A stretch of 64,000 nt of DNA from Phoronis australis (Eukaryota > Animalia > Phoronida): the NCBI GenBank assembly GCA_002633005.1, contig NMRA01000514.1:62001-126000 (forward strand), written 5' to 3'. Numbering within the stretch: position 1 is the first letter of the stretch; every line of letters starts with the position of its first letter. The notes beneath the pieces were generated by a model that made no database searches, was not told the origin of the DNA, and saw only the letters and a list, made by a program, of their open reading frames with translations. Both the position numbers and the translations under genes were made by a program. Below are positions 1-64,000 of the stretch, one piece after another.

Positions 1-77
1 CCATTGTTTGAACCTACCCCTCGAAAATCCACTTGCTCTCCGTAAAAACTGTAGGAACAAAGCACGGAAGGTTTGGA

Positions 78-204
78 TGACGTAAAACACACATTCCTGA
101 ATGCATACGTCATGAATTAAGTTGTTTTCACGTTTTCATTCCCATGCTGTTCGTGCAGGAAAGTTGTTGTTAATCTTCAAGTCGTCGCATTTCTTCAGGT
201 AAGT
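78..204 (+). promoter_or_regulatory. Candidate promoter and first non-coding exon of the SLCO gene (CRE-like motifs, 5' splice site at 199)
   Basis: CRE-like TGACGTAA (78-85) and TACGTCAT (106-113), followed by a consensus donor CAG|GTAAGT (GT at 199). Assignment to SLCO is inferred from orientation only. Confidence 0.4.
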
Positions 205-751
205 TACGTAATTGTATGAATATATGATATAACATAAATTTAACCCTATATGAATCTACATGCCGATTTTTGCGAAGATCTATTGATGCCCTCATAGTTT
301 TTTCAATCCGCAACTATGGTACTCGGATTTGTAGTGTTACTACTGTTACGGCCATGTTGGAATGGCCTAAGTCAACAATTGCGCAACCAATTCAAATAGC
401 TTGCTAGCTGGCTGTCTCTTCTCTAGCTGAGACCAATCTGGGTGTCTAGTGAGTACCCCTGTCCTGCTGAACACTCCTGATCGGCTGTGATTCAAACTTA
501 AGTTTTAGACTTTGAGTGTTGCCTTTGTCACACAGGTATGTATGAGGCATAACTTATAAAGCTCTGGGCAGTGAAGGAGATTCAGCCAGAACCACTGATT
601 AAGCAACAATGCCTGTTATCAGGTTATACTAGTCAGCGTTTCAGTGGAAGTAGGTTCTCAAATCACAGTCTGACTAATATATTTAAACCAACCACTTCCC
701 TTTCATCACAACTTGAGGAATTTCCTAAGCCGCAGTCTGGTCACATATATA

Positions 752-3162
752 CTCTCGAGTTCCGAATAGTCGTATCTATACGATTATTTTTTTCAGACTC
801 ATTTTCCAGTCTATACGGCGCTTATTCGGGTCTCTACGTTTATTAATTTTCTAACTTTTATCCACTCTCCACGATTATTTGTTTCAGCAAGTTCTCAATT
901 TTTGTTTTATTCATTACAAATTTGTTACTCCAAAACTTAGCTCGAGACACCGGGTATCGTACCTTGGCCGTAAAATGTGGTGTCTTCGCTATAAACCTCT
1001 AGACCACGAGACACTAGGTTCTGATTTCGTAATTTAGAAGAGCTATATACGACTGCGCGTTAAACACGGAAGTCACATATCATACACATTAAAAGATTTT
1101 ATTCGCCAAAATATACAACTATACGTTTCAAAGCGTAAAATAATCGGACTCCCAAGCAACGGTTTACGCAACGGCTTTCTGTTGGACGGCCAGAATGTTA
1201 TTTTGGACGGGTTCGGTCAGAATTAAGAAAGTGTTGGCAAAATTTAAAAAGCATGAAATGATTACCACTTCTCTTAATATTAACGTCTGACTGCTCAAAG
1301 AAATAGGCCATCAGTAATTTCAGAAATGATGAATTTAATGCACAAAAAATGCATTTTTCAATATTCCGCGCGCCCCGTGACACAGACCGGTGTTACCGGC
1401 AGCTCAACGTAAATATGAAAAAAAACGCTTTCGACGATTTTCTTTGGGTGATCCAATATTTATGATTGCACCCTGTGAAAAACTGGCAAGCCGTACCAAG
1501 TCTTCACTGTGTCTGTCCCCGAAGTTTGGGTTTCCGGGGGAGTAATTCCGGGATTTTGCACAGCCAGTGTCATCTGCGGTTTTCGTCATTATTGACATGC
1601 GCATTCTACATACTTAATCATGTCGTCTGCCGCGCAAAGACCTAAAGAATTCGAGGATTATTTTACAAACCGAGAGATGTTCCAGAGACAGACATTGATT
1701 CAGATGCTGGTACGACAAATAATCCGGCTATAGATACGGACTGTGGTGATAACGCGGCAAGTCGACGAAGCGCAAATACCCGTGCAGTTAATGAACAGTG
1801 CCGAACCTTTCAATCAATCTAGGAGCCAGGTTCCTAGAATCAACAAGTCAAAGACAAAGTACCAACAAGTTGCCGACAACATCGGACATCAGCATTTTTA
1901 CAATTCGCTCCAAACTTGAGAATAGATTGTTTTTATGAACAGGAAGAATGGACCTGTGACAATCTTGAAAATGACATAGTTGCTAACGTTCGACAATCCA
2001 GTCGATATCTATTGAAATTCATTTCTACTTTCCCGTCCAAATAAATGGAAAAGCGCACGTGAATCGGTTTGTTTATTATACCTAATTAGACATTCAAGAT
2101 GGTGGACGTAGTTGTGGTCGTGGACTCGAATGTTTTGCAATTCTGCAAGAAATCTCAATTTCTGGTCGTGTGAAATTTTGGATGTACCGACTTTTTGACG
2201 TCGAATTCTGACTAACATTCCGAGGGTATTGACTATGAACGTTGTGCAAGGAGATTGAGAGAAACAAAGGCTCGACTGTCAGGAATATGTATGATAAAAA
2301 TGCGAGTCGTTTTACCAACACACTTTATTGTCCTTATTCATACTGTCGGCTTCGTGGAAGACTAGACGTTGCTGCTGAAATCTTTACCTCCTTGTTATAA
2401 TTTTTGGACTTAGTCGACATTGGCATCCTAGTATGAATGTCACATTCTTTTTTGAGTAAAATGATAATGCATACTGTTTGAAACACATCTATATAGACTT
2501 CCATTTTAAGTTATTGAATAAACGAATGGTCTTTGTTTTAGCAATGACACTTTATTGCACTTCACTGTACTATGTTATGGCATGTGTGGATACACCACTG
2601 CAATAATTTAACTATGCTAGTTTTCAATTTAAAAGTTTTTCTTTGAAACAATTATAGCGGTGGTAAGTCAGACAGAATATGCTTCTTTGCATTATTATTC
2701 CAATCCCATCTACATCATTATTAGATTTTGCACTTCCTATTATTTCCATTTACCGTTACTACATTTTATGCAAATTTGTAATCAATGTTATTATTCCAGT
2801 CTATATTATTTTTAATTTTCCACAAATTTCCCGTCTATACCATTATTCCTAAGAATTTGCTGTTTTGCATTATTATTCTCTTCTATAATATTATTAGATT
2901 TTACCTAAATTTGTAACCAATATTATTATTCCAGTCTATACTATGTTTAAATTTCCACAAATTTGCCGTCTATACCATTATTCCATTCTATACTATTATT
3001 AATTATTTTCGACAATTTCCGGTCTATACTATTATTCTACTTTTCTAGTGGCAAAAATGTTGGGTCTATACTATTATTAGAGTCTCTACTATTATTAAAA
3101 ATCGTGAAATTTTCCAGTCTATACTATTATTGCTGTCTCTACTACTATTCGGAACTCCAGAG
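752..3162. mobile_element. Non-autonomous Tc1/mariner-pogo-like DNA transposon (about 2.4 kb)
   Basis: 19-bp TIRs, 18/19 match (CTCTCGAGTTCCGAATAGT at 752-770; ACTATTCGGAACTCCAGAG at 3144-3162). Flanked by TA on both sides, with arrays of subterminal GTCTATACTATTATT-like repeats. No transposase ORF. Confidence 0.75.
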
Positions 3163-4481
3163 TAGCAGTGGTTTTGACTTGGAGAACCATGCAGTTTCAT
3201 CCACTGAATAACAGACCCGGAGTTAATAGTCAATGATTGCCTCATTGCCTGACCATGCAGTTTCATCTTATAATTCATGTTACACCTTAATTGCTGATTG
3301 TAGCGCGTTGATCATAGTGATCCTAAAACACCCTATGTTGTAGCTATATTACTCTGCATGCCAGATATGGTTTCAGCAAATTATCACCTTAACCACACAC
3401 TATCACAGCATTTTGATTCCGCGCATGTATAAATCCTTCAGCACCCTGGTTCATATGAGTGTAAGTAGACTGTGCCATCGTCTCAACTCTAATTAAGGGA
3501 AAGGTGCCTGTGCAGTGCGTACTCTGAGAGAGGACTTTTTTGGTGTAGCGGGAAAATTCTTCCAATGCCCTTTTCCTGTAATGAAGCTCAAGTTGCTAGA
3601 GCAGCAGAGGTTTTACGGAATTAGTGATTCCAACCTTGGAGGGGGGGGAGGGGGTAATTTTGAATGTATTGGAATTTGTTGGGACTGATGAGGGTAATTT
3701 CTGTGTGTTTTGGAAATATTTTTATAGGGGAATGGATCCATTGTTTGACGTAAAATCAAAAAAGTATCAGGGATCCTAATAACTCTTACCACTACTTGCA
3801 AGAATTCACCATTATACTTGAAAACGAGGCATCATGTCCAACTACAATGCTTCTGCTAGCTTGGAACCCACATGCTTTCATGTTTCCATTGATTCTAAAA
3901 TGAGGCGTTATGTCCTAAACAACAATGGACCACATTAATTTTTGCAATGCCACCAAAGTGTGTGACTTCTTTTTAATGGGCTTCGGTTTTCAATGTCAAA
4001 ACTGCTTTGTTGATTCCAGGTGGTCATATAGTCAAGTGTAAGTGTTCTGGCAGCTATGGCGAAAGACGGGCAGCCATGGCTACAGGCAGGGGCAGCTATG
4101 GCTAAATTTAAGACAGGGGCAGCTAGCTCAAACATATATGGAGAACATGTTTTTATACCCCTCCCAATTTCAAAATCCACCAGTGTATTCTCTGGAGGTT
4201 TTTGAATTCTGTATGTATATAAGTGGCCCATTTGGGGGGTTATACACACAAGTCAGCCTATCCATTATGTGTTGCTCTAATCACTGATATTCATCTCTTG
4301 CCTATAATCCTTGAAAGAAGCCAGTCATAAATTCCAGCTGTTGATGCAGCTATTGAAATGCCAACTGGGCATTCAACTTGGCCATTGGGAAATGACAATA
4401 CACATATTTGACCATGCTAGGAATAAAATGGACTAACATAGATCTACACAACTATAGAGTTTAGTGTTTTTCCATTATGAA

Positions 4482-4997
4482 GGACCATATTCACATGTCT
4501 TAGAATTTACCAAAATATCTAGAAAACTTTATATTTTAAATTGGTAAAAGTATATATTTTCTGAAAGTACAAAGCCTGCGCCCTGTAGAATATGATTTTT
4601 TGACTTTTTACCTACTCGACTAGATATTTACAAATTAGATTACATGATCGTTTCTTTTTAGTATCATTTAGAAAAAAAACTCATGGATAACAAAATAACA
4701 TTAATCAATGACTTGATGGAATTTTATTTGAAATGTTCAAGGTGAGATATCAAACATGCTTTTAAAGTTATCTTAATTATCATTCTGATTTTTTGCAAAT
4801 ATAAACATTTTTCGTGAAAGTCCTGTTTTCGAAAATCCCTCATGGAAAAGTAAAATGTTTTAAAAACAAATCCTATCTGCAATTTTGAGTGCATATTAAG
4901 CTAGTATCTGTCAGTTTCACAATGAATCCAAACAGCCATATTGGATTGAGATATGATATTTTGAAGTCAGCCAGATGTGGCCATTTGTATAGGGTCC
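4482..4997. mobile_element. Kolobok-like non-autonomous DNA transposon
   Basis: Imperfect TIRs GGACCATATTCACATG / CATTTGTATAGGGTCC, flanked by TGAA and TTAA. Related end fragments occur near 5340-5450, 7950-8050 (reverse), 13500-13610 and 61280-61370. Confidence 0.5.
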
Positions 4998-5465
4998 TTA
5001 ACCTTAACTCAGTAAAAATGTAAATTTTCTAAAAGTAGATACCCATAGAATTTGATGTTTTACTTCATGCCAGTCTGCTATTAATTGGATCATGTGACCA
5101 TGTTTTGTAAAGTAAAGCCAACAAGAAAAGTACGTGCACACTAAAGCAACAGTATCAATCATCAAATTTCTTACCATATAGATGTTCAAGGTAAGACCTC
5201 ATCAAGTATCATTCCGTTTTTGTTATGAACCTACTATGCTTTTGCGTAAAAATCATAAAAGTCCTAATTTTGACGATCCCTCTGCCTCACATGTAAATAG
5301 TGAAAGCTTTTAACAACAATTCCCAACAACGTTTTGGAGATCAGTGCAGTATGGTGCCTCTAAGTTTCACATGAATCCGACCAGCCATTTGTGAGATACA
5401 TGTGTGTTGTTCCAACCTGTGCGTATTTTGGCCACTTTTCGAGTGTATAACTTATCAGCTCTGGC

Positions 5466-5556
5466 TATTATTGTTATTATTATTATGATTTATTATTATT
5501 AATCTTATTATCATTATTATTTTTATCATCATCATGATAATCATTATTATTATTGT
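5466..5556. repeat. Degenerate (ATT/ATC)n microsatellite
   Basis: Runs of tattattattat and atcatcat visible directly. Confidence 0.8.
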
Positions 5557-7172
5557 TAAAATCGTTATCTTATAATGCTTTTACGTTATCATGATGCTTT
5601 TTGTTTGACCCCAGTCCCATTTGATGGCCCTTATTGATTTTGAGAATCTGGTTATAAGTCACTGAATAAAGCTCGCTGTAATGTCTGTTCCCAATTTCTG
5701 GGTCCACCAAAAGGTACTATAAGTGCATGCTCGGTCTAGCATGCACATCACTCACAAGAGAGAATCTTCAAGTTATTGAAATCTCTAGTTTGAAAATTGG
5801 TGATGTTGACAATTTGATGATGTTACTGTACTTTGTTTCTTTTTCAGGTTGCTGGGTTTGGAAAATTTTCTTTCACCGTGCAGGACTTCTAGTTTACGGA
5901 ACTGACATTCAGAGGACTTTATGCTGGATTTCAGCATGAATTAGTCTTCTGAAAATTAAAGACAATAGATGATGAGACAGACGAGTCTTGTTGATCATGA
6001 CTTCTCTATGAGACTATAGTTAACTGCCTCGTGCGCCTCCTGTTGAACAAAAGAGAAAATAAACCACAGTTGCTGATCTGTGACTCAGAATGTTTAATTA
6101 TCAACTGATCTTTGTGGTATGACAATCAAAAGCTGTCCTTCCTCAACAGAAAGATAAATGCCAAAGATTTGGAAATTTTCTTTATTGTCAAACTTAATGT
6201 GATCTCATGAATTTCTCTAAGAAATGTAATTTTTTTAAGTACTTTTCTTATTTTAAGATGTTGCATTTATTTGTGTGTTCAAATCAGTTTTTAAGTAAAA
6301 CAGTCAGTCGTAGAATTAATCAATAATTAGTGTTAAAACACGTTTATTTCTTTACATTCCAGAACTGTATCAATCAGCACATTCCTAGCGCTCTCTTGTA
6401 CAGTTGTGAACATTCCCTTAGAATTGTATTTTGTCTCTGTATATTATACCTTCTACCTTTCTGTCATCATTCTAAGATGTATGTATTTATTAGGTGACTT
6501 ATTTCATGCCATGTGTATTCTTTTTTATTGATGTGAGATCTCTGTCGTTGGCCAGTGTTTTTAAGCAAGTTAATTACCCTTACATGAGCAGTTTAAACCA
6601 AATCATGACATTCCAGTATGAAGTGTCATTTTTATACCCATCGTCTCAGGTTGCTGTGCACTGGATGAAGCACGTTAATTTTTGTTTAAATCAGGCAACT
6701 TTTTAAAGTTATAAGTCTCAGGTTTTGACTAATTTATTTTGCTGTCTCTGTCTTGAAACGATCATTTAATGATTGTCTGAATACCCTGTGAAAGGAAGTT
6801 TTGTTTTTGAATGTTTATATCAAAGTTGTTGCACTTAGTGTTTTTTAATTGTTTCATTATCTGGAAATTTTTGACACAGTTGTTTTATGTTATGTTGTGT
6901 GCTCAATGTTGAGGTTTCCAGTGTAATCATTACTCGTATTCATTGTGTTGTGATGAGTAAGCATTTTTTGATAATCAAATTTTTCATGTGATACGAACAT
7001 CGAATTTCACTAGTGTCTGTTGAGCTTTAATGACAATTCATAACAGTATTACGCATTGAGTATAAAGCAAATCTGCTGTTTTCTTGTATGCTCTTGGCGA
7101 TAATCTACAGGTGTAGGAATATTTTATCTGTTGTACACATATAAATTTGTGCCAATTTATAAGAAAGTGATA

Positions 7173-7893
7173 ATGGAAGACTGTTGCCATAGTAAAAATA
7201 ACTGTGTTAGTTCTGTAACTAACGGTACTAGTAACGACCAAGAACAACTGAGCAGTGTTGATGAGCCAGGCAAGAGAGAGCCTGAAGCATGTCCTCAAAT
7301 GAAAGCCTCAGACTCTGGTGCTGATGGCTCATGTGGTGTATGCTGCTTCCAACCCCCCTTTCTTCAAAAGTTGGCACGACCTGCGACTGTCCTTGCCTGT
7401 CTGTGTTTGTTGGTCCTGGCACAGTCCATTTTAGCGTCAGGTTACATCAGTGGTATCCTAACTACTATTGAACGACGGTTTAACTTACGTAGCAGTCAAG
7501 CTGGCATTGTGTTAAGTAGCTATGAATTTACCTGTTTGCTTGGCGTGGTCCTTGTCAGTTTCTATGGTGACCGTTTCAACCGCGCCCACATATTGGCTGC
7601 GGGAGCACTGATAATGGCTCTTGGATCTTTGATTTTCACCTTTCCTCATTTTCTGGGAGACAATTACACAGTCAAGAATTTGGATAATCAAACCAGTGGA
7701 TTACTGTTGTGTGTAAACAAAACTCACTCTGAGAGTGATTTGGGCTGTCAGGTTGGACAGGAAGTCACGTTTGCGTTTGTGGTGTTCCTGATTGCTCAGC
7801 TTGTGATTGGCTTTGGAGCGTCACCTGTCTACATACTTGGGCCCACATACCTCCACGACAATGTCTGGCACAACTGGTTTCCTGTCTTTGCAG
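7173..7893 (+). CDS. SLCO coding exon 1 (N-terminus and first transmembrane helices)
   Basis: ATG at 7173 (MEDCC...). Likely acceptor ctacag at 7110; donor CAG|GTAATG; phase 1. Confidence 0.9.
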
Positions 7894-10800
7894 GTAATGG
7901 AAAGTTCCTGGTTGAACCAATTGTAGCATGCTCACGAGAATGACAAAATATTAAGGCTATATGTAGGACCCTAGAAAAATTCCAGTTTTGGCTAACTTTG
8001 AATCGCATATCTCAGAAATGGTGATGGGATTTCTATGAAACTTTAAAATACTGTGCAACATTATTCTCCAAAAACGCTGTTAGGTTATTTGTTTTTAAAA
8101 TCTTCCACTTTTACAGGATGAGCTATCAAAGCTGAGACTTAGAGAAAAAATCAAAGTTTGCATAATACGAAAACAAAAAATCAGAAAACTGTGCAGCATA
8201 TTTGAGATATCATCTTGAACATTGAACTTTGGATCATGTTATTGATAACCATTTTCTTGTAGCAATGTACTCGTCCTTTCTTTTTTGCGAATTTTGACAA
8301 AAAGTTACTGTCACTAGACCCAATTCAGTCAAAAAACGAAATCTACAGGGTCGACAAGTCTTAGTGATTTTAAGCTGCCAAGATGTTATCTTCGATGACA
8401 TGTCATATTCTGTTTTTGTAGCTATTAAAAACACCCCTATCCAACTCTGACCTTTCTCATTGAATGTTTGTCAACAGAATTTTATTTTAAAATTGATTTT
8501 GATCAGTTTTCAGCAAATGTTGAACTCGCGTATTTTGCAGGTGTATTTTTTGCGTGCGCTGCTCTCGGCCCTGCAGGTGGTTTTCTATTGGGTGCCACCT
8601 TTGTATCGATCTTCGTGGACACACCAATAGCGCCCCCTGTTGGACTGACGGAAGACGATCACTTGTGGGTGGGAGCATGGTGGATTGGATTCCTGGTTAC
8701 CATGGCAATGCTGTTAGTGGTGGGTTTCATGCTAATGTTGCTACCTCGACAACTGGCCTCAGTACAATGTGACAAAGATGCTGCACCAGACAAGATGGGC
8801 TTTGGAAATAGCTGTGCTGGTATGTTTTGATGAGAAATATGAGTCTGGGACTGGTATATTATACAACGCCAGAAATTTGTAACATTCTTGATCCCCTAGG
8901 TGACGCTTTGCGCCATGTCCCTAACCAATCGTAACAACGCATAGTAAGGTTAAAGGTCAGGAAGCTTGGGCGCTAGTACCGTGAGCCCGGCCACTGAAGT
9001 CAATATAGTCTGCAGAGCAATACTTGTCAAGTTTACAATAACAGTCTTTGGAATTTCTGGAACGCCACAGTCTACAGTACGACAGTGCTAGCTGGGTCAT
9101 TGGGGTCACAGCTCTAGGNCCAGTTTTGGCTAACTTTGAATCGCATATCTCAGAAATGGTGATGGGATTTCTATGAAACTTTAAAATACTATGCAACATT
9201 ATTCTCCAAAACGCTGTTATGTTATTTGTTTTTAAAATCTTCCACTTTTACAGGATGGGCTATCAAAGCTGAGACTTCGAGAAAAAATCAAAGTTTGCAT
9301 AATACAAAAACAAAAAATCAGAAAACTGTGCAGCATATTTGAGATATCATCTTGAACATCGAACTTTGGATCATGTTATTGATGACCATTTTCTTGTACC
9401 AATGTACCCGTCCTTGCTTTTTTGCGAATTTTGACAAAAAGTTACTGTCACTAGACCCAATTCAGTCACAAAACGAAATGTACAGGGTCGACAAGTCTTA
9501 GTGATCTTAAGCTGCCAAGATGTTATCTTCGACGACATGTCATATTCTGTTTGTAGCTACTAAAAACATCCCTATCCAATTCTGACCTTTCTCATTGAAT
9601 GTTTGTCAACAGAATTTTATTTTAAAATAATTTTGATTTTGATCAGTTTTCAGCAAATGTTGAACTCACTTATTTTGCAGGTGTATTTTTTGCGTGCGCT
9701 GCTCTTGGCCCTGCAGGTGGTTTCTTATTGGGTGCAACCTTTGTATCGATCTTCGTGGACACACCAATAGAGCCCCCTGTTGGACTGACGGAAGACGATC
9801 ACTTATGGGTGGGAGCATGGTGGATTGGATTCCTGGTTACCATGGCAATGCTGTTAGTGGTGGGTTTCATGCTAATGTTGCTACCCCGACAACTGGCCTC
9901 AGTACAATGTGACAAGGATGCTGCACCAGACAAGATGGGCTTTGGAAATAGCTGTGCTGGTATGTTTTGATGAGAAATGTGAGTCTGGGACTGGTATATT
10001 ATACATGTCATTGGGCTCCTGGAACCATCAAGGCCATACATATCTGGTCGGCATTAAAAGGGTTGTAGGCACAATACAGTGCAAATTTCGCAATACTGTG
10101 ATCTTTAAAAGAGCAAAAACTTCACAACTGATGTAAAATTTTTGTCATATCCAAACCACACTACCACAGTCACAAGCCATGTTAATAAGCTATGACTGTA
10201 TTGAATTATCAAAGTTATGACTTTCCTAACTAAGATTATAGTACTTACAAGTGTTGGTAAAACATCCCCACGGTCTTTTGGTTAACTTTTTAAGTTTGCT
10301 TAAGAATTCATAAATTTAGACAGATCATGGTACTATCCTTACTCGGGGATAGGTAGTTTTTGTTTTCAGAGACCAGGGTACTATCTACCATCCAATAATC
10401 AGACATCACCAATAGTAGTTTTTAAAATCATGAGCAGATCCCATCCCTTCCCTCTAGGGGCATTGATGTTAAGTAAAAAAATTATGACAGAAATCAGGAG
10501 AACGATCAGTGCTTGTAAACTATGACATATTGATTGACGTTTTGATTTATTGTCTGTAAATCATTCTCAAGATAGAAGACAAAAGTTCACAATAGTCCAA
10601 TCAAGACTGTACAGTCTGTTTCTCCCCTGTGTCACCTGGTTGGATTATTGTGAACTTTTGTGTTTTGGCTTTTGTCTTGAGAATTGTTTATAGACACAAA
10701 ACGGAAACGTCAATCAATATGTAATTGTTTACATATGCGCTGCTTTTAAAGTTCTTGCTCATATTTTGGCCAAAAACAAATGTGATAAATCAGGAGAGCA

Positions 10801-13800
10801 TTGATTTTATATTTCTATCAGAATGTAGTAAGTGTTTTTGCTCTGAAACTTCTCATTCACTTACTCAGGATTTAGGAGGACATATGAGCACATATTGAAG
10901 TGTGTTGCTATAGGAACTGAACGTCTGCTTTTCTCTGTATTGGCTGCAGGTATACCTCGACTCGTTCATGATGTCTTCATGCGTCCCACATGGCTACTTG
11001 TCTCGTTGGCCGTGGTAGCTGAACAGTCTGTTATTACTGGTTTCATCAATTTCATTGCAAAGTTCACACAAACTGCATTCAGTCTGCCAGCATCGCAGGC
11101 TAATATCATCGCTGGTAAGTGAGTGTACTATCACCTGTTGCAGGTTTTAAGCCGGTACTAAATGGCTAGAATACATAGAACTGTTACATAATACTGTTAC
11201 ATAAAATAGTTATTTTTTTGTATTTTTAGTAATTATGAATGTATTGTAGTAAACATGTTGAAACCACTCAGTCGTACGCACATTCAGAGACATGCTCGCC
11301 TGTAACGGAGTCAGTTGCAACTCAAAATATGTTTTTTTATAGTAGTTGCACATACTTCTTGCATTTCTTATGTTAATTTTCTGTTGCTGGAGTGGTCGCT
11401 ATCTTTGTGTCACATTTTCCCCATGGATGGGTGGGTGCAGGCTGTTAGCAACTGGTGCTGTTAGCTTTCAGTGCGGCAATACTGATGACAGGTTCGAGTT
11501 AATCACTTTCTTAATCCGATCGTATTCACAAGTCTACTCAAAAAGTGTCCAATGTACAATCTGTTCTATGCTCCAGCCAGTGTTGCGAAACCTTATTTTG
11601 TAATGAACTTCTGAGACACTCCCAGCAACTGTTACCCTCATTGATTTAATTAGGTGCTGTATCTGGAGCTGGCTCTCTATTGACTTACCCTTAATGACTG
11701 CTAATCAGCTGCAATTTTAACTCAACTCAGCTGACTTTAAACTTGATTTCAACTGCATCTATATCCCACTAACCCGTGTCTGGGTATATACAGTATTGTA
11801 CAATGTTCTGGAACTTTTCACCATCTCAAGCACATTTTAAAACTTTCCTTAATCTACCCAATCACTCTACAAATATATGCTAGGTTCTAGAATGTTCCAG
11901 ACTACATTAATGACTAACATACATACTAGAATCTGCTAGAATGTTCCCTACTGTTCTGTTGTAAACAAACTACATCATCACTGTCCTGATCTCAAGGGTC
12001 ATGTCAATCAAGTAGCGTATGCTAGTATACAAACAAAACAATAAAATAAAACTCGTTATACTAAGAACTGTGTCAGTCTACTCTTGGCAGCTACTTTTCT
12101 GGAGTGTGTCTGCCACACAATTAAAAACAATTCTGCTGGTGTGTGTTTTCTAACAGGACATTCACAAATAAGATTACACTAAATCTTCCACAAAATCCAA
12201 AGTATGAATCCTCCATTTTCAGTTCAAAGATGCAATTTGTGATTGTCTGAATCTTGAAACTTTGTGCAGAATTTATGAAAACCTTCGGCATACAATTCAA
12301 TTTCTTGCTCGCAGATCGACCACGCATTAATTTTAGTCATGTTAAGAAATTGTCATAATTCATGATGCTAATTTTTGTTTTACCCAACAGGTGGTGTCCT
12401 TATCCCTGCTGCAGCGTTAGGCATCCTTACAGGGGGCGTTGTCATGAAACGGTTACAACCCCCTTTGGTGTTTGCCATCAAATTGATGGTCATCATAGCA
12501 GCAGTGTCCCTGGTGTGTGCTGGCTTGCTTATGTTGTTTACCTGTGACACAATACACCTGGCAGGTGTGACGCAGTCATACAGGTGAGCAATGAAATTTT
12601 CTGTGTCTTGTATAATCATTCTAATCCATATCAATGACTTGAAGTTGTATTTTGCCTCGTCTTTCTCTAGCGGGCCAGAAAACGAAAACCAAAATGGGCC
12701 TTTACTCATCAAGTCGCTCCCCTGACCAAGAAGTGTTCTATTTCTGTTTCCAATAAGAACATGGACAGCAACTCACTTTAGAGTTCACTGGTTAGCCAAC
12801 CCTAAAATTGTGACTTTGAAAATGACAAATATAGTATGCAGTCCCTGATATTTTAGTTGCTGGCTCATTTGGGATTAATTCAAGATCGGATGTCGAAGTA
12901 TTGTTTTTGCACCCCAAAGAGTTTCAGTTAACAATTCAACATTGACAGCATACAACAACAAAATGCTTGTGTAAGATCATAAGTGGGTGGTGATGTTCTA
13001 TTGACAACAATGTCTTTGTTCCAATGTTCAATCTTCAAAGACCAATTCTGGCTTAGATTTGATATAATTTAATGGACTTTCATGTGAACTTGGGATAAGT
13101 TTCTTTAATTTTCTGGTTGGGTGTATTTGTAGATTCTAATATGATGACACCAAATTACTAACAGTGATGTGGAACCTAATCGACAAGTCTGTGTGTAAAG
13201 TTTAGTATCAGCAAAACTATAATCGAAGTAACTATATAATATATTTTCTGAAAGTTGCCTTTAGGTTTTGATTTTTGGCTTTTTACCAATCTGCTGCTAA
13301 TTGGGTCATGCAGCCATTTCTTTTTAGTGATAAAATTGGAAGAAAGCATGGTACTAATGTGCTAGCAAAACAATCATGATATCATTAACGTGACAAAATT
13401 TTTGTTCAGTATGAAATTTCAAATTCTCTGTTGTTACAGTTTTCTTATTTTTCCGTTTCACGCAACTTTTGTGTTTTCATGAATTCGTAAGTCAGAACAG
13501 TGCATAACGAATGATATCAGAAACTTATGTTTCATCGTAATCCAATCAGCCGATTCTGAGTTATCATGTTCCAAAGGTAGCCAAAAAGTTTCTAGGGTCC
13601 AATATAACCTAGCAATCCTGACTAACTCAATCTACTGTATGCAGCTATTACAGTGAAAACATGCCTTACTCACCTCCATAGATTTATCATAGTGTGCATG
13701 ATCACAGAATGAGAGAATCTTCATTTCATGTATGTTAGCAAATATTGTTAAGCTGCAGTTCAAAGTTCAAAGTTCAAGATTACATGTATATGTCAAGAAG

Positions 13801-16668
13801 CTCAAATGTCTATACATGGAAATGTCTGTTACCAATAAGTTACTTGTCTTTTCCAAGGTCAGTGGGACAAAATTAACCTCTGCCTTTTACTTTTAATTTC
13901 AATGATTTTTGTGCATTTCAGTTCGTCTGAGTCCGACATTGATCTCCTCTCTGTGTGTAATACTAACTGCTCCTGTTTATCTGGACGCTATGAACCAGTG
14001 TGTGGCTCTGATCACGTGACTTACTTCAGTGCATGCCATGCGGGCTGTCAGAGTTCTCCTATAGGTGGAGCCTTAGAGTCCTCAGATTTGGTGAGTTTTC
14101 TGTATTGGCCTGAAAAAGCATGACTTGTTTAGTTTTGCCTCTCGTTCAGTAACGCTAGGACCTCGCTAAAAAGCAAGACTTCTTGAGATTACGTGAGATA
14201 TTGCCGTGCATTTTAAATGAGAGTACGTGACTTTGACTAGGTTTTAGTTAGGTCCTAGCGTAGGTCCTAGCGTCTACTGAACACACGCCTGGTCTGCATG
14301 GGCGGTGCACCATAGGGTGCTGCGGGAGGCTATAGCCCCCCCCCACTTATTTCAGTGCTGCGCTGCCCGTAGTCTATGCATGACATGAACAGCATTGTTC
14401 AACAACCATATTGTGACATAAAATGGAATGACAGCATTTGTTATTTCGGACTAAGTTAAGACTAAAACAGTTTCATAAAACAGAGTCCAGATTTTTTTAA
14501 ACCTGTGCCTTGCTACTTGAAGAAAAAAAACCTGGCTATATGTTGAATTCAATCAAAATTTCAAACAAAGCAGTCACCTTCCTCTTGTCTTAATTTATCA
14601 TTTGGTTTTTTGTTCGTGACTACCCTTCAAAAATATTCTTCAAAAATGTGTTTGTCTTTACAGTTGAAAAGTCAAATTTTCGGAAGAATTTCAGCAACAT
14701 ATCTAATTTGGTTTGCATCTGATTTAATTTTGCTTTGTGGGCGAAATACATACTTTGCAGTCTGCAGTTCTTTCCTTCACAGAGACTTGAATATTTAAAC
14801 TACATTCAAACTAGTGTTTGAGACAATAATTTTGGCTTTTGAAAGTCTTGACTTCAGTATTTGACGATTGATTCTTCAGATTTACAAAGGCTGATGTTAT
14901 TAAAGTTTTACAGTACAGTAGTTTTCCAAAGCAAGTTGGCAGTTTCAGTTAAAAATTCTTCAGCTCCATCAAATTTATGATAAATATCCAAAGAAACATG
15001 CCAAAATTAATTCGAGTAATTTTTTTGAAAATAAAAGAAAAAATTTTGATTGTAAATAAAATGGCATTTTGTCAACATTTTTTGAAAACTGCTGTTTAAC
15101 CCTGTCCATTAAAAAGAAGTCATTACTAAAACGCAGATCACTGTTTATTTTTCTGTCAGAACTTCACGTCTTGTGACTGCCCAGCTGGCCACTACGCATT
15201 GAGTGGACGCTGTCCATCCACTTGTACTATGCTCGTGCCGTTTCTAGTCATGCTTTTCTTCACCATCTTTGTCACATGTCTTGGCCACAACCCAGCTCTT
15301 GTCATCACCCTCAGGTAAGGGAGACAACTCATGGTATGGTTTAAAGGCGTAAACTCTGCCTATTCTGGGTTTTGAAATAGTTTTGTTTCATTTACCTTTG
15401 AAAATCATATTATGAAGGATGACTGAATTTTACAAAATAGTAAAGTTTAACTTGGATATTATTATGACTCTTCTGAAGTGAAGCCATGATCACCTTTGTC
15501 TTGCAGTTCTGTTGCCCCCCACCAGAGGTCGTTTGCACTTGGAGCGCAGTATTTCCTGGTTAGATGCCTTGGTAAGCACGTAACTGCTTGTGCTGCTGGA
15601 AATTATAATCGTTTTATACTGTAATTAAGATACATGCATCAGGCGGCTTGCATGAACCAGACACAATTAGCCAATACGTTCCCTAAATCTTCTGCGCATT
15701 TGTTTACTTACCAGTGTTGTATTTTTCTCTCACTTTATCTTTATTAGGAGTTCCTCTTTTACATATGATTATTTCAAGCCAAAGTTCTGACAATTGAGTT
15801 CTCATTGCAATGAAAAGAAACACGATTAAATCCTTAGTTTATGCTCTGTTTGTTTTAAATTATAATACACTAAGAATTCAGACAACAGTTTGCTGATGTA
15901 ACCATGAAGGTATAATTGTAAAAAAGGGCAATCAGTGTTTGCATAAAGTCCACCAATGTAACGCATTGAGTCCTTGAAGTTTTGTGCAGCAGGTCACCGG
16001 GCTACCAGTGCTCACTAACTGCAAAATGTGTTGTGTTTGTTATCGGGAGTTTGTGCTTAATGCTTTGAAAAGTGTTGTGAAGTTTGAAAACTTTAACCCT
16101 CAACAACATTACATTGACATTATACAGTTTTAAAAATGAAGTAGACTTTCAGTCAAACATTTGGTGAACTCTTCCAAACTTTGCATGATTTTTGCTAGAA
16201 GGTTTCTCCCACAAAAATGGTACTGTCAGATCACTATCCTTATCTACAGACTTGGAATACTTTAAATTATTATCCTTATGTTATACAATGTACGTTTAGT
16301 GTTGGTAGAGTCTGTTATAAAATTATTCTGACCTGCGCACTGATGTGTGGTGTCTCTTTTTAGCTTTTATACCTGCTCCCATCTACTTTGGCAACCTGTT
16401 TGACTCACAGTGTCTCTTGTGGGAGGACAGGTGTGACCAACAGGGGGCATGCCTGGAGTATAATGTCGGCCATCTTCCTTACTACATGTTTGGTGTCTGC
16501 TGTGGGTTCAAGCTGCTCACCCTCGTCTTCTGTTCGCTGGCGTACTTCGCAGCAAGGAAACCCAATTCGTACACAGTAACGAATACAACGATTTCGGAGT
16601 TGTCCACCCCTGATGTATCTACTACACCAACCACGCCTGGTGGAGATAGTAGTGACACCTATATTTGA
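7173..16668 (+). CDS. SLCO: Solute carrier organic anion transporter (OATP/SLCO family), whole spliced CDS, about 683 aa
   Basis: join(7173-7893, 8541-8819 [or duplicate 9681-9959], 10950-11114, 12391-12583, 13922-14090, 15160-15314, 15507-15571, 16364-16668) = 2052 nt. All introns GT-AG and all phases compatible. Motifs: TTIERRF, SFYG, OATP signature WVGAWWIGFL, Kazal-like CNTNCSC..YEPVCGSDHVTYFSACHAGC, PAPIYFG..D..CLLW. Subfamily not determined. Confidence 0.95.
8541..8819 (+). CDS. SLCO coding exon 2, copy A (OATP signature)
   Basis: ttttgcag|GT...G|gtatgt, 279 nt, phase 1-1; encodes WVGAWWIGFL. Confidence 0.85.
9681..9959 (+). CDS. SLCO coding exon 2, copy B (near-identical duplicate)
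   Basis: Same splice sites and length as copy A; one amino-acid difference (PIAPP vs PIEPP). Lies in a duplicated block starting right after the N at 9119. Confidence 0.8.
10515..10733. mobile_element. Palindromic MITE-like element in an SLCO intron
   Basis: Long imperfect inverted arms: TGTAAAC..CATATTGATTGACGTTT..AAAAGTTCACAATA versus TATTGTGAACTTTT..AAACGTCAATCAATATG..GTTTACA. Confidence 0.65.
10950..11114 (+). CDS. SLCO coding exon 3
   Basis: ctgcag|GTATA...G|gtaagt, 165 nt, phase 1-1; encodes GFINFIAKFTQTAF. Confidence 0.9.
12391..12583 (+). CDS. SLCO coding exon 4
   Basis: caacag|GT...AG|gtgagc, 193 nt, phase 1-2; encodes IPAAALGILTGG. Confidence 0.9.
13922..14090 (+). CDS. SLCO coding exon 5 (Kazal-like extracellular domain)
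   Basis: tttcag|T...TTG|gtgagt, 169 nt, phase 2-0; conserved Cys pattern. Confidence 0.92.
14143..14283. mobile_element. Short MITE-like element
   Basis: Inverted ends GTTCAGTAACGCTAGGACCT / AGGTCCTAGCGTCTACTGAAC. Confidence 0.55.
15160..15314 (+). CDS. SLCO coding exon 6 (not in ORF track)
   Basis: tgtcag|AAC...AG|gtaagg, 155 nt, phase 0-2; NFTSCDCPAGHYALSGRCPSTCTMLVPFLVMLFF. Confidence 0.9.
15507..15571 (+). CDS. SLCO coding exon 7 (not in ORF track)
   Basis: ttgcag|T...G|gtaagc, 65 nt, phase 2-1; SVAPHQRSFALGAQYFLVRCL. Confidence 0.9.
16364..16668 (+). CDS. SLCO last coding exon
   Basis: tttttag|CT; AFIPAPIYFGNLFDSQCLLWEDRC..GACLEY; TGA ends at 16668. Confidence 0.92.
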
Positions 16669-17295
16669 TACTGAATGGTAAAGGAAAAAGGTGCCATACT
16701 TTTTGTTCTGAACCTTGACGGGGTATTTTTTTAGAGGAACTTAGTCACTTAATTTGTTATGGTATTCTTAATATTATGTTGACCATGTAGAAGAAGATTT
16801 TTAAGGGTTGTGCCTGTTCAGGAACAAGGATACACAATTTGCTGTACTCATGCTTATTCATTGGTATGACACAGCTGTGAACATACCAATACTTACTCAG
16901 GCAAAATTACTCAGAACTCCCGTCAGGACGCTTGTGCCGACTTTGCAGAGAATGACCCATTGTGACCTTTCATTACAGGGTGTATCTGTCATAATGTTTT
17001 TTGTCTGAATGCCTTTTCATGTACAGCAGATCTTGGACTGCTTATCGACTGTTCCTTCGATAATGTGCCTATATATTCATGCCCTTCCATGTTGACCGTT
17101 TGTAAATAACAACGTAGACTGTTTATTAAGTTGTGAAACATTCCTAAGCAATTGAACTCAATATTTAGTGTGGAAGCAGACTTTTGTTTTGTGTGGAATG
17201 TTTAGATCAGGCTTCTTGAATAACTTGGCTACCACAGTAGTAATAGATATTGTTTCTCACTTACAAACATGACTCACAGACTTCCCCACATGGTA

Positions 17296-17580
17296 CCATA
17301 GACTATAGTACATGGACCGCCAACTCCGTATACTTTCAATAGACGAAATCTGTGTTCTTACAGAAGCAATGAGTGGCGTCATTGTTCACTAGGGTCAGTC
17401 TGGCCAAATTATCTGGGTTTATTTCCGGCAAGTACGTCATCTGCTAATCATGGTTGGCTGTTGTGTCGTCACAATACACTGATTGGAAACTGAAACAGAT
17501 AATTTAGGAGAATAGCGCCTCCTCTAGGATAGTACGCAAGATAATGTTGGACTTGCGAATCTGTTGCCTATAATCTATGG
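17296..17580. mobile_element. MITE in the probable SLCO 3' UTR
   Basis: TIRs CCATAGACTATAG / CTATAATCTATGG, flanked by direct repeat TGGTA (17291-17295, 17581-17585). Confidence 0.6.
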
Positions 17581-18692
17581 TGGTACATGGATAATGAGTC
17601 TGTTCGTGTTTTTTGTTTGGTGCTTAAGTCATTTTTGTGATTCCGCTGTCATGTTTCACTATCGGTAACCCGTGTTTAGCAGTAGTGGGTGAGCCATGTT
17701 TGTAAGATGGTAAACTGAATTTATCGGGTTTGTGAGCCTTGTTTATATGTGAGAGACTTATGTTTAAGAGTGCAGCAGCCGTGTTGTTCTGGTAGCTTGT
17801 AAATTCATTTTTTATATCATTATTGCTGAGTGCAAAGGATTTCAGGGTGACTATTATGAGTTGACACACATGATATGTGTTCAACGGAACAATATTTCTG
17901 TCATTCTTTAGCACCGCTTTGTTTCATTGACTTTTCTGTGATTTTCACTTGATACACCTGTGTCTATTCAGTATAACTTGTACGGTTTGATTGTCTCAGG
18001 GAATAGTTGAGTGCCACAAAGTGCCCTGTTATGGGCGCCATGCGCGCATTTTAACCAAGCAGTTCCTTTAGCTGCTCTTTGTTGTATGCTGGTAAAATTG
18101 GCCATGTAAGGTATCTAGGCGAACTCATCTCGTCATACACGAATCTGTTTAATAATAAATTACTGAGTAATGTTTAAAACATTGTCTGTGCACATTCATA
18201 AGCTAAAAGCTGTACAAGACTTTGTATATAACCACAATGATGTACTAAGCTTGTTCAGGGTACTAAGCTATAAGAAGTTAGGTTTGGGGGGGGGCAAGTT
18301 GACCTCTCCCCTCCGGTGTTACGACAGTTTTTTCACCAAGTTGTTATTGAAGTGTAGAGATGGCATAATAGATGGTAAGACCATTTTATAGTTACAATAT
18401 CGTACTGAGTTTCAGGAAATGTTTTTGTTTATAATTATTTACACCATGTTCTTCACCTAGATGGCAACTTTTTATTTTGTTTTATTATTTATTGACTACT
18501 CTTTTTGGAATGGTTTCAACAAACCAATATTTTGTGACAGTACTTATCATTGGGGTCTTGATGAAAAAACAGAACAATTATCGAGGGCTTTAATTTTTGG
18601 ATCGTTGGAGTTTTGAATGTTCCCAAAAATACATTGTTTTGTTTTCAGTGAAGGCCATGGCCTTATATATGTCTATAAATTTTTTTGCAGTC

Positions 18693-18972
18693 AACCACTT
18701 ATGGTTATTGCTCTCCACATATCACTTATTCACTTAACCACTTATGGTTGTGTCTCTCCGCATATTTCTTATTCAGTAAACCACTTATGGTTGTTGCTCT
18801 CCGCATATCACTTATTCACTTAACCACTTATGGTTGTGGCTCTCCGCATATTCCTTATTCAGTAAACCACTTATGGTTGTTGCTCTTCGCATATCACTTA
18901 TTCACTTAACCACTTATGGTTGTGTCTCTCCGCATATTCCTTATTCAGTAAACCACTTATGGTTGTGGCTCT
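18693..18972. repeat. 43-bp minisatellite, about 6.5 copies, alternating A/B variants (86-bp higher-order unit)
   Basis: AACCACTTATGGTT starts at 18693, 18736, 18779, 18822, 18865, 18908 and 18951. Confidence 0.95.
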
Positions 18973-20530
18973 TGACACATTCCAAATTTAGCTTACAACT
19001 GATTTAGGAGTCTGGAATTACCTGAAACTTGAGATAGTCAGACTCAATAATGGATAAATATTTTTTGGCAGAAAGCGGATTTATAGCGGCATTAACCATT
19101 TTCTCAACACTGGAAATTTTCTTGAGATTACGTGGCATTTGGACGTGAAGCAAGTCATAGGATGATTTTGTAAATTAATGATGTCAGTTCGAGCTCAGAC
19201 CACATTAACTAAATCCCGAAATGCCACAGCGCCACTCTGATTCTGTTGTATTTACCCACAATGCTGTGTGCGTGGAGGTAACTTGTCACAATGACGCCAT
19301 GCTTATGACTATTTCAGTTAAAATTGGTATGCCAGTCTTTATTCTAATTCTTGCTACATGTACCTTCTTTGCTTGCCTGACATAGCTCAGAAGTGTTCCG
19401 GTGGGCTTGGGTCAGGAAAAACAGCGAGGTTACTCATATGCCATGCATTTTTTATGCCCTCCAAAAAGGAGAGTTGAAATCATGGCGTGTTTTTTGGTGT
19501 TTGGGTTAGATGTTGGTTGTCTTGAAGGGTACTTGTAGACTTGTTGACTTGTCTAAGTTGTTTTAGGCTCTCTTTAATCTGAGAAAAAAATGCTTTACAT
19601 TATCTTGGTACTTGTTTACTGTAAAGCCCAGGAAAAGGCGCTAGTCGTTTACAGCGGTCTCGGATGATTTTAAGAAGCAGTTTCGTGCCTGTCATTCAGT
19701 TTAGGAGACTCGTTCGGGGACATCTGTTGGTGACTTCTACTATGTTTTTGGCGCCAACCCAAGAACTAGTAGGTCTACTGAAGTAGAATGGAGAATGTAA
19801 TATTTAAATCAATGTTTAGATCCCGGTCTCAGGTGTCTTAAAATCGTCGACAGCAAAGACAGGTTAATTTACTCAAAGTAGTCCCTGATTGTTTTCTTTT
19901 GAGAATTGGATTTGCCGGTTTGCTTACTGATTACTAATACTACTTAAAAGGAAGTTAAATACTTGACAATCATTGTCAGTTCAGTAGGTGTTTGATGCAA
20001 CCTCGTTCAATGCAACGTTCGTCCATTTCCGTGTGACGTTGTCGTGCACATTACTACTACATATATGTACAGTGTGTACATCATAACGTCTCGCGGAAAA
20101 TGACGCGTTGTATGGGCGTGGTTTGATATGTCTTGTTATATGTACATGTAGTGTTGAGAAATCGTACCGCATAGAAACATGTTAGAATGAACTAGTCTAA
20201 ACATTTAAAGAGTGTTACAATCTGTTCATCTCTGATGGATATTGGAGTTTGAAGGACATCTAGCCACCATGCATTTTTACGGTGATTTTGGTTATATTAA
20301 TATGGACTGAAATTATAGTCATGGTGATATTTAGCCTGTGTTGTGTGCCAAATGTTTGTGATGCAGTGGAAGCAGGAGAATAAACTGTATACATGTATGT
20401 CCATGACGTAGTTATCCATTATGAAGTTGCCATGACAACCTGGGGATCCAGACCGCGGCTGTCGACGACTTTGGAGCTGATCCAGAGGAGGTTCACGGAG
20501 TGCTTAATCAGTTTTATGCTTTCTTTACTC

Positions 20531-20790
20531 GGGGTCGTGGGTTCGAGTCCCACCAGGTCACACAGCTAAACCCTTGAGCCAGGTTTCTAGCTCCTCAGCT
20601 CGGTTTTAACTATATATTAATAAAGCATAAAAATAGTTCCAGGTGATCAGGGCAATGGACCCACATGCGTGACCTGCGCACGTCTGGTACAACGTGTATC
20701 AGACCGCCTGCAATTATTTTTAAACCTATAAATCTTAAGAACTCCTCAAACTACCCTTGCCAGGTCCCCTCGGGACTGACATAACCCTCG
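20531..20790 (+). mobile_element. tRNA-derived SINE-like fragment
   Basis: Pol III B-box GGTTCGAGTCCC (20540-20551) in a T-arm hairpin, with no complete cloverleaf. 3' boundary uncertain. Confidence 0.45.
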
Positions 20791-20891
20791 ACTGAGAATG
20801 TACATAAATTATCGCATTGCTTTCAAGGGCACGGCCCTGCTTTGTGACTGGCAGATCGAGAACTTACCGAATCACTAAAGCAAGTTGCGTT

Positions 20892-21152
20892 ATGCACGCG
20901 CGCACCCAGCCTTTAACATAGGGGGCTCGAATTACTGGCGATGTGGACCTTTTGACGACAAAAAGCGGGAGGACTAAAAAACGGGGTACCACCTTCAGGA
21001 CTGTGAATTGTGCGTCAGCGCTTTTTTAGTGGACTTTTGTCTCGTTTGCTTGGACTTTTTGTTTCTCTGAAGCGGATCTTTTTGCCCACTTCGCCAAATG
21101 GGGGGCTCATTCGAGCCCCAGAGCCACCCCCCCCCCCCTGCGTGAGCGCATG
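20892..21152. mobile_element. MITE-like element with GC-rich ends
   Basis: Imperfect inverted ends ATGCACGCGCGCA / TGCGTGAGCGCAT and internal GGGGGCTC..GAGCCCC repeats. Confidence 0.4.
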
Positions 21153-22771
21153 TTATGTACACACTGGTGAATTTAATACACTGAGGTGCAAATTTACACC
21201 TGGCGCACGTGAGTGCGAGTCAAGTTGGTATAAATGAAGAAATGATCGTCATTGAAAATTATTTCTGTAATATCAGTTTTTCAGTCGGCATCACCAATTT
21301 TCCCTTTAAACATCCAAAAGCATTCCCAGTGTGTAAGCGTGATTTGGATCTGACTTCCACGGCTTTTGTATGCCAAGGGTTACATATGGAGAGGTGCAAT
21401 AAGCATACAGTAGTTGTTCATTTTCCAATTTGTTCTTTCTGAACGCTGAGCCTCCAAAAACCAGCGCGTCAAGAACGCGACCAAGTCATCTGATATTGAC
21501 GTCAGTTGCGCTGTGATCAGTATAATCGCACATCTAATAAAAGAATAGTTGTACATGTATACGAGAACCAATTTTATTTCAATAAAAACTGCGAACAATA
21601 TTTTGGGTGCGATAATTGATATCGGTATATCTTCCATCGATACAACCGGGATATATGAGAAATACCAAGTATATCTATAGAGTAATTGCCTCGTGGAAAT
21701 CTTACGTAGCATAGTAGCAAGATCGCCTTTGACTGCTAATTTCGCGTATGCATTTTGTTGAATCGAAAAACTCACCTTCGTTTGAAATACAGTGTAATAC
21801 GTTCGAGCGATTCTGGACAGAACTGGCTTGAAAAAGAGAGCATGTGACAGGCATTTGACAATTTTCAGAACGCGACATTTCATGTCCTCGAAATCTTCGT
21901 GAACTTTCTTCTGCTGCCGGTTCATCGACCTTTTTCAATCCATACTAATATACTGATCGTTAACGACCCAGTTTCAAGGTGACTATTGATACTCGCAGTC
22001 CCATCTAGAATAGGAAACGTCTTTTCTTCGCTTCGGAATGTATGGGATGCAAATGTTCATTTATTTACGCCCGGTGTATACTGCTTTACGTTCGAGTGTG
22101 AACGTGCTGCTTGTAAACGGACTCTTTTTATGGTATAATAATTTGTAGGTTGTGTCGCAATAAAAGTCTTGCCGTACATGCGCGTACTCTGTTTAAGGAA
22201 GTTCAACACTGTCGAATGTTTTTTTTTTTAAAGTTTTATATTTTGTGTTTTGGTATTCTGCTACAGATATGCAAAACTATGGGATAACATTGATTTCAGT
22301 CAACCCCTGACTGAAGTATCGAAGGCGCCTAAATATTGGAAAGTTTCACACAGTTCAAAACACTTTTCTCGCTCCGAATATTACTTTTCCCCGGTCACTT
22401 TTTTAAAGTAAATTCGTGAAAACTTTGATAAATCGGAAAGTTCTGTGGGAAAAAGTCGCATTGCAGTACTTTTTATCCAGTAGCGTACAGAAGGAAGGCG
22501 GGGCAGGACAGTGCGACGGCGCGGGTATCCACACGGGAATCCCTATGAATAATTTTTTGAAATGGCGACTGATTTCTAGTTAATTTGAATAAAGTTTCTA
22601 TTTTATGTTTCATCTCTTACTTTTCTTGGTATTAGGGCACATGCATTTGGGTAGACAGAGGGGCATCCAATAAAAATCGTCACGGGCATCTATCGTTTGC
22701 ATCACTTCACTAGACCCAACCAGTTTATTTTGTACAACAGCAGATATCTGTTACTCAGTGCACGAATAGAC

Positions 22772-22845
22772 ATTGCGGCACATTGGTTAGTGCTTCAGAG
22801 TTCCGTTTGGGGGACCCGGGTCCAAATGCTGGCTCCACTGGCAGA
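22772..22845 (+). mobile_element. Degenerate tRNA-derived SINE head
   Basis: A-box-like GGCACATTGGTTAG and B-box-like GGGTCCAAATGC at tRNA-like spacing. Confidence 0.4.
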
Positions 22846-22857
22846 CTACGAGCATTG

Positions 22858-23078
22858 CAGAGGCGGATCTACGGGGGGTTCAGGAGGTTTAACCCCTCCC
22901 CCATGGGACAGCATCACAACGTTGCCAGGAAAACGAATTCAGCTACAAAAACCAAAAACGTCCTACACGCGAGGCGGAAACCCCTCCCGACCACCACCAC
23001 CACCCCGCTCGGCGCTTCGGATTCGCGCGAATCCTAACCCCTCCCCCTCTCCTTACTGAAAGCGTAAATCTGCCACTG
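22858..23078. mobile_element. MITE with CAG termini and 5-bp TSD (hAT5-like)
   Basis: TIRs CAGAGGCGGATCTAC / GTAAATCTGCCACTG (12/15); TSD CATTG at 22853-22857 and 23079-23083. Confidence 0.7.
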
Positions 23079-23183
23079 CATTGCGTGTCTGCTATTCCTC
23101 TGAGCTCGTTCGTATTAATAAATGTAAGCAACGTTGTAAATGAGAATCTGGATGTAATGCAAAAGCTGAGACTGTGCTCATAT

Positions 23184-23194
23184 TTTATTTTATT
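23184..23194 (-). promoter_or_regulatory. Candidate polyadenylation signals of the IF gene
   Basis: Two overlapping AATAAA on the minus strand, about 1.1 kb downstream of the stop codon. Confidence 0.4.
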
Positions 23195-24329
23195 GTTGTT
23201 TTTTTATTACACGAACTGGAGATGACGAGTTTGAACTTGATGCAGTGGTGAAGAGTTCAATTATTTTCACTTGTCAGTAAGAGCCCCACACTTTCTTTAT
23301 CAGTATTTATCGACAGAGCGAAGGCGTGATGTAAATAAAATTATAACCAGGTTAGTGTACATCAAGCAGTTTATTATATGACGCGTGTCCTTACACTCTT
23401 ACAGAAGATGACCTTCTAGCAGCCTCGAAACGTTTAACACGATTTCACTTAATCAAGCCACTATCCTATTCATTACTCTCGACAAATCAAAGACTTCACG
23501 TAATGTACCACAGTCGTATAGCCGCTTTCAAATACATCAACATTAATATCCCATCACGAGTTACAGTACTAACAAAAACACGTATCACGTTGCCACCACT
23601 TGGAACTTTTCAATTAGTTTCTACGGATACGAGTTTTCCAGCGACCCTCGGACTGTCTTACAACATCGGCGATAGCCACCTTATCTAAAACTTTCACAGT
23701 TTATACCCTATAGCTCAAACAACACCACATAATACAGTATATACTTCTACAAGTCGTCGTTTATGGTGTAAAGCAAACGGTAAATTATAAAAAACAACAA
23801 TCTCGAACAAGCGTACAATAAATGTTCAGAGTAGATGTGCAAAAACGAAGCCCTCAACAATCTTCAATTTAAGGCAGTCATTTTGAATGCTCTGCCTCAA
23901 AACGGGAAATACTCCCTGGCAGTGTTCACAATGGAGCGGTATAGTTAAAACACCTATTAGTAAGCTCAGTTCGTAATGGAATATTTGTACATCTGCATGA
24001 AAAAATAAAAAATAACGACGAAAAATCAGATCCAATTAAGGGAACTACGCCACCAACGGTTGACACAAAGCACTGCACGTTACTACTAGTCCACGTCTAT
24101 ACATATCACCAAATAAAAAGCCACCATACATTTGACTCGAGAAAATTCAAGAAAAGATTATGCTTTTTACTGTAACGCAAAAGCCGAATTTGGATCTACA
24201 TAGGCATTAAAATAATAAACATTTCCGGCAATAGAGATTTCAACCTAAAAGAACCTTTGTCCGTGCCAATATTCCACGAACCTCTTTGGAGCTTTGGATG
24301 CTCCGCCAGTCACTCAGGTGTTTAAGTGT

Positions 24330-24371
24330 TTAGGTTGAGAAGACGGTTTTCTGGGTGTGAGTCGCTTTCTC
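24330..24371 (-). CDS. IF terminal coding exon (EKATHTQKTVFST*)
   Basis: Strong acceptor tttctttctttttag, phase 0; matches the ERATH-type end of invertebrate IF tails. Confidence 0.88.
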   Translation of the reverse strand, partial: EKATHTQKTVFST

Positions 24372-27300
24372 CTAAAAAGAAAGAAACGGAAAGGTTGAAC
24401 AAACAAGGATAACAGAGGACAGTTAACGGTATAAATACACGGGAGTTCATTGGACTGCTATAACATATAATGTAACACAAATTTCTCTACGGAATTTGTT
24501 CAGGAAAGTCTCAACTTTTGTGACCTTCCTTCTACATGTAAGAAGAATATGTTATCGATGCTGCAATCGTCGACTTTTCACGAAAATTTATAGTCTAAAA
24601 ATGACATATTGCACGTTCATTTGTTAAATACATGACAGAGTTGTCTCTTCACAGCGTCAATAGACACTTGCTCGTTCTCCTGTTACGTCATTAGGAAGCT
24701 GTTTCTTTAAGAGCCCTATGCATATTGTCTAAAAATCTCTACAGTTTGCTTAGCGTGTTTCATGAAAGCACGTTAAGGATAAAGGGTACAAGACCTGTTT
24801 ACAACTCGAAGCCTGCTCAGAAGCAGGCTAAAAACCGAAAGTGAAAAGTCCGTACTGCTGGGTATGCGTAGTCAGATATCTGATTTCTAATTAAAGTTAA
24901 GTGACACAAAGGCACAAGACTCTTCGAGAGATATACTCATAAAATCCAAAGAGCAAAGTAAAGTAGACCACAAAGATTCCCGGACATTTTACAAAGAAAA
25001 GCTGAATATTCTGCGATCTCGAGCGAGTACATGTCCATTTAGACCTCAGATAGACCACACTATCACGAAGATCGTTACCAAACTACCATGACGTGCGTGT
25101 GGAGACTACTCATTCAGTCAGTGTTCGGTAATGTTTCACACGCTTGTTCAAATGAGCCACATGTAGTTCCTTCTGCAGTGAGGCGGGCCAACGGGGTGTC
25201 GGAGTGCTTAACGCCCTTATAAAGAACCGCAATCAATGCTAAAAACGTTTTGTGTCTAACCAAGGGCCCGTTTAACGGGGAGCCCATAGGCGTTCGTCTC
25301 GCCAATCTAGCTGTCAGTCAGATAAGCGACTACAGATTTCTGTCCGACTTCGAGTTAGTCATAGACAGATTTTCTGACTTTCAGCCTTAGTCCGATTTCC
25401 GTAGAAAGGCGAATCCACCCATGGACGATTTTTAACCGAAAGGCAAAAATCAATTGACAGTTCGATACAAACATGCCAGGAAAATTTTCTGTTTTAGAAA
25501 ATCGAGAAAGATGACCGGTCACAATTTCTAAGGGGTAAAAGGTTGCAAAATCCAGGGGAAGGAATGGTGTCGGCGGTTTCTATTGGCGCTTTCTGCCTTT
25601 TTTTTGCTCGAGCCTGGAATGAACAATACGTAACCAACCCCATCGAGGAAATAAAGGATCCGCCGCTGGCTTGGTTTAAGTTCTTGTTTCATAGAGCGGA
25701 CCCCGGCATCCCAATGAAAGGAGTACAGTTAGCTAGAGATCTCGTGAACTCGCAAATATCGATACTATAAAACAAATATTGTAACCACTTTTGAATATTC
25801 GTAGCTGTCAAAACGTCTGTCAACCAAACATGAACAAAGGAAGAGTGCAATTTTACAGCAAAGAAGCCTTCGTCTGCTGACATGGAGTTCACGTGCAAGG
25901 TGACATCGTTAGCAATGGCGTAAGCTACACAAAAAAGTTGCCTAGGTCTAAACGGAAACAGGTGAAGTATACAGAACAACAACGACGACGCTATCGCGAA
26001 CCAATAGGAACCTGTCAGGCAGCGCAACAACTGAAAACTTAGGGAAAACAAAAGTACGACGAATCGTAGCAATGAACGACATCGAAAAGACACAAAAAGC
26101 GTGTGCGAGAGAGAGCGACCCATACGTTTGTAATCACATCCCTTGATAAGGAGAAGGACACAAATTGTCCCACTCCAAGGACGTGTTAGAACTTGCCCGG
26201 CTTGATAAATTGCTGTCGGGCAGTAACCCGTAAGAAAGACGACGATTTTTCTCGTCGCCGTCTGGACGGCAACCTGCACTATGATGTCTTTTTCTGTCGC
26301 CATTTTCAACTTTGCTTTGAGCGATATTTCTGGTCCATATGGCGTGAAGAAATTGAGATGGCCCATTTAGTTTTGAGCCCTTGTCCCTGAGAAAAGAGTA
26401 CATGTAAGCTTGGCAATGAGAACCATTGCCAGTCTCACTTGAACACAGATTGTCGACAGCAGTGTGATTAAATGGCTGTCGGAATTCTAGCTTTGCATCA
26501 TTGATTATAGGAATTGGCATTGTGAAAGGTACGTCGGTGCAGCTTGTCAAACATTCACAAATTTTGCATTCAGCGCTAGAATCTTCTTTACGGCACGGAT
26601 ACACAGCGACCCAAGTGTCGCTTGACTTTACATTATCAGCAGAAGATCCAGCAAGGACAGCTGCAGGAGACCGAAGTTTGCTTACGCACAATGTGCACTT
26701 AATTGAATTACTTTGACAACTTTCGGAATTTGGCACACGCATTTGACAACCAATTCCATTTACACAAGTACAACAGTTGCTGCACCGCTCTGACAACACG
26801 TGAGAATATAAGGAATGCGTAGTTTCACTACTCTCGTCATCGCTCCCATAAAGCACGTGAAGGTGGCTCGCGAGATATGGCGAGACATATGCTGCACCGG
26901 AAGCAGCGAAGTGACCTACATCTCCGCTCGAGTTCAGGAGCATGGTGACGATCTGGGCACCCATTCCCCAAGTATCCAGCTCGGTATCCATGTCGAACTT
27001 TGTAGCGTTCTTCTTGTCATTTTCTTTGCCTCCCTTCTTGTAGAACTAGAATCATAAGAGGTCGGAATCGTTAAAAGGATATTAAGCCTGCTTTATAGCC
27101 ATTCAACAAACAAGAACTACGACATGTATCGCTTGAAGTGCCCGTCAAAAATGTTAATTGATGACACTTCGATTGGTTTCAAATTGGTAGTCAAACGAGA
27201 AGTGATTGCTGAGCCCTGGAAAATTGACAGTTCGGTATTGCTAAAGACCATGCTTGTCATATAAAATGACACGCGGTGACAACACAATTTCTCGACCCTG

Positions 27301-30300
27301 ATCCCATAACGTAACAAACTGTTAGGGTTTCCAAGAATTGTCTCCATTCACGACGGAATAATTCTTTTGGCATATTAGGCTTATCGCTTAGGAAGATTCT
27401 GATGGCGAAGCAGTCACGAACAATAAGACTACCTTCACTGAAAAGTCGGACTTTCGTGTATTTTAAACCTTTGAATGGTAGGCCTTAATGCCAACAAATG
27501 TTTAGCAGAGTGACTAGTATGCCTACTGCCTCGACTCCTATTGTTAGTGGGAGACACTACGTACTGAACATAGTGAACCCATTTACTTCCCGAGACTAGT
27601 GAAAGGAAAGTTTTGTCAGTGTCAGAAGTATTCCATACTACCAGACGTCTCACTCGCACAAGTTTTAGAACATTTTCTTCGAAAAATTAAACTTACTCTA
27701 ATCTTGCTTCCGGGAGTCTCCTTCTTGCTCAGGACAATCCCGTTCGGTATCTTGAAGTTCGTTACCTTTCCGTCAATGTTGCGAGAGATAGAGTAGCCGT
27801 CCATTTTGAAATCTTCCTGCAGAAAATAATGGCATCAAAGCGCTCCATTAGGAACGTGTATGTTGTCAAGTGCAAATAACTAACACCTTGTCCACGATAT
27901 CACTAAGTCATTTACCTTCGCCGGGTTTCATGACATAGCCAACCCATTGCATCCCACTGCAAAGACCTAGTATGATGTCTGATGTTCAATCTACACATAG
28001 GCGGATTCAGGGGGAAGGGAGCCGACCTAGTTGGCTGACATTGCGAAATTAGGTCACTCCTGCTATGCGTTGAATCGCGCCTCAGCCCTACTATGGCCAG
28101 AATCTGGTGTCTGCTTTGTCTTCATTAATCCGAGGAGAGGATTCAATCATGATTATTTACGGTATTTTAAAAAAGTTCCAGCTAATATTTTCATTGAACC
28201 TGAAGACTTAAGTACGCACGTATAACAATTGGTGACACACAGTGCCGGACGACGAATTATACACGGACAGCTCTTAGCTAGAATGTCATATTTATGTTGG
28301 CTTAGCGACAAATTGTGAGTGCCATTGCCACGTGTATGAGAGCTTTAGGAATGTACGTACACCACGGCAGTTGCATCATATTTAGAGAAGCCGTAAATCA
28401 AAGGAGAGTTTAACTTGAAAGCCAACTTACCCGACCGCTGTTCTCGATTTCAACGAACTCGCCCAGCTTTCCAGTAGCGCAGATGGACACAGGTCCTTTA
28501 GCTGTTCTGGAGTAGGTGGTCTTAGCTTGCATCTCTCCTTTCATGACTTGTTGCACTTTTTTAGTCGTAGTGGTTTTTGAAGTCATGGTACCCGAACCGC
28601 CGCCGGAAATGGTCATGCCGCCACCACCGCCGCCGGAAATGGACATGCCGCCGCCACCGCCGCCGGCAGACATTGATGTTTCAGACGAAGACGATTCAAC
28701 AATGTGTGGTTCGGATGATTCAGTCATCGATTGATGCGAGTCGATGAAAGAGGAGGAAGAAATACCGGAAGCTACATTAGTTTGTGGTTCCCATGGTTAC
28801 ATCAAGTCAGTTGAAATGAAGTCGTTTAATGAAAGAAAGAGAGAAAAGAACAAGAAAGCAAAATTAATTCAACCGTGAAAGAAGCCATTCTTAAGCAAAG
28901 CTCTTGTAGCTACCATGCAGCAGGTGCACTTGGGTGTTTTAAAAGTGCACAGTTATTGGTGACGTCAGCTGAAAGTACCTACAAGAAATGATTTGTCAAG
29001 CACTCGGTAGTCTCGGAACGAAGGAAATATTACTCACCAAGTAGCGCAGAGTCAATGAAAGGTAAGCGATGGAATAAGAGAAAAATAATGCATTAATGTT
29101 GTGAAACAGGTGCAAGACGAAAATGTCCACGGCTGTGAGATATTGGCATTCCAAGTAAAATCTTAGAAAGCTGATAGAAATCAATTACCACTCACTGTGA
29201 TCGTAAAATATAACATAACTAGGTGCCAAAGAGCTAAATGTTATACTACGTCATTGGACCATTTTCGATGCCCAATACAAGTAAAAGTGTCCCCAACTTG
29301 ACAGAAAAACAGCAGAGCATCTTAATGGGTTGTCCAAATAGCCCTATTGCAGGTAAGTACTGTTAATGAAAGATCTGGATAGATTGTCAGATAGCTACTC
29401 ACCAAAGACAGTGTGTTACCAATGAGAGAGCAGAAAAGAGAACATTTTTCATATAGTATAAATGAAATTCAACATTGGTTACGCATGATAAGAGTTGCAG
29501 TAAAATATGAGGTAAATTAATTATTGACAAAATTCACCAATTAGCCACCAGAAAAAGTTTGTTGCTTGTCGTAACAATTTGGTTTGAACAAAATACTATC
29601 CGCTATACTGAAAACTGATAGCTGGTAAAGTATCCTAACTTAACAACATGAACACGTCAATACATGGATCCGGCGCGATTTGACTGAAAAGTACGTCTCG
29701 TCGCACAGAGCAAAACAAATACTCCCATCTAAGCAGTCGTAGCGAATAAATGCAACGTATTGGCAACTAAATCTAAAATTAAACTCAAACTTTGTAATCC
29801 AAAGATAGCTTGAGGATAGAGAGCTGGCCGAGGTATTAGGTCCACTCGTAGCTACCAAGGGTTAGATTAGTGGAAAACACTCATGCATGAGTTATAGTAG
29901 TGAAGGAATACAACAGATCATGCTGCATACATATATTCTGTAATACATAGACTCCGTTACAGCTTACACCAGGCAATTTAAAACAAAATTAAGAACAATT
30001 AATCGCTATTTAAAACGTATAACATATAGATGACGTTTGAATAAAACCATTTAAACTCAAACTTTAAAGTAACGTTACTTGATCAAGTGTAACTATCCAC
30101 GTGCAGTTTAGTAGTCAAATAATTGGCGAAGTTTATTGTAACTCGCTTAAAGCAGGTGCGAAGCAAGAAAATTACACAGAAGCGTTATCAGACGACTAAA
30201 CACGTCCACACCAAAGTCAGACCGCATAAGATGTAAGGTTGTGTAAAACTACAATAGCATCGGTTTAGCCGAAGTTTCGCTATGCATCTTGGAGTGGTGT

Positions 30301-33300
30301 TTCATGAACTACATACTCGGTTTTTTCTCGGGTTGATTTTGAACTGTCGAATCTAACATTGCGCTAAGCAGGTCAACGTCACCGGGATCGTTGCGGCTCC
30401 GATTTCTGTTGTCGTTGTCTGCAAGCCTAGCGGAGGAACAAGTAGAGCTACTTTAAGCAAAAGGGAACAGAAGTCAAGGCATAGGAATAGCAAGTAAGGG
30501 CCACGGGCCCAAAGCAACGCGTAAAAAATTGGGATTGGTTAGCGGAAGTCACGTAACAATTAAATCTCCATTAGCTTTGGGAAGTCATTTCATGGACAAT
30601 GACATTTTTTGAAAGGGAGAAATTTTGTCAACGGAAACGAAATTTTCCACTTGACACGACGTGTCTTGACAAGTATGCAGTTGTGCGTAAATAAATAAAA
30701 CAAGAGATTGTTAGATTACGTGAGTCCAAAAACCAACCCCAGTCAAACTGAAATAAATGGCAAGGAAACTATACATGCATACACTCTAAGCAGAGGTGGG
30801 ATACTGTTACGAAATGACCACAACAAGCAATCAAGCACGTGACATGTGACAACATGTAATTATCTAGCGACATCTGGTGTACCGTCGTCGGGCTTCTCGC
30901 CACCAGACTGAGCAGCAGAACCAGACTGGCCAGCAGAACCAGACTGAGAACCAGAACCAGACTGGCCAGCAGAACCAGACTGGGAACCAGAACCAGACTG
31001 GCCAGCAGAACCAGAATGGGCAGCAGAAGAGGAGGCAGACTTAGAAGCGTTATCGTTATTGGCCAGTTCCCCTCTGCCACCGTCACGTGACATTCGGGAA
31101 GAACCGCCGGCTGCGTTCCTTTCACTTTCGTTGAGGAGCCTGTAGAGGAATATGCTTCAGGTGAGATACTATACGCTAATGAAAAGCTCAAAGAAGAAAT
31201 ACATGTGAGACAGTGAGAGCAGCATGTCTGTATTTAACTGATGTGACTAACATTTCAGCAAAATCGTCTCATTAACATTCAGATTTGTTCAATAGATGAA
31301 GGAAGATTAAAGCTCGAACTGAATGAGTTGCGGATTAAATTGTAGAATGTATTGTCAACTAAAAAGTAGCAACCCTTGTCTGAAGCTTGTGCACCTTATT
31401 CCGGCAGTAACATTTTACTAGGTTGTCACAGAGTAAAATACAGAAAGCAACACCGTCACTATCCCACGAGGACATCCAGCGCCACCATAGGACCAGATGC
31501 AAGTCATGAGACCGCCTCCAACAGCGAGAGTGCGAGCAACAATGAGCCAGCAGTCACTTACAATCGCCGTCTCCAGCACCGCTGCCGCTCCCGCTGCCGC
31601 TGCCTCCGCCGCCGCCGCCACCACCTCCCATCATGAATGCGAGACTCTCGCCGCCGGCGCCGCCAGCACCACCGGCACCGCCGCCATACATGATGCCGCC
31701 GCTGCCGCCAATTCTGTTACACAATTTAAATAGATTTACTTGACGTGTTCTGATAGAAACAGATCCAAGTCAATCATTTCACAAAAAGCATCGTCTTTAG
31801 CAGCCACTATTCGATCTTCTATGACCCATTGATCATTCAACGACGCGTTTGCCTGAAATCTTCAAACCTTAGCATGCTATGAAAACTTTGCTGCAAGAAA
31901 AAATACTTAATTAGTTAAGCAAATCCATAACACGTGTTAGTAAGGAACGGCAAAATGCAAGGAAATGTTTTAACACACGATGCTCGGATGACAGGACATT
32001 GCGTCTGCGCACATTTAAGGTCTAACTATGTGAATCCTTGTAGCAAATTCCAGGGGTTAGTAGGCAAATGTCTACGGACACTAGGGCCTACTCAAGCACC
32101 AAATTAAGGTCCTTACATTCACCGGATGACGCGTCACCGCCTCCAAGAGTAAGCGAGGCTGATGCAAAGGCCTGGTTGGACGACGAAGACATACTCTGAC
32201 TGTATCCAGACGACATTCCTCCGGAGGAAGACATGCCCCCACCGTATGATGATACACCACCAGAGCCGGACGAAGCCATGAACGCGGCAAGGCCGCCGGC
32301 ACTCTCGCTCATGGAACTCAACCTGCCATAAAACTTATGCGTGTTGTACCATTGCCGCAAGATATAATAACGTAAACAATGTTCGCCTCAGCATGCCTCA
32401 GAAGTGTCCTAACACGAAATGCGTATAGGAGTGCCAGCTCACCCGACTGCAAAACACTGAAACTGAACAAGCTGAAACAGACAAACAATTGCGGCGACAT
32501 CCACTGAAAACGTTTATTGGTACAATTCTGAAAAGCAGCGACAGACGCAGAACAAAACAGCTTTCATTGTCATTGTTGGCGGGTCTGAAAACGAGCAAGG
32601 GCTGCCATGCGCGATCATTCCACGCGAAACGCGGTACACAAGTGCATGCGTTGAGATTCACACGCTGCAACCACGCGATACCTTCACTTGGGAAGTCCTG
32701 CATGGTCATCATAGCCTGTACGTCATCGAAACCCCCGGCACCCCCACCACTAGATGACGAGTAGGTGTAAGAGGTCGATGAAGAAGAACCTCCGCCGAAA
32801 CCACCAGCGCCACCACCGCTACCGCCGCCTCCGCCACCGAACATGGCCGACACTGCAAAGCCCGGATGTAAACCCTCATAGGTACAAGAAGACTGTGCAG
32901 ATCAGTTATAGATTGTGATTTAAAATTGAAATCGTATGCATAAACATGATTTGATGTCTTTACCAACCAGCTTAATTCTGGATGTGATATCAAAGGAATT
33001 GTCCCAACTAAAAAATTAGGGCCTACCAAAACACCTACATGTAGTTATATGAACTGATTTCCGTATCCCATGCAACTACAGTTAAACTGCAGAGTACCTC
33101 AGAAAAGAACAAAAACGCATTCGAATAAGCATGAAATCATTCTTACATCAGCATAGCGAGTGGATCCCGGAACGAAGCTACGATCGGCAAAAAATCCGAT
33201 TTTCCAAAATAAAAGTAACCAAATCTCTTACGTATCCAAGAAGTGTTCTTACCCGCTACTGGATTTCTCAATAAGACGCCTGCATCGATAGTAAAAAAGC

Positions 33301-36300
33301 AAATGAGTTAGCAAAATTGTATACAAGTAAAACACGATGACAATATCAACCATGGGGCAAAGACTGGGGCAAGGGTCAAACTCGACCTACTTGCGCCTTG
33401 TTCTTGTCGGTTCGTCATCCACTCTTCGACCATAGTTGGGTAACCAAGTTTGTTCAACCTAACGATAACAATTGTTATGAATATAGTAAACAATTCTCCC
33501 AAAATCCGGGTGTCTGGAATAGAAAAGCCAACAAAAGCCACAAACAGCGCCATGTTTTAAAACAATTGATACATGACTGCTGTGTTAAGTTGCTTAAGTG
33601 GATTTACGCCTTTTGACTCTACGGGGGCTGAATTTCTGAACTTTGCCAGACGAGGGGCTGATTGTGGCTTTGCAAAGAGCGTTAGACCCGAAAGCTTATA
33701 AAAACTAAACGTCAGAGGGTGCAAACAGATCCAAGTGTTTGAAGAAGACACACTTGTATTCCACTGGAATGAAAGAGCGAGAAGAAATAATTTAATGTCG
33801 CTACAAATTCATCTTTTCAGAATAAACATTTGAAAATATGTACTTCAAGCTTGAGCATGGAAAATGTGAACATGTGTAAATTTAGAACAATTAAAATGCG
33901 CGTTGGCAAAAACGCCAACATCTTTTCAAGCCTTTGTAACGTCAGAGGATTCATCATTCCCCTTGCGCTTATACCAAAAATTTCCCACTTTCTAGAACAT
34001 GTTTCACTACATTTTGAAGAGCGACATGGCATTTTAGTGGCCGACAAAAGTCGTCAAAGCTTACCTGCTCTCCTCTCCTTGCAGCATTAGCCTGTACGCC
34101 GATATCTCCAGTTCCAAGGAGAGCTTGGCGTCGGTAACCCTGTCCAAGTTGGCCATCAGCTGCTCCAGGCCAGCACGCAGCTCGGCAATTTCTTGCTACA
34201 AAAGCAATAAGAGTAAAACTCAAAATCATGCCCAAAGTAAAAACCTTGATAAGATTTGGGCAGCCTGAATTTGAGCATTCAAATGCTTACATTATCAACA
34301 GCATTCCCTAAGGGCAGTACACCCAACGGGGTGTTATCATTCAGTGAAACCACAACTTCCGAAACAGGGAAATTTCAAAGATTCAGCTTACCTCCTTTCT
34401 CGCCATCTCGGCGTCCCAGTCTCGCTGCTTCTGGTCCATTTCGTTCAGCAGATCTTCGTACAGCTTCTTGTACTTAGCAAGCTGAAAGCAGTAACAGGGC
34501 AGCATGAGATAACAAGTAATCCCACTCGGGTAAAAGCTCCCATCGCAATCCATATCTAGCCGCTGTACAGACAAAACTAGGCTAATGCTAACTTGCAGCT
34601 GAGATATGGCTTCTAAAAGCACAAGTAACTGCAAAAGACGAAGTATCTAACGGTATATAACAGAATATGGAAATATCCGGTATTTTTACACATTGACTTC
34701 GCCTGAGCATCTCATTGCCAACTCGCTGTACGGCTGAAAACAATCGTAAATCCGTTACTTACTTCTGCCTCGGCAGCAGCTAGTCTCTCGTTTTGGTCAT
34801 CCAGTCGGTTCTGCAGCGTTCTGTTGATCTCAGTCAAACGAACGACCTCAGTGTCCTTGCGAGCGTTGCCGGTGCTGAACTCCTGCATCTGAAGTAGACA
34901 AAAGATTTCAGTGGTCAAGTTTGCACCTTTTAATAGACAAGATAAAGATCGCTTGTGTGGCGCTTATCAATAACATTATATCCAAAATTCTGCAGCAATT
35001 TAAAAAGTCTTTTTTCCAAAACCTGGCTTGAAAATAGCGATAATCTGGCATATGTATCGGAAATCCAAATAGGTGTTACCACTGGCATTAAAAAGTCGAA
35101 TAACTATACACGCGACGACATTGACACGAGAAGGGAAACAATAAAGTGTACTGCAATCTATGTTCACCATTAAAGTATTAGAGCTCACTAACCTTGACAT
35201 TATAGAATGCCTCGCTCTGACTCCTGACGGTGTCCAACTTGCGGTCGTATTCCTCCTGCAAGTCCCGGATGACCTTGGACAATTCGTCCTTCCAGTAGGA
35301 GCGGTTCTCCTCCGTGGTGTCGCGGTAGGCAAGGGCGGCAAGGTCCTTCAGCTCCTGGTGAAGAATTTAGTGAAAAAATGATAAAAATGTCACTATTAGA
35401 GTGGCCAATCCTTACACAGGTTATTCATGCCTCCTGTCTACTGAACTTGTTCCATTTTATGTCTTCTGTTCCATTTCTCTTGTCACAGTAGACTGGCTCT
35501 ATACTTTCAAACATTCAAATCTCAAAAATCGGCGAGGCAGTAAATTGATGAAATTAATATACATAGTGGCATTTATTAGTTATCACAGGGATACGAATGC
35601 ATCACAGAAGCGTTATAAAATCAAATGCAGTATTGTGTCATACTGTACGTTCCCATCCTTTTGGGCTTATAAGTCACCTGATACAAATTTACGGCAATCC
35701 AGTGCCTTAATTAAAGTCTTCTCAAAAGCTTCGGTATAATTCAGAATTACGTATTGAGGGAAAGATACACTTTTGTTTGTGAACCTGAAAACGGTGCCGT
35801 CCTGGAGTTTTGTAAAGAATTGGTATGCAATCAGCAACTTTCTCCAAAAATACTACTTATGAGAAATGACAAGTCATCAATGGTCTGCAAGTAACGTAGA
35901 AGGCTAGACCAAGAGACCATGAGGCTCCGCTGAGGGATCACTAGCGAAGTTGAACAGAAAATGGGTGAAACGTAGCTGAAAATCAACACGATGCAAACCA
36001 CAAACAGCAGTGTGCTGCAAACGATGAATTGAGTGTGTGTCGTCACGCCTTACGACGGCATTTAGTTTTGCACACAGGCGGTGCAGCCAGACGTACCTGT
36101 TCCATGATTCGCTTCATGAATTCAAACTCTTCCTCCAACGACTGGCATCTGTTCTCGGCATCAACACGAGCAAGAGTCTCGTTGTCAAGGTCCTGCAAAT
36201 AGAATGTATTAACACATTATGGTGGAAAATGGTGAACTAATGCACTGCTTCTTTCGAGAGCTATTTTCAGGTCAAACCAGTAAAATAGTTTTATTTTCGT

Positions 36301-39300
36301 GTCCTCAGATCTCCAGCAGAAGTGACCCCAATTGTGAGGGCTTGCCATACCAAAATAGTACTCAGAACGTCCAAGCCATTCTTAAACTCCCCATGAAACG
36401 GCCAGGTTCGTCCATGGGGTTCTTATTCGGACTGTACAACAATTTGCCGGTTCCCACTAGTTTTTATCACGTTGCTGTCCGACAAAACCCTACTAAAAGT
36501 TCTATCATGTACAATTATTGGGTCAAAATAATTGTTTTAATTATGACAGTAGATATAGATACGTCAGATTACTTCTGCACACTCACACAGCGGGCCTTCA
36601 TCAACTCATTGTTCAGACGTTCGATCTCAGCCTTGTCTCTTGCTCTCTCGTTCTCCAAAGAGTCAATGCGCTTGCGCAGCAGTTCCAGCTCAGTGGTCAT
36701 ATCGCTGATCTGTTGGTCTTTCTGTTTATTGTCCTCGGTTACCTCAGCCAGCTGCTGCTCCAATGACTCGATCCTGAAATAGTTCGTGGAATTTATTTAA
36801 CATCTTTTCTAATTCCTTGGCCTTCACCTTCATTCAGTTGGTATTTACAAGAGACTCGCACTGTCTTTCAGTGATCACAATTGTGTCGGCTGTTCTGTCA
36901 TGTATAAGATGTACCCAGCTTATTATTCACAGGTTGGTTGTCAGTCATGTGATTTCCGAGAAACTATCTATTTAAGTTCGTAACCAATCACAAAAGGCCA
37001 ATGTATAGTTCAATAGCTGTCTCTTGGCGAGAAAAAAAAATGTCCAAAATCATGTGCTCTAAATGAAAATACGCGGCAATTTATCGCGCAATCTCGCGAG
37101 ATAATACTTTTTAACAAGGCATTAGCGATATTGACTTCAACTGTGTTCGGTCAGTAACGCAAGACACTTGCAAGATACCTGTGGCGAGAAATCAGGGTTA
37201 TAGGGTCTAACAAAATAATCATTCAAGCCTCGCAGTCCAATCACTTCAGTGGCGGTCAATTTGCTTGTGTACGTTAAAAAAAGAACCTGGCTCATTCGCG
37301 AAACTGTAGCTTTTCACTTGCAAGATTTTTGGTCTGGCGTAATCTCACCAAAACTTGAAAGAAATTTGCTCCACGGATGTCAGCCCAGGGTGTCGGGCAA
37401 CCTCTCACTTTGTCTGCAGATCTCACGTGATATGACGCGAGGTTGACAATGACTCCAGGGACACTGAATGGACGAGGCATTCTGGGTACAGTTTCATAGA
37501 CGCAAGAATCTCGCTAAGGAAGCTAGTGGTGTGACTGTGCACCGATTGTAACACGTGGCGATATTTCGCGCGAAGTGTTGCGCGTTCTTGCGTTTTCGAG
37601 AGATTATCCCCTCCACGGAACGCACACATGCCCTTGTGACACCGTTCATAAAGCATCAGTGCCAGTTGCGTTATTTATTTTTTTGTCCTTTAGTCTGTTC
37701 ATTTCGGTTGTTTCCATGTTTACATTAGCACACAGGCGTGTTTTAATTGTTTCCTCTGATGCTTGACGTTTGGACACATGTATAAATTCTAACTTACTAA
37801 GTTATAGACTAGGCTAATACCAAAAAGCGCTTGTTATCTGTAAACAACTAAAGGTATTTAACAAAATGACATTTAACATTAAACTGGTGCAAAATAAGAA
37901 CAAATAGGCTGCAGGTAAAATTCACTTTAATTGCGTAAACACCCGTCTGGCGGGGATGTTGCCCAAGAATTTGAAAATAACGTGCTCGTGTTACAGTCTG
38001 GTTGGAATGCCAGAGCTGGACGCCGGAGGTTATGTCAAACGTTGAAAACGCAACACTGAGAGACGAGACGGAAGAAAAATAGGCCTACCATCGAACTAAT
38101 AACGGAACTTGATCACCTAGGTGTAGGCCAGTTTGCTAAATCGGTAAGTTAACTATGAGTTGGAAAGCATTGCCCGACGCCGATCGCCAAATACAGTTTC
38201 GTGTTAAGCAGATGTAAATGGGGGACAGAACAATTAGATTGCGGAATTTGCGGCATCTTCACTCCTGACTCATCTTTTGAACCCGGTACATCCCAGAATA
38301 ATCTCGACTAATTCTCGGAATTTTTATGAAGTAATGTATTGCCACCTAGTGGCGATCGATCGTAACATCGCGCAAATTGAACAAGTTTTCTTGCACTGCA
38401 TAGACTTTAACTAATACATGTAAGATAAGATAATATTATTTGAGCAACAAACACTGGTATACGGAAGGGAACAAATGAATCAAATAGGCGTGGTTGTGAA
38501 GCGTGAAACACACTCATTGACAGGCCAAGTAATGTCTAGAAATGGTGACGTTTAGGTAGCGCACAAACGCAGTAGGCTCATTCGTGGCTATTGTCCTGGT
38601 GTGCGCGGCAGTATTTTACGAACACGTACAAATGTTAAACTTTGTAAGTGAACAATGGTGGATGGCCCGATCCCTTTCAGACAATCATACTTTGCCCAGC
38701 TTGTTGGAAAAGCTACCTTAATGCAGACGTCGCAGTGGTAACGTAAAACAGAAAAGCCGGAGGACGTTGACTGACCGTTCATAATAACCGCATTATGATA
38801 TCAAATTTCTGTCAGGGACACAATAACCTTTTCAAATGAATCATGGTAAAGATGAAATGACCTGTGGGTTCAACCGATATCACCATCAAAACCCACGTAG
38901 CAGAACACATTTCTGGTGGGTCGCATTGTCATGAAGCAGGTTTAGCGAGAATGACATATGAAGTACACTATTCAACACAATTGTACTACTGGAGATCGAT
39001 GAACTGGAAGCGGTATCCTTCTGATTCAGTGTCCAGTAGATCAAATTTCGCAAATGCGTCTAAATAACCTGTTCTGAAGTAAGCGGTAGAGGCATAATTA
39101 AACTAAATTAACACTCATGCTTCAGATTCTATGGATACTGGTGACACAGAGGCTGATTTAAAGAAAATCTGAAACCCCAATCCTTTGAAGAAAAGTTCAT
39201 GCTTGTACCATTTCGGCGAAAGCTTTCGCCAGTGGCGGATTTAGGGGAGGGGCCAAGGGGGCCATGCCTCCCTAAAATTCTCCCAGATTCAATTTGGCAG

Positions 39301-42300
39301 TTCGGGGGTGCGAATGTATGACGGGGAAAAATCCTGGCTAATGTTCTGATCCCCCCTGTAAAATTCTGCATCAGCCCCTGTTCACTGCCAGACTGCCTGT
39401 TCAAAAAATTTTTCTATTCCACAAATTTGTGTCGAAAAAGGCCAAAAAGCAATCAGTGCTGTCTTGTACCCCGACTCCTTTTTAGAGCTGCATTGATTTC
39501 AGCCAAAATTTCAGCCCAAATTTCAGCCAATATTTCAGCTAAGGTATGCTCTTTTTGGTTAATATCTGCACAAAGCCAAGTGAGCTACGATTTACCATGA
39601 GAGTAGTAAAAATTCCACTTAACATTTTCCCCGTCACAGGGGGATCTTTTTTGAAACAGCGAGCAAATAAAAATACCGGACAGCCAGCGACCAGAACCAG
39701 CTTTGCTTTTTAGGTTTAATCTACTACCGACATGTCCGCCATTTCCTAGTTACAATTACTTATTGATTTGGCCTCGTGTATTTTTGAAGACTTATGTGAT
39801 AAAAATCCTTACAATAGACTATGATTATAGGTCAAAATTTCCGAGGTCAGGTCTTCATACCCGATTATGTTGTGGCCTTCTCCTCCCTTTACATTCAAGG
39901 TATTAATTAACAGATTCTTTACAAAAAGTTTCAACAACGAGTCGCGTATCCCTGAGATAAAATGTCAAGTATCAAATTCCTGTTCCAGGTAACACTGCTG
40001 TCTACATATCATGACTATTCTTGTAACCGAGCAGTATTTCGTATTATAAAAGTATTGACTTAACACGGCTGTAAGCCACGTTTTGATATTAAAAACATCA
40101 ACTTTCTTCAGAGGCGTAGTTACTCTTCCAACGTGACGTCCTCGCGTTCTCATCGTTTGTTAGAATTGAAACCGGTTAAGTACAAGGAATTGCCTGGGAT
40201 TCCCCTGACAATCATATTGTCCGTGTGATCGACTCCAACTAACCAGAAATGACAAGCAACTTAACGGCACCGTTGTATTGCAAGAATAGCAACAACTTGT
40301 CAATATTTCGCAGCCTGGGTGTTAGGTTATATTTTATAACTATCCTAAATCAATTTTTACTGTTAGGAGTAATTTTATTGTAATGGAATACCTTGCAGTT
40401 CAGACATTTTAGGTACGCTATATAGATAAGTAACTAATGAAAACGTATCTTTCTTACAGTTATTCAAACGTGATCACAGCGTACCTACTACGCCCACGGA
40501 TGACGATAACCTGTGTTTTGGTATGTACACCGACTTATTTCGAGACCTGGGCCTATCGACTAAAAAACCCCGCTCGCATAAATTTCGGCCGGTTGTTAAT
40601 TCCTGAAAACTGCACAAAGCCGCGTAAGCAAGGGTGAACAATGTTAGAAACGCAATTATATGCCAAGCGATCAGTAAAAATAAGCACAAACCGGGACCAA
40701 TTGTGTATTTGTGCTCATTCATTATTTATTAGCCAATACCGACAGAAAACAAGTTCCCTGGACCAATAGTCAGCACTGAAGTTTCCTAAGTTTGTTGTAT
40801 TACAGTATCGTCACGTAGCAACCTGACAAATGTCTAACAATGAATGTCATTTCAGGAACAGAAACCCGAGCTAATTTGCATTTTCATGTCGCCGTAGAAC
40901 GTACTCTCGAACAAGCGCCACCTATGCTGCAGCGATCTAGTATCAGAATCACTCTGCCGGTTAATCACGAAGCAGCGCCATCTGTGCTCANACCGGGACC
41001 AATTGTGTATTTGTGCTCATTCATTATTTATTAGCCAATACCGACAGAAAACAAGTTCCCTGGACCAATAGTCAGCACTGAAGTTTCTTAAGTTTGTTGT
41101 ATTACAGTATCGTCACGTAGCAACCTGACAAATGTCTAACAATGAATGTCATTTCAGGAACAGAAACCCGAGCTAATTTGCATTTTCATGTCGCCGTAGA
41201 ACGTACTCTCGAACAAGCGCCACCTATGCTGCAGCGATCTAGTATCAGAATCACTCTGCCGGTTAATCACGAAGCAGCGCCATCTGTGCTCAGACGACCT
41301 CAGGTGTGACTGTTGTCAGGTGGGGATATGGGGGTCTGTGACTAGACTCTCAACCTCACGTGACTTAACGAGTAGACAGCCAATTATTAGTTGGCTTTAT
41401 TCGGTCTGAATGATACCAGTGTTTTCAATGCAAACTTTGGAATTTGATACCGTGCGATATTGGTTTAAAGCTACATGTACTACGACTTCTAAAGGAGCGT
41501 ATTGTAAGCGAATGGAAGCTTGTTTTTGGGTTATGTCAATATTGAAGTTTATTAATAACATCGTTCAACAAGGGCAGTGGCGACTTAATATTTTGCTCTA
41601 TCTGCATTGACCTCCTCGGGTCGAATGGCTTGGAGTTAGGATAGCGGTGGTTGACCTCTCACCGCTTCAAGCTCATAAGGGTACTAGCACCTGTCGTCAG
41701 CCGACAAGTGGGAACTCGTAATATTCATATAAAATCGGATTGCCCTTTGTCGATTGCTCAGCAAACAGGGCATGCTGGAGCAATCATTTGTATATGATAA
41801 GTTAGGGTTAATGCTAATTTTGTAAATGTCATTTTAGTAGTTTCATTACACAAAAGTTGACATCCGCGAGGTCACGTGTTATAGCAGTAGTTCGACTTTA
41901 TATTGGTATGAGCGAGTAAATGTTTTTTCGTAGCCGTGGATGTTAGTTGTCTGACATATAACTTCAAAATGGTTGGGGTAACCACGTGACCCAGGCATAG
42001 TTGTCACCAGGTGTTGTTATTAATCAGCAAACTTATCGCATTCAAAATTAAATTGTGTGTTACTACTTTGGTATTGTGAAACAAGCACTCATCACGCTAC
42101 GGTGACCTGTATTTCAGAAAATATACACATATACAAATAATGCACTTTTCATTACGTCGAGGTTACTTCACTTTTTGGTCTAATGGGGAGGAATTTCTAG
42201 ACAGGCACCAGGCGCCAATTCGGTCGCTGTTCTTAAATCATGGACGTATTTTATTCGAAAACTACCTACAAAACGCTTAGCTTGAATAACCGCATTACAT

Positions 42301-45300
42301 CAACCAACATCGATTATACAAATTTTAAGTGTAAAGCCGGGAACAACGAAGGTATTTTCCTACCCTTAACTGTGCCCACGAAAGTGAACGTTATTTACGT
42401 ATAAAGGTGTTCATATAACGTTCACCTCCGATGTGAATTTGAAGCTACAAAATCTGTCGAGGTGTTACGAATTTCTGTAACAATGAATAGAACCAAACAA
42501 CATGGCCATTGGCACTGTTCTTTCGCAGCGCCCTCAAGGGACCGAACTTAGGCATTGTGGAAAATTTGGGTCATTGAAAAAATATCTGATCCAAACAGTT
42601 TCGAATAAAAACCACAAAGCTAATTGTCGCAACACGACAAACCGGTTTACTAGGGGCGTAAAAAATGCCTTGGCGAGACGGCGCGAATTACCATATATAG
42701 TAGTGTTTGCCACTAGACATTTCGTGAACGGAAATAACAAGTTCTTCTGTGATTATTATCTATAACAACGGGGTGCATTATTCAGTAGAGGATTTTTGAA
42801 GCCCGCAAAGTTTTGGACGATGTGTAATTTGACAATGAAGACAGACAATGGTTAAGTTGTGAAACAAGACCAGAGATAAATTGGGTAACAAATGAACAGT
42901 AGTACGGAAAAGGGCCGTATAGAATGGTTTTCACTGGCAAATGCCATTACGTTCCCTTCAAAATAATCTTGCACATTGCAATCAACTCCTGTTTGCTAGG
43001 CTCAGAGACGAGACTAGTATTTTGACCACTTTGTGTGGGATGAGGTTGTCAAAAGAAGGCCGCCCATCATTTCGCACCACGTGATTTAGCATTGCTTTGA
43101 ATGGCTATGAGGTAGTCTACGAGATGTTTTAGGAAAATCTAAAAAACATTGCTAATGAGACTAGTGGCTTTTGATAGTTCTTTACACTAGATTTCGGTTC
43201 TTAACGATCTTCCTTGCAGTCAGTGATACAGGAGTCATTTGACAGTGTGGATACTGACATTTACCAGGACAATACAGATTTTTTTTCAAACGATGCCAAA
43301 GACCCAACGACTAATTCCATGGGTTTCTGAAAACTAGTAAATTGTTCTTTGAGTAGCTTTGTAAACAGAATTTTGCTCATGATCACGCGCATAAACAATT
43401 GAGCGAACACGAAACAGAATTTGCAAATTCGGCACAGCCATGTAATACTCTGTGAAAATTCGCGGTTTCGGCCCGTGAACGTAGTCACGTGATGTTCATG
43501 GTGCTCCAGAACCCCGCATGCGCAGTAATTACAACTCTCTATCATCATGCGATTTACAATTGATCTTGCACACGAATAAAGCATTGTCCTAGTCCGGGCA
43601 CCCCCATCCGCACGCTACTGGTCACACACACACACACTTAAAAATGTGCGCACAATTACATCGACTGTTCTCGGCATCGATGAGCGACGAAAACTGAGGG
43701 GCGTTCCGAAGAGCAAGCCTCTAATGAGAAAAGTGAGACTGCGCAGTCTTCGCGAGATATCGCCAAGCATTACAGGCGAACCACGTGCTCACGCTACCTC
43801 AACTCGCGATTTTCTTGCGCCTATACGTCCGAGACCTGAGATCGCGTCACAGTTTTTTTATCAATGACTCGTACGAAATCTAACGAGGCTATCAGAATTA
43901 TTTAATCTACAAGAAGTAGATATACTGGTAAAATATCGGTTACTCCACGATAACAAGATGTCATCGCGAGCTGACAATTGTTGACACGCATACAGACAAC
44001 AGAGGTAGCCGTGACTCACGATGACCGACTATTGGACGAGTTTAAGATGCAAAATCTGTTTAGGTCTTCGCGTTTGTGCTTCTTTATATCTTGACATATA
44101 ATACGATGAGTCATGCTCTAAGGGATACATTAAAGGTCGTCGTCTTTGTATTCGTTCCTGTGTACACTGAATGAATTTCATTCGTAGCGCAAAATAGTAA
44201 AAGCCTGTTTCATAACGCACTGGTGTAATATGAAACGGAATGAGAAATGATATGTACAGGATAGCAATAACTCGCATTATACGGTACACATTGAATTTGA
44301 TAAGAACTATTCCACTGAATTAAGTTCCAAAGAATCAAATTTTGTTAAAATTTTGTAATTTGAATCTTGTTTGATCAGCACATGTACCGATTGGATCAAA
44401 CCTAGGAGCAAGCAAAACAGTTGCCTAATGTATTGGTAATATTTTGCAGTTCATGATAAGTACATGTACGTGTCAGTTTGTCCATGTTAAAGCGCAACGG
44501 AGATTTCGCGCAAACGAGATGGCTAGTAAAATGTACTAATCCGATCTTGCAGAAATGACACAAGGGGGCGTTGATCTTGAGCAATTGAGAAAAATAATGA
44601 AACAGTGGCAGAGCAACCTGGGAGTCTGGTAGTCTGACCCTAAAGGTCACAATAAGGTTGTTTTCACATAACTTCACTTAAGAACAAAACGTGAGTAATA
44701 TAAACTTGACGGGAATAAAGTCTCTCCTCACGTTGTTCCCATGGTAACAGACTCCAGTAGTCGTTTGATCTCGGGTCAACTTGAGAAACCAGACGGTTAG
44801 TTTCAATTGACTGTAATAGGCCAATCCCATATCACCACGACACGCAGTTTTTTATCCATTTAGCACAGATTTTAAATTCAGAAATACAGGCATAACTTCG
44901 GACATACGCTCTTCCTTCTTTGCCATTGTGTTTTCACCTTAAAACTATATTCTTCCTCGTTGTGAAGCCAAATGTGATACATCAATTGACAATAATTCGT
45001 CCATCAATTAAAGCGGCATATTCTTGTGCTAAAAACAATCAACTTTCTTCACAGGCACGTTGTTTTTCTTCTTCCAAAACAACGCCATGCCTTCTCAATC
45101 CTACATCTAATCACAGAAAGGCGCACGGTGAAACCGACTTTTATCACGTTAAGCAGCCTAATCATTACAACGTTATTTCTGACATGCGTTTATTGCTGTT
45201 TCAAGACAATTGCTAACTCCTAAAAATGAATAACTATACGTGAACATGGAGGAGCTCAAATAGAGGCGGTGACACCTGTCTGTCGTTTTTATGTAACAAA

Positions 45301-48300
45301 ACTATTTGACACAATCAGACAACCCAGTACAAGTGGCTAATGGCATAAATCGCAACGTTTTAGGTTCCGTAATTATGTCAAGCAGCGTACTTAGTAACAG
45401 AAAAAAAACACGCTGACGGCGCCTGCATATGGTATAAAGAAGTGGATTTGAAGTTTTTACTTCGAGTAAATTGTCAATGTTTTTCATTTTGACTCTTCAT
45501 TGCAAAATAGTTCGCTCTGCTTTTCTAAAGAAACCAGACATATTTTCGGTTATTTGCAGAAAACACTAGAGCAGATTTCTCCAACGTTGCTTGCGGTGAG
45601 AATCGGTAATTTTATATGTGTGCATGTACACACCAGTCTGCAGGTTCCAGTTATGTACAAAGCTCTCATCGATCAAGAATTGCCTAAAAATAACCGTAAA
45701 CCCGGGTGTAACTCATAATTCGTCGATTAGAAACTCTGAAGAAATAGAGAATCGCGATCAAGCCAAAAACGTTCAGATGGCTCATTTTGAAGTCCACGTG
45801 AGTCGCAAATTACTCAGCGCATCATCACGCTGTGCCTCGCGTGACGAGTCTTCGAGAATACACGGTCCAGCAAACACGACACTTTACTGAAATTTTGGGT
45901 TCCAATTGTGAAACCGTGCAAATTTTACGCAAGTCTTTGTTAAAAAACTTTCTGAACTCTCCAGATTCGTTATCGCGTGAGACACTCGAGTTGGAAACAG
46001 TATACGATGAACGTGTGTAAACGGCTTTAAGGTTATCGTGATAGGTACATTTTAGACAGGTTATTATTGCCGACTGATCGCCACAGGTGCTTATACCTGC
46101 CACGCTAAATTGTCTGTTAGTGGGCTCCGTGAATCGGAAGACGCATTCAGTAGTTGCAATGCATACAATTATCAACGTTTCTCGTCAAAAGCCAAGCGAG
46201 TTTAAACCCATAGGGTAATACCCAGAGTTATTTGACAACGGTCTGTCTGCGGCAACGTCTGCAAGCTTTACTGAAGTGGACCATTTTATGGTGGGGGAAT
46301 CGCGTGACAAGAAAACGAACGTAAAATTGTTCAGCGTCTTAATGGTATTCGAGTGCTGGCCGTCAAATATTATATACTGTATTAGCTATGACGCAGAATC
46401 GCCTGTTTTCGGAAGAATATGAGAACTTCCTAGTGTGAATGGTCGGATGAGTGGCCCAGGTTGAATAGTAAAGCAAAGAATGCCAGTCCTAATCATTTCC
46501 ATAATCCACAATCGGGCAAAGATTATAATCGGTGATCGCTTTTTAAATGAATATTTAAACCCCGCATTCCGTAAACTTTGCAATTAAATGTTGATGTTTA
46601 AAGTTAAATGTGTTCAGTTTAGCAACTGAGTTCTTTCCTTGCATACAGTTGATCGTGCGAAGCTCGGGATGGCCCACCGACTTCCATTGACGGTGGCTCC
46701 CGGAGAATGATGGCCAAAATTTGTTGTGCGAGAATCAAAGCGAAAGCGTTGAATATTTATTAACACAGTACCAGTGATTGTGCAAATTTTGAGCGGAAAT
46801 AAAAAGAAAAACTACCGACCGCGTATTTTTCACCAGGAGCTACAGACGTGATTGGCCTTCATTCCTGAACCATTGTGCGGTGAATCTTTAGACACGACCT
46901 TGTACATGTATTTGAAGCAGCAGATATTTGCTAACTCGTTCAAAGAGGTTTCGCGCTCGAACTGCGCCGGGGTCCCAGTAACGGACTAGTTTAGGTCTAC
47001 CTTGAGCCTTTACACTACGCATAAATCACACAGAGATGACCATCATAATAGGTAACAAGTGTCTAGTTTTCACTAGTGACGTAACTTCGAGACTGGCATT
47101 TATGCGTTCCGAACAAAAACTATTTTGTAAACGGCAATCGTGTTCGTCTAAGTGTTTCTTACTTTTTTATTAATACCGACTGATCGCAGTAAGTACTGGT
47201 CGAGAGACAACTTAGTTGCGCCGGCGGCTTCTGGCGGCAATTTTGAAATTTGTTGGATTCCAGAAATAATTTAACTGACCAACTTACTGACACCGTTGGC
47301 AAAGAAAAAATTTACAATGTAAAACATGTAATACAAAGTTAAGCGATTTTAATATTGAGGCCTCAGCTGAATTCAGTGTAGTTTTAAAGATTTAGAAAAA
47401 TACACACTAGGAGTTACTCGCTACTCCAGGTAACTGAGCCCCAGCCATGCCTCGTTTTCGAAGTGGGCGTGGAGCTGATGTGACGTCAGCAAGCCGGCCG
47501 GCTTTTTACTCTATTTTTGCAGACTGGTTTTTATACAACTTTTCGCCTGATTGAGATATTTTGTAAATTGTCTTTATTTTTGCTGGTATTTTCAGATTTG
47601 TTTCAGAAGTTTTCTATTCAGTCGCACCACTTTTTTCAAATTCTTATGTTGCAGAGAGTAGCAGACGACATATTCGATTTAAAGGTCCTATTTTTAAAAG
47701 ATGGCGTGAGTTCAGTAATCGCGTTCCTCAGTTTCTTTTTACAGTTTTAAGAAAAAGTACAGTAAACGATGACTAACAACAACTTATTTCTACAAACATG
47801 CCTCCCAAATAGAGTTACCTGTATAACATTGGTTCCTCCGCAATCTTGCACTGCTTGCAGGAATTCTATAACAAAGGGCGCTTAGGCGCGAGAACTTTCC
47901 ATTTCCCAACCATCAAACTGGTACCCGTGTGCAGCAGACATTACGTGCAAGTTGAAAACTCCTTCATCAGGGCAAAACAGTGATGCCTATCAGACGGATT
48001 GCAGAATGGACAAATTTACATACTAGCCATTCAAATACGATTACTTACTTGTCATTTGCCTCCTCCAAATTGTCGGTGAGTCTGTCCACTTGAATGCGCA
48101 GTTTCTCGTTGTCTTTCACGCTGTCGTCGTAGAGTTGTTTTTGCTGTTTCAGCTCTGCCTCGTACATGTCCTTGATTTTTTTCGACGGTTCGCCCCACTT
48201 GTTGCGCAGATCTGTCAGCTCGCCGGCAAGCTTCCTGTTCTGGGCCTCGAGGAATCTCACCTTCTCGATGTATCCAGCAAAACGCTCGTTCAGATCTTGC

Positions 48301-48614
48301 ATGTCTTTCTTCTCCGTAGATCGGCTTTGCAGGATTGTATTCACGCTGGACGATGTTACGGCGTTCATTGCCTGTGGTGTGGCCGACGACGAGACGCCGT
48401 ATTCCACCGAGCGCGTGATCATGCCGCCACCGCCACCGCCGCTGAAGCCACCGAAGCCCCCGCCGAAACTCATGCGCCCGCCGCGCGAGCCCAGACTGTA
48501 TCTACCTTTAGCCTGCGACACCGGCCGGGTGATGCGCGAGGACGACGAGGAGTAGGACGTTGTTTTTCCTGGCGACGAATAACTCGTCACTTTAGTAGAA
48601 GACTTTGTGCTCAT
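24330..48614 (-). CDS. Protostome-type cytoplasmic intermediate filament protein (long coil 1b plus lamin-tail domain), about 698-777 aa depending on linker route
   Basis: Rod exons 48614-48049, 36773-36587, 36192-36097, 35354-35193, 34888-34763, 34481-34392, 34195-34065; one alternative linker route; tail exons 28771-28431, 27816-27697, 27045-26920, 24371-24330. Motifs: EKKDMQDLNERFAGYIEKVRFLEAQN, ELKDLAALAYRDTT (cytoplasmic-IF linker region), LSLELEISAYR..GEE, KTTYSRTAKGPVSI, TWGMG, EKATHTQKT. No CaaX on the main terminal exon. Confidence 0.95.
26920..27045 (-). CDS. IF lamin-tail-domain exon
   Basis: ttctag|TTC...GAT|gtaggt, 126 nt, phase 0-0; TWGMGAQIVTMLLNSSGD. Confidence 0.88.
27697..27816 (-). 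CDS. IF lamin-tail-domain exon
   Basis: ctgcag|GAA...AGA|gtaagt, 120 nt, phase 0-0; DGYSISRNIDGK. Confidence 0.88.
28431..28771 (-). CDS. IF first constant tail exon (Ser/Gly-rich linker and start of lamin-tail domain)
   Basis: atgtag|CT...CGG|gtaagt, 341 nt, phase 1-0; three 30-nt GGGGGGMxIS-type repeats, then GEMQAKTTYSRTAKGPVSI. Confidence 0.85.
30317..30426 (-). CDS. IF alternative linker exon E (RLADNDNRNRSRNDPGDVDLLSAMLDSTVQNQPEKKP)
   Basis: cttgttcctccgctag|G...A|gtatgt, 110 nt, phase 2-1, open frame. A weaker phase-1 donor would end the exon at 30383. Confidence 0.6.
30883..31139 (-). CDS. IF alternative linker exon D (SGSAGQ/SGSGSQ repeats)
   Basis: ttcctctacag|G, phase-2 entry, RLLNESERNAAGG... 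Either spliced at the weak G|gtacac (phase 1) or read through to the stop at 30860. Confidence 0.7.
30903..31028 (-). repeat. Coding tandem repeat, 7 x 18 nt
   Basis: ccagactggccagcagaa alternating with ccagactg(a/g)gaaccagaa on the plus strand. Confidence 0.9.
31562..31713 (-). CDS. IF alternative linker exon C (poly-Gly, GSGSGS)
   Basis: taacag|A...T|gtaagt, 152 nt, phase 2-1; RIGGSGGIMYGGGAGGAGGAGGESLAFMMGGGGGGGGGSGSGSGSGAGDGD. Confidence 0.8.
32117..32322 (-). CDS. IF alternative linker exon B (Ser/Gly/Met-rich)
   Basis: tttatggcag|G, phase-2 entry; two tandem phase-1 donors (G|gtgaat ending 32123, T|gtaagg ending 32117); RLSSMSESAGGLAAFMASSGSGG... Confidence 0.8.
32682..32892 (-). CDS. 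IF alternative linker route A, main exon (Gly/Ser-rich)
   Basis: gcacag|TCT gives phase-0 entry (an internal phase-1 acceptor would start it at 32852); donor G|gtatcg, phase 1; SAMFGGGGGGSGGGAGGFGGG. Confidence 0.7.
33147..33177 (-). CDS. IF route A microexon, 31 nt (GFVPGSTRYAD)
   Basis: atcgtag|C...GAT|gtaaga, phase 2-0. Confidence 0.6.
33253..33279 (-). CDS. IF route A microexon, 27 nt (RLIEKSSSG)
   Basis: cttttttactatcgatgcag|G...GG|gtaaga, phase 2-2. Confidence 0.65.
33391..33458 (-). CDS. IF route A small exon, 68 nt (VEQTWLPNYGRRVDDEPTRTRRK)
   Basis: tcgttag|GTT...AA|gtaggt, phase 0-2. Confidence 0.5.
33754..33763 (-). CDS. IF route A microexon, 10 nt (SGIQ)
   Basis: Strong acceptor ttctcgctctttcattccag|TGGAATACAA|gtgtgt, phase 2-0; complements the 68-nt exon (78 nt together). 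Confidence 0.45.
34065..34195 (-). CDS. IF rod exon 7 (end of coil 2)
   Basis: ttgtag|CAA...AG|gtaagc, 131 nt, phase 0-2; DAKLSLELEISAYRLMLQGEES. Confidence 0.93.
34392..34481 (-). CDS. IF rod exon 6
   Basis: tttcag|CTT...GAG|gtaagc, 90 nt, phase 0-0. Confidence 0.9.
34763..34888 (-). CDS. IF rod exon 5
   Basis: cttcag|ATG...GAA|gtaagt, 126 nt, phase 0-0. Confidence 0.9.
35193..35354 (-). CDS. IF rod exon 4 (L12 and start of coil 2)
   Basis: caccag|GAG...AAG|gttagt, 162 nt; ELKDLAALAYRDTTEENRSYWKDELSKVIRDLQEEYD. Confidence 0.93.
36097..36192 (-). CDS. IF rod exon 3
   Basis: ttgcag|GAC...CAG|gtacgt, 96 nt; DLDNETLARVDAENRCQSLEEEFEFMK. Confidence 0.93.
36587..36773 (-). CDS. IF rod exon 2 (long coil 1b)
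   Basis: tttcag|G...TGT|gtgagt, 187 nt, phase 2-0; heptad pattern. Confidence 0.92.
39230..39380. mobile_element. MITE related to the 22858 element (CAG termini)
   Basis: Starts CAGTGGCGGAT, ends ATCAGCCCCTG; flanks TTCGC / TTCAC (4/5 TSD match). Confidence 0.55.
40690..41292. repeat. Near-exact 300-bp tandem duplication around an N (40991); probable assembly overlap
   Basis: accgggaccaattg...tctgtgctca is repeated on both sides of the N with only 1-2 differences. Confidence 0.85.
48049..48614 (-). CDS. IF coding exon 1 (Ser/Gly-rich head, coil 1a, start of coil 1b)
   Basis: gccaagATG context; LNERFAGYIEKVRFLE helix-initiation motif; donor AA|gtaagt, phase 2; followed by an 11.3-kb intron. 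Confidence 0.95.
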
Positions 48615-48732
48615 CTTGGCGACTTGTATTCAGTATCTGCGGAAACAAGAAAGGGAAAATTTGAATACAGCGTATCGTGGCTCACCGATACCCTGACGAA
48701 ATGGGACAGCGTCTACTCGTAGCGTGTCTGTG

Positions 48733-48792
48733 TATATATGCGTTCAAACTCGGATCTCATTGGCTGGAGCCGGCCACGTGACCCGGCATTGG
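48733..48792 (-). promoter_or_regulatory. IF core promoter: TATA-like box, two CCAAT boxes, E-box
   Basis: TATATA at 48733-48738; CCAAT on the minus strand at 48760-48764 and 48788-48792; CACGTG at 48775-48780. Confidence 0.55.
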
Positions 48793-51208
48793 CTGATCCT
48801 GTGACCTTTCTCCGCGTTCTCACAGCACGCCCACCTTCGGTCACAGCCAATTTTTCTCACCTGAACGTCTGAGTGGTTGAACCGGTTTACTGTCCCATTC
48901 ATTAACTGAACGGCATTTCAAAAGATACTAGCAACAACTGTGCCGTGCCGAGACTGTACCATTCAGGGTTATGTGAAAACAGAATAATACGCTCCTCTGT
49001 GATTTGGGTTAGCACATAGTAGTCATTATTACATGCCGTGGCATAACCTGTGTAAATACGACTGACTATGAAATGTTTGAAGCCTGAATATCAAATACCG
49101 GTCACGGCTGGATAAAAACATAAGATTGCCTCCCTCGGCAGAAGACCTCTCATAGAATAGGTCTACGTGACGTGCTGCCTAAAAGGGTGTCTTGTTCACG
49201 CCCAATCTCACAATTAAATGGTTGCCTTTTCTAAAGAAATTTCCTACAATAGGGTTCCCAAAATTTTGTAAACACAATAAACAGGTTCTTTTTTCCAACT
49301 ACACGTATTGAGGATAGATTATATTTGAAAATTATTTAATATATTTCCATATTTCTTCGCAAATCATAATGTACTCGTTCCCTTTATAACATGGCACCTC
49401 TGTCGCGCTTGTGAATTAAAAATTCAACTGTCCCAAGAATCCCTTCAAAAGAACAGTTTTCTGGAACAAACGAAAGGATGTATTTGTACTGCACCAAAGG
49501 CATTGACTGGTCGAGTACTCCCCGGGGTTTACCACTGCCTGGTGAAATTACTTCTACTTGTGTGATACACGTTGTCCTGATGACAAAAATATGTATTGCT
49601 GGTGCGTTTGTACACAGCGATAACGCTCCTAGAGGTTAATGCGCGGAGTCGTAATTCAGCGCCTAGTGTCATTATACATGCAAAAATCTCGACCCAATAC
49701 ACACAGAAACAGACGAGGAAATTAATAAAACGCGGTATACAGGTGACTAGCGAATGTATTTATAACCATGCTAAACATCTGGGGAAGGTTTATGGGCTTG
49801 CAAAAATAAACTGCGGTCATAGACTTGGTTTAAGCTTTTGTCAGATTTTTGCTCATGACGACTGCCGCACAACGTATTACAGAAGTGTACAATGCTTATG
49901 TGAGTTTAAATGTACGGGCCGCCCGCAATAAAAGGTGCGTCAGGGCTCAAAATGTTAACTTACACGTACATCATCTCAGCATTGCGCGAAATTTAACTCA
50001 GCTTGCTTTTGACAATACATGTTTATTGCTGAGATTTTTTAAAAGATTGTTTCTATGCCGTAATGTTCTTCCTATTGGTGTTTTGATAACTGAACGCCCT
50101 TTCCCCCGCAAAAATCTGATATCCCGTAGTGAACCACAATTTCCCTCCGTCCCGATAGTGAAGTGACTGAGGACCACAACAGATCCGTATTCATGGTGTT
50201 ACAATAATTCATAAACGCTTGGCCAGTCTGAATGGATTGAAATTAATTTCACACTAAAAGGTCACAACGGCATTATCAGGATACGACACCTACAGCTGTA
50301 TAGTTGAGGTCAGTCACGTCATGATCAATGGGTTTTTGTTTTAAGGTTAGACGACGTTGTCATGCGACTTGGGAATGCGTGATTAGAGCAACGCTTGCCA
50401 CTGAATATCAATATACTAATCGAATTTTCTAAATCCTCACACAGTTCATATTAAGATGTTTTGATTCAACAGGAAACCGTGTGACTAGAAGGGAAATAAA
50501 ATGAAATAACTACGGGGGATGGGGTTGGAATTAGGAACAGACTAATGTTCAAGATAAGCCACAAATTGTTTTGTGAATGGAACACACTCAGGCACCATGC
50601 GCTTTTTTTTCGCGTATTTTGGTCATGAAAATAGGGCAGTGACTAAATGTGGTCCTTTACCTCAACCACAGCTCAATGCGATGCGGTTAACCTGACTGCC
50701 TCATGAAAAGTTTAACCTCAAACGAAACGGTTAGGCCTATATCACTTGCAGGCCCAAACTCGCGAGATCTACAAATGGTGGACTTTTGAAGACAATATCT
50801 GCTTTATTGTTTGCTTTTGTCTATTTTAAAATGATCGGATTTTCTCATTATAAGCTAAGTTCAATAGTTTATTTGATTCCTCGAACAGATATATCAACTG
50901 CTGTGCACCCCGCACGCGCTCCCCAGCCTTGTCAGCACGTCCACACTTACTGCAGATGTCAACAGTTATCATACGCATTGGTTGCAGTGTTAGGGAAGGA
51001 ACCTCAAAATGGCTGAAAACCATGCTGATCTGCTGAAGGAACATTGATCAGTTTTACGGCCAAATTCTATTGGATGGAATAGATCATGTTCTTGGAGTTA
51101 TTAGCTTTGTGATTTTATTGTAAATTGTCGTTGTCAGCCAAACATTCGCTGAAATCAAAGCTGGTGTCCTCACCATTCAAATTCGCTTATGCACTCTGCT
51201 ATTTAAGC

Positions 51209-51269
51209 GTGGGATTTGGCTCAGCGGCAGACCGTTCGGCTGCCGATGCGGGTATATTGTGTTCGATTC
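51209..51269 (+). other. tRNA-like remnant (SINE head or tRNA pseudogene)
   Basis: A-box TGGCTCAGCGG and B-box GTTCGATTC; no 3' acceptor strand or intact T-stem. Confidence 0.4.
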
Positions 51270-53188
51270 TGTTCTATTATTAATTTTCGTAAAATAACTT
51301 TACCCGTCGGGAGAATGCCCCTTTAAAGTGCATTTCGCCCATGTTGGCTCAGATAAATACGAAAAACGAAACAGGCCATTTACATGTACTGTCACAAAAT
51401 CAGCCTTAAATATTTCTTACCACGAGTTGAGTCTATTCCCGTAACCAACAATAACAACGATCAGCGACTTAAACTGAGGCAAAGATATTATAGTACATAT
51501 CGACGGTACCTTTGAGTCGGATTGGCCAACCCTCAAATTCGAAAATGAGGCATGTACTCATTGCTTGTGACTTGAATTGTCGGCTCATTCAACGACAATT
51601 CAAGATCAGATACGCGTGCTAATGTTTTTAAACCCTAAAGCGCTTCGCATTGATAGCTCAATACCATTTATGATTCCCAACATGATGTTAGTAGAGTAAT
51701 TCCGTGTAATGGTCGAATATAACGTGCCCGCGTTTTGAGAACCAGTTTACTCCACTGACTAACGGGCATAAAACTGGTTATCAAAATATGTACACGTCGT
51801 ATCCGACTATTGCTTAATACCGTATCAAAGAACTTAAGTCACTCAATACTGTATATGTCCGACACAATTTGCAACATTAACTTAATTTGAGGTTCGGGAA
51901 TTGGCAATTGGTTTAATATCGACATATTAATATGGTGACAATTTGTAGAAAAATTCACAAACATTGACGAAAAGCGGGGTTTTCTGCAAAACATCAAAGC
52001 ATTCAGAATTTTAAAACTGCGGTAAAAGATTTATCATTTCTCTCGTCTAGCCGACTGATGAGGTTAACGCGATGACTTCCTGTCACTAATACAAAAACAT
52101 CCGTAGTCGGGTCATCTCAGGGAATTTCGCCGGACTATTTCTGGGCGTATGAAGCAACGCCACCGCAATTTTGTCATAGAAATAGCTGCCTGGTGTGTCA
52201 GCTAAGTAACTATAGTATGTTTGGTGTCAGATGGCGGTATGCGTTGAACGGCGCGGTATTTCTGATCATACTTTGATACCAGTGGCCGTGGACAAATTAC
52301 AGAAATATGGGGCGATATTATGAGAGCTGTTCAGGACTGATGATTGTGATTCACACAGACAAAAATGATTGATTGCTTCAGATATACGAGTGCGTGTAAC
52401 CTGAGGCCAGCATGGCGATGAATATTGACTAGGAATTCGACAGACAAAATCAGTGCCCTGTACATGTACTGTTAAAGTCTTCACGTGTAGTTATTTCATT
52501 TAAATTGCATGTTCCAATCGTATGCATTATTTTTTATTAAAGAACCCAGCCTTATGCGTGCTTAAAAATCACTATACGATAAAAAATGTTAAAACAAAAG
52601 TACACACTACCCGGTATTTCACGCGACAATATCAATGTTTTTTTCAAAAGCGGAACTAACAAAAGGTATTGGATATTCAATATTTTCCGGGTGCTTGATA
52701 AATCCCATTCTCAACTAAAGGTGCATTGAATATTTTGTACATCATTTTTCTTCAAGAAACAAAATCGGCGACAATGAAGCATGTCAGGAACACAATGGCA
52801 CCAGTTGAACAGAATTAAGTCTCAGACAAAACTTCAGTGCTGTTCGGAGATTTTCCTCAAACAACTGTTCAATTAAGTTAGGTTGGTATGTTTTCCTTTT
52901 GCTTTTACTTTAGAAATTATCCGCTAGGCCAATGACTGGTTTATTGCTTCCCTGATGAACCACGTGACGTTCGGGTCCTTCGTTACTCGGCGAAAGCGCA
53001 AGCTAACTTTCCCCAGCTTGAATGTATGCAATTTCAGAGTGAGACATGATCTCTAAGAACACAACTCTGTGATAATGGTTACACCTACCCCTCTAAAAAT
53101 GCAGTTGAAAATGAATGTGGTAATGCAGTATTTTCTGTGGTTGTCCAAATCACCTGAAGCCGAGCTAAAACGGATCGGGATTCTTGCT

Positions 53189-53313
53189 GTTTACCCGGCG
53201 CCACATGGCCCTTGTTTTACCCAGCGCCACATGCTTCTTGTTTTACCCAGCGCCACATGGTCTTTATTTTTACCCAGCGCCACATGATCTTAACCTTTAC
53301 CCTGAGCGTCACA
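53189..53313. repeat. Short tandem repeat, about 5 copies of TTTACCCAGCGCCACAT with 25-28 bp period
   Basis: Visible directly in the sequence. Confidence 0.85.
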
Positions 53314-56300
53314 TTACGCCAGGTGTATACTTCAAAATAATCGGGGAGCTGACTAAAACAAATTATATTATTCCGTTGTCCTTGTCTGGCTTTTAAACAG
53401 GATTTATCCATTTTGGAAAGCTTGTTTTGTATTTGCATTTGACTTGGGTCGAGATCATTCGATTTTTTTAAACTCAGCGAGGAATTACTACGGTTAGTTA
53501 AGGAAACGCTTAAAACTGTATCAGCTTTTCACAAATAATTTCACGTTTCTGGAAAAATTGGGAATGAGCTTATTCCGTAAGACAGTGACCCGGGCAAATC
53601 CGACATACGTGAAATATTCCAATTATATTACAATCTATTATTGATTTGCTCTAAATGTTTATCCTAGAGCGTTTCTAGTGTTCTTTTAACCTTCCTATCT
53701 TTTTCTTTAGTACACTCGGCAAACGTCAGTCATTTTCACTCCACAGCAAACTGCTGATGTCGTTACCGCCTCGATTTCAGTCAAATTTTGCTGGAAGCGA
53801 GCATGATGAATTTCTATTTTCTAGAGAAATAAAAATACTAGTGACGTTGCTGCTCTAGCTCTGGCCAAAGTTAATAACTTGAAGAAGGCTATCTTGTCCA
53901 AAAATGACCCCACCACCTGACTGCGTTTTATCTCTGAAACCTAGTGCCTCCCTTAAACTGGAGAACACGTGGGACACACGGAATGAATTGATCTAGAACG
54001 TGATTAGCTTTTCTGACTGGGAACGCAAAAACTTCGCAACTATGAACAACATCGGCCATGCGGAAGATTCCTCCAGTCAAAATAAAGAACAAAAAGCGCG
54101 CGGTTTCTTGTGTGAATGTTTCCCTGCCATTAAATATTTAGTTTCTTCTAAACAGTCACCAACCACAGCATTAAACGAGTTAAATGTCGGGCGTTTACCT
54201 TCCTTGATGTTGTAAACAAGAAATTCTTCAGGACGTTCCAAGAAAATGTGTCAGACGACACCATAAGCCTACTTGCGAGGGGTCACGAAAATCCTTCACC
54301 CCACTACACATGTTTTGCTTTATGCCCACTTATCGTCGAAGAACATACAAGTTGCGAATTATTATAATTGTCTTTTCTTGTTTGCCTCGTCAAAAATGTT
54401 CCCTGACCATGACGTCATGTCTTAAGACCGAACGAGTAGCTGATATACAGGAGTTCTTATTGTGTTTCGCAACGCGGTTATTTTAAGACGAATAACGAGC
54501 AGTTGCATTTAAACATTGTGTATCATGGTTCATTGCTGGTAAGTAGTCTGATGGTATCGGTATTCAACCAGATGCCTCTAATGAAGTACATAATGGTAAC
54601 CTGTCTTGTAAATACTTTTTTTCTTAAACCAGGTTCCTCAAAATCGTTCTTGAAGAATAAAAACAACAAAAACGAAGACGATGACGATAATGCTAATTAT
54701 ATAATTAATAATGATAAATTTGAGAAAAATGTTAACCATTAATTAACTTGCTTATGTATTTTAATACAAAAATGAAGGAAATCTATTATCATACGTGAAC
54801 TTTATCCCCAATATTCTCAGCTCTTTCACATGATACACGTATATATATCTTCTTTATTGTACACATGGCCATCGGCCCAAAGTACAACATCTAAACAAGT
54901 TCATTGGAGTGTTATGCACAGTAAGCAATACACAAGCTGTTCCTTTTTTTATTCAACAATAATGTTCCATTATTGGGGTTAACGATTCCACGTCCGCGCC
55001 AATTTAGATGACAGCAAGGATCCCCTAGACCCCAGTCTCGGACCAGCGAACAACAAACTCGCAATACAAATCCCAGACCCTCGCCCAGTGCTGTAGTGGT
55101 AAAATTACAGGTAAGTAGGCGCCCAAAGCCCACCGAATCACTTTGAGCACTGAACGTAACTTACGGTGCGTAGGCGCTGCCTTCAAATGCCAAAAAGTGG
55201 TTGGCTGCGCCTACGTGCGCCTACGTGCGCTTACGCCCCACTACAGCACGGGCCGTGCCTTGCTGTTTTCCTCATAAGCTCCGAAAATGTTCCGTGACAC
55301 GTGACCAAAGACCATATCGTCACCGAGTTTAGAACTTTTTCGGATTTTGAGTGTAATTTGTAGCGCTGTTCTGAGTTTTGTACCGCTTGTCGAATGTTTC
55401 GCTCAGGCGTCCGCTCGGACTGGGGTTTCAGTGGGGGATCGAAGCTGAAATTTAGCGGGCCGGACATGGAATCGTCTTTACCCTTTAATTGTGTAGTTGT
55501 AGATGAAAAAATAACACTTCAAACAAACCTGTAAGCGTTCCAAAACTGAAATTTCGATAGAAATCAAGCTTTTTAGTTCTTAATGATTTGGACAAACTAT
55601 TGCTTAGACTCGTCACTCGTGGCATGCTAGACGCAGAGCCCACGTATCCCAAAATGTTTTCAATTTACGAATAGGCATTGAATCAATTTACTGTCAGATT
55701 CTATACTACCATTGATCAAAGTTGGTAGACAGGAACGAGTCACGACCCGGCTTTGTAAAGTGCAGTAGTAAGCAAGTAAAAAAACACCACGTAAGTGTTA
55801 ATGACGCGTGAGACGCGGGTGACTTTTCACCCGAAGTGACCTCGACGGTGGCTGTCTAAATGCACAACGTTGTATAATTCTTTCTGTCTGTCTGCAAGGA
55901 AATGAAACTAGAGAACATGACCCGCGCACAAAATTGCCCAGTTTTAAAGTTATTTGTTCCCCCCGGAAAGCACTTCTGTATCCAGCTGATGGAAATTGGA
56001 GTCATTTGGCTTACAATACTACTACTGCTACTACATAATACCGTGTCACCCGTTTACCATCGCCACAACCACGAACATCACAACATTTGCTATTACTGTC
56101 AATATGATCTTTAGTTGTGAGTATTACATGCACTTTTAATACCGATGTATAACAACTTGAAAGTCGCTAAGGTGTGCTACAGTTTAAGTACACATAAAAA
56201 TTGAATAATTCGGTAATTGTTTCACCATTTTCGAGAGGGTTAGTGTCTGAACATTCCCAAATGCCACATCTCCAAGGGGGTCCTCCAGGGTCTCTCAACG

Positions 56301-59035
56301 GACGCCAGTGAACAGGGTTGCGTTCCTCTTTCGCGAGGAAAGCAAGTGTGATCGCATGCTCCACTGCGTTCTATTGCGATTTCGCGAGTTTCTTGTGTCA
56401 ACGGAACGCAGCTCAGATTTGGCGTACTGAGCTGTGACCTCATTCCACAATGCACGTGAGTGATGACGTAAAAAATTATTTTTTCAAATAAATGACTGAG
56501 AAATTGACCGAGAACAAATTTGATTCACCCATGACAAAGTCAATTGAAACTCAAACCAGAAGAAACAGTTAGGTTGTGATCAAAACATTCGATGCATATT
56601 TTCAGAGCCGACACAAAATAGCCAGACTATTCTGGAAGATGTACTAAATAAAAGGAAAACCTATGGCTGCGAAATTCGTTATCAAATTCTCTTTAATTGT
56701 CAATTTCTGGTTCAGCTAAATGCAACCTATTTCACGAGGACCGTCGGCCTTGCTTTGACTGTGCAGTCAATACATGTAATAGGTAATCATAACTTGGGAA
56801 AAAGTACACTAGCGAATTCCAAACTGCAGAATGCAAGTGCACGGTGTTTATTTCTTGTCGTTGAAATGACAAAGAAACAAGTAATTAGCATACAGTTGTG
56901 AGGCGTGGACCGTCGCATGAGGGACCAGGGTAGAGTTAATTAAACAGATGCCCCGCAGCGAGAAAAATCTAGCCAAAATCACATGCTCTCATTGAAAATA
57001 CACTGCGACATGTTGCGGAATCTAGCGAGATCTTGCTAATCTGGCCAGGAATAGCGTTATTGAGCTCTTCCCAGGAGGTACGGACTCCATATCCTTCCAC
57101 TTTCGTATTGCTGTAGCGGAGGTATCTGAAGTGCCCTCTTGCAATTGTCTGTCAATTTCTAATCAATTTCCTCGTTATAAGCACAGTCGGATCCGGCCAT
57201 AGTTACGGTTTATCAATGTCTAAGCTCTACATGTTCCGATCGTATGTTGACGTATACTCAAAGTACTAGCCCTGCGCTAGCGGAGACGGATAAAATCGTC
57301 GCCTTTATTTCTGTCTCATACTATTAATCCAATCCCATAATTCGACATTCCGACCTAATCGAACATGCTCACGAAACACGCGCCTTTCACTCGCGTGATT
57401 TTGCTTGGTTTTGTGTGATTTCACTTTTCTCGCAAGAAAATTGGTCTGCCAGACGCAACCCTGATCGTTAGTGACCTATTTTTGTTTTTGTACCAACAGG
57501 GTGGAGGCAGTTTTAAAATATGACTTTAACAGGGAAATGTGTGTACACAGACGGGATTCGGGCACATTAAAGGCGCGAGAGGAAAACGCCACATCCCGCC
57601 ATAACTAATCATTTAGAGACTGATACTCTACGGAAACCCTAAAGGCATAAACGCGTGAGGCTGATTTCAAGTTCGAGTATATACATGTATGTATACATCA
57701 AAATCAATGTCAAGGGGTGGTTATTCAAAGAAGTCACAGATATATCAACGGTGATGTTGTTTCGCATAACAGTCACCCCAAGTCAACATCTGTATGACCT
57801 GAGTGTGTACTTACTCGACAAGCAAACAATTGGGGGACGCGTATAACGCTTGTGGACACAATGAGACCTCGGGTCACAGGATATTCTGTTTATCAGATCG
57901 CTGGGAGCGCGTGGGAGAAAATTATCATAATTTTGTCAACGTGTGATTAGTTTTACATTTGCACCATTGTGACCCTCGATGTGGATCGGTAAACACGATA
58001 TCTGATAGGACATCCCATCAAAAAACTGAGGAGGCGTTTCTTAAAAAATGTTAATGAAGCTACGGTAACGGTAACTTGAGGACGGTCGTCGGATTTCGCG
58101 TGGACCACCATTACTTTATAACTCGCTGTATCTTGTTCTCGTTCTCCATAAAATAACAGCAACACTGATGAGAGTAGATACCACAACGTTCGTATATTGG
58201 GGCATTTTTCAATTCGTGAGGTTTCGTATGCCGCCATGGACATAAAGCTAATATGAGCCAGTAATAGAGAATGGGATGTAGGCACTTAAAATGTTTAGTC
58301 TGGTATTATAAGACAATAAACATGTCATGAACTTGAAGCGGATAGCGTAGTAAAGACAATGAAGGATCTTCCCGTGCAAGGTTTAGTCAGAAAGATAAAC
58401 CTACGCCAAAATGGGACGCCAACTTTCTGTAGGATTAAGGATGTGCAGAGGGGCCTATCCTCAGCAAAATGACGGCCACTGAGGTGATTGGTCGGCGAGG
58501 TTGGAGTGTTGAATTGTGGGATTGCGTTATGTGCTTCCGTCATATTTCGCCATCAGTACAGTCTGTTGAACTCAAGCCTAGTTAATTGTTTGGGCTTGTG
58601 TATCCGTAGAAAAATACGGCCATTTGGCCTTTTCATTTTGACATGAACTTGATTCAGATTTTTGCAGAAGCAGTGGAACCCGTCACTATACTAACGTATT
58701 ACAGTGGGGGTGATTGACCTATCGCCAGGATTTTGAGTGACGGCTTAGCTGACCAATCAGAACGCAGCATTCTTGACACACCTTAGTTTCTAAGCCGGCA
58801 TTTTACCCAACAAACAACACGTTGCCGGGTAAAATTTATTGTATGCTCGTCAACATTACGCAAGGGGGTGGAGCTGTGCGATAGGTCAATTGACATACAT
58901 GGTGCAATAATGGGGTCTGTGTGAGAGGCTCGGTACAGAGAACACCACACACAAGTAAGACTGCTGACGATGTAGGTTTTGGCCAAATAATTAGAAGAAG
59001 AAAACCCAGCACAATTGTTGTTAGCATTCTGTGTT

Positions 59036-59310
59036 GACATATATGCACGAGTCCAACGTTTCGATGACGTTCAGTTCATCATCCTCACGGAGTATATCAA
59101 ACCTCAACAAATAAGTTCACAAGAAACAAAATCAAATGAATGAAAGCTCACTTGTAAAACAGTCACACGCAAAGGTCAAAAGTTTAAAAATATCCTCAAA
59201 GGGTGAGCTCAACCGACCCCTAGTTGACCTTGTTTCTGGTGGCTTGATATACTCCTTGAAGATGATGAACCGAGCTTCATCGAAACGTTTTGATTCATGT
59301 ATATATGTAA
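59036..59310. mobile_element. Penelope-like terminal-repeat remnant: inverted pair of hammerhead-like motifs
   Basis: About 70-bp inverted repeat (59036-59107 vs 59238-59310). Each arm reads TCC-nTGAnGA-T-GATGA..TCATC-GAAACGTT. Confidence 0.55.
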
Positions 59311-62300
59311 GTAAGACTGGTTTCAAGCAGTTTGCCACTTCCTTTTTGGATCAGTCATAAAAGTATGATGCCCTGAAAAGTGTCCCTAGATAACGAGAGT
59401 GGAGTCAAAAATCCGATTGCCATTATATCAAATTGCATGATTGTAAAATCGTTATCGTTGATTTTGGCTGGATTATTGGTTTTTGAATTTAACCACTTGG
59501 CATTTAACAAAGTATGCAGAAAGTATCAGAATCTCAATCTCTTATAGTCAACGTTCCAGAATCGCAGCGTTGCATGCTGCCGTAACTCCATTGAAGGGTA
59601 GAGAAGTCGTGCCACACAAATTTACAAAACGAATTAATCCGCAAGCAGGTCCAGATTAATGTGCACACGGGTCGTACCCGGTCCATTTTCAAGTGACACG
59701 CTTGAGATTCCATTGCCAACGAATCCATCGCATGTGGGAACATACGACAGTTTTGTATTCTACATTTTAAGCACAGTCGAGCTGAATCGGCTTTTGAAAC
59801 ATAAAAGGAGGTGTCTAGGAAGGGCTATCATTTGTTCACACATGACGAAACAGGTTCCCTCCGCCTTAATGACTGATAGACCACGATTACATGGCGGGTC
59901 ATTGCCTAGGAAATGATGTCAATCAATAAATTAGTCATCGCCACATTTAGTTTCTAGCACTGAGCTGCTGGTGTGAAAATATAAACGACAAATTAGATCC
60001 CTGTGAAATTTTGAGTTACAAAATCGAGAAATTACTTAGATGCTCGTGCGTTTGCAGTCAAGTTGCTACACTAAAATGCAAACGCTAAACCCGAGTCTAC
60101 ACTACGAATTTTCGACATCGTTTGTGTCTTAGTGCATGACCTTTGTAACCCTGTCTACAGATTTCGATTGTGGAGTACTACTCTATATAGCGACTTTTAA
60201 CTTTGAAAAGTCTTGTCGAAACACCTGTCTACGAAATCTGATTAGTCGTAAACGGCAGTCATAAACAGGCGTTTAAACACCATGTCTACAAATCCTGTTT
60301 TTTGTATACCAACGACTTGGTAATTAAATGATATTCGTATCTGAGTACCAGTCTACACGCGCGTACCTATGTTTTGCTGGCGAAGTCGTGTATGAAAAAT
60401 CGTAGTGCTTGAAGTGGGCTTTACAGCTAAACTAGTGAAGTCTTACCAATGAATTTTGTGTAATTTGTTGTAAAAATGAGTAGGAATAAACAAACGGTTT
60501 GAATCATACATTTTAAAAAAAACGGTTGTCATTTGACTTTGTACACTGAAATTCGAATGTTGCCGAGCTTCGATATTTTTGGGCAGCGAATATACTAGTC
60601 TTGCAAACTTTGAAACATTAACACGTCTCCTTTTACACAACACGGTGTTTGAAGAGTAGCGATGTCACGTTCTAACAAGGCAATTAATCTGACAACTTCA
60701 TGAAGATGAGCATGCACGTGTATTGTGAATTATCCGTATACTGTTACCAACTCTAATTGCTGGATAAACACAGCCAAGTGTTTATAAACAACTATCTCAT
60801 TTTAGCACATCTGGAAAATAAAACAAGCGATTTCTACGGGTGTTTTTGCAATTAGGGTGCAATTTTGCCTGTGTTAATGAGACTAGTCATAGACGGATGA
60901 GTCTATAAACTTTAGTCCTGTTTAAAACAAATACTCTACATGGTTGAACGACAAAATTATAGATTTTAACCCAATAGATATTTTTTAAAAACAAGAAACC
61001 TGAAGAATTTGATTTTTGACTTAATACCTGTCGGCCATTAATTGGGCCACGTGACATTGCCAAATCTAAAGAAACGGCATTAGCATGATCAACTTCCGTT
61101 TCAGATAAATGTTCAAGATGAAATCTCAAAATTCCTTACGGTTTTCGAAATATCATTTCGCTTTTTCGAACCATGCCCTTTCGTGTAGTTTTCATGATAA
61201 TCACAAAAGTCTTACTTTGTGACCCCTCTGCAGAACTGGAATAGTTTATAAACAATTCCTAACAGCATTTTGGAGAACAGTGCGTAAAGTATCCGGAAAG
61301 TTTCATGTGAACCCGGTCAAACATTCCTGGCCAAATTTGAACATTTTTCTAGGGCTCTACATTACCTTGATAGATAGAAAGCGATATCAATCGGAGGTTA
61401 TAAAAGGGTGCTGGCGGCTACAATGTTTGGGGCGATTAAAATGACGCTATGATGACGATGCCTGCTATGGTTAGGATGACGACCGCGATAATACAAATGG
61501 TGGTGACTTGAGCCAATCAGGAATTGATTTTGATTGATATCGCAGGTGCAGTGTAGCAACATCTGGTCACGTGGTCTGTTTACACTCAAATACACATCGC
61601 AGACGAGACAGTTTTGCTTGTGGTTCAAGTTAAACCACATATGGCCGAGGAATACGCCCCGGTCTTAAAGAGGCCTGGAGCGCGACTAACATACTAAACT
61701 GCATTATTCAAATTGGTCCTCTACAACTGAAACTGAGTTCAACCTGGTCACCAGGTACTTTTACGTTTAGTTCGTAAAGAATTTGGATTTCTGTTGATGT
61801 CAGAGCATTTTTCAATTAGCTTTAAATTTCAAAAAATGATCTTTCATTAGCTCGTCACTTCGTCGATTTTTCTCCCTTCGATTTTTCACAACGCTTCTCC
61901 TTAACTGGTATGGCGAGACATAGACGTAGCACATTTCCCTCATATGGAAAGGTAACTTTTAACCTTTTATGTAAACAAAGCAGTGTCGATTTCAATCAGC
62001 AGCCGGTCCAATTAAGAGGTATATAATGTAAGTGGTAACTATATAAAATTACTTATAAACATATCGTAGTGTTCAAATGTATTCTAAAATGTACTTGAAA
62101 TCAATTTTGGAAAATTCCCTCAAACTGTGTTGTCGACCTCAGATTTGAAGTGCGATCATACATGATAATCTTGTCAGTCAGCTGTTTGTCTAATAACTGT
62201 GTGCGCGTATTTATCATATGTGGGATGACTACAGAGTATTTTCTCTGCGCACATTTCAAAAATCTTTTTTTTTCTGGAAATTTCCTCAAGGTGAAATTGA

Positions 62301-62838
62301 ATAACTCTGTAATCGACGTTACGAGATGATTATTTCGTCAGGAATTGTTTAAAAGATATTTTGGCTAGCTTTTGCATTCCATACCTGTTAGGAAAAGCAT
62401 TGTGGTTCGTGAAGAGTCCCTGGAATTATCTCACACTCCAAAAAACGAGGTGTTTGGGGGATGAGCTGATAAATATTTAATACATACCCGATACATCTCA
62501 TAAAAAACTCTGGTAACCATATGCCCCGTCTTGAACTTCAACTTTAGGTAACGTACACAAGAGCGCTGCCAGCGCCTTCTAGTTTAAAGCTACGTTCGCC
62601 AACTTCAAAAACTGAAAAACCACTGAGTGAATTTTCTTCTTGAAAAATCATGCGTCCCAGATAATTTATTCAACATCATTTATGACTAGACAAAGTCATG
62701 CTTAAGGATATCTAGGGCCTTATTAATTTTTGCAATATGAATACCTGTGTAGAAGAATCTGTTATCTTCATCTCTAATTAACCTTAAAATCAAGACGTTT
62801 TATTGATAATTAAGTTAATTACGCATAGCAAATTCAGT

Positions 62839-63358
62839 TAATATTGCGAGTGAGTGTTGAAATAAAGACCATGTATAGTAAGGTTATATTGACCAAAACA
62901 AGTTTTTACCGAATAATTTAGCAAAAACCGTGATTTTGAGACTCGACACGTTTTCGACTTTCTTTCGACTTCACAAAATCTGCTTAACTTTAACTTAAGA
63001 ACACAAGTTCTGGAAAATGGCACGGTGGACTTCATTGAAACTTCCCAATTCTAATATTCATTTACATGTATCAATCTCACTGAAAAACGCTATTAGGATT
63101 TTTTAAAGTCCTAGTTTTATTGTGCTGTGACATAGGTGAATACGACCGCTGTATTTTTACAAAAATGCCTAGAAACCAAACTAAAAGAGTTATCAAAAAT
63201 TCCTAACTGCTTTTTTAGAGATATCGGCAAGTTTTCTTTTGAAGAAGGTTTCATTAAAATCAACTAAACGGTATTTGTGCTATGAATGTACATTTGGTAG
63301 AAATGAAGCTTTGACTTAAAAATGGTGACCACGTTATCTTCACAATAACACGTATTAC
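62839..63358. mobile_element. Old palindromic MITE-like element
   Basis: Several nested imperfect inverted segments, e.g. TTAGGATTTTT / AAAAATTCCTAA and TGAAACTT / AGGTTTCA. Confidence 0.4.
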
Positions 63359-64000
63359 TAAGTGTATTTTCATAATCCTGATCTTTCTTCTTTCAGAAAG
63401 CACGTTTACTGGTTGACACAGCCTAGATTTTTCTGGTATATTGAGTTTGAACTAACGTTCCTCAATAAGATCCTGCATAACATTAATCAAGCCTTGCCAA
63501 CATCAACAAAGGATCTGGGGACATCCGGGATTGGATCCCGAGATTTTGATGTCGTGTCAAACCTTTTTCTTGGGGCACTGGAGTGAAAATGCACCCATTT
63601 CTATGTGTTGTATGCAAAAATAACTAAAGAATTTAACTAATGTGAACCCGGATATTTAAAAGTAGTTCGACAGTGTAATGGAACTAAAAACGGTGAAATC
63701 GGAATTCCACGTATTCTGCAAGTAATTCAAGAGATTTTTCGGAAACTAATTTTGAGATCTTATTCTTCAGCGATAAGATCGCTGAAAGTTAAATATTATA
63801 AATATAAGTTATTACATTTTAGCTGTTGGACGATTTGTGGAGTGAGCGTTGCTCTTCTTAAGCTGTGGCTAGTCCCTGTACCTCAATTCCTAGCCAATCA
63901 GTGCTCCGCAACTTGTAAACACAGCGACTGTCCGCCGCAACAAGCGCTGTTTTTTAACGATGCGCTTGGGGCTCTGACTGTCGCTGATAAAGCACATAGC

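What the first reader, a model, noticed from the sequence alone, without database searches (positions are those of the whole stretch)
30317..33763. Frame-enforced cassette of five alternative linker routes in an intermediate filament gene
Seen: the last rod exon ends in phase 2 (34065) and the first constant tail exon starts in phase 1 (28771). Joining them directly frameshifts to a stop within about 17 codons. Between them lie four single exons (B 32322-32117, C 31713-31562, D 31139-30883, E 30426-30317) and one multi-exon route (A 33763/33279-32682). Each has an open frame and converts phase 2 to phase 1; joining B and C frameshifts. The routes begin alike (RL, RI, RL, RL, RRL) and four share a small hydrophobic motif (VSAMF, LAAFM, LAFMM, LSAML), suggesting exon duplication. 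Established: alternative tail processing is known for molluscan IF genes and GFAP, and mutually exclusive exon arrays are known from Dscam1 and Mhc. Inference: one gene makes a family of IF isoforms with the same rod and lamin-tail domain but interchangeable low-complexity linkers. I do not know of such an array in an IF gene but cannot check the literature here.
Basis: partly seen in the sequence, partly recalled or inferred. Interest (0 to 1): 0.85.

Follow-up and report, generated by a model that had tools for sequence, protein, structure and literature searches.

The report
Swappable linker exons in filament gene
One cytoskeletal filament gene of a horseshoe worm splices one of four alternative spacer segments (likely five) between the same rod and the same tail, and matching protein variants in limpets, abalones, mussels and worms suggest this is likely a widespread, old way to get many filament proteins from one gene.

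Summary
Real, with corrections. The gene is a phoronid cytoplasmic intermediate filament (IF) gene: exon 1 is 89% identical to Phoronis ijimai IF. Stranded RNA reads show the last rod exon joined to routes A, B, C and E (918 reads) and each route joined to one shared tail exon (1216 reads). No skip or double-route joint is among the 15 listed; 4 weaker joints were hidden. D was not seen spliced here, but it matches the linker of the P. ijimai protein at both ends. Corrections: route A is 33458-33391 plus 32852-32682. The main tail acceptor is 28555; 28771 is minor and was seen only after C. The exons show no mutual similarity beyond composition, so duplication is unproven. New: two tandem branch-motif/pyrimidine-tract/AG-free modules precede the two tail acceptors, a distant-branch-point signature. 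The slot is not unique to this animal: database isoforms swap it in Patella (4 routes), Haliotis and Mytilus (3 each), and oyster, Mya, Owenia and Lineus (2 each). Ten library searches found no paper describing it. Verdict: new variant of known IF tail splicing.

The parts
48049..48614 (-). Exon 1: head and start of rod
   Evidence: Pfam Filament; 89% to P. ijimai IF; boundaries
34392..36773 (-). Five constant rod exons (36773-36587, 36192-36097, 35354-35193, 34888-34763, 34481-34392)
   Evidence: tblastn with P0002; AG/GT ends and open frame; joints 34481-34763 and 34195-34392 in reads
34065..34195 (-). Last rod exon; strong phase-2 donor at 34065
   Evidence: Pfam Filament 271-312/313; donor 11.2 bits; 918 reads to four routes
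33391..33458 (-). Route A exon A1 (68 nt, phase 2 to 1); carries the ancestral post-rod motif
   Evidence: 351 reads from the rod, 245 to A2; profile match p=0.0005
33253..33279 (-). Rare optional 27-nt micro-exon (phase 2 to 2)
   Evidence: 13 reads from the rod, 7 to C; in frame
32682..32852 (-). Route A exon A2 (171 nt, phase 1 to 1), Gly/Ser-rich
   Evidence: 426 reads to 28555; also in an X1 contig
32117..32322 (-). Route B (206 nt), Ser/Gly-rich
   Evidence: 202 reads in, 319 out
31562..31713 (-). Route C (152 nt), 56% Gly; in-frame 6- and 12-nt deletion alleles
   Evidence: 317 reads in; 310 out to 28555 and 47 to 28771; indels at 31596 and 31606
30883..31139 (-). Route D (257 nt) with an 18-nt tandem repeat and a weak donor
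   Evidence: Not among listed joints; matches the P. ijimai linker, score 110 vs shuffle maximum 65; repeat; donor 2.3 bits
30317..30426 (-). Route E (110 nt), Asp/Asn/Arg-rich
   Evidence: 48 reads in, 114 out, in X2 and X3; 0 in X4
30097..30137 (-). Candidate intronic poly(A) site that would give tail-less isoforms
   Evidence: AATAAA at 30137; 6 molecules start at 30097 in X3; weak
28831..28867 (-). Predicted distant branch motif (A28864) and 20-nt pure pyrimidine tract for acceptor 28771
   Evidence: motif only
28746..28780 (-). Predicted second distant branch motif (A28777) and 17-nt pure pyrimidine tract for acceptor 28555
   Evidence: Only such pairing among 104 CTAAY sites on this strand; motif only
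28556..28771 (-). Optional 72-codon Ser/Gly extension, also a 216-nt AG-free zone
   Evidence: 47 reads from C; longest of 3638 inter-AG gaps on the strand; 0 AG vs 11-13 expected
28431..28555 (-). First constant tail exon (main acceptor 28555; further in-phase AGs at 28546, 28537, 28534)
   Evidence: 1169 reads; phases
24330..27816 (-). Remaining lamin-tail-domain exons (27816-27697, 27045-26920, 24371-24330)
   Evidence: 81-92% to P0002, whose tail is Pfam LTD; first joint in reads

Best explanation
This phoronid cytoplasmic IF gene splices one of four linker routes (A, B, C, E; likely also D) between a constant rod and a constant lamin-tail domain, and skipped or double-route transcripts are out of frame and likely removed by nonsense-mediated decay. 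Shown: the junctions, the phases, and different route shares among three RNA runs. Inferred: the slot is flanked by a phase-2 and a phase-1 intron, so any exon gained there must be 2 mod 3 long and cannot be combined with another. The strong rod donor likely picks one weak acceptor first. The intron to the tail is likely removed late, through distant branch points whose long CU-rich tracts would be the regulated element; which branch point is used would set acceptor 28771 or 28555. The isoforms would differ in the disordered spacer that projects from the filament, tuning spacing or partners by cell type or stage. The slot is likely an old lophotrochozoan feature that was refilled separately in each lineage.
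For: Reads: rod to A/B/C/E 351/202/317/48; routes to tail 426/319/357/114; no skip or double-route joint among 15 listed. Shares differ among runs (chi-square p 4e-19 and 2e-16). In-frame subsets: 5 of 5 singles, 0 of 10 pairs, 0 of 10 triples. D is conserved at both ends in P. ijimai. Same-gene isoforms with swapped linkers and a shared tail: Patella vulgata 4, Haliotis rufescens 3; Mytilus 3, oyster 2, Mya 2, Owenia 2, Lineus 2. Spliced Asp vs read-through Gly at the linker end in Patella and Mytilus fits a phase-1 donor (inferred from proteins). Twin branch-motif/pyrimidine/AG-free modules fit the hallmarks in PMC1431707 (passages), including bypass of an AG close to the branch point. Mean depth in 240-nt intron bins between C and the tail is 15-72, against 1-5 in the next constant intron.
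Against: Four joints were hidden and no second lay was obtained, so rare skip, double-route or D joints are not excluded. D shows no depth above its flanks. Only 18-19% of three runs of one study was read, tissue and stage unknown. Differences among runs could be allelic (X4 has no E joint). No protein evidence. Branch points are motif calls only. Intronic depth could be tail-less mRNA with long 3' ends rather than late splicing. The tree left Phoronis unplaced on a long branch (quick search), so orthology across phyla is not shown. Database isoforms are mostly gene models.
Confidence: 0.8

Rival explanations
1. Exclusion is built into splicing (RNA pairing of the Dscam1 docking/selector type, or repressors), and the frame rule is incidental.
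For: No double-route joint is listed even though much unspliced intron RNA is present. Coupling of acceptor 28771 to C alone shows active coordination.
Against: No repeated selector-like inverted repeat stood out among the 25 longest of 58 pairs shown (no shuffle control, no comparative genome). Introns between routes are 359-456 nt and route acceptors have short AG-free zones (17-66 nt), against steric blocking.
Confidence: 0.3
2. The routes arose by tandem duplication of one ancestral linker exon, as in Dscam1 or Mhc arrays.
For: All five routes start Arg-Leu or Arg-Ile; a post-hoc hydrophobic motif is in 4 of 5. In Owenia and Lineus both alternatives carry the ancestral motif (p=0.001 each).
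Against: No pair among A1, A2, B, C, D and E beats composition shuffles at p<0.01. Only A1 matches the ancestral profile; A2, B, C, D and E have p 0.16-1.0. Lengths range from 110 to 257 nt. Arg plus a hydrophobic residue is the family norm (V/I/L in 124 of 187).
Confidence: 0.4
3. Only A (the ancestral linker) matters; the other routes are tolerated splicing noise in a disordered region.
For: Low-complexity linkers with in-frame indel alleles in C; E absent from one run; D not seen.
Against: B and C each carry 13-43% of rod joints in all three runs. D is conserved in a congener. Haliotis alternative linkers are identical between two species.
Confidence: 0.07
4. The exons serve mainly as alternative terminal exons for tail-less (NF60-like) proteins, with lamin-tail forms secondary.
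For: Read-through of B, C, D and E donors stops within 2-10 codons. High intron depth; possible 3' end at 30097 behind AATAAA. Patella has tail-less forms of three of its four linkers.
Against: 1216 reads join routes to the tail against 918 joining the rod to routes. The 3'-end evidence is 6 molecules in one run.
Confidence: 0.1

Closest known systems
Molluscan neurofilament/IF genes with alternative tails (squid NF60/NF70/NF220; Helix non-neuronal IF A/B). Content recalled; only titles seen in reference lists (PMC49625, PMC552181)
   Same: One head and rod, with alternative processing right after the rod end. The homologues returned are named '60 kDa' or '70 kDa neurofilament protein'.
   Different: As recalled, those cases change or drop the tail. 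Here four to five internal linkers rejoin one lamin-tail domain.
RefSeq/GenBank isoform sets: Patella vulgata XP_050415662/673/684/695; Haliotis rufescens XP_046340225-27; Mytilus trossulus XP_063423081-84; Owenia CAH1785440-43; Lineus XP_064650333-34
   Same: Swapped rod-to-tail linker with a shared tail; optional micro-exon after the rod in Mytilus; tail-less read-through forms in Patella.
   Different: Two to four routes rather than five, with unrelated linker sequences. These are automatic annotations; I found no paper that interprets them.
Mutually exclusive exon arrays (Dscam1, Mhc; recalled)
   Same: One-of-n inclusion, same flanking phases, tandem order.
   Different: Variants here are not detectably homologous, differ more than twofold in length, encode disordered spacers, and one route has two exons; no docking element was found.
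Distant-branch-point exons (tropomyosin/actinin type; PMC1431707, passages read)
   Same: Branch motif and pyrimidine tract at the 5' end of a long AG exclusion zone; an AG close to the branch point is bypassed.
   Different: Two modules in tandem on the shared downstream exon, 1.5 kb from the nearest route donor, so no steric exclusion; the second zone is also optional coding sequence.
GFAP tail isoforms (search listing and abstract starts only) and C. elegans IF alternative processing (title only, PMC395137)
   Same: IF diversity from one gene by alternative RNA processing.
   Different: GFAP isoforms replace the end of the tail (recalled); no constant domain follows.

Membership tests
Protostome cytoplasmic IF with lamin tail domain | IF rod (PF00038) | tested here: met
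   Exon 1 E 5e-19; last rod exon E 1e-5; all rod exons map to P0002
Protostome cytoplasmic IF with lamin tail domain | Lamin tail domain (PF00932) | tested here: met
   P0002 LTD E 2e-8; window tail exons 81-92% identical to it
Protostome cytoplasmic IF with lamin tail domain | No CaaX end (not a nuclear lamin) | tested here: met
   All routes end in VFST
Protostome cytoplasmic IF with lamin tail domain | No nuclear localisation signal | tested here: inconclusive
   No run of 4 basic residues in the P0002 tail; window linkers were not scanned
Protostome cytoplasmic IF with lamin tail domain | Long coil 1b (42 extra residues; recalled) | not tested
   Not measured directly
Mutually exclusive exon array (Dscam1/Mhc type) | Exactly one variant per mRNA | tested here: met
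   No skip or double-route joint among 15 listed; 4 weaker joints hidden; short reads only
Mutually exclusive exon array (Dscam1/Mhc type) | Same flanking intron phases | tested here: met
   All five routes are phase 2 to 1
Mutually exclusive exon array (Dscam1/Mhc type) | Homologous variants of similar length | tested here: not met
   0 of 15 pairs at p<0.01; 110-257 nt
Mutually exclusive exon array (Dscam1/Mhc type) | Docking/selector RNA pairing or steric block | tested here: inconclusive
   Nothing evident; introns 359-456 nt; no second genome for covariation
Molluscan NF60/NF70/NF220-type alternative tail processing | Alternative exon directly after the rod end | tested here: met
Molluscan NF60/NF70/NF220-type alternative tail processing | Tail-less or long terminal isoforms | tested here: inconclusive
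   Weak 3'-end signals at 30097 and 33514
Molluscan NF60/NF70/NF220-type alternative tail processing | Neuronal expression | not testable with these tools
   No tissue labels on the runs
Molluscan NF60/NF70/NF220-type alternative tail processing | Orthology to the mollusc gene | tested here: inconclusive
   Mollusc rows form one clade (SH-aLRT 97); Phoronis is unplaced
Distant-branch-point exon | AG exclusion zone of 100 nt or more | tested here: met
   218 nt at 28555 and 120 nt at 28771, against 25-85 nt at six constant acceptors
Distant-branch-point exon | Branch motif and pyrimidine tract at the 5' end of the zone | tested here: met
   A28864 + 20 nt and A28777 + 17 nt; two of only three pure tracts of 15 nt or more on the strand
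Distant-branch-point exon | Lariat mapped at the predicted A | not testable with these tools
   Needs lariat RT-PCR or sequencing

The most novel reading that the evidence does not exclude
Lophotrochozoans share an ancient plug-in slot between the IF rod and the lamin-tail domain. Its phase 2/phase 1 introns make any new exon exclusive automatically, so phoronids, molluscs, annelids and nemerteans each built a cell-type family of filament proteins from one gene instead of by gene duplication. In the phoronid, a twin distant-branch-point gate on the shared tail exon sets the order of splicing and couples spacer length to route choice.
Probability: 0.45. Interest if true: 0.78.

Novelty: new variant of a known kind. 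Interest (0 to 1): 0.62.

Why it matters
Vertebrates diversify IFs mainly through many genes with different low-complexity heads and tails (established knowledge). This locus shows the same outcome from one gene, and the pattern recurs in database isoforms from four phyla. It makes a concrete test possible: isoforms identical except for the spacer, to ask what IF low-complexity segments do to assembly, spacing and mechanics. It also offers an exclusive array of non-homologous exons, a clean case for asking whether frame plus decay is enough for exclusivity. A practical point: single cDNAs, such as the P. ijimai entry, represent only one route, which can mislead tail comparisons.

Tried and rejected
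No genome is held for the window, so there was no paralogue count and no comparative covariation. A narrower second read lay was not obtained, so D joints and rare out-of-frame joints stay open. No other phoronid isoform proteins were found: 13 hits of 239 short candidates, all 43% identical or less; 83 hits with only P0002 close. The metagenome contig scan confirmed 0 of 65 pattern matches. Rejected: 33763 as a route into the tail (stop after 17 codons); 33177-33147 as a bridge to A2 (31 nt, wrong phase; one search had off-by-one errors in this exon and in exon 1, corrected, and its subset count is unaffected). Steric exclusion was rejected. Hiding of the AG at 28772 by RNA structure is not supported in any distinguishing way, since both AGs are partly paired in the fold. 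The Fisher test used an assumed upper count and is not relied on. The careful tree did not finish; the quick tree of 42 chosen rows is used. The 261-codon read-through frame had 0 hits among 1.84 billion representatives and no Pfam hit; the Atlas gave no answer. Literature: ten searches found no description of this array; one search concerned branch points only. Three older primary papers were not held, and most subscription journals are outside the library, so prior description is not excluded. Earlier scan notes: nothing.
Full report
What the gene is. The minus strand holds an IF gene of 11 constant exons from 48614 to 24330. Exon 1 is 89% identical to the cytoplasmic IF protein of Phoronis ijimai (P0002, CAB38181.1); the next hits are at most 58% identical. 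P0002 maps on every constant exon and has Pfam Filament and LTD domains. All isoforms end without a CaaX box. I read it as a phoronid cytoplasmic IF gene. No genome was available.

The sequence claim. B, C, D and E are as described: AG/GT ends, open, 2 mod 3 long. The direct join stops after 17 codons at 28771 or 11 at 28555. Of all subsets of five routes, 5 of 5 singles, 0 of 10 pairs, 0 of 10 triples and 5 of 5 quadruples keep the frame. Each route gives a full open protein of 626-675 aa. Sequence alone was only suggestive: 12 open phase-2-to-1 candidates against 2-8 for other phase pairs.

RNA. Three stranded raw RNA runs of one study (18-19% of each read) and one contig set were laid on 27700-34900. 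Rod-to-route reads in X2/X3/X4: A 59/162/130, B 52/42/108, C 108/98/111, E 30/18/0. Route-to-28555 reads: A 107/170/149, B 101/79/139, C 76/111/123, E 55/59/0. C to 28771: 40/7/0. Route A is 33458-33391 joined to 32852-32682 (51/113/81). The 27-nt exon 33279-33253 is a rare in-frame add-on before C. No skip, double-route or D joint is among the 15 listed. Four more were hidden as less supported than those shown, the weakest of which had 1/3/3 reads, so such joints are probably under 1% (inference). A second, narrower lay was not obtained. Route shares differ among runs (p 4e-19 and 2e-16); tissue, stage or genotype could each explain this.

Exon D. It shows no depth above its flanks and has a weak donor. 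However, the P. ijimai linker aligns to D from the first residue to the last (score 110, shuffle maximum 65 of 1000), while the other routes score at chance. That protein enters the tail six residues later, which fits the in-phase AG at 28537. D is therefore likely a real route used in a tissue or stage not sampled.

Origin. None of 15 pairs among A1, A2, B, C, D and E beats composition shuffles at p<0.01; the best are D-E 0.012 and A2-E 0.024. A profile of 72 distinct post-rod 11-mers from homologues matches A1 (p=0.0005) and none of the others, so A is the ancestral route. Duplication is plausible but not shown here; it is evident in Owenia and Lineus, where both alternatives keep the motif.

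Not unique. Among fetched homologues, isoforms of one gene swap exactly this segment and share the tail: Patella vulgata 4 routes, Haliotis rufescens 3; Mytilus 3, one of 560-740 aa, plus an optional 5-residue micro-exon; oyster 2; Mya 2; Owenia 2; Lineus 2. Patella also has tail-less read-through forms of three linkers. Spliced Asp versus read-through Gly at linker ends fits a phase-1 donor as in the window (inferred from proteins). These come from capped searches, not a census, and most are gene models. A quick tree of 42 chosen rows groups the mollusc genes (SH-aLRT 97) but leaves Phoronis on an unplaced long branch, so shared ancestry of the slot is likely, not shown.

Splicing anatomy. 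The main acceptor 28555 has no pyrimidine tract and no branch-like motif within 100 nt. Upstream lies a 216-nt AG-free run, the longest of 3638 gaps on this strand, with 0 AG against 11-13 expected (0 of 20000 in each of two controls); a 118-nt run precedes it. Each run begins with a branch-like motif and a pure pyrimidine tract (A28864 + 20 nt; A28777 + 17 nt). These are two of only three tracts of 15 nt or more on the strand, and the second is the only such pairing among 104 CTAAY sites. The AG of acceptor 28771 lies 4 nt past A28777. PMC1431707 (passages) describes this layout for distant branch points and says an AG within 12-15 nt can be bypassed. So the first module would give 28771 (72 extra codons) and the second 28555. 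This is a prediction from motifs. Intron bins between C and the tail have mean depth 15-72 against 1-5 in the next constant intron, as expected if this intron is removed late. Tail-less mRNAs ending near 30097 are an alternative or added cause.

How it likely works. The strong rod donor (11.2 bits) chooses among weak acceptors; the chosen exon's donor (2-8 bits) then joins the tail through a distant branch point. Wrong combinations would be out of frame and decay. Steric blocking is unlikely (introns 359-456 nt), and no docking element was evident. Junctions and phases are shown; order of splicing, decay, branch points and function are inferred.

Novelty. Alternative processing after the rod is recalled for squid and Helix IF genes; I saw only their titles, and the papers were not held. 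PMC4448529 (passages) says only that some cytoplasmic IF genes have splice variants. PMC10125929 (passages) covers alternative C-termini of lamins, not this slot. Passages of PMC3065449, PMC3892160, PMC2120253 and PMC7337489 added nothing on it. Ten searches found no description of a multi-way linker array, within a library that lacks most subscription journals; no supplements were read. Verdict: real, RNA-supported, a new variant of a known kind, with the largest route count among the sets I saw if D is counted. Interest 0.62.

Noticed in passing
window 26919-26137, minus strand: Reading past the donor at 26920 stays open for 261 codons (Cys-rich in part); shuffles reached at most 219 in 20000. 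No homologue and no Pfam hit. Possibly an alternative long C-terminus; outside the stretch laid with reads.
   Followed up: partly
window 33763-33514, minus strand: A strong acceptor opens 17 codons and then stops; 7 molecules start at 33514 in X2 and an X1 contig covers 33536-33705. Possible short terminal exon for a tail-less isoform.
   Followed up: partly
window 30351-30591: Run X4 has no E joints but raised depth here (104 against 57 and 74 in the neighbouring bins). An allele or another acceptor; unexplained.
   Followed up: no
window 28771-28532: Five successive AGs (28771, 28555, 28546, 28537, 28534) are all in the same phase; the sixth is not.
   Followed up: partly
window 7104-16665, plus strand: Exons of an OATP/SLCO transporter gene (Pfam PF03137). 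One exon is present twice, in an 889-nt 96% duplicate (7982-8865, 9120-10005) beside the N at 9119; likely two haplotypes joined in assembly.
   Followed up: partly
window 40684-41295: A 310-nt 98.7% tandem duplicate around the N at 40991; likely an assembly artefact in intron 1.
   Followed up: no
Owenia proteins P0054 and P0129, residues about 339-384: A second swapped segment inside the rod (16 differences), suggesting another exclusive exon pair. The window shows one copy of the matching exon.
   Followed up: no
Mytilus protein P0026: A gene model reads from one alternative linker through about 27 residues into the canonical linker, implying adjacent exons about 80 nt apart (inference).
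   Followed up: no
window 18679-18973: Short tandem repeat of about 85 nt, about 95% alike.
   Followed up: no
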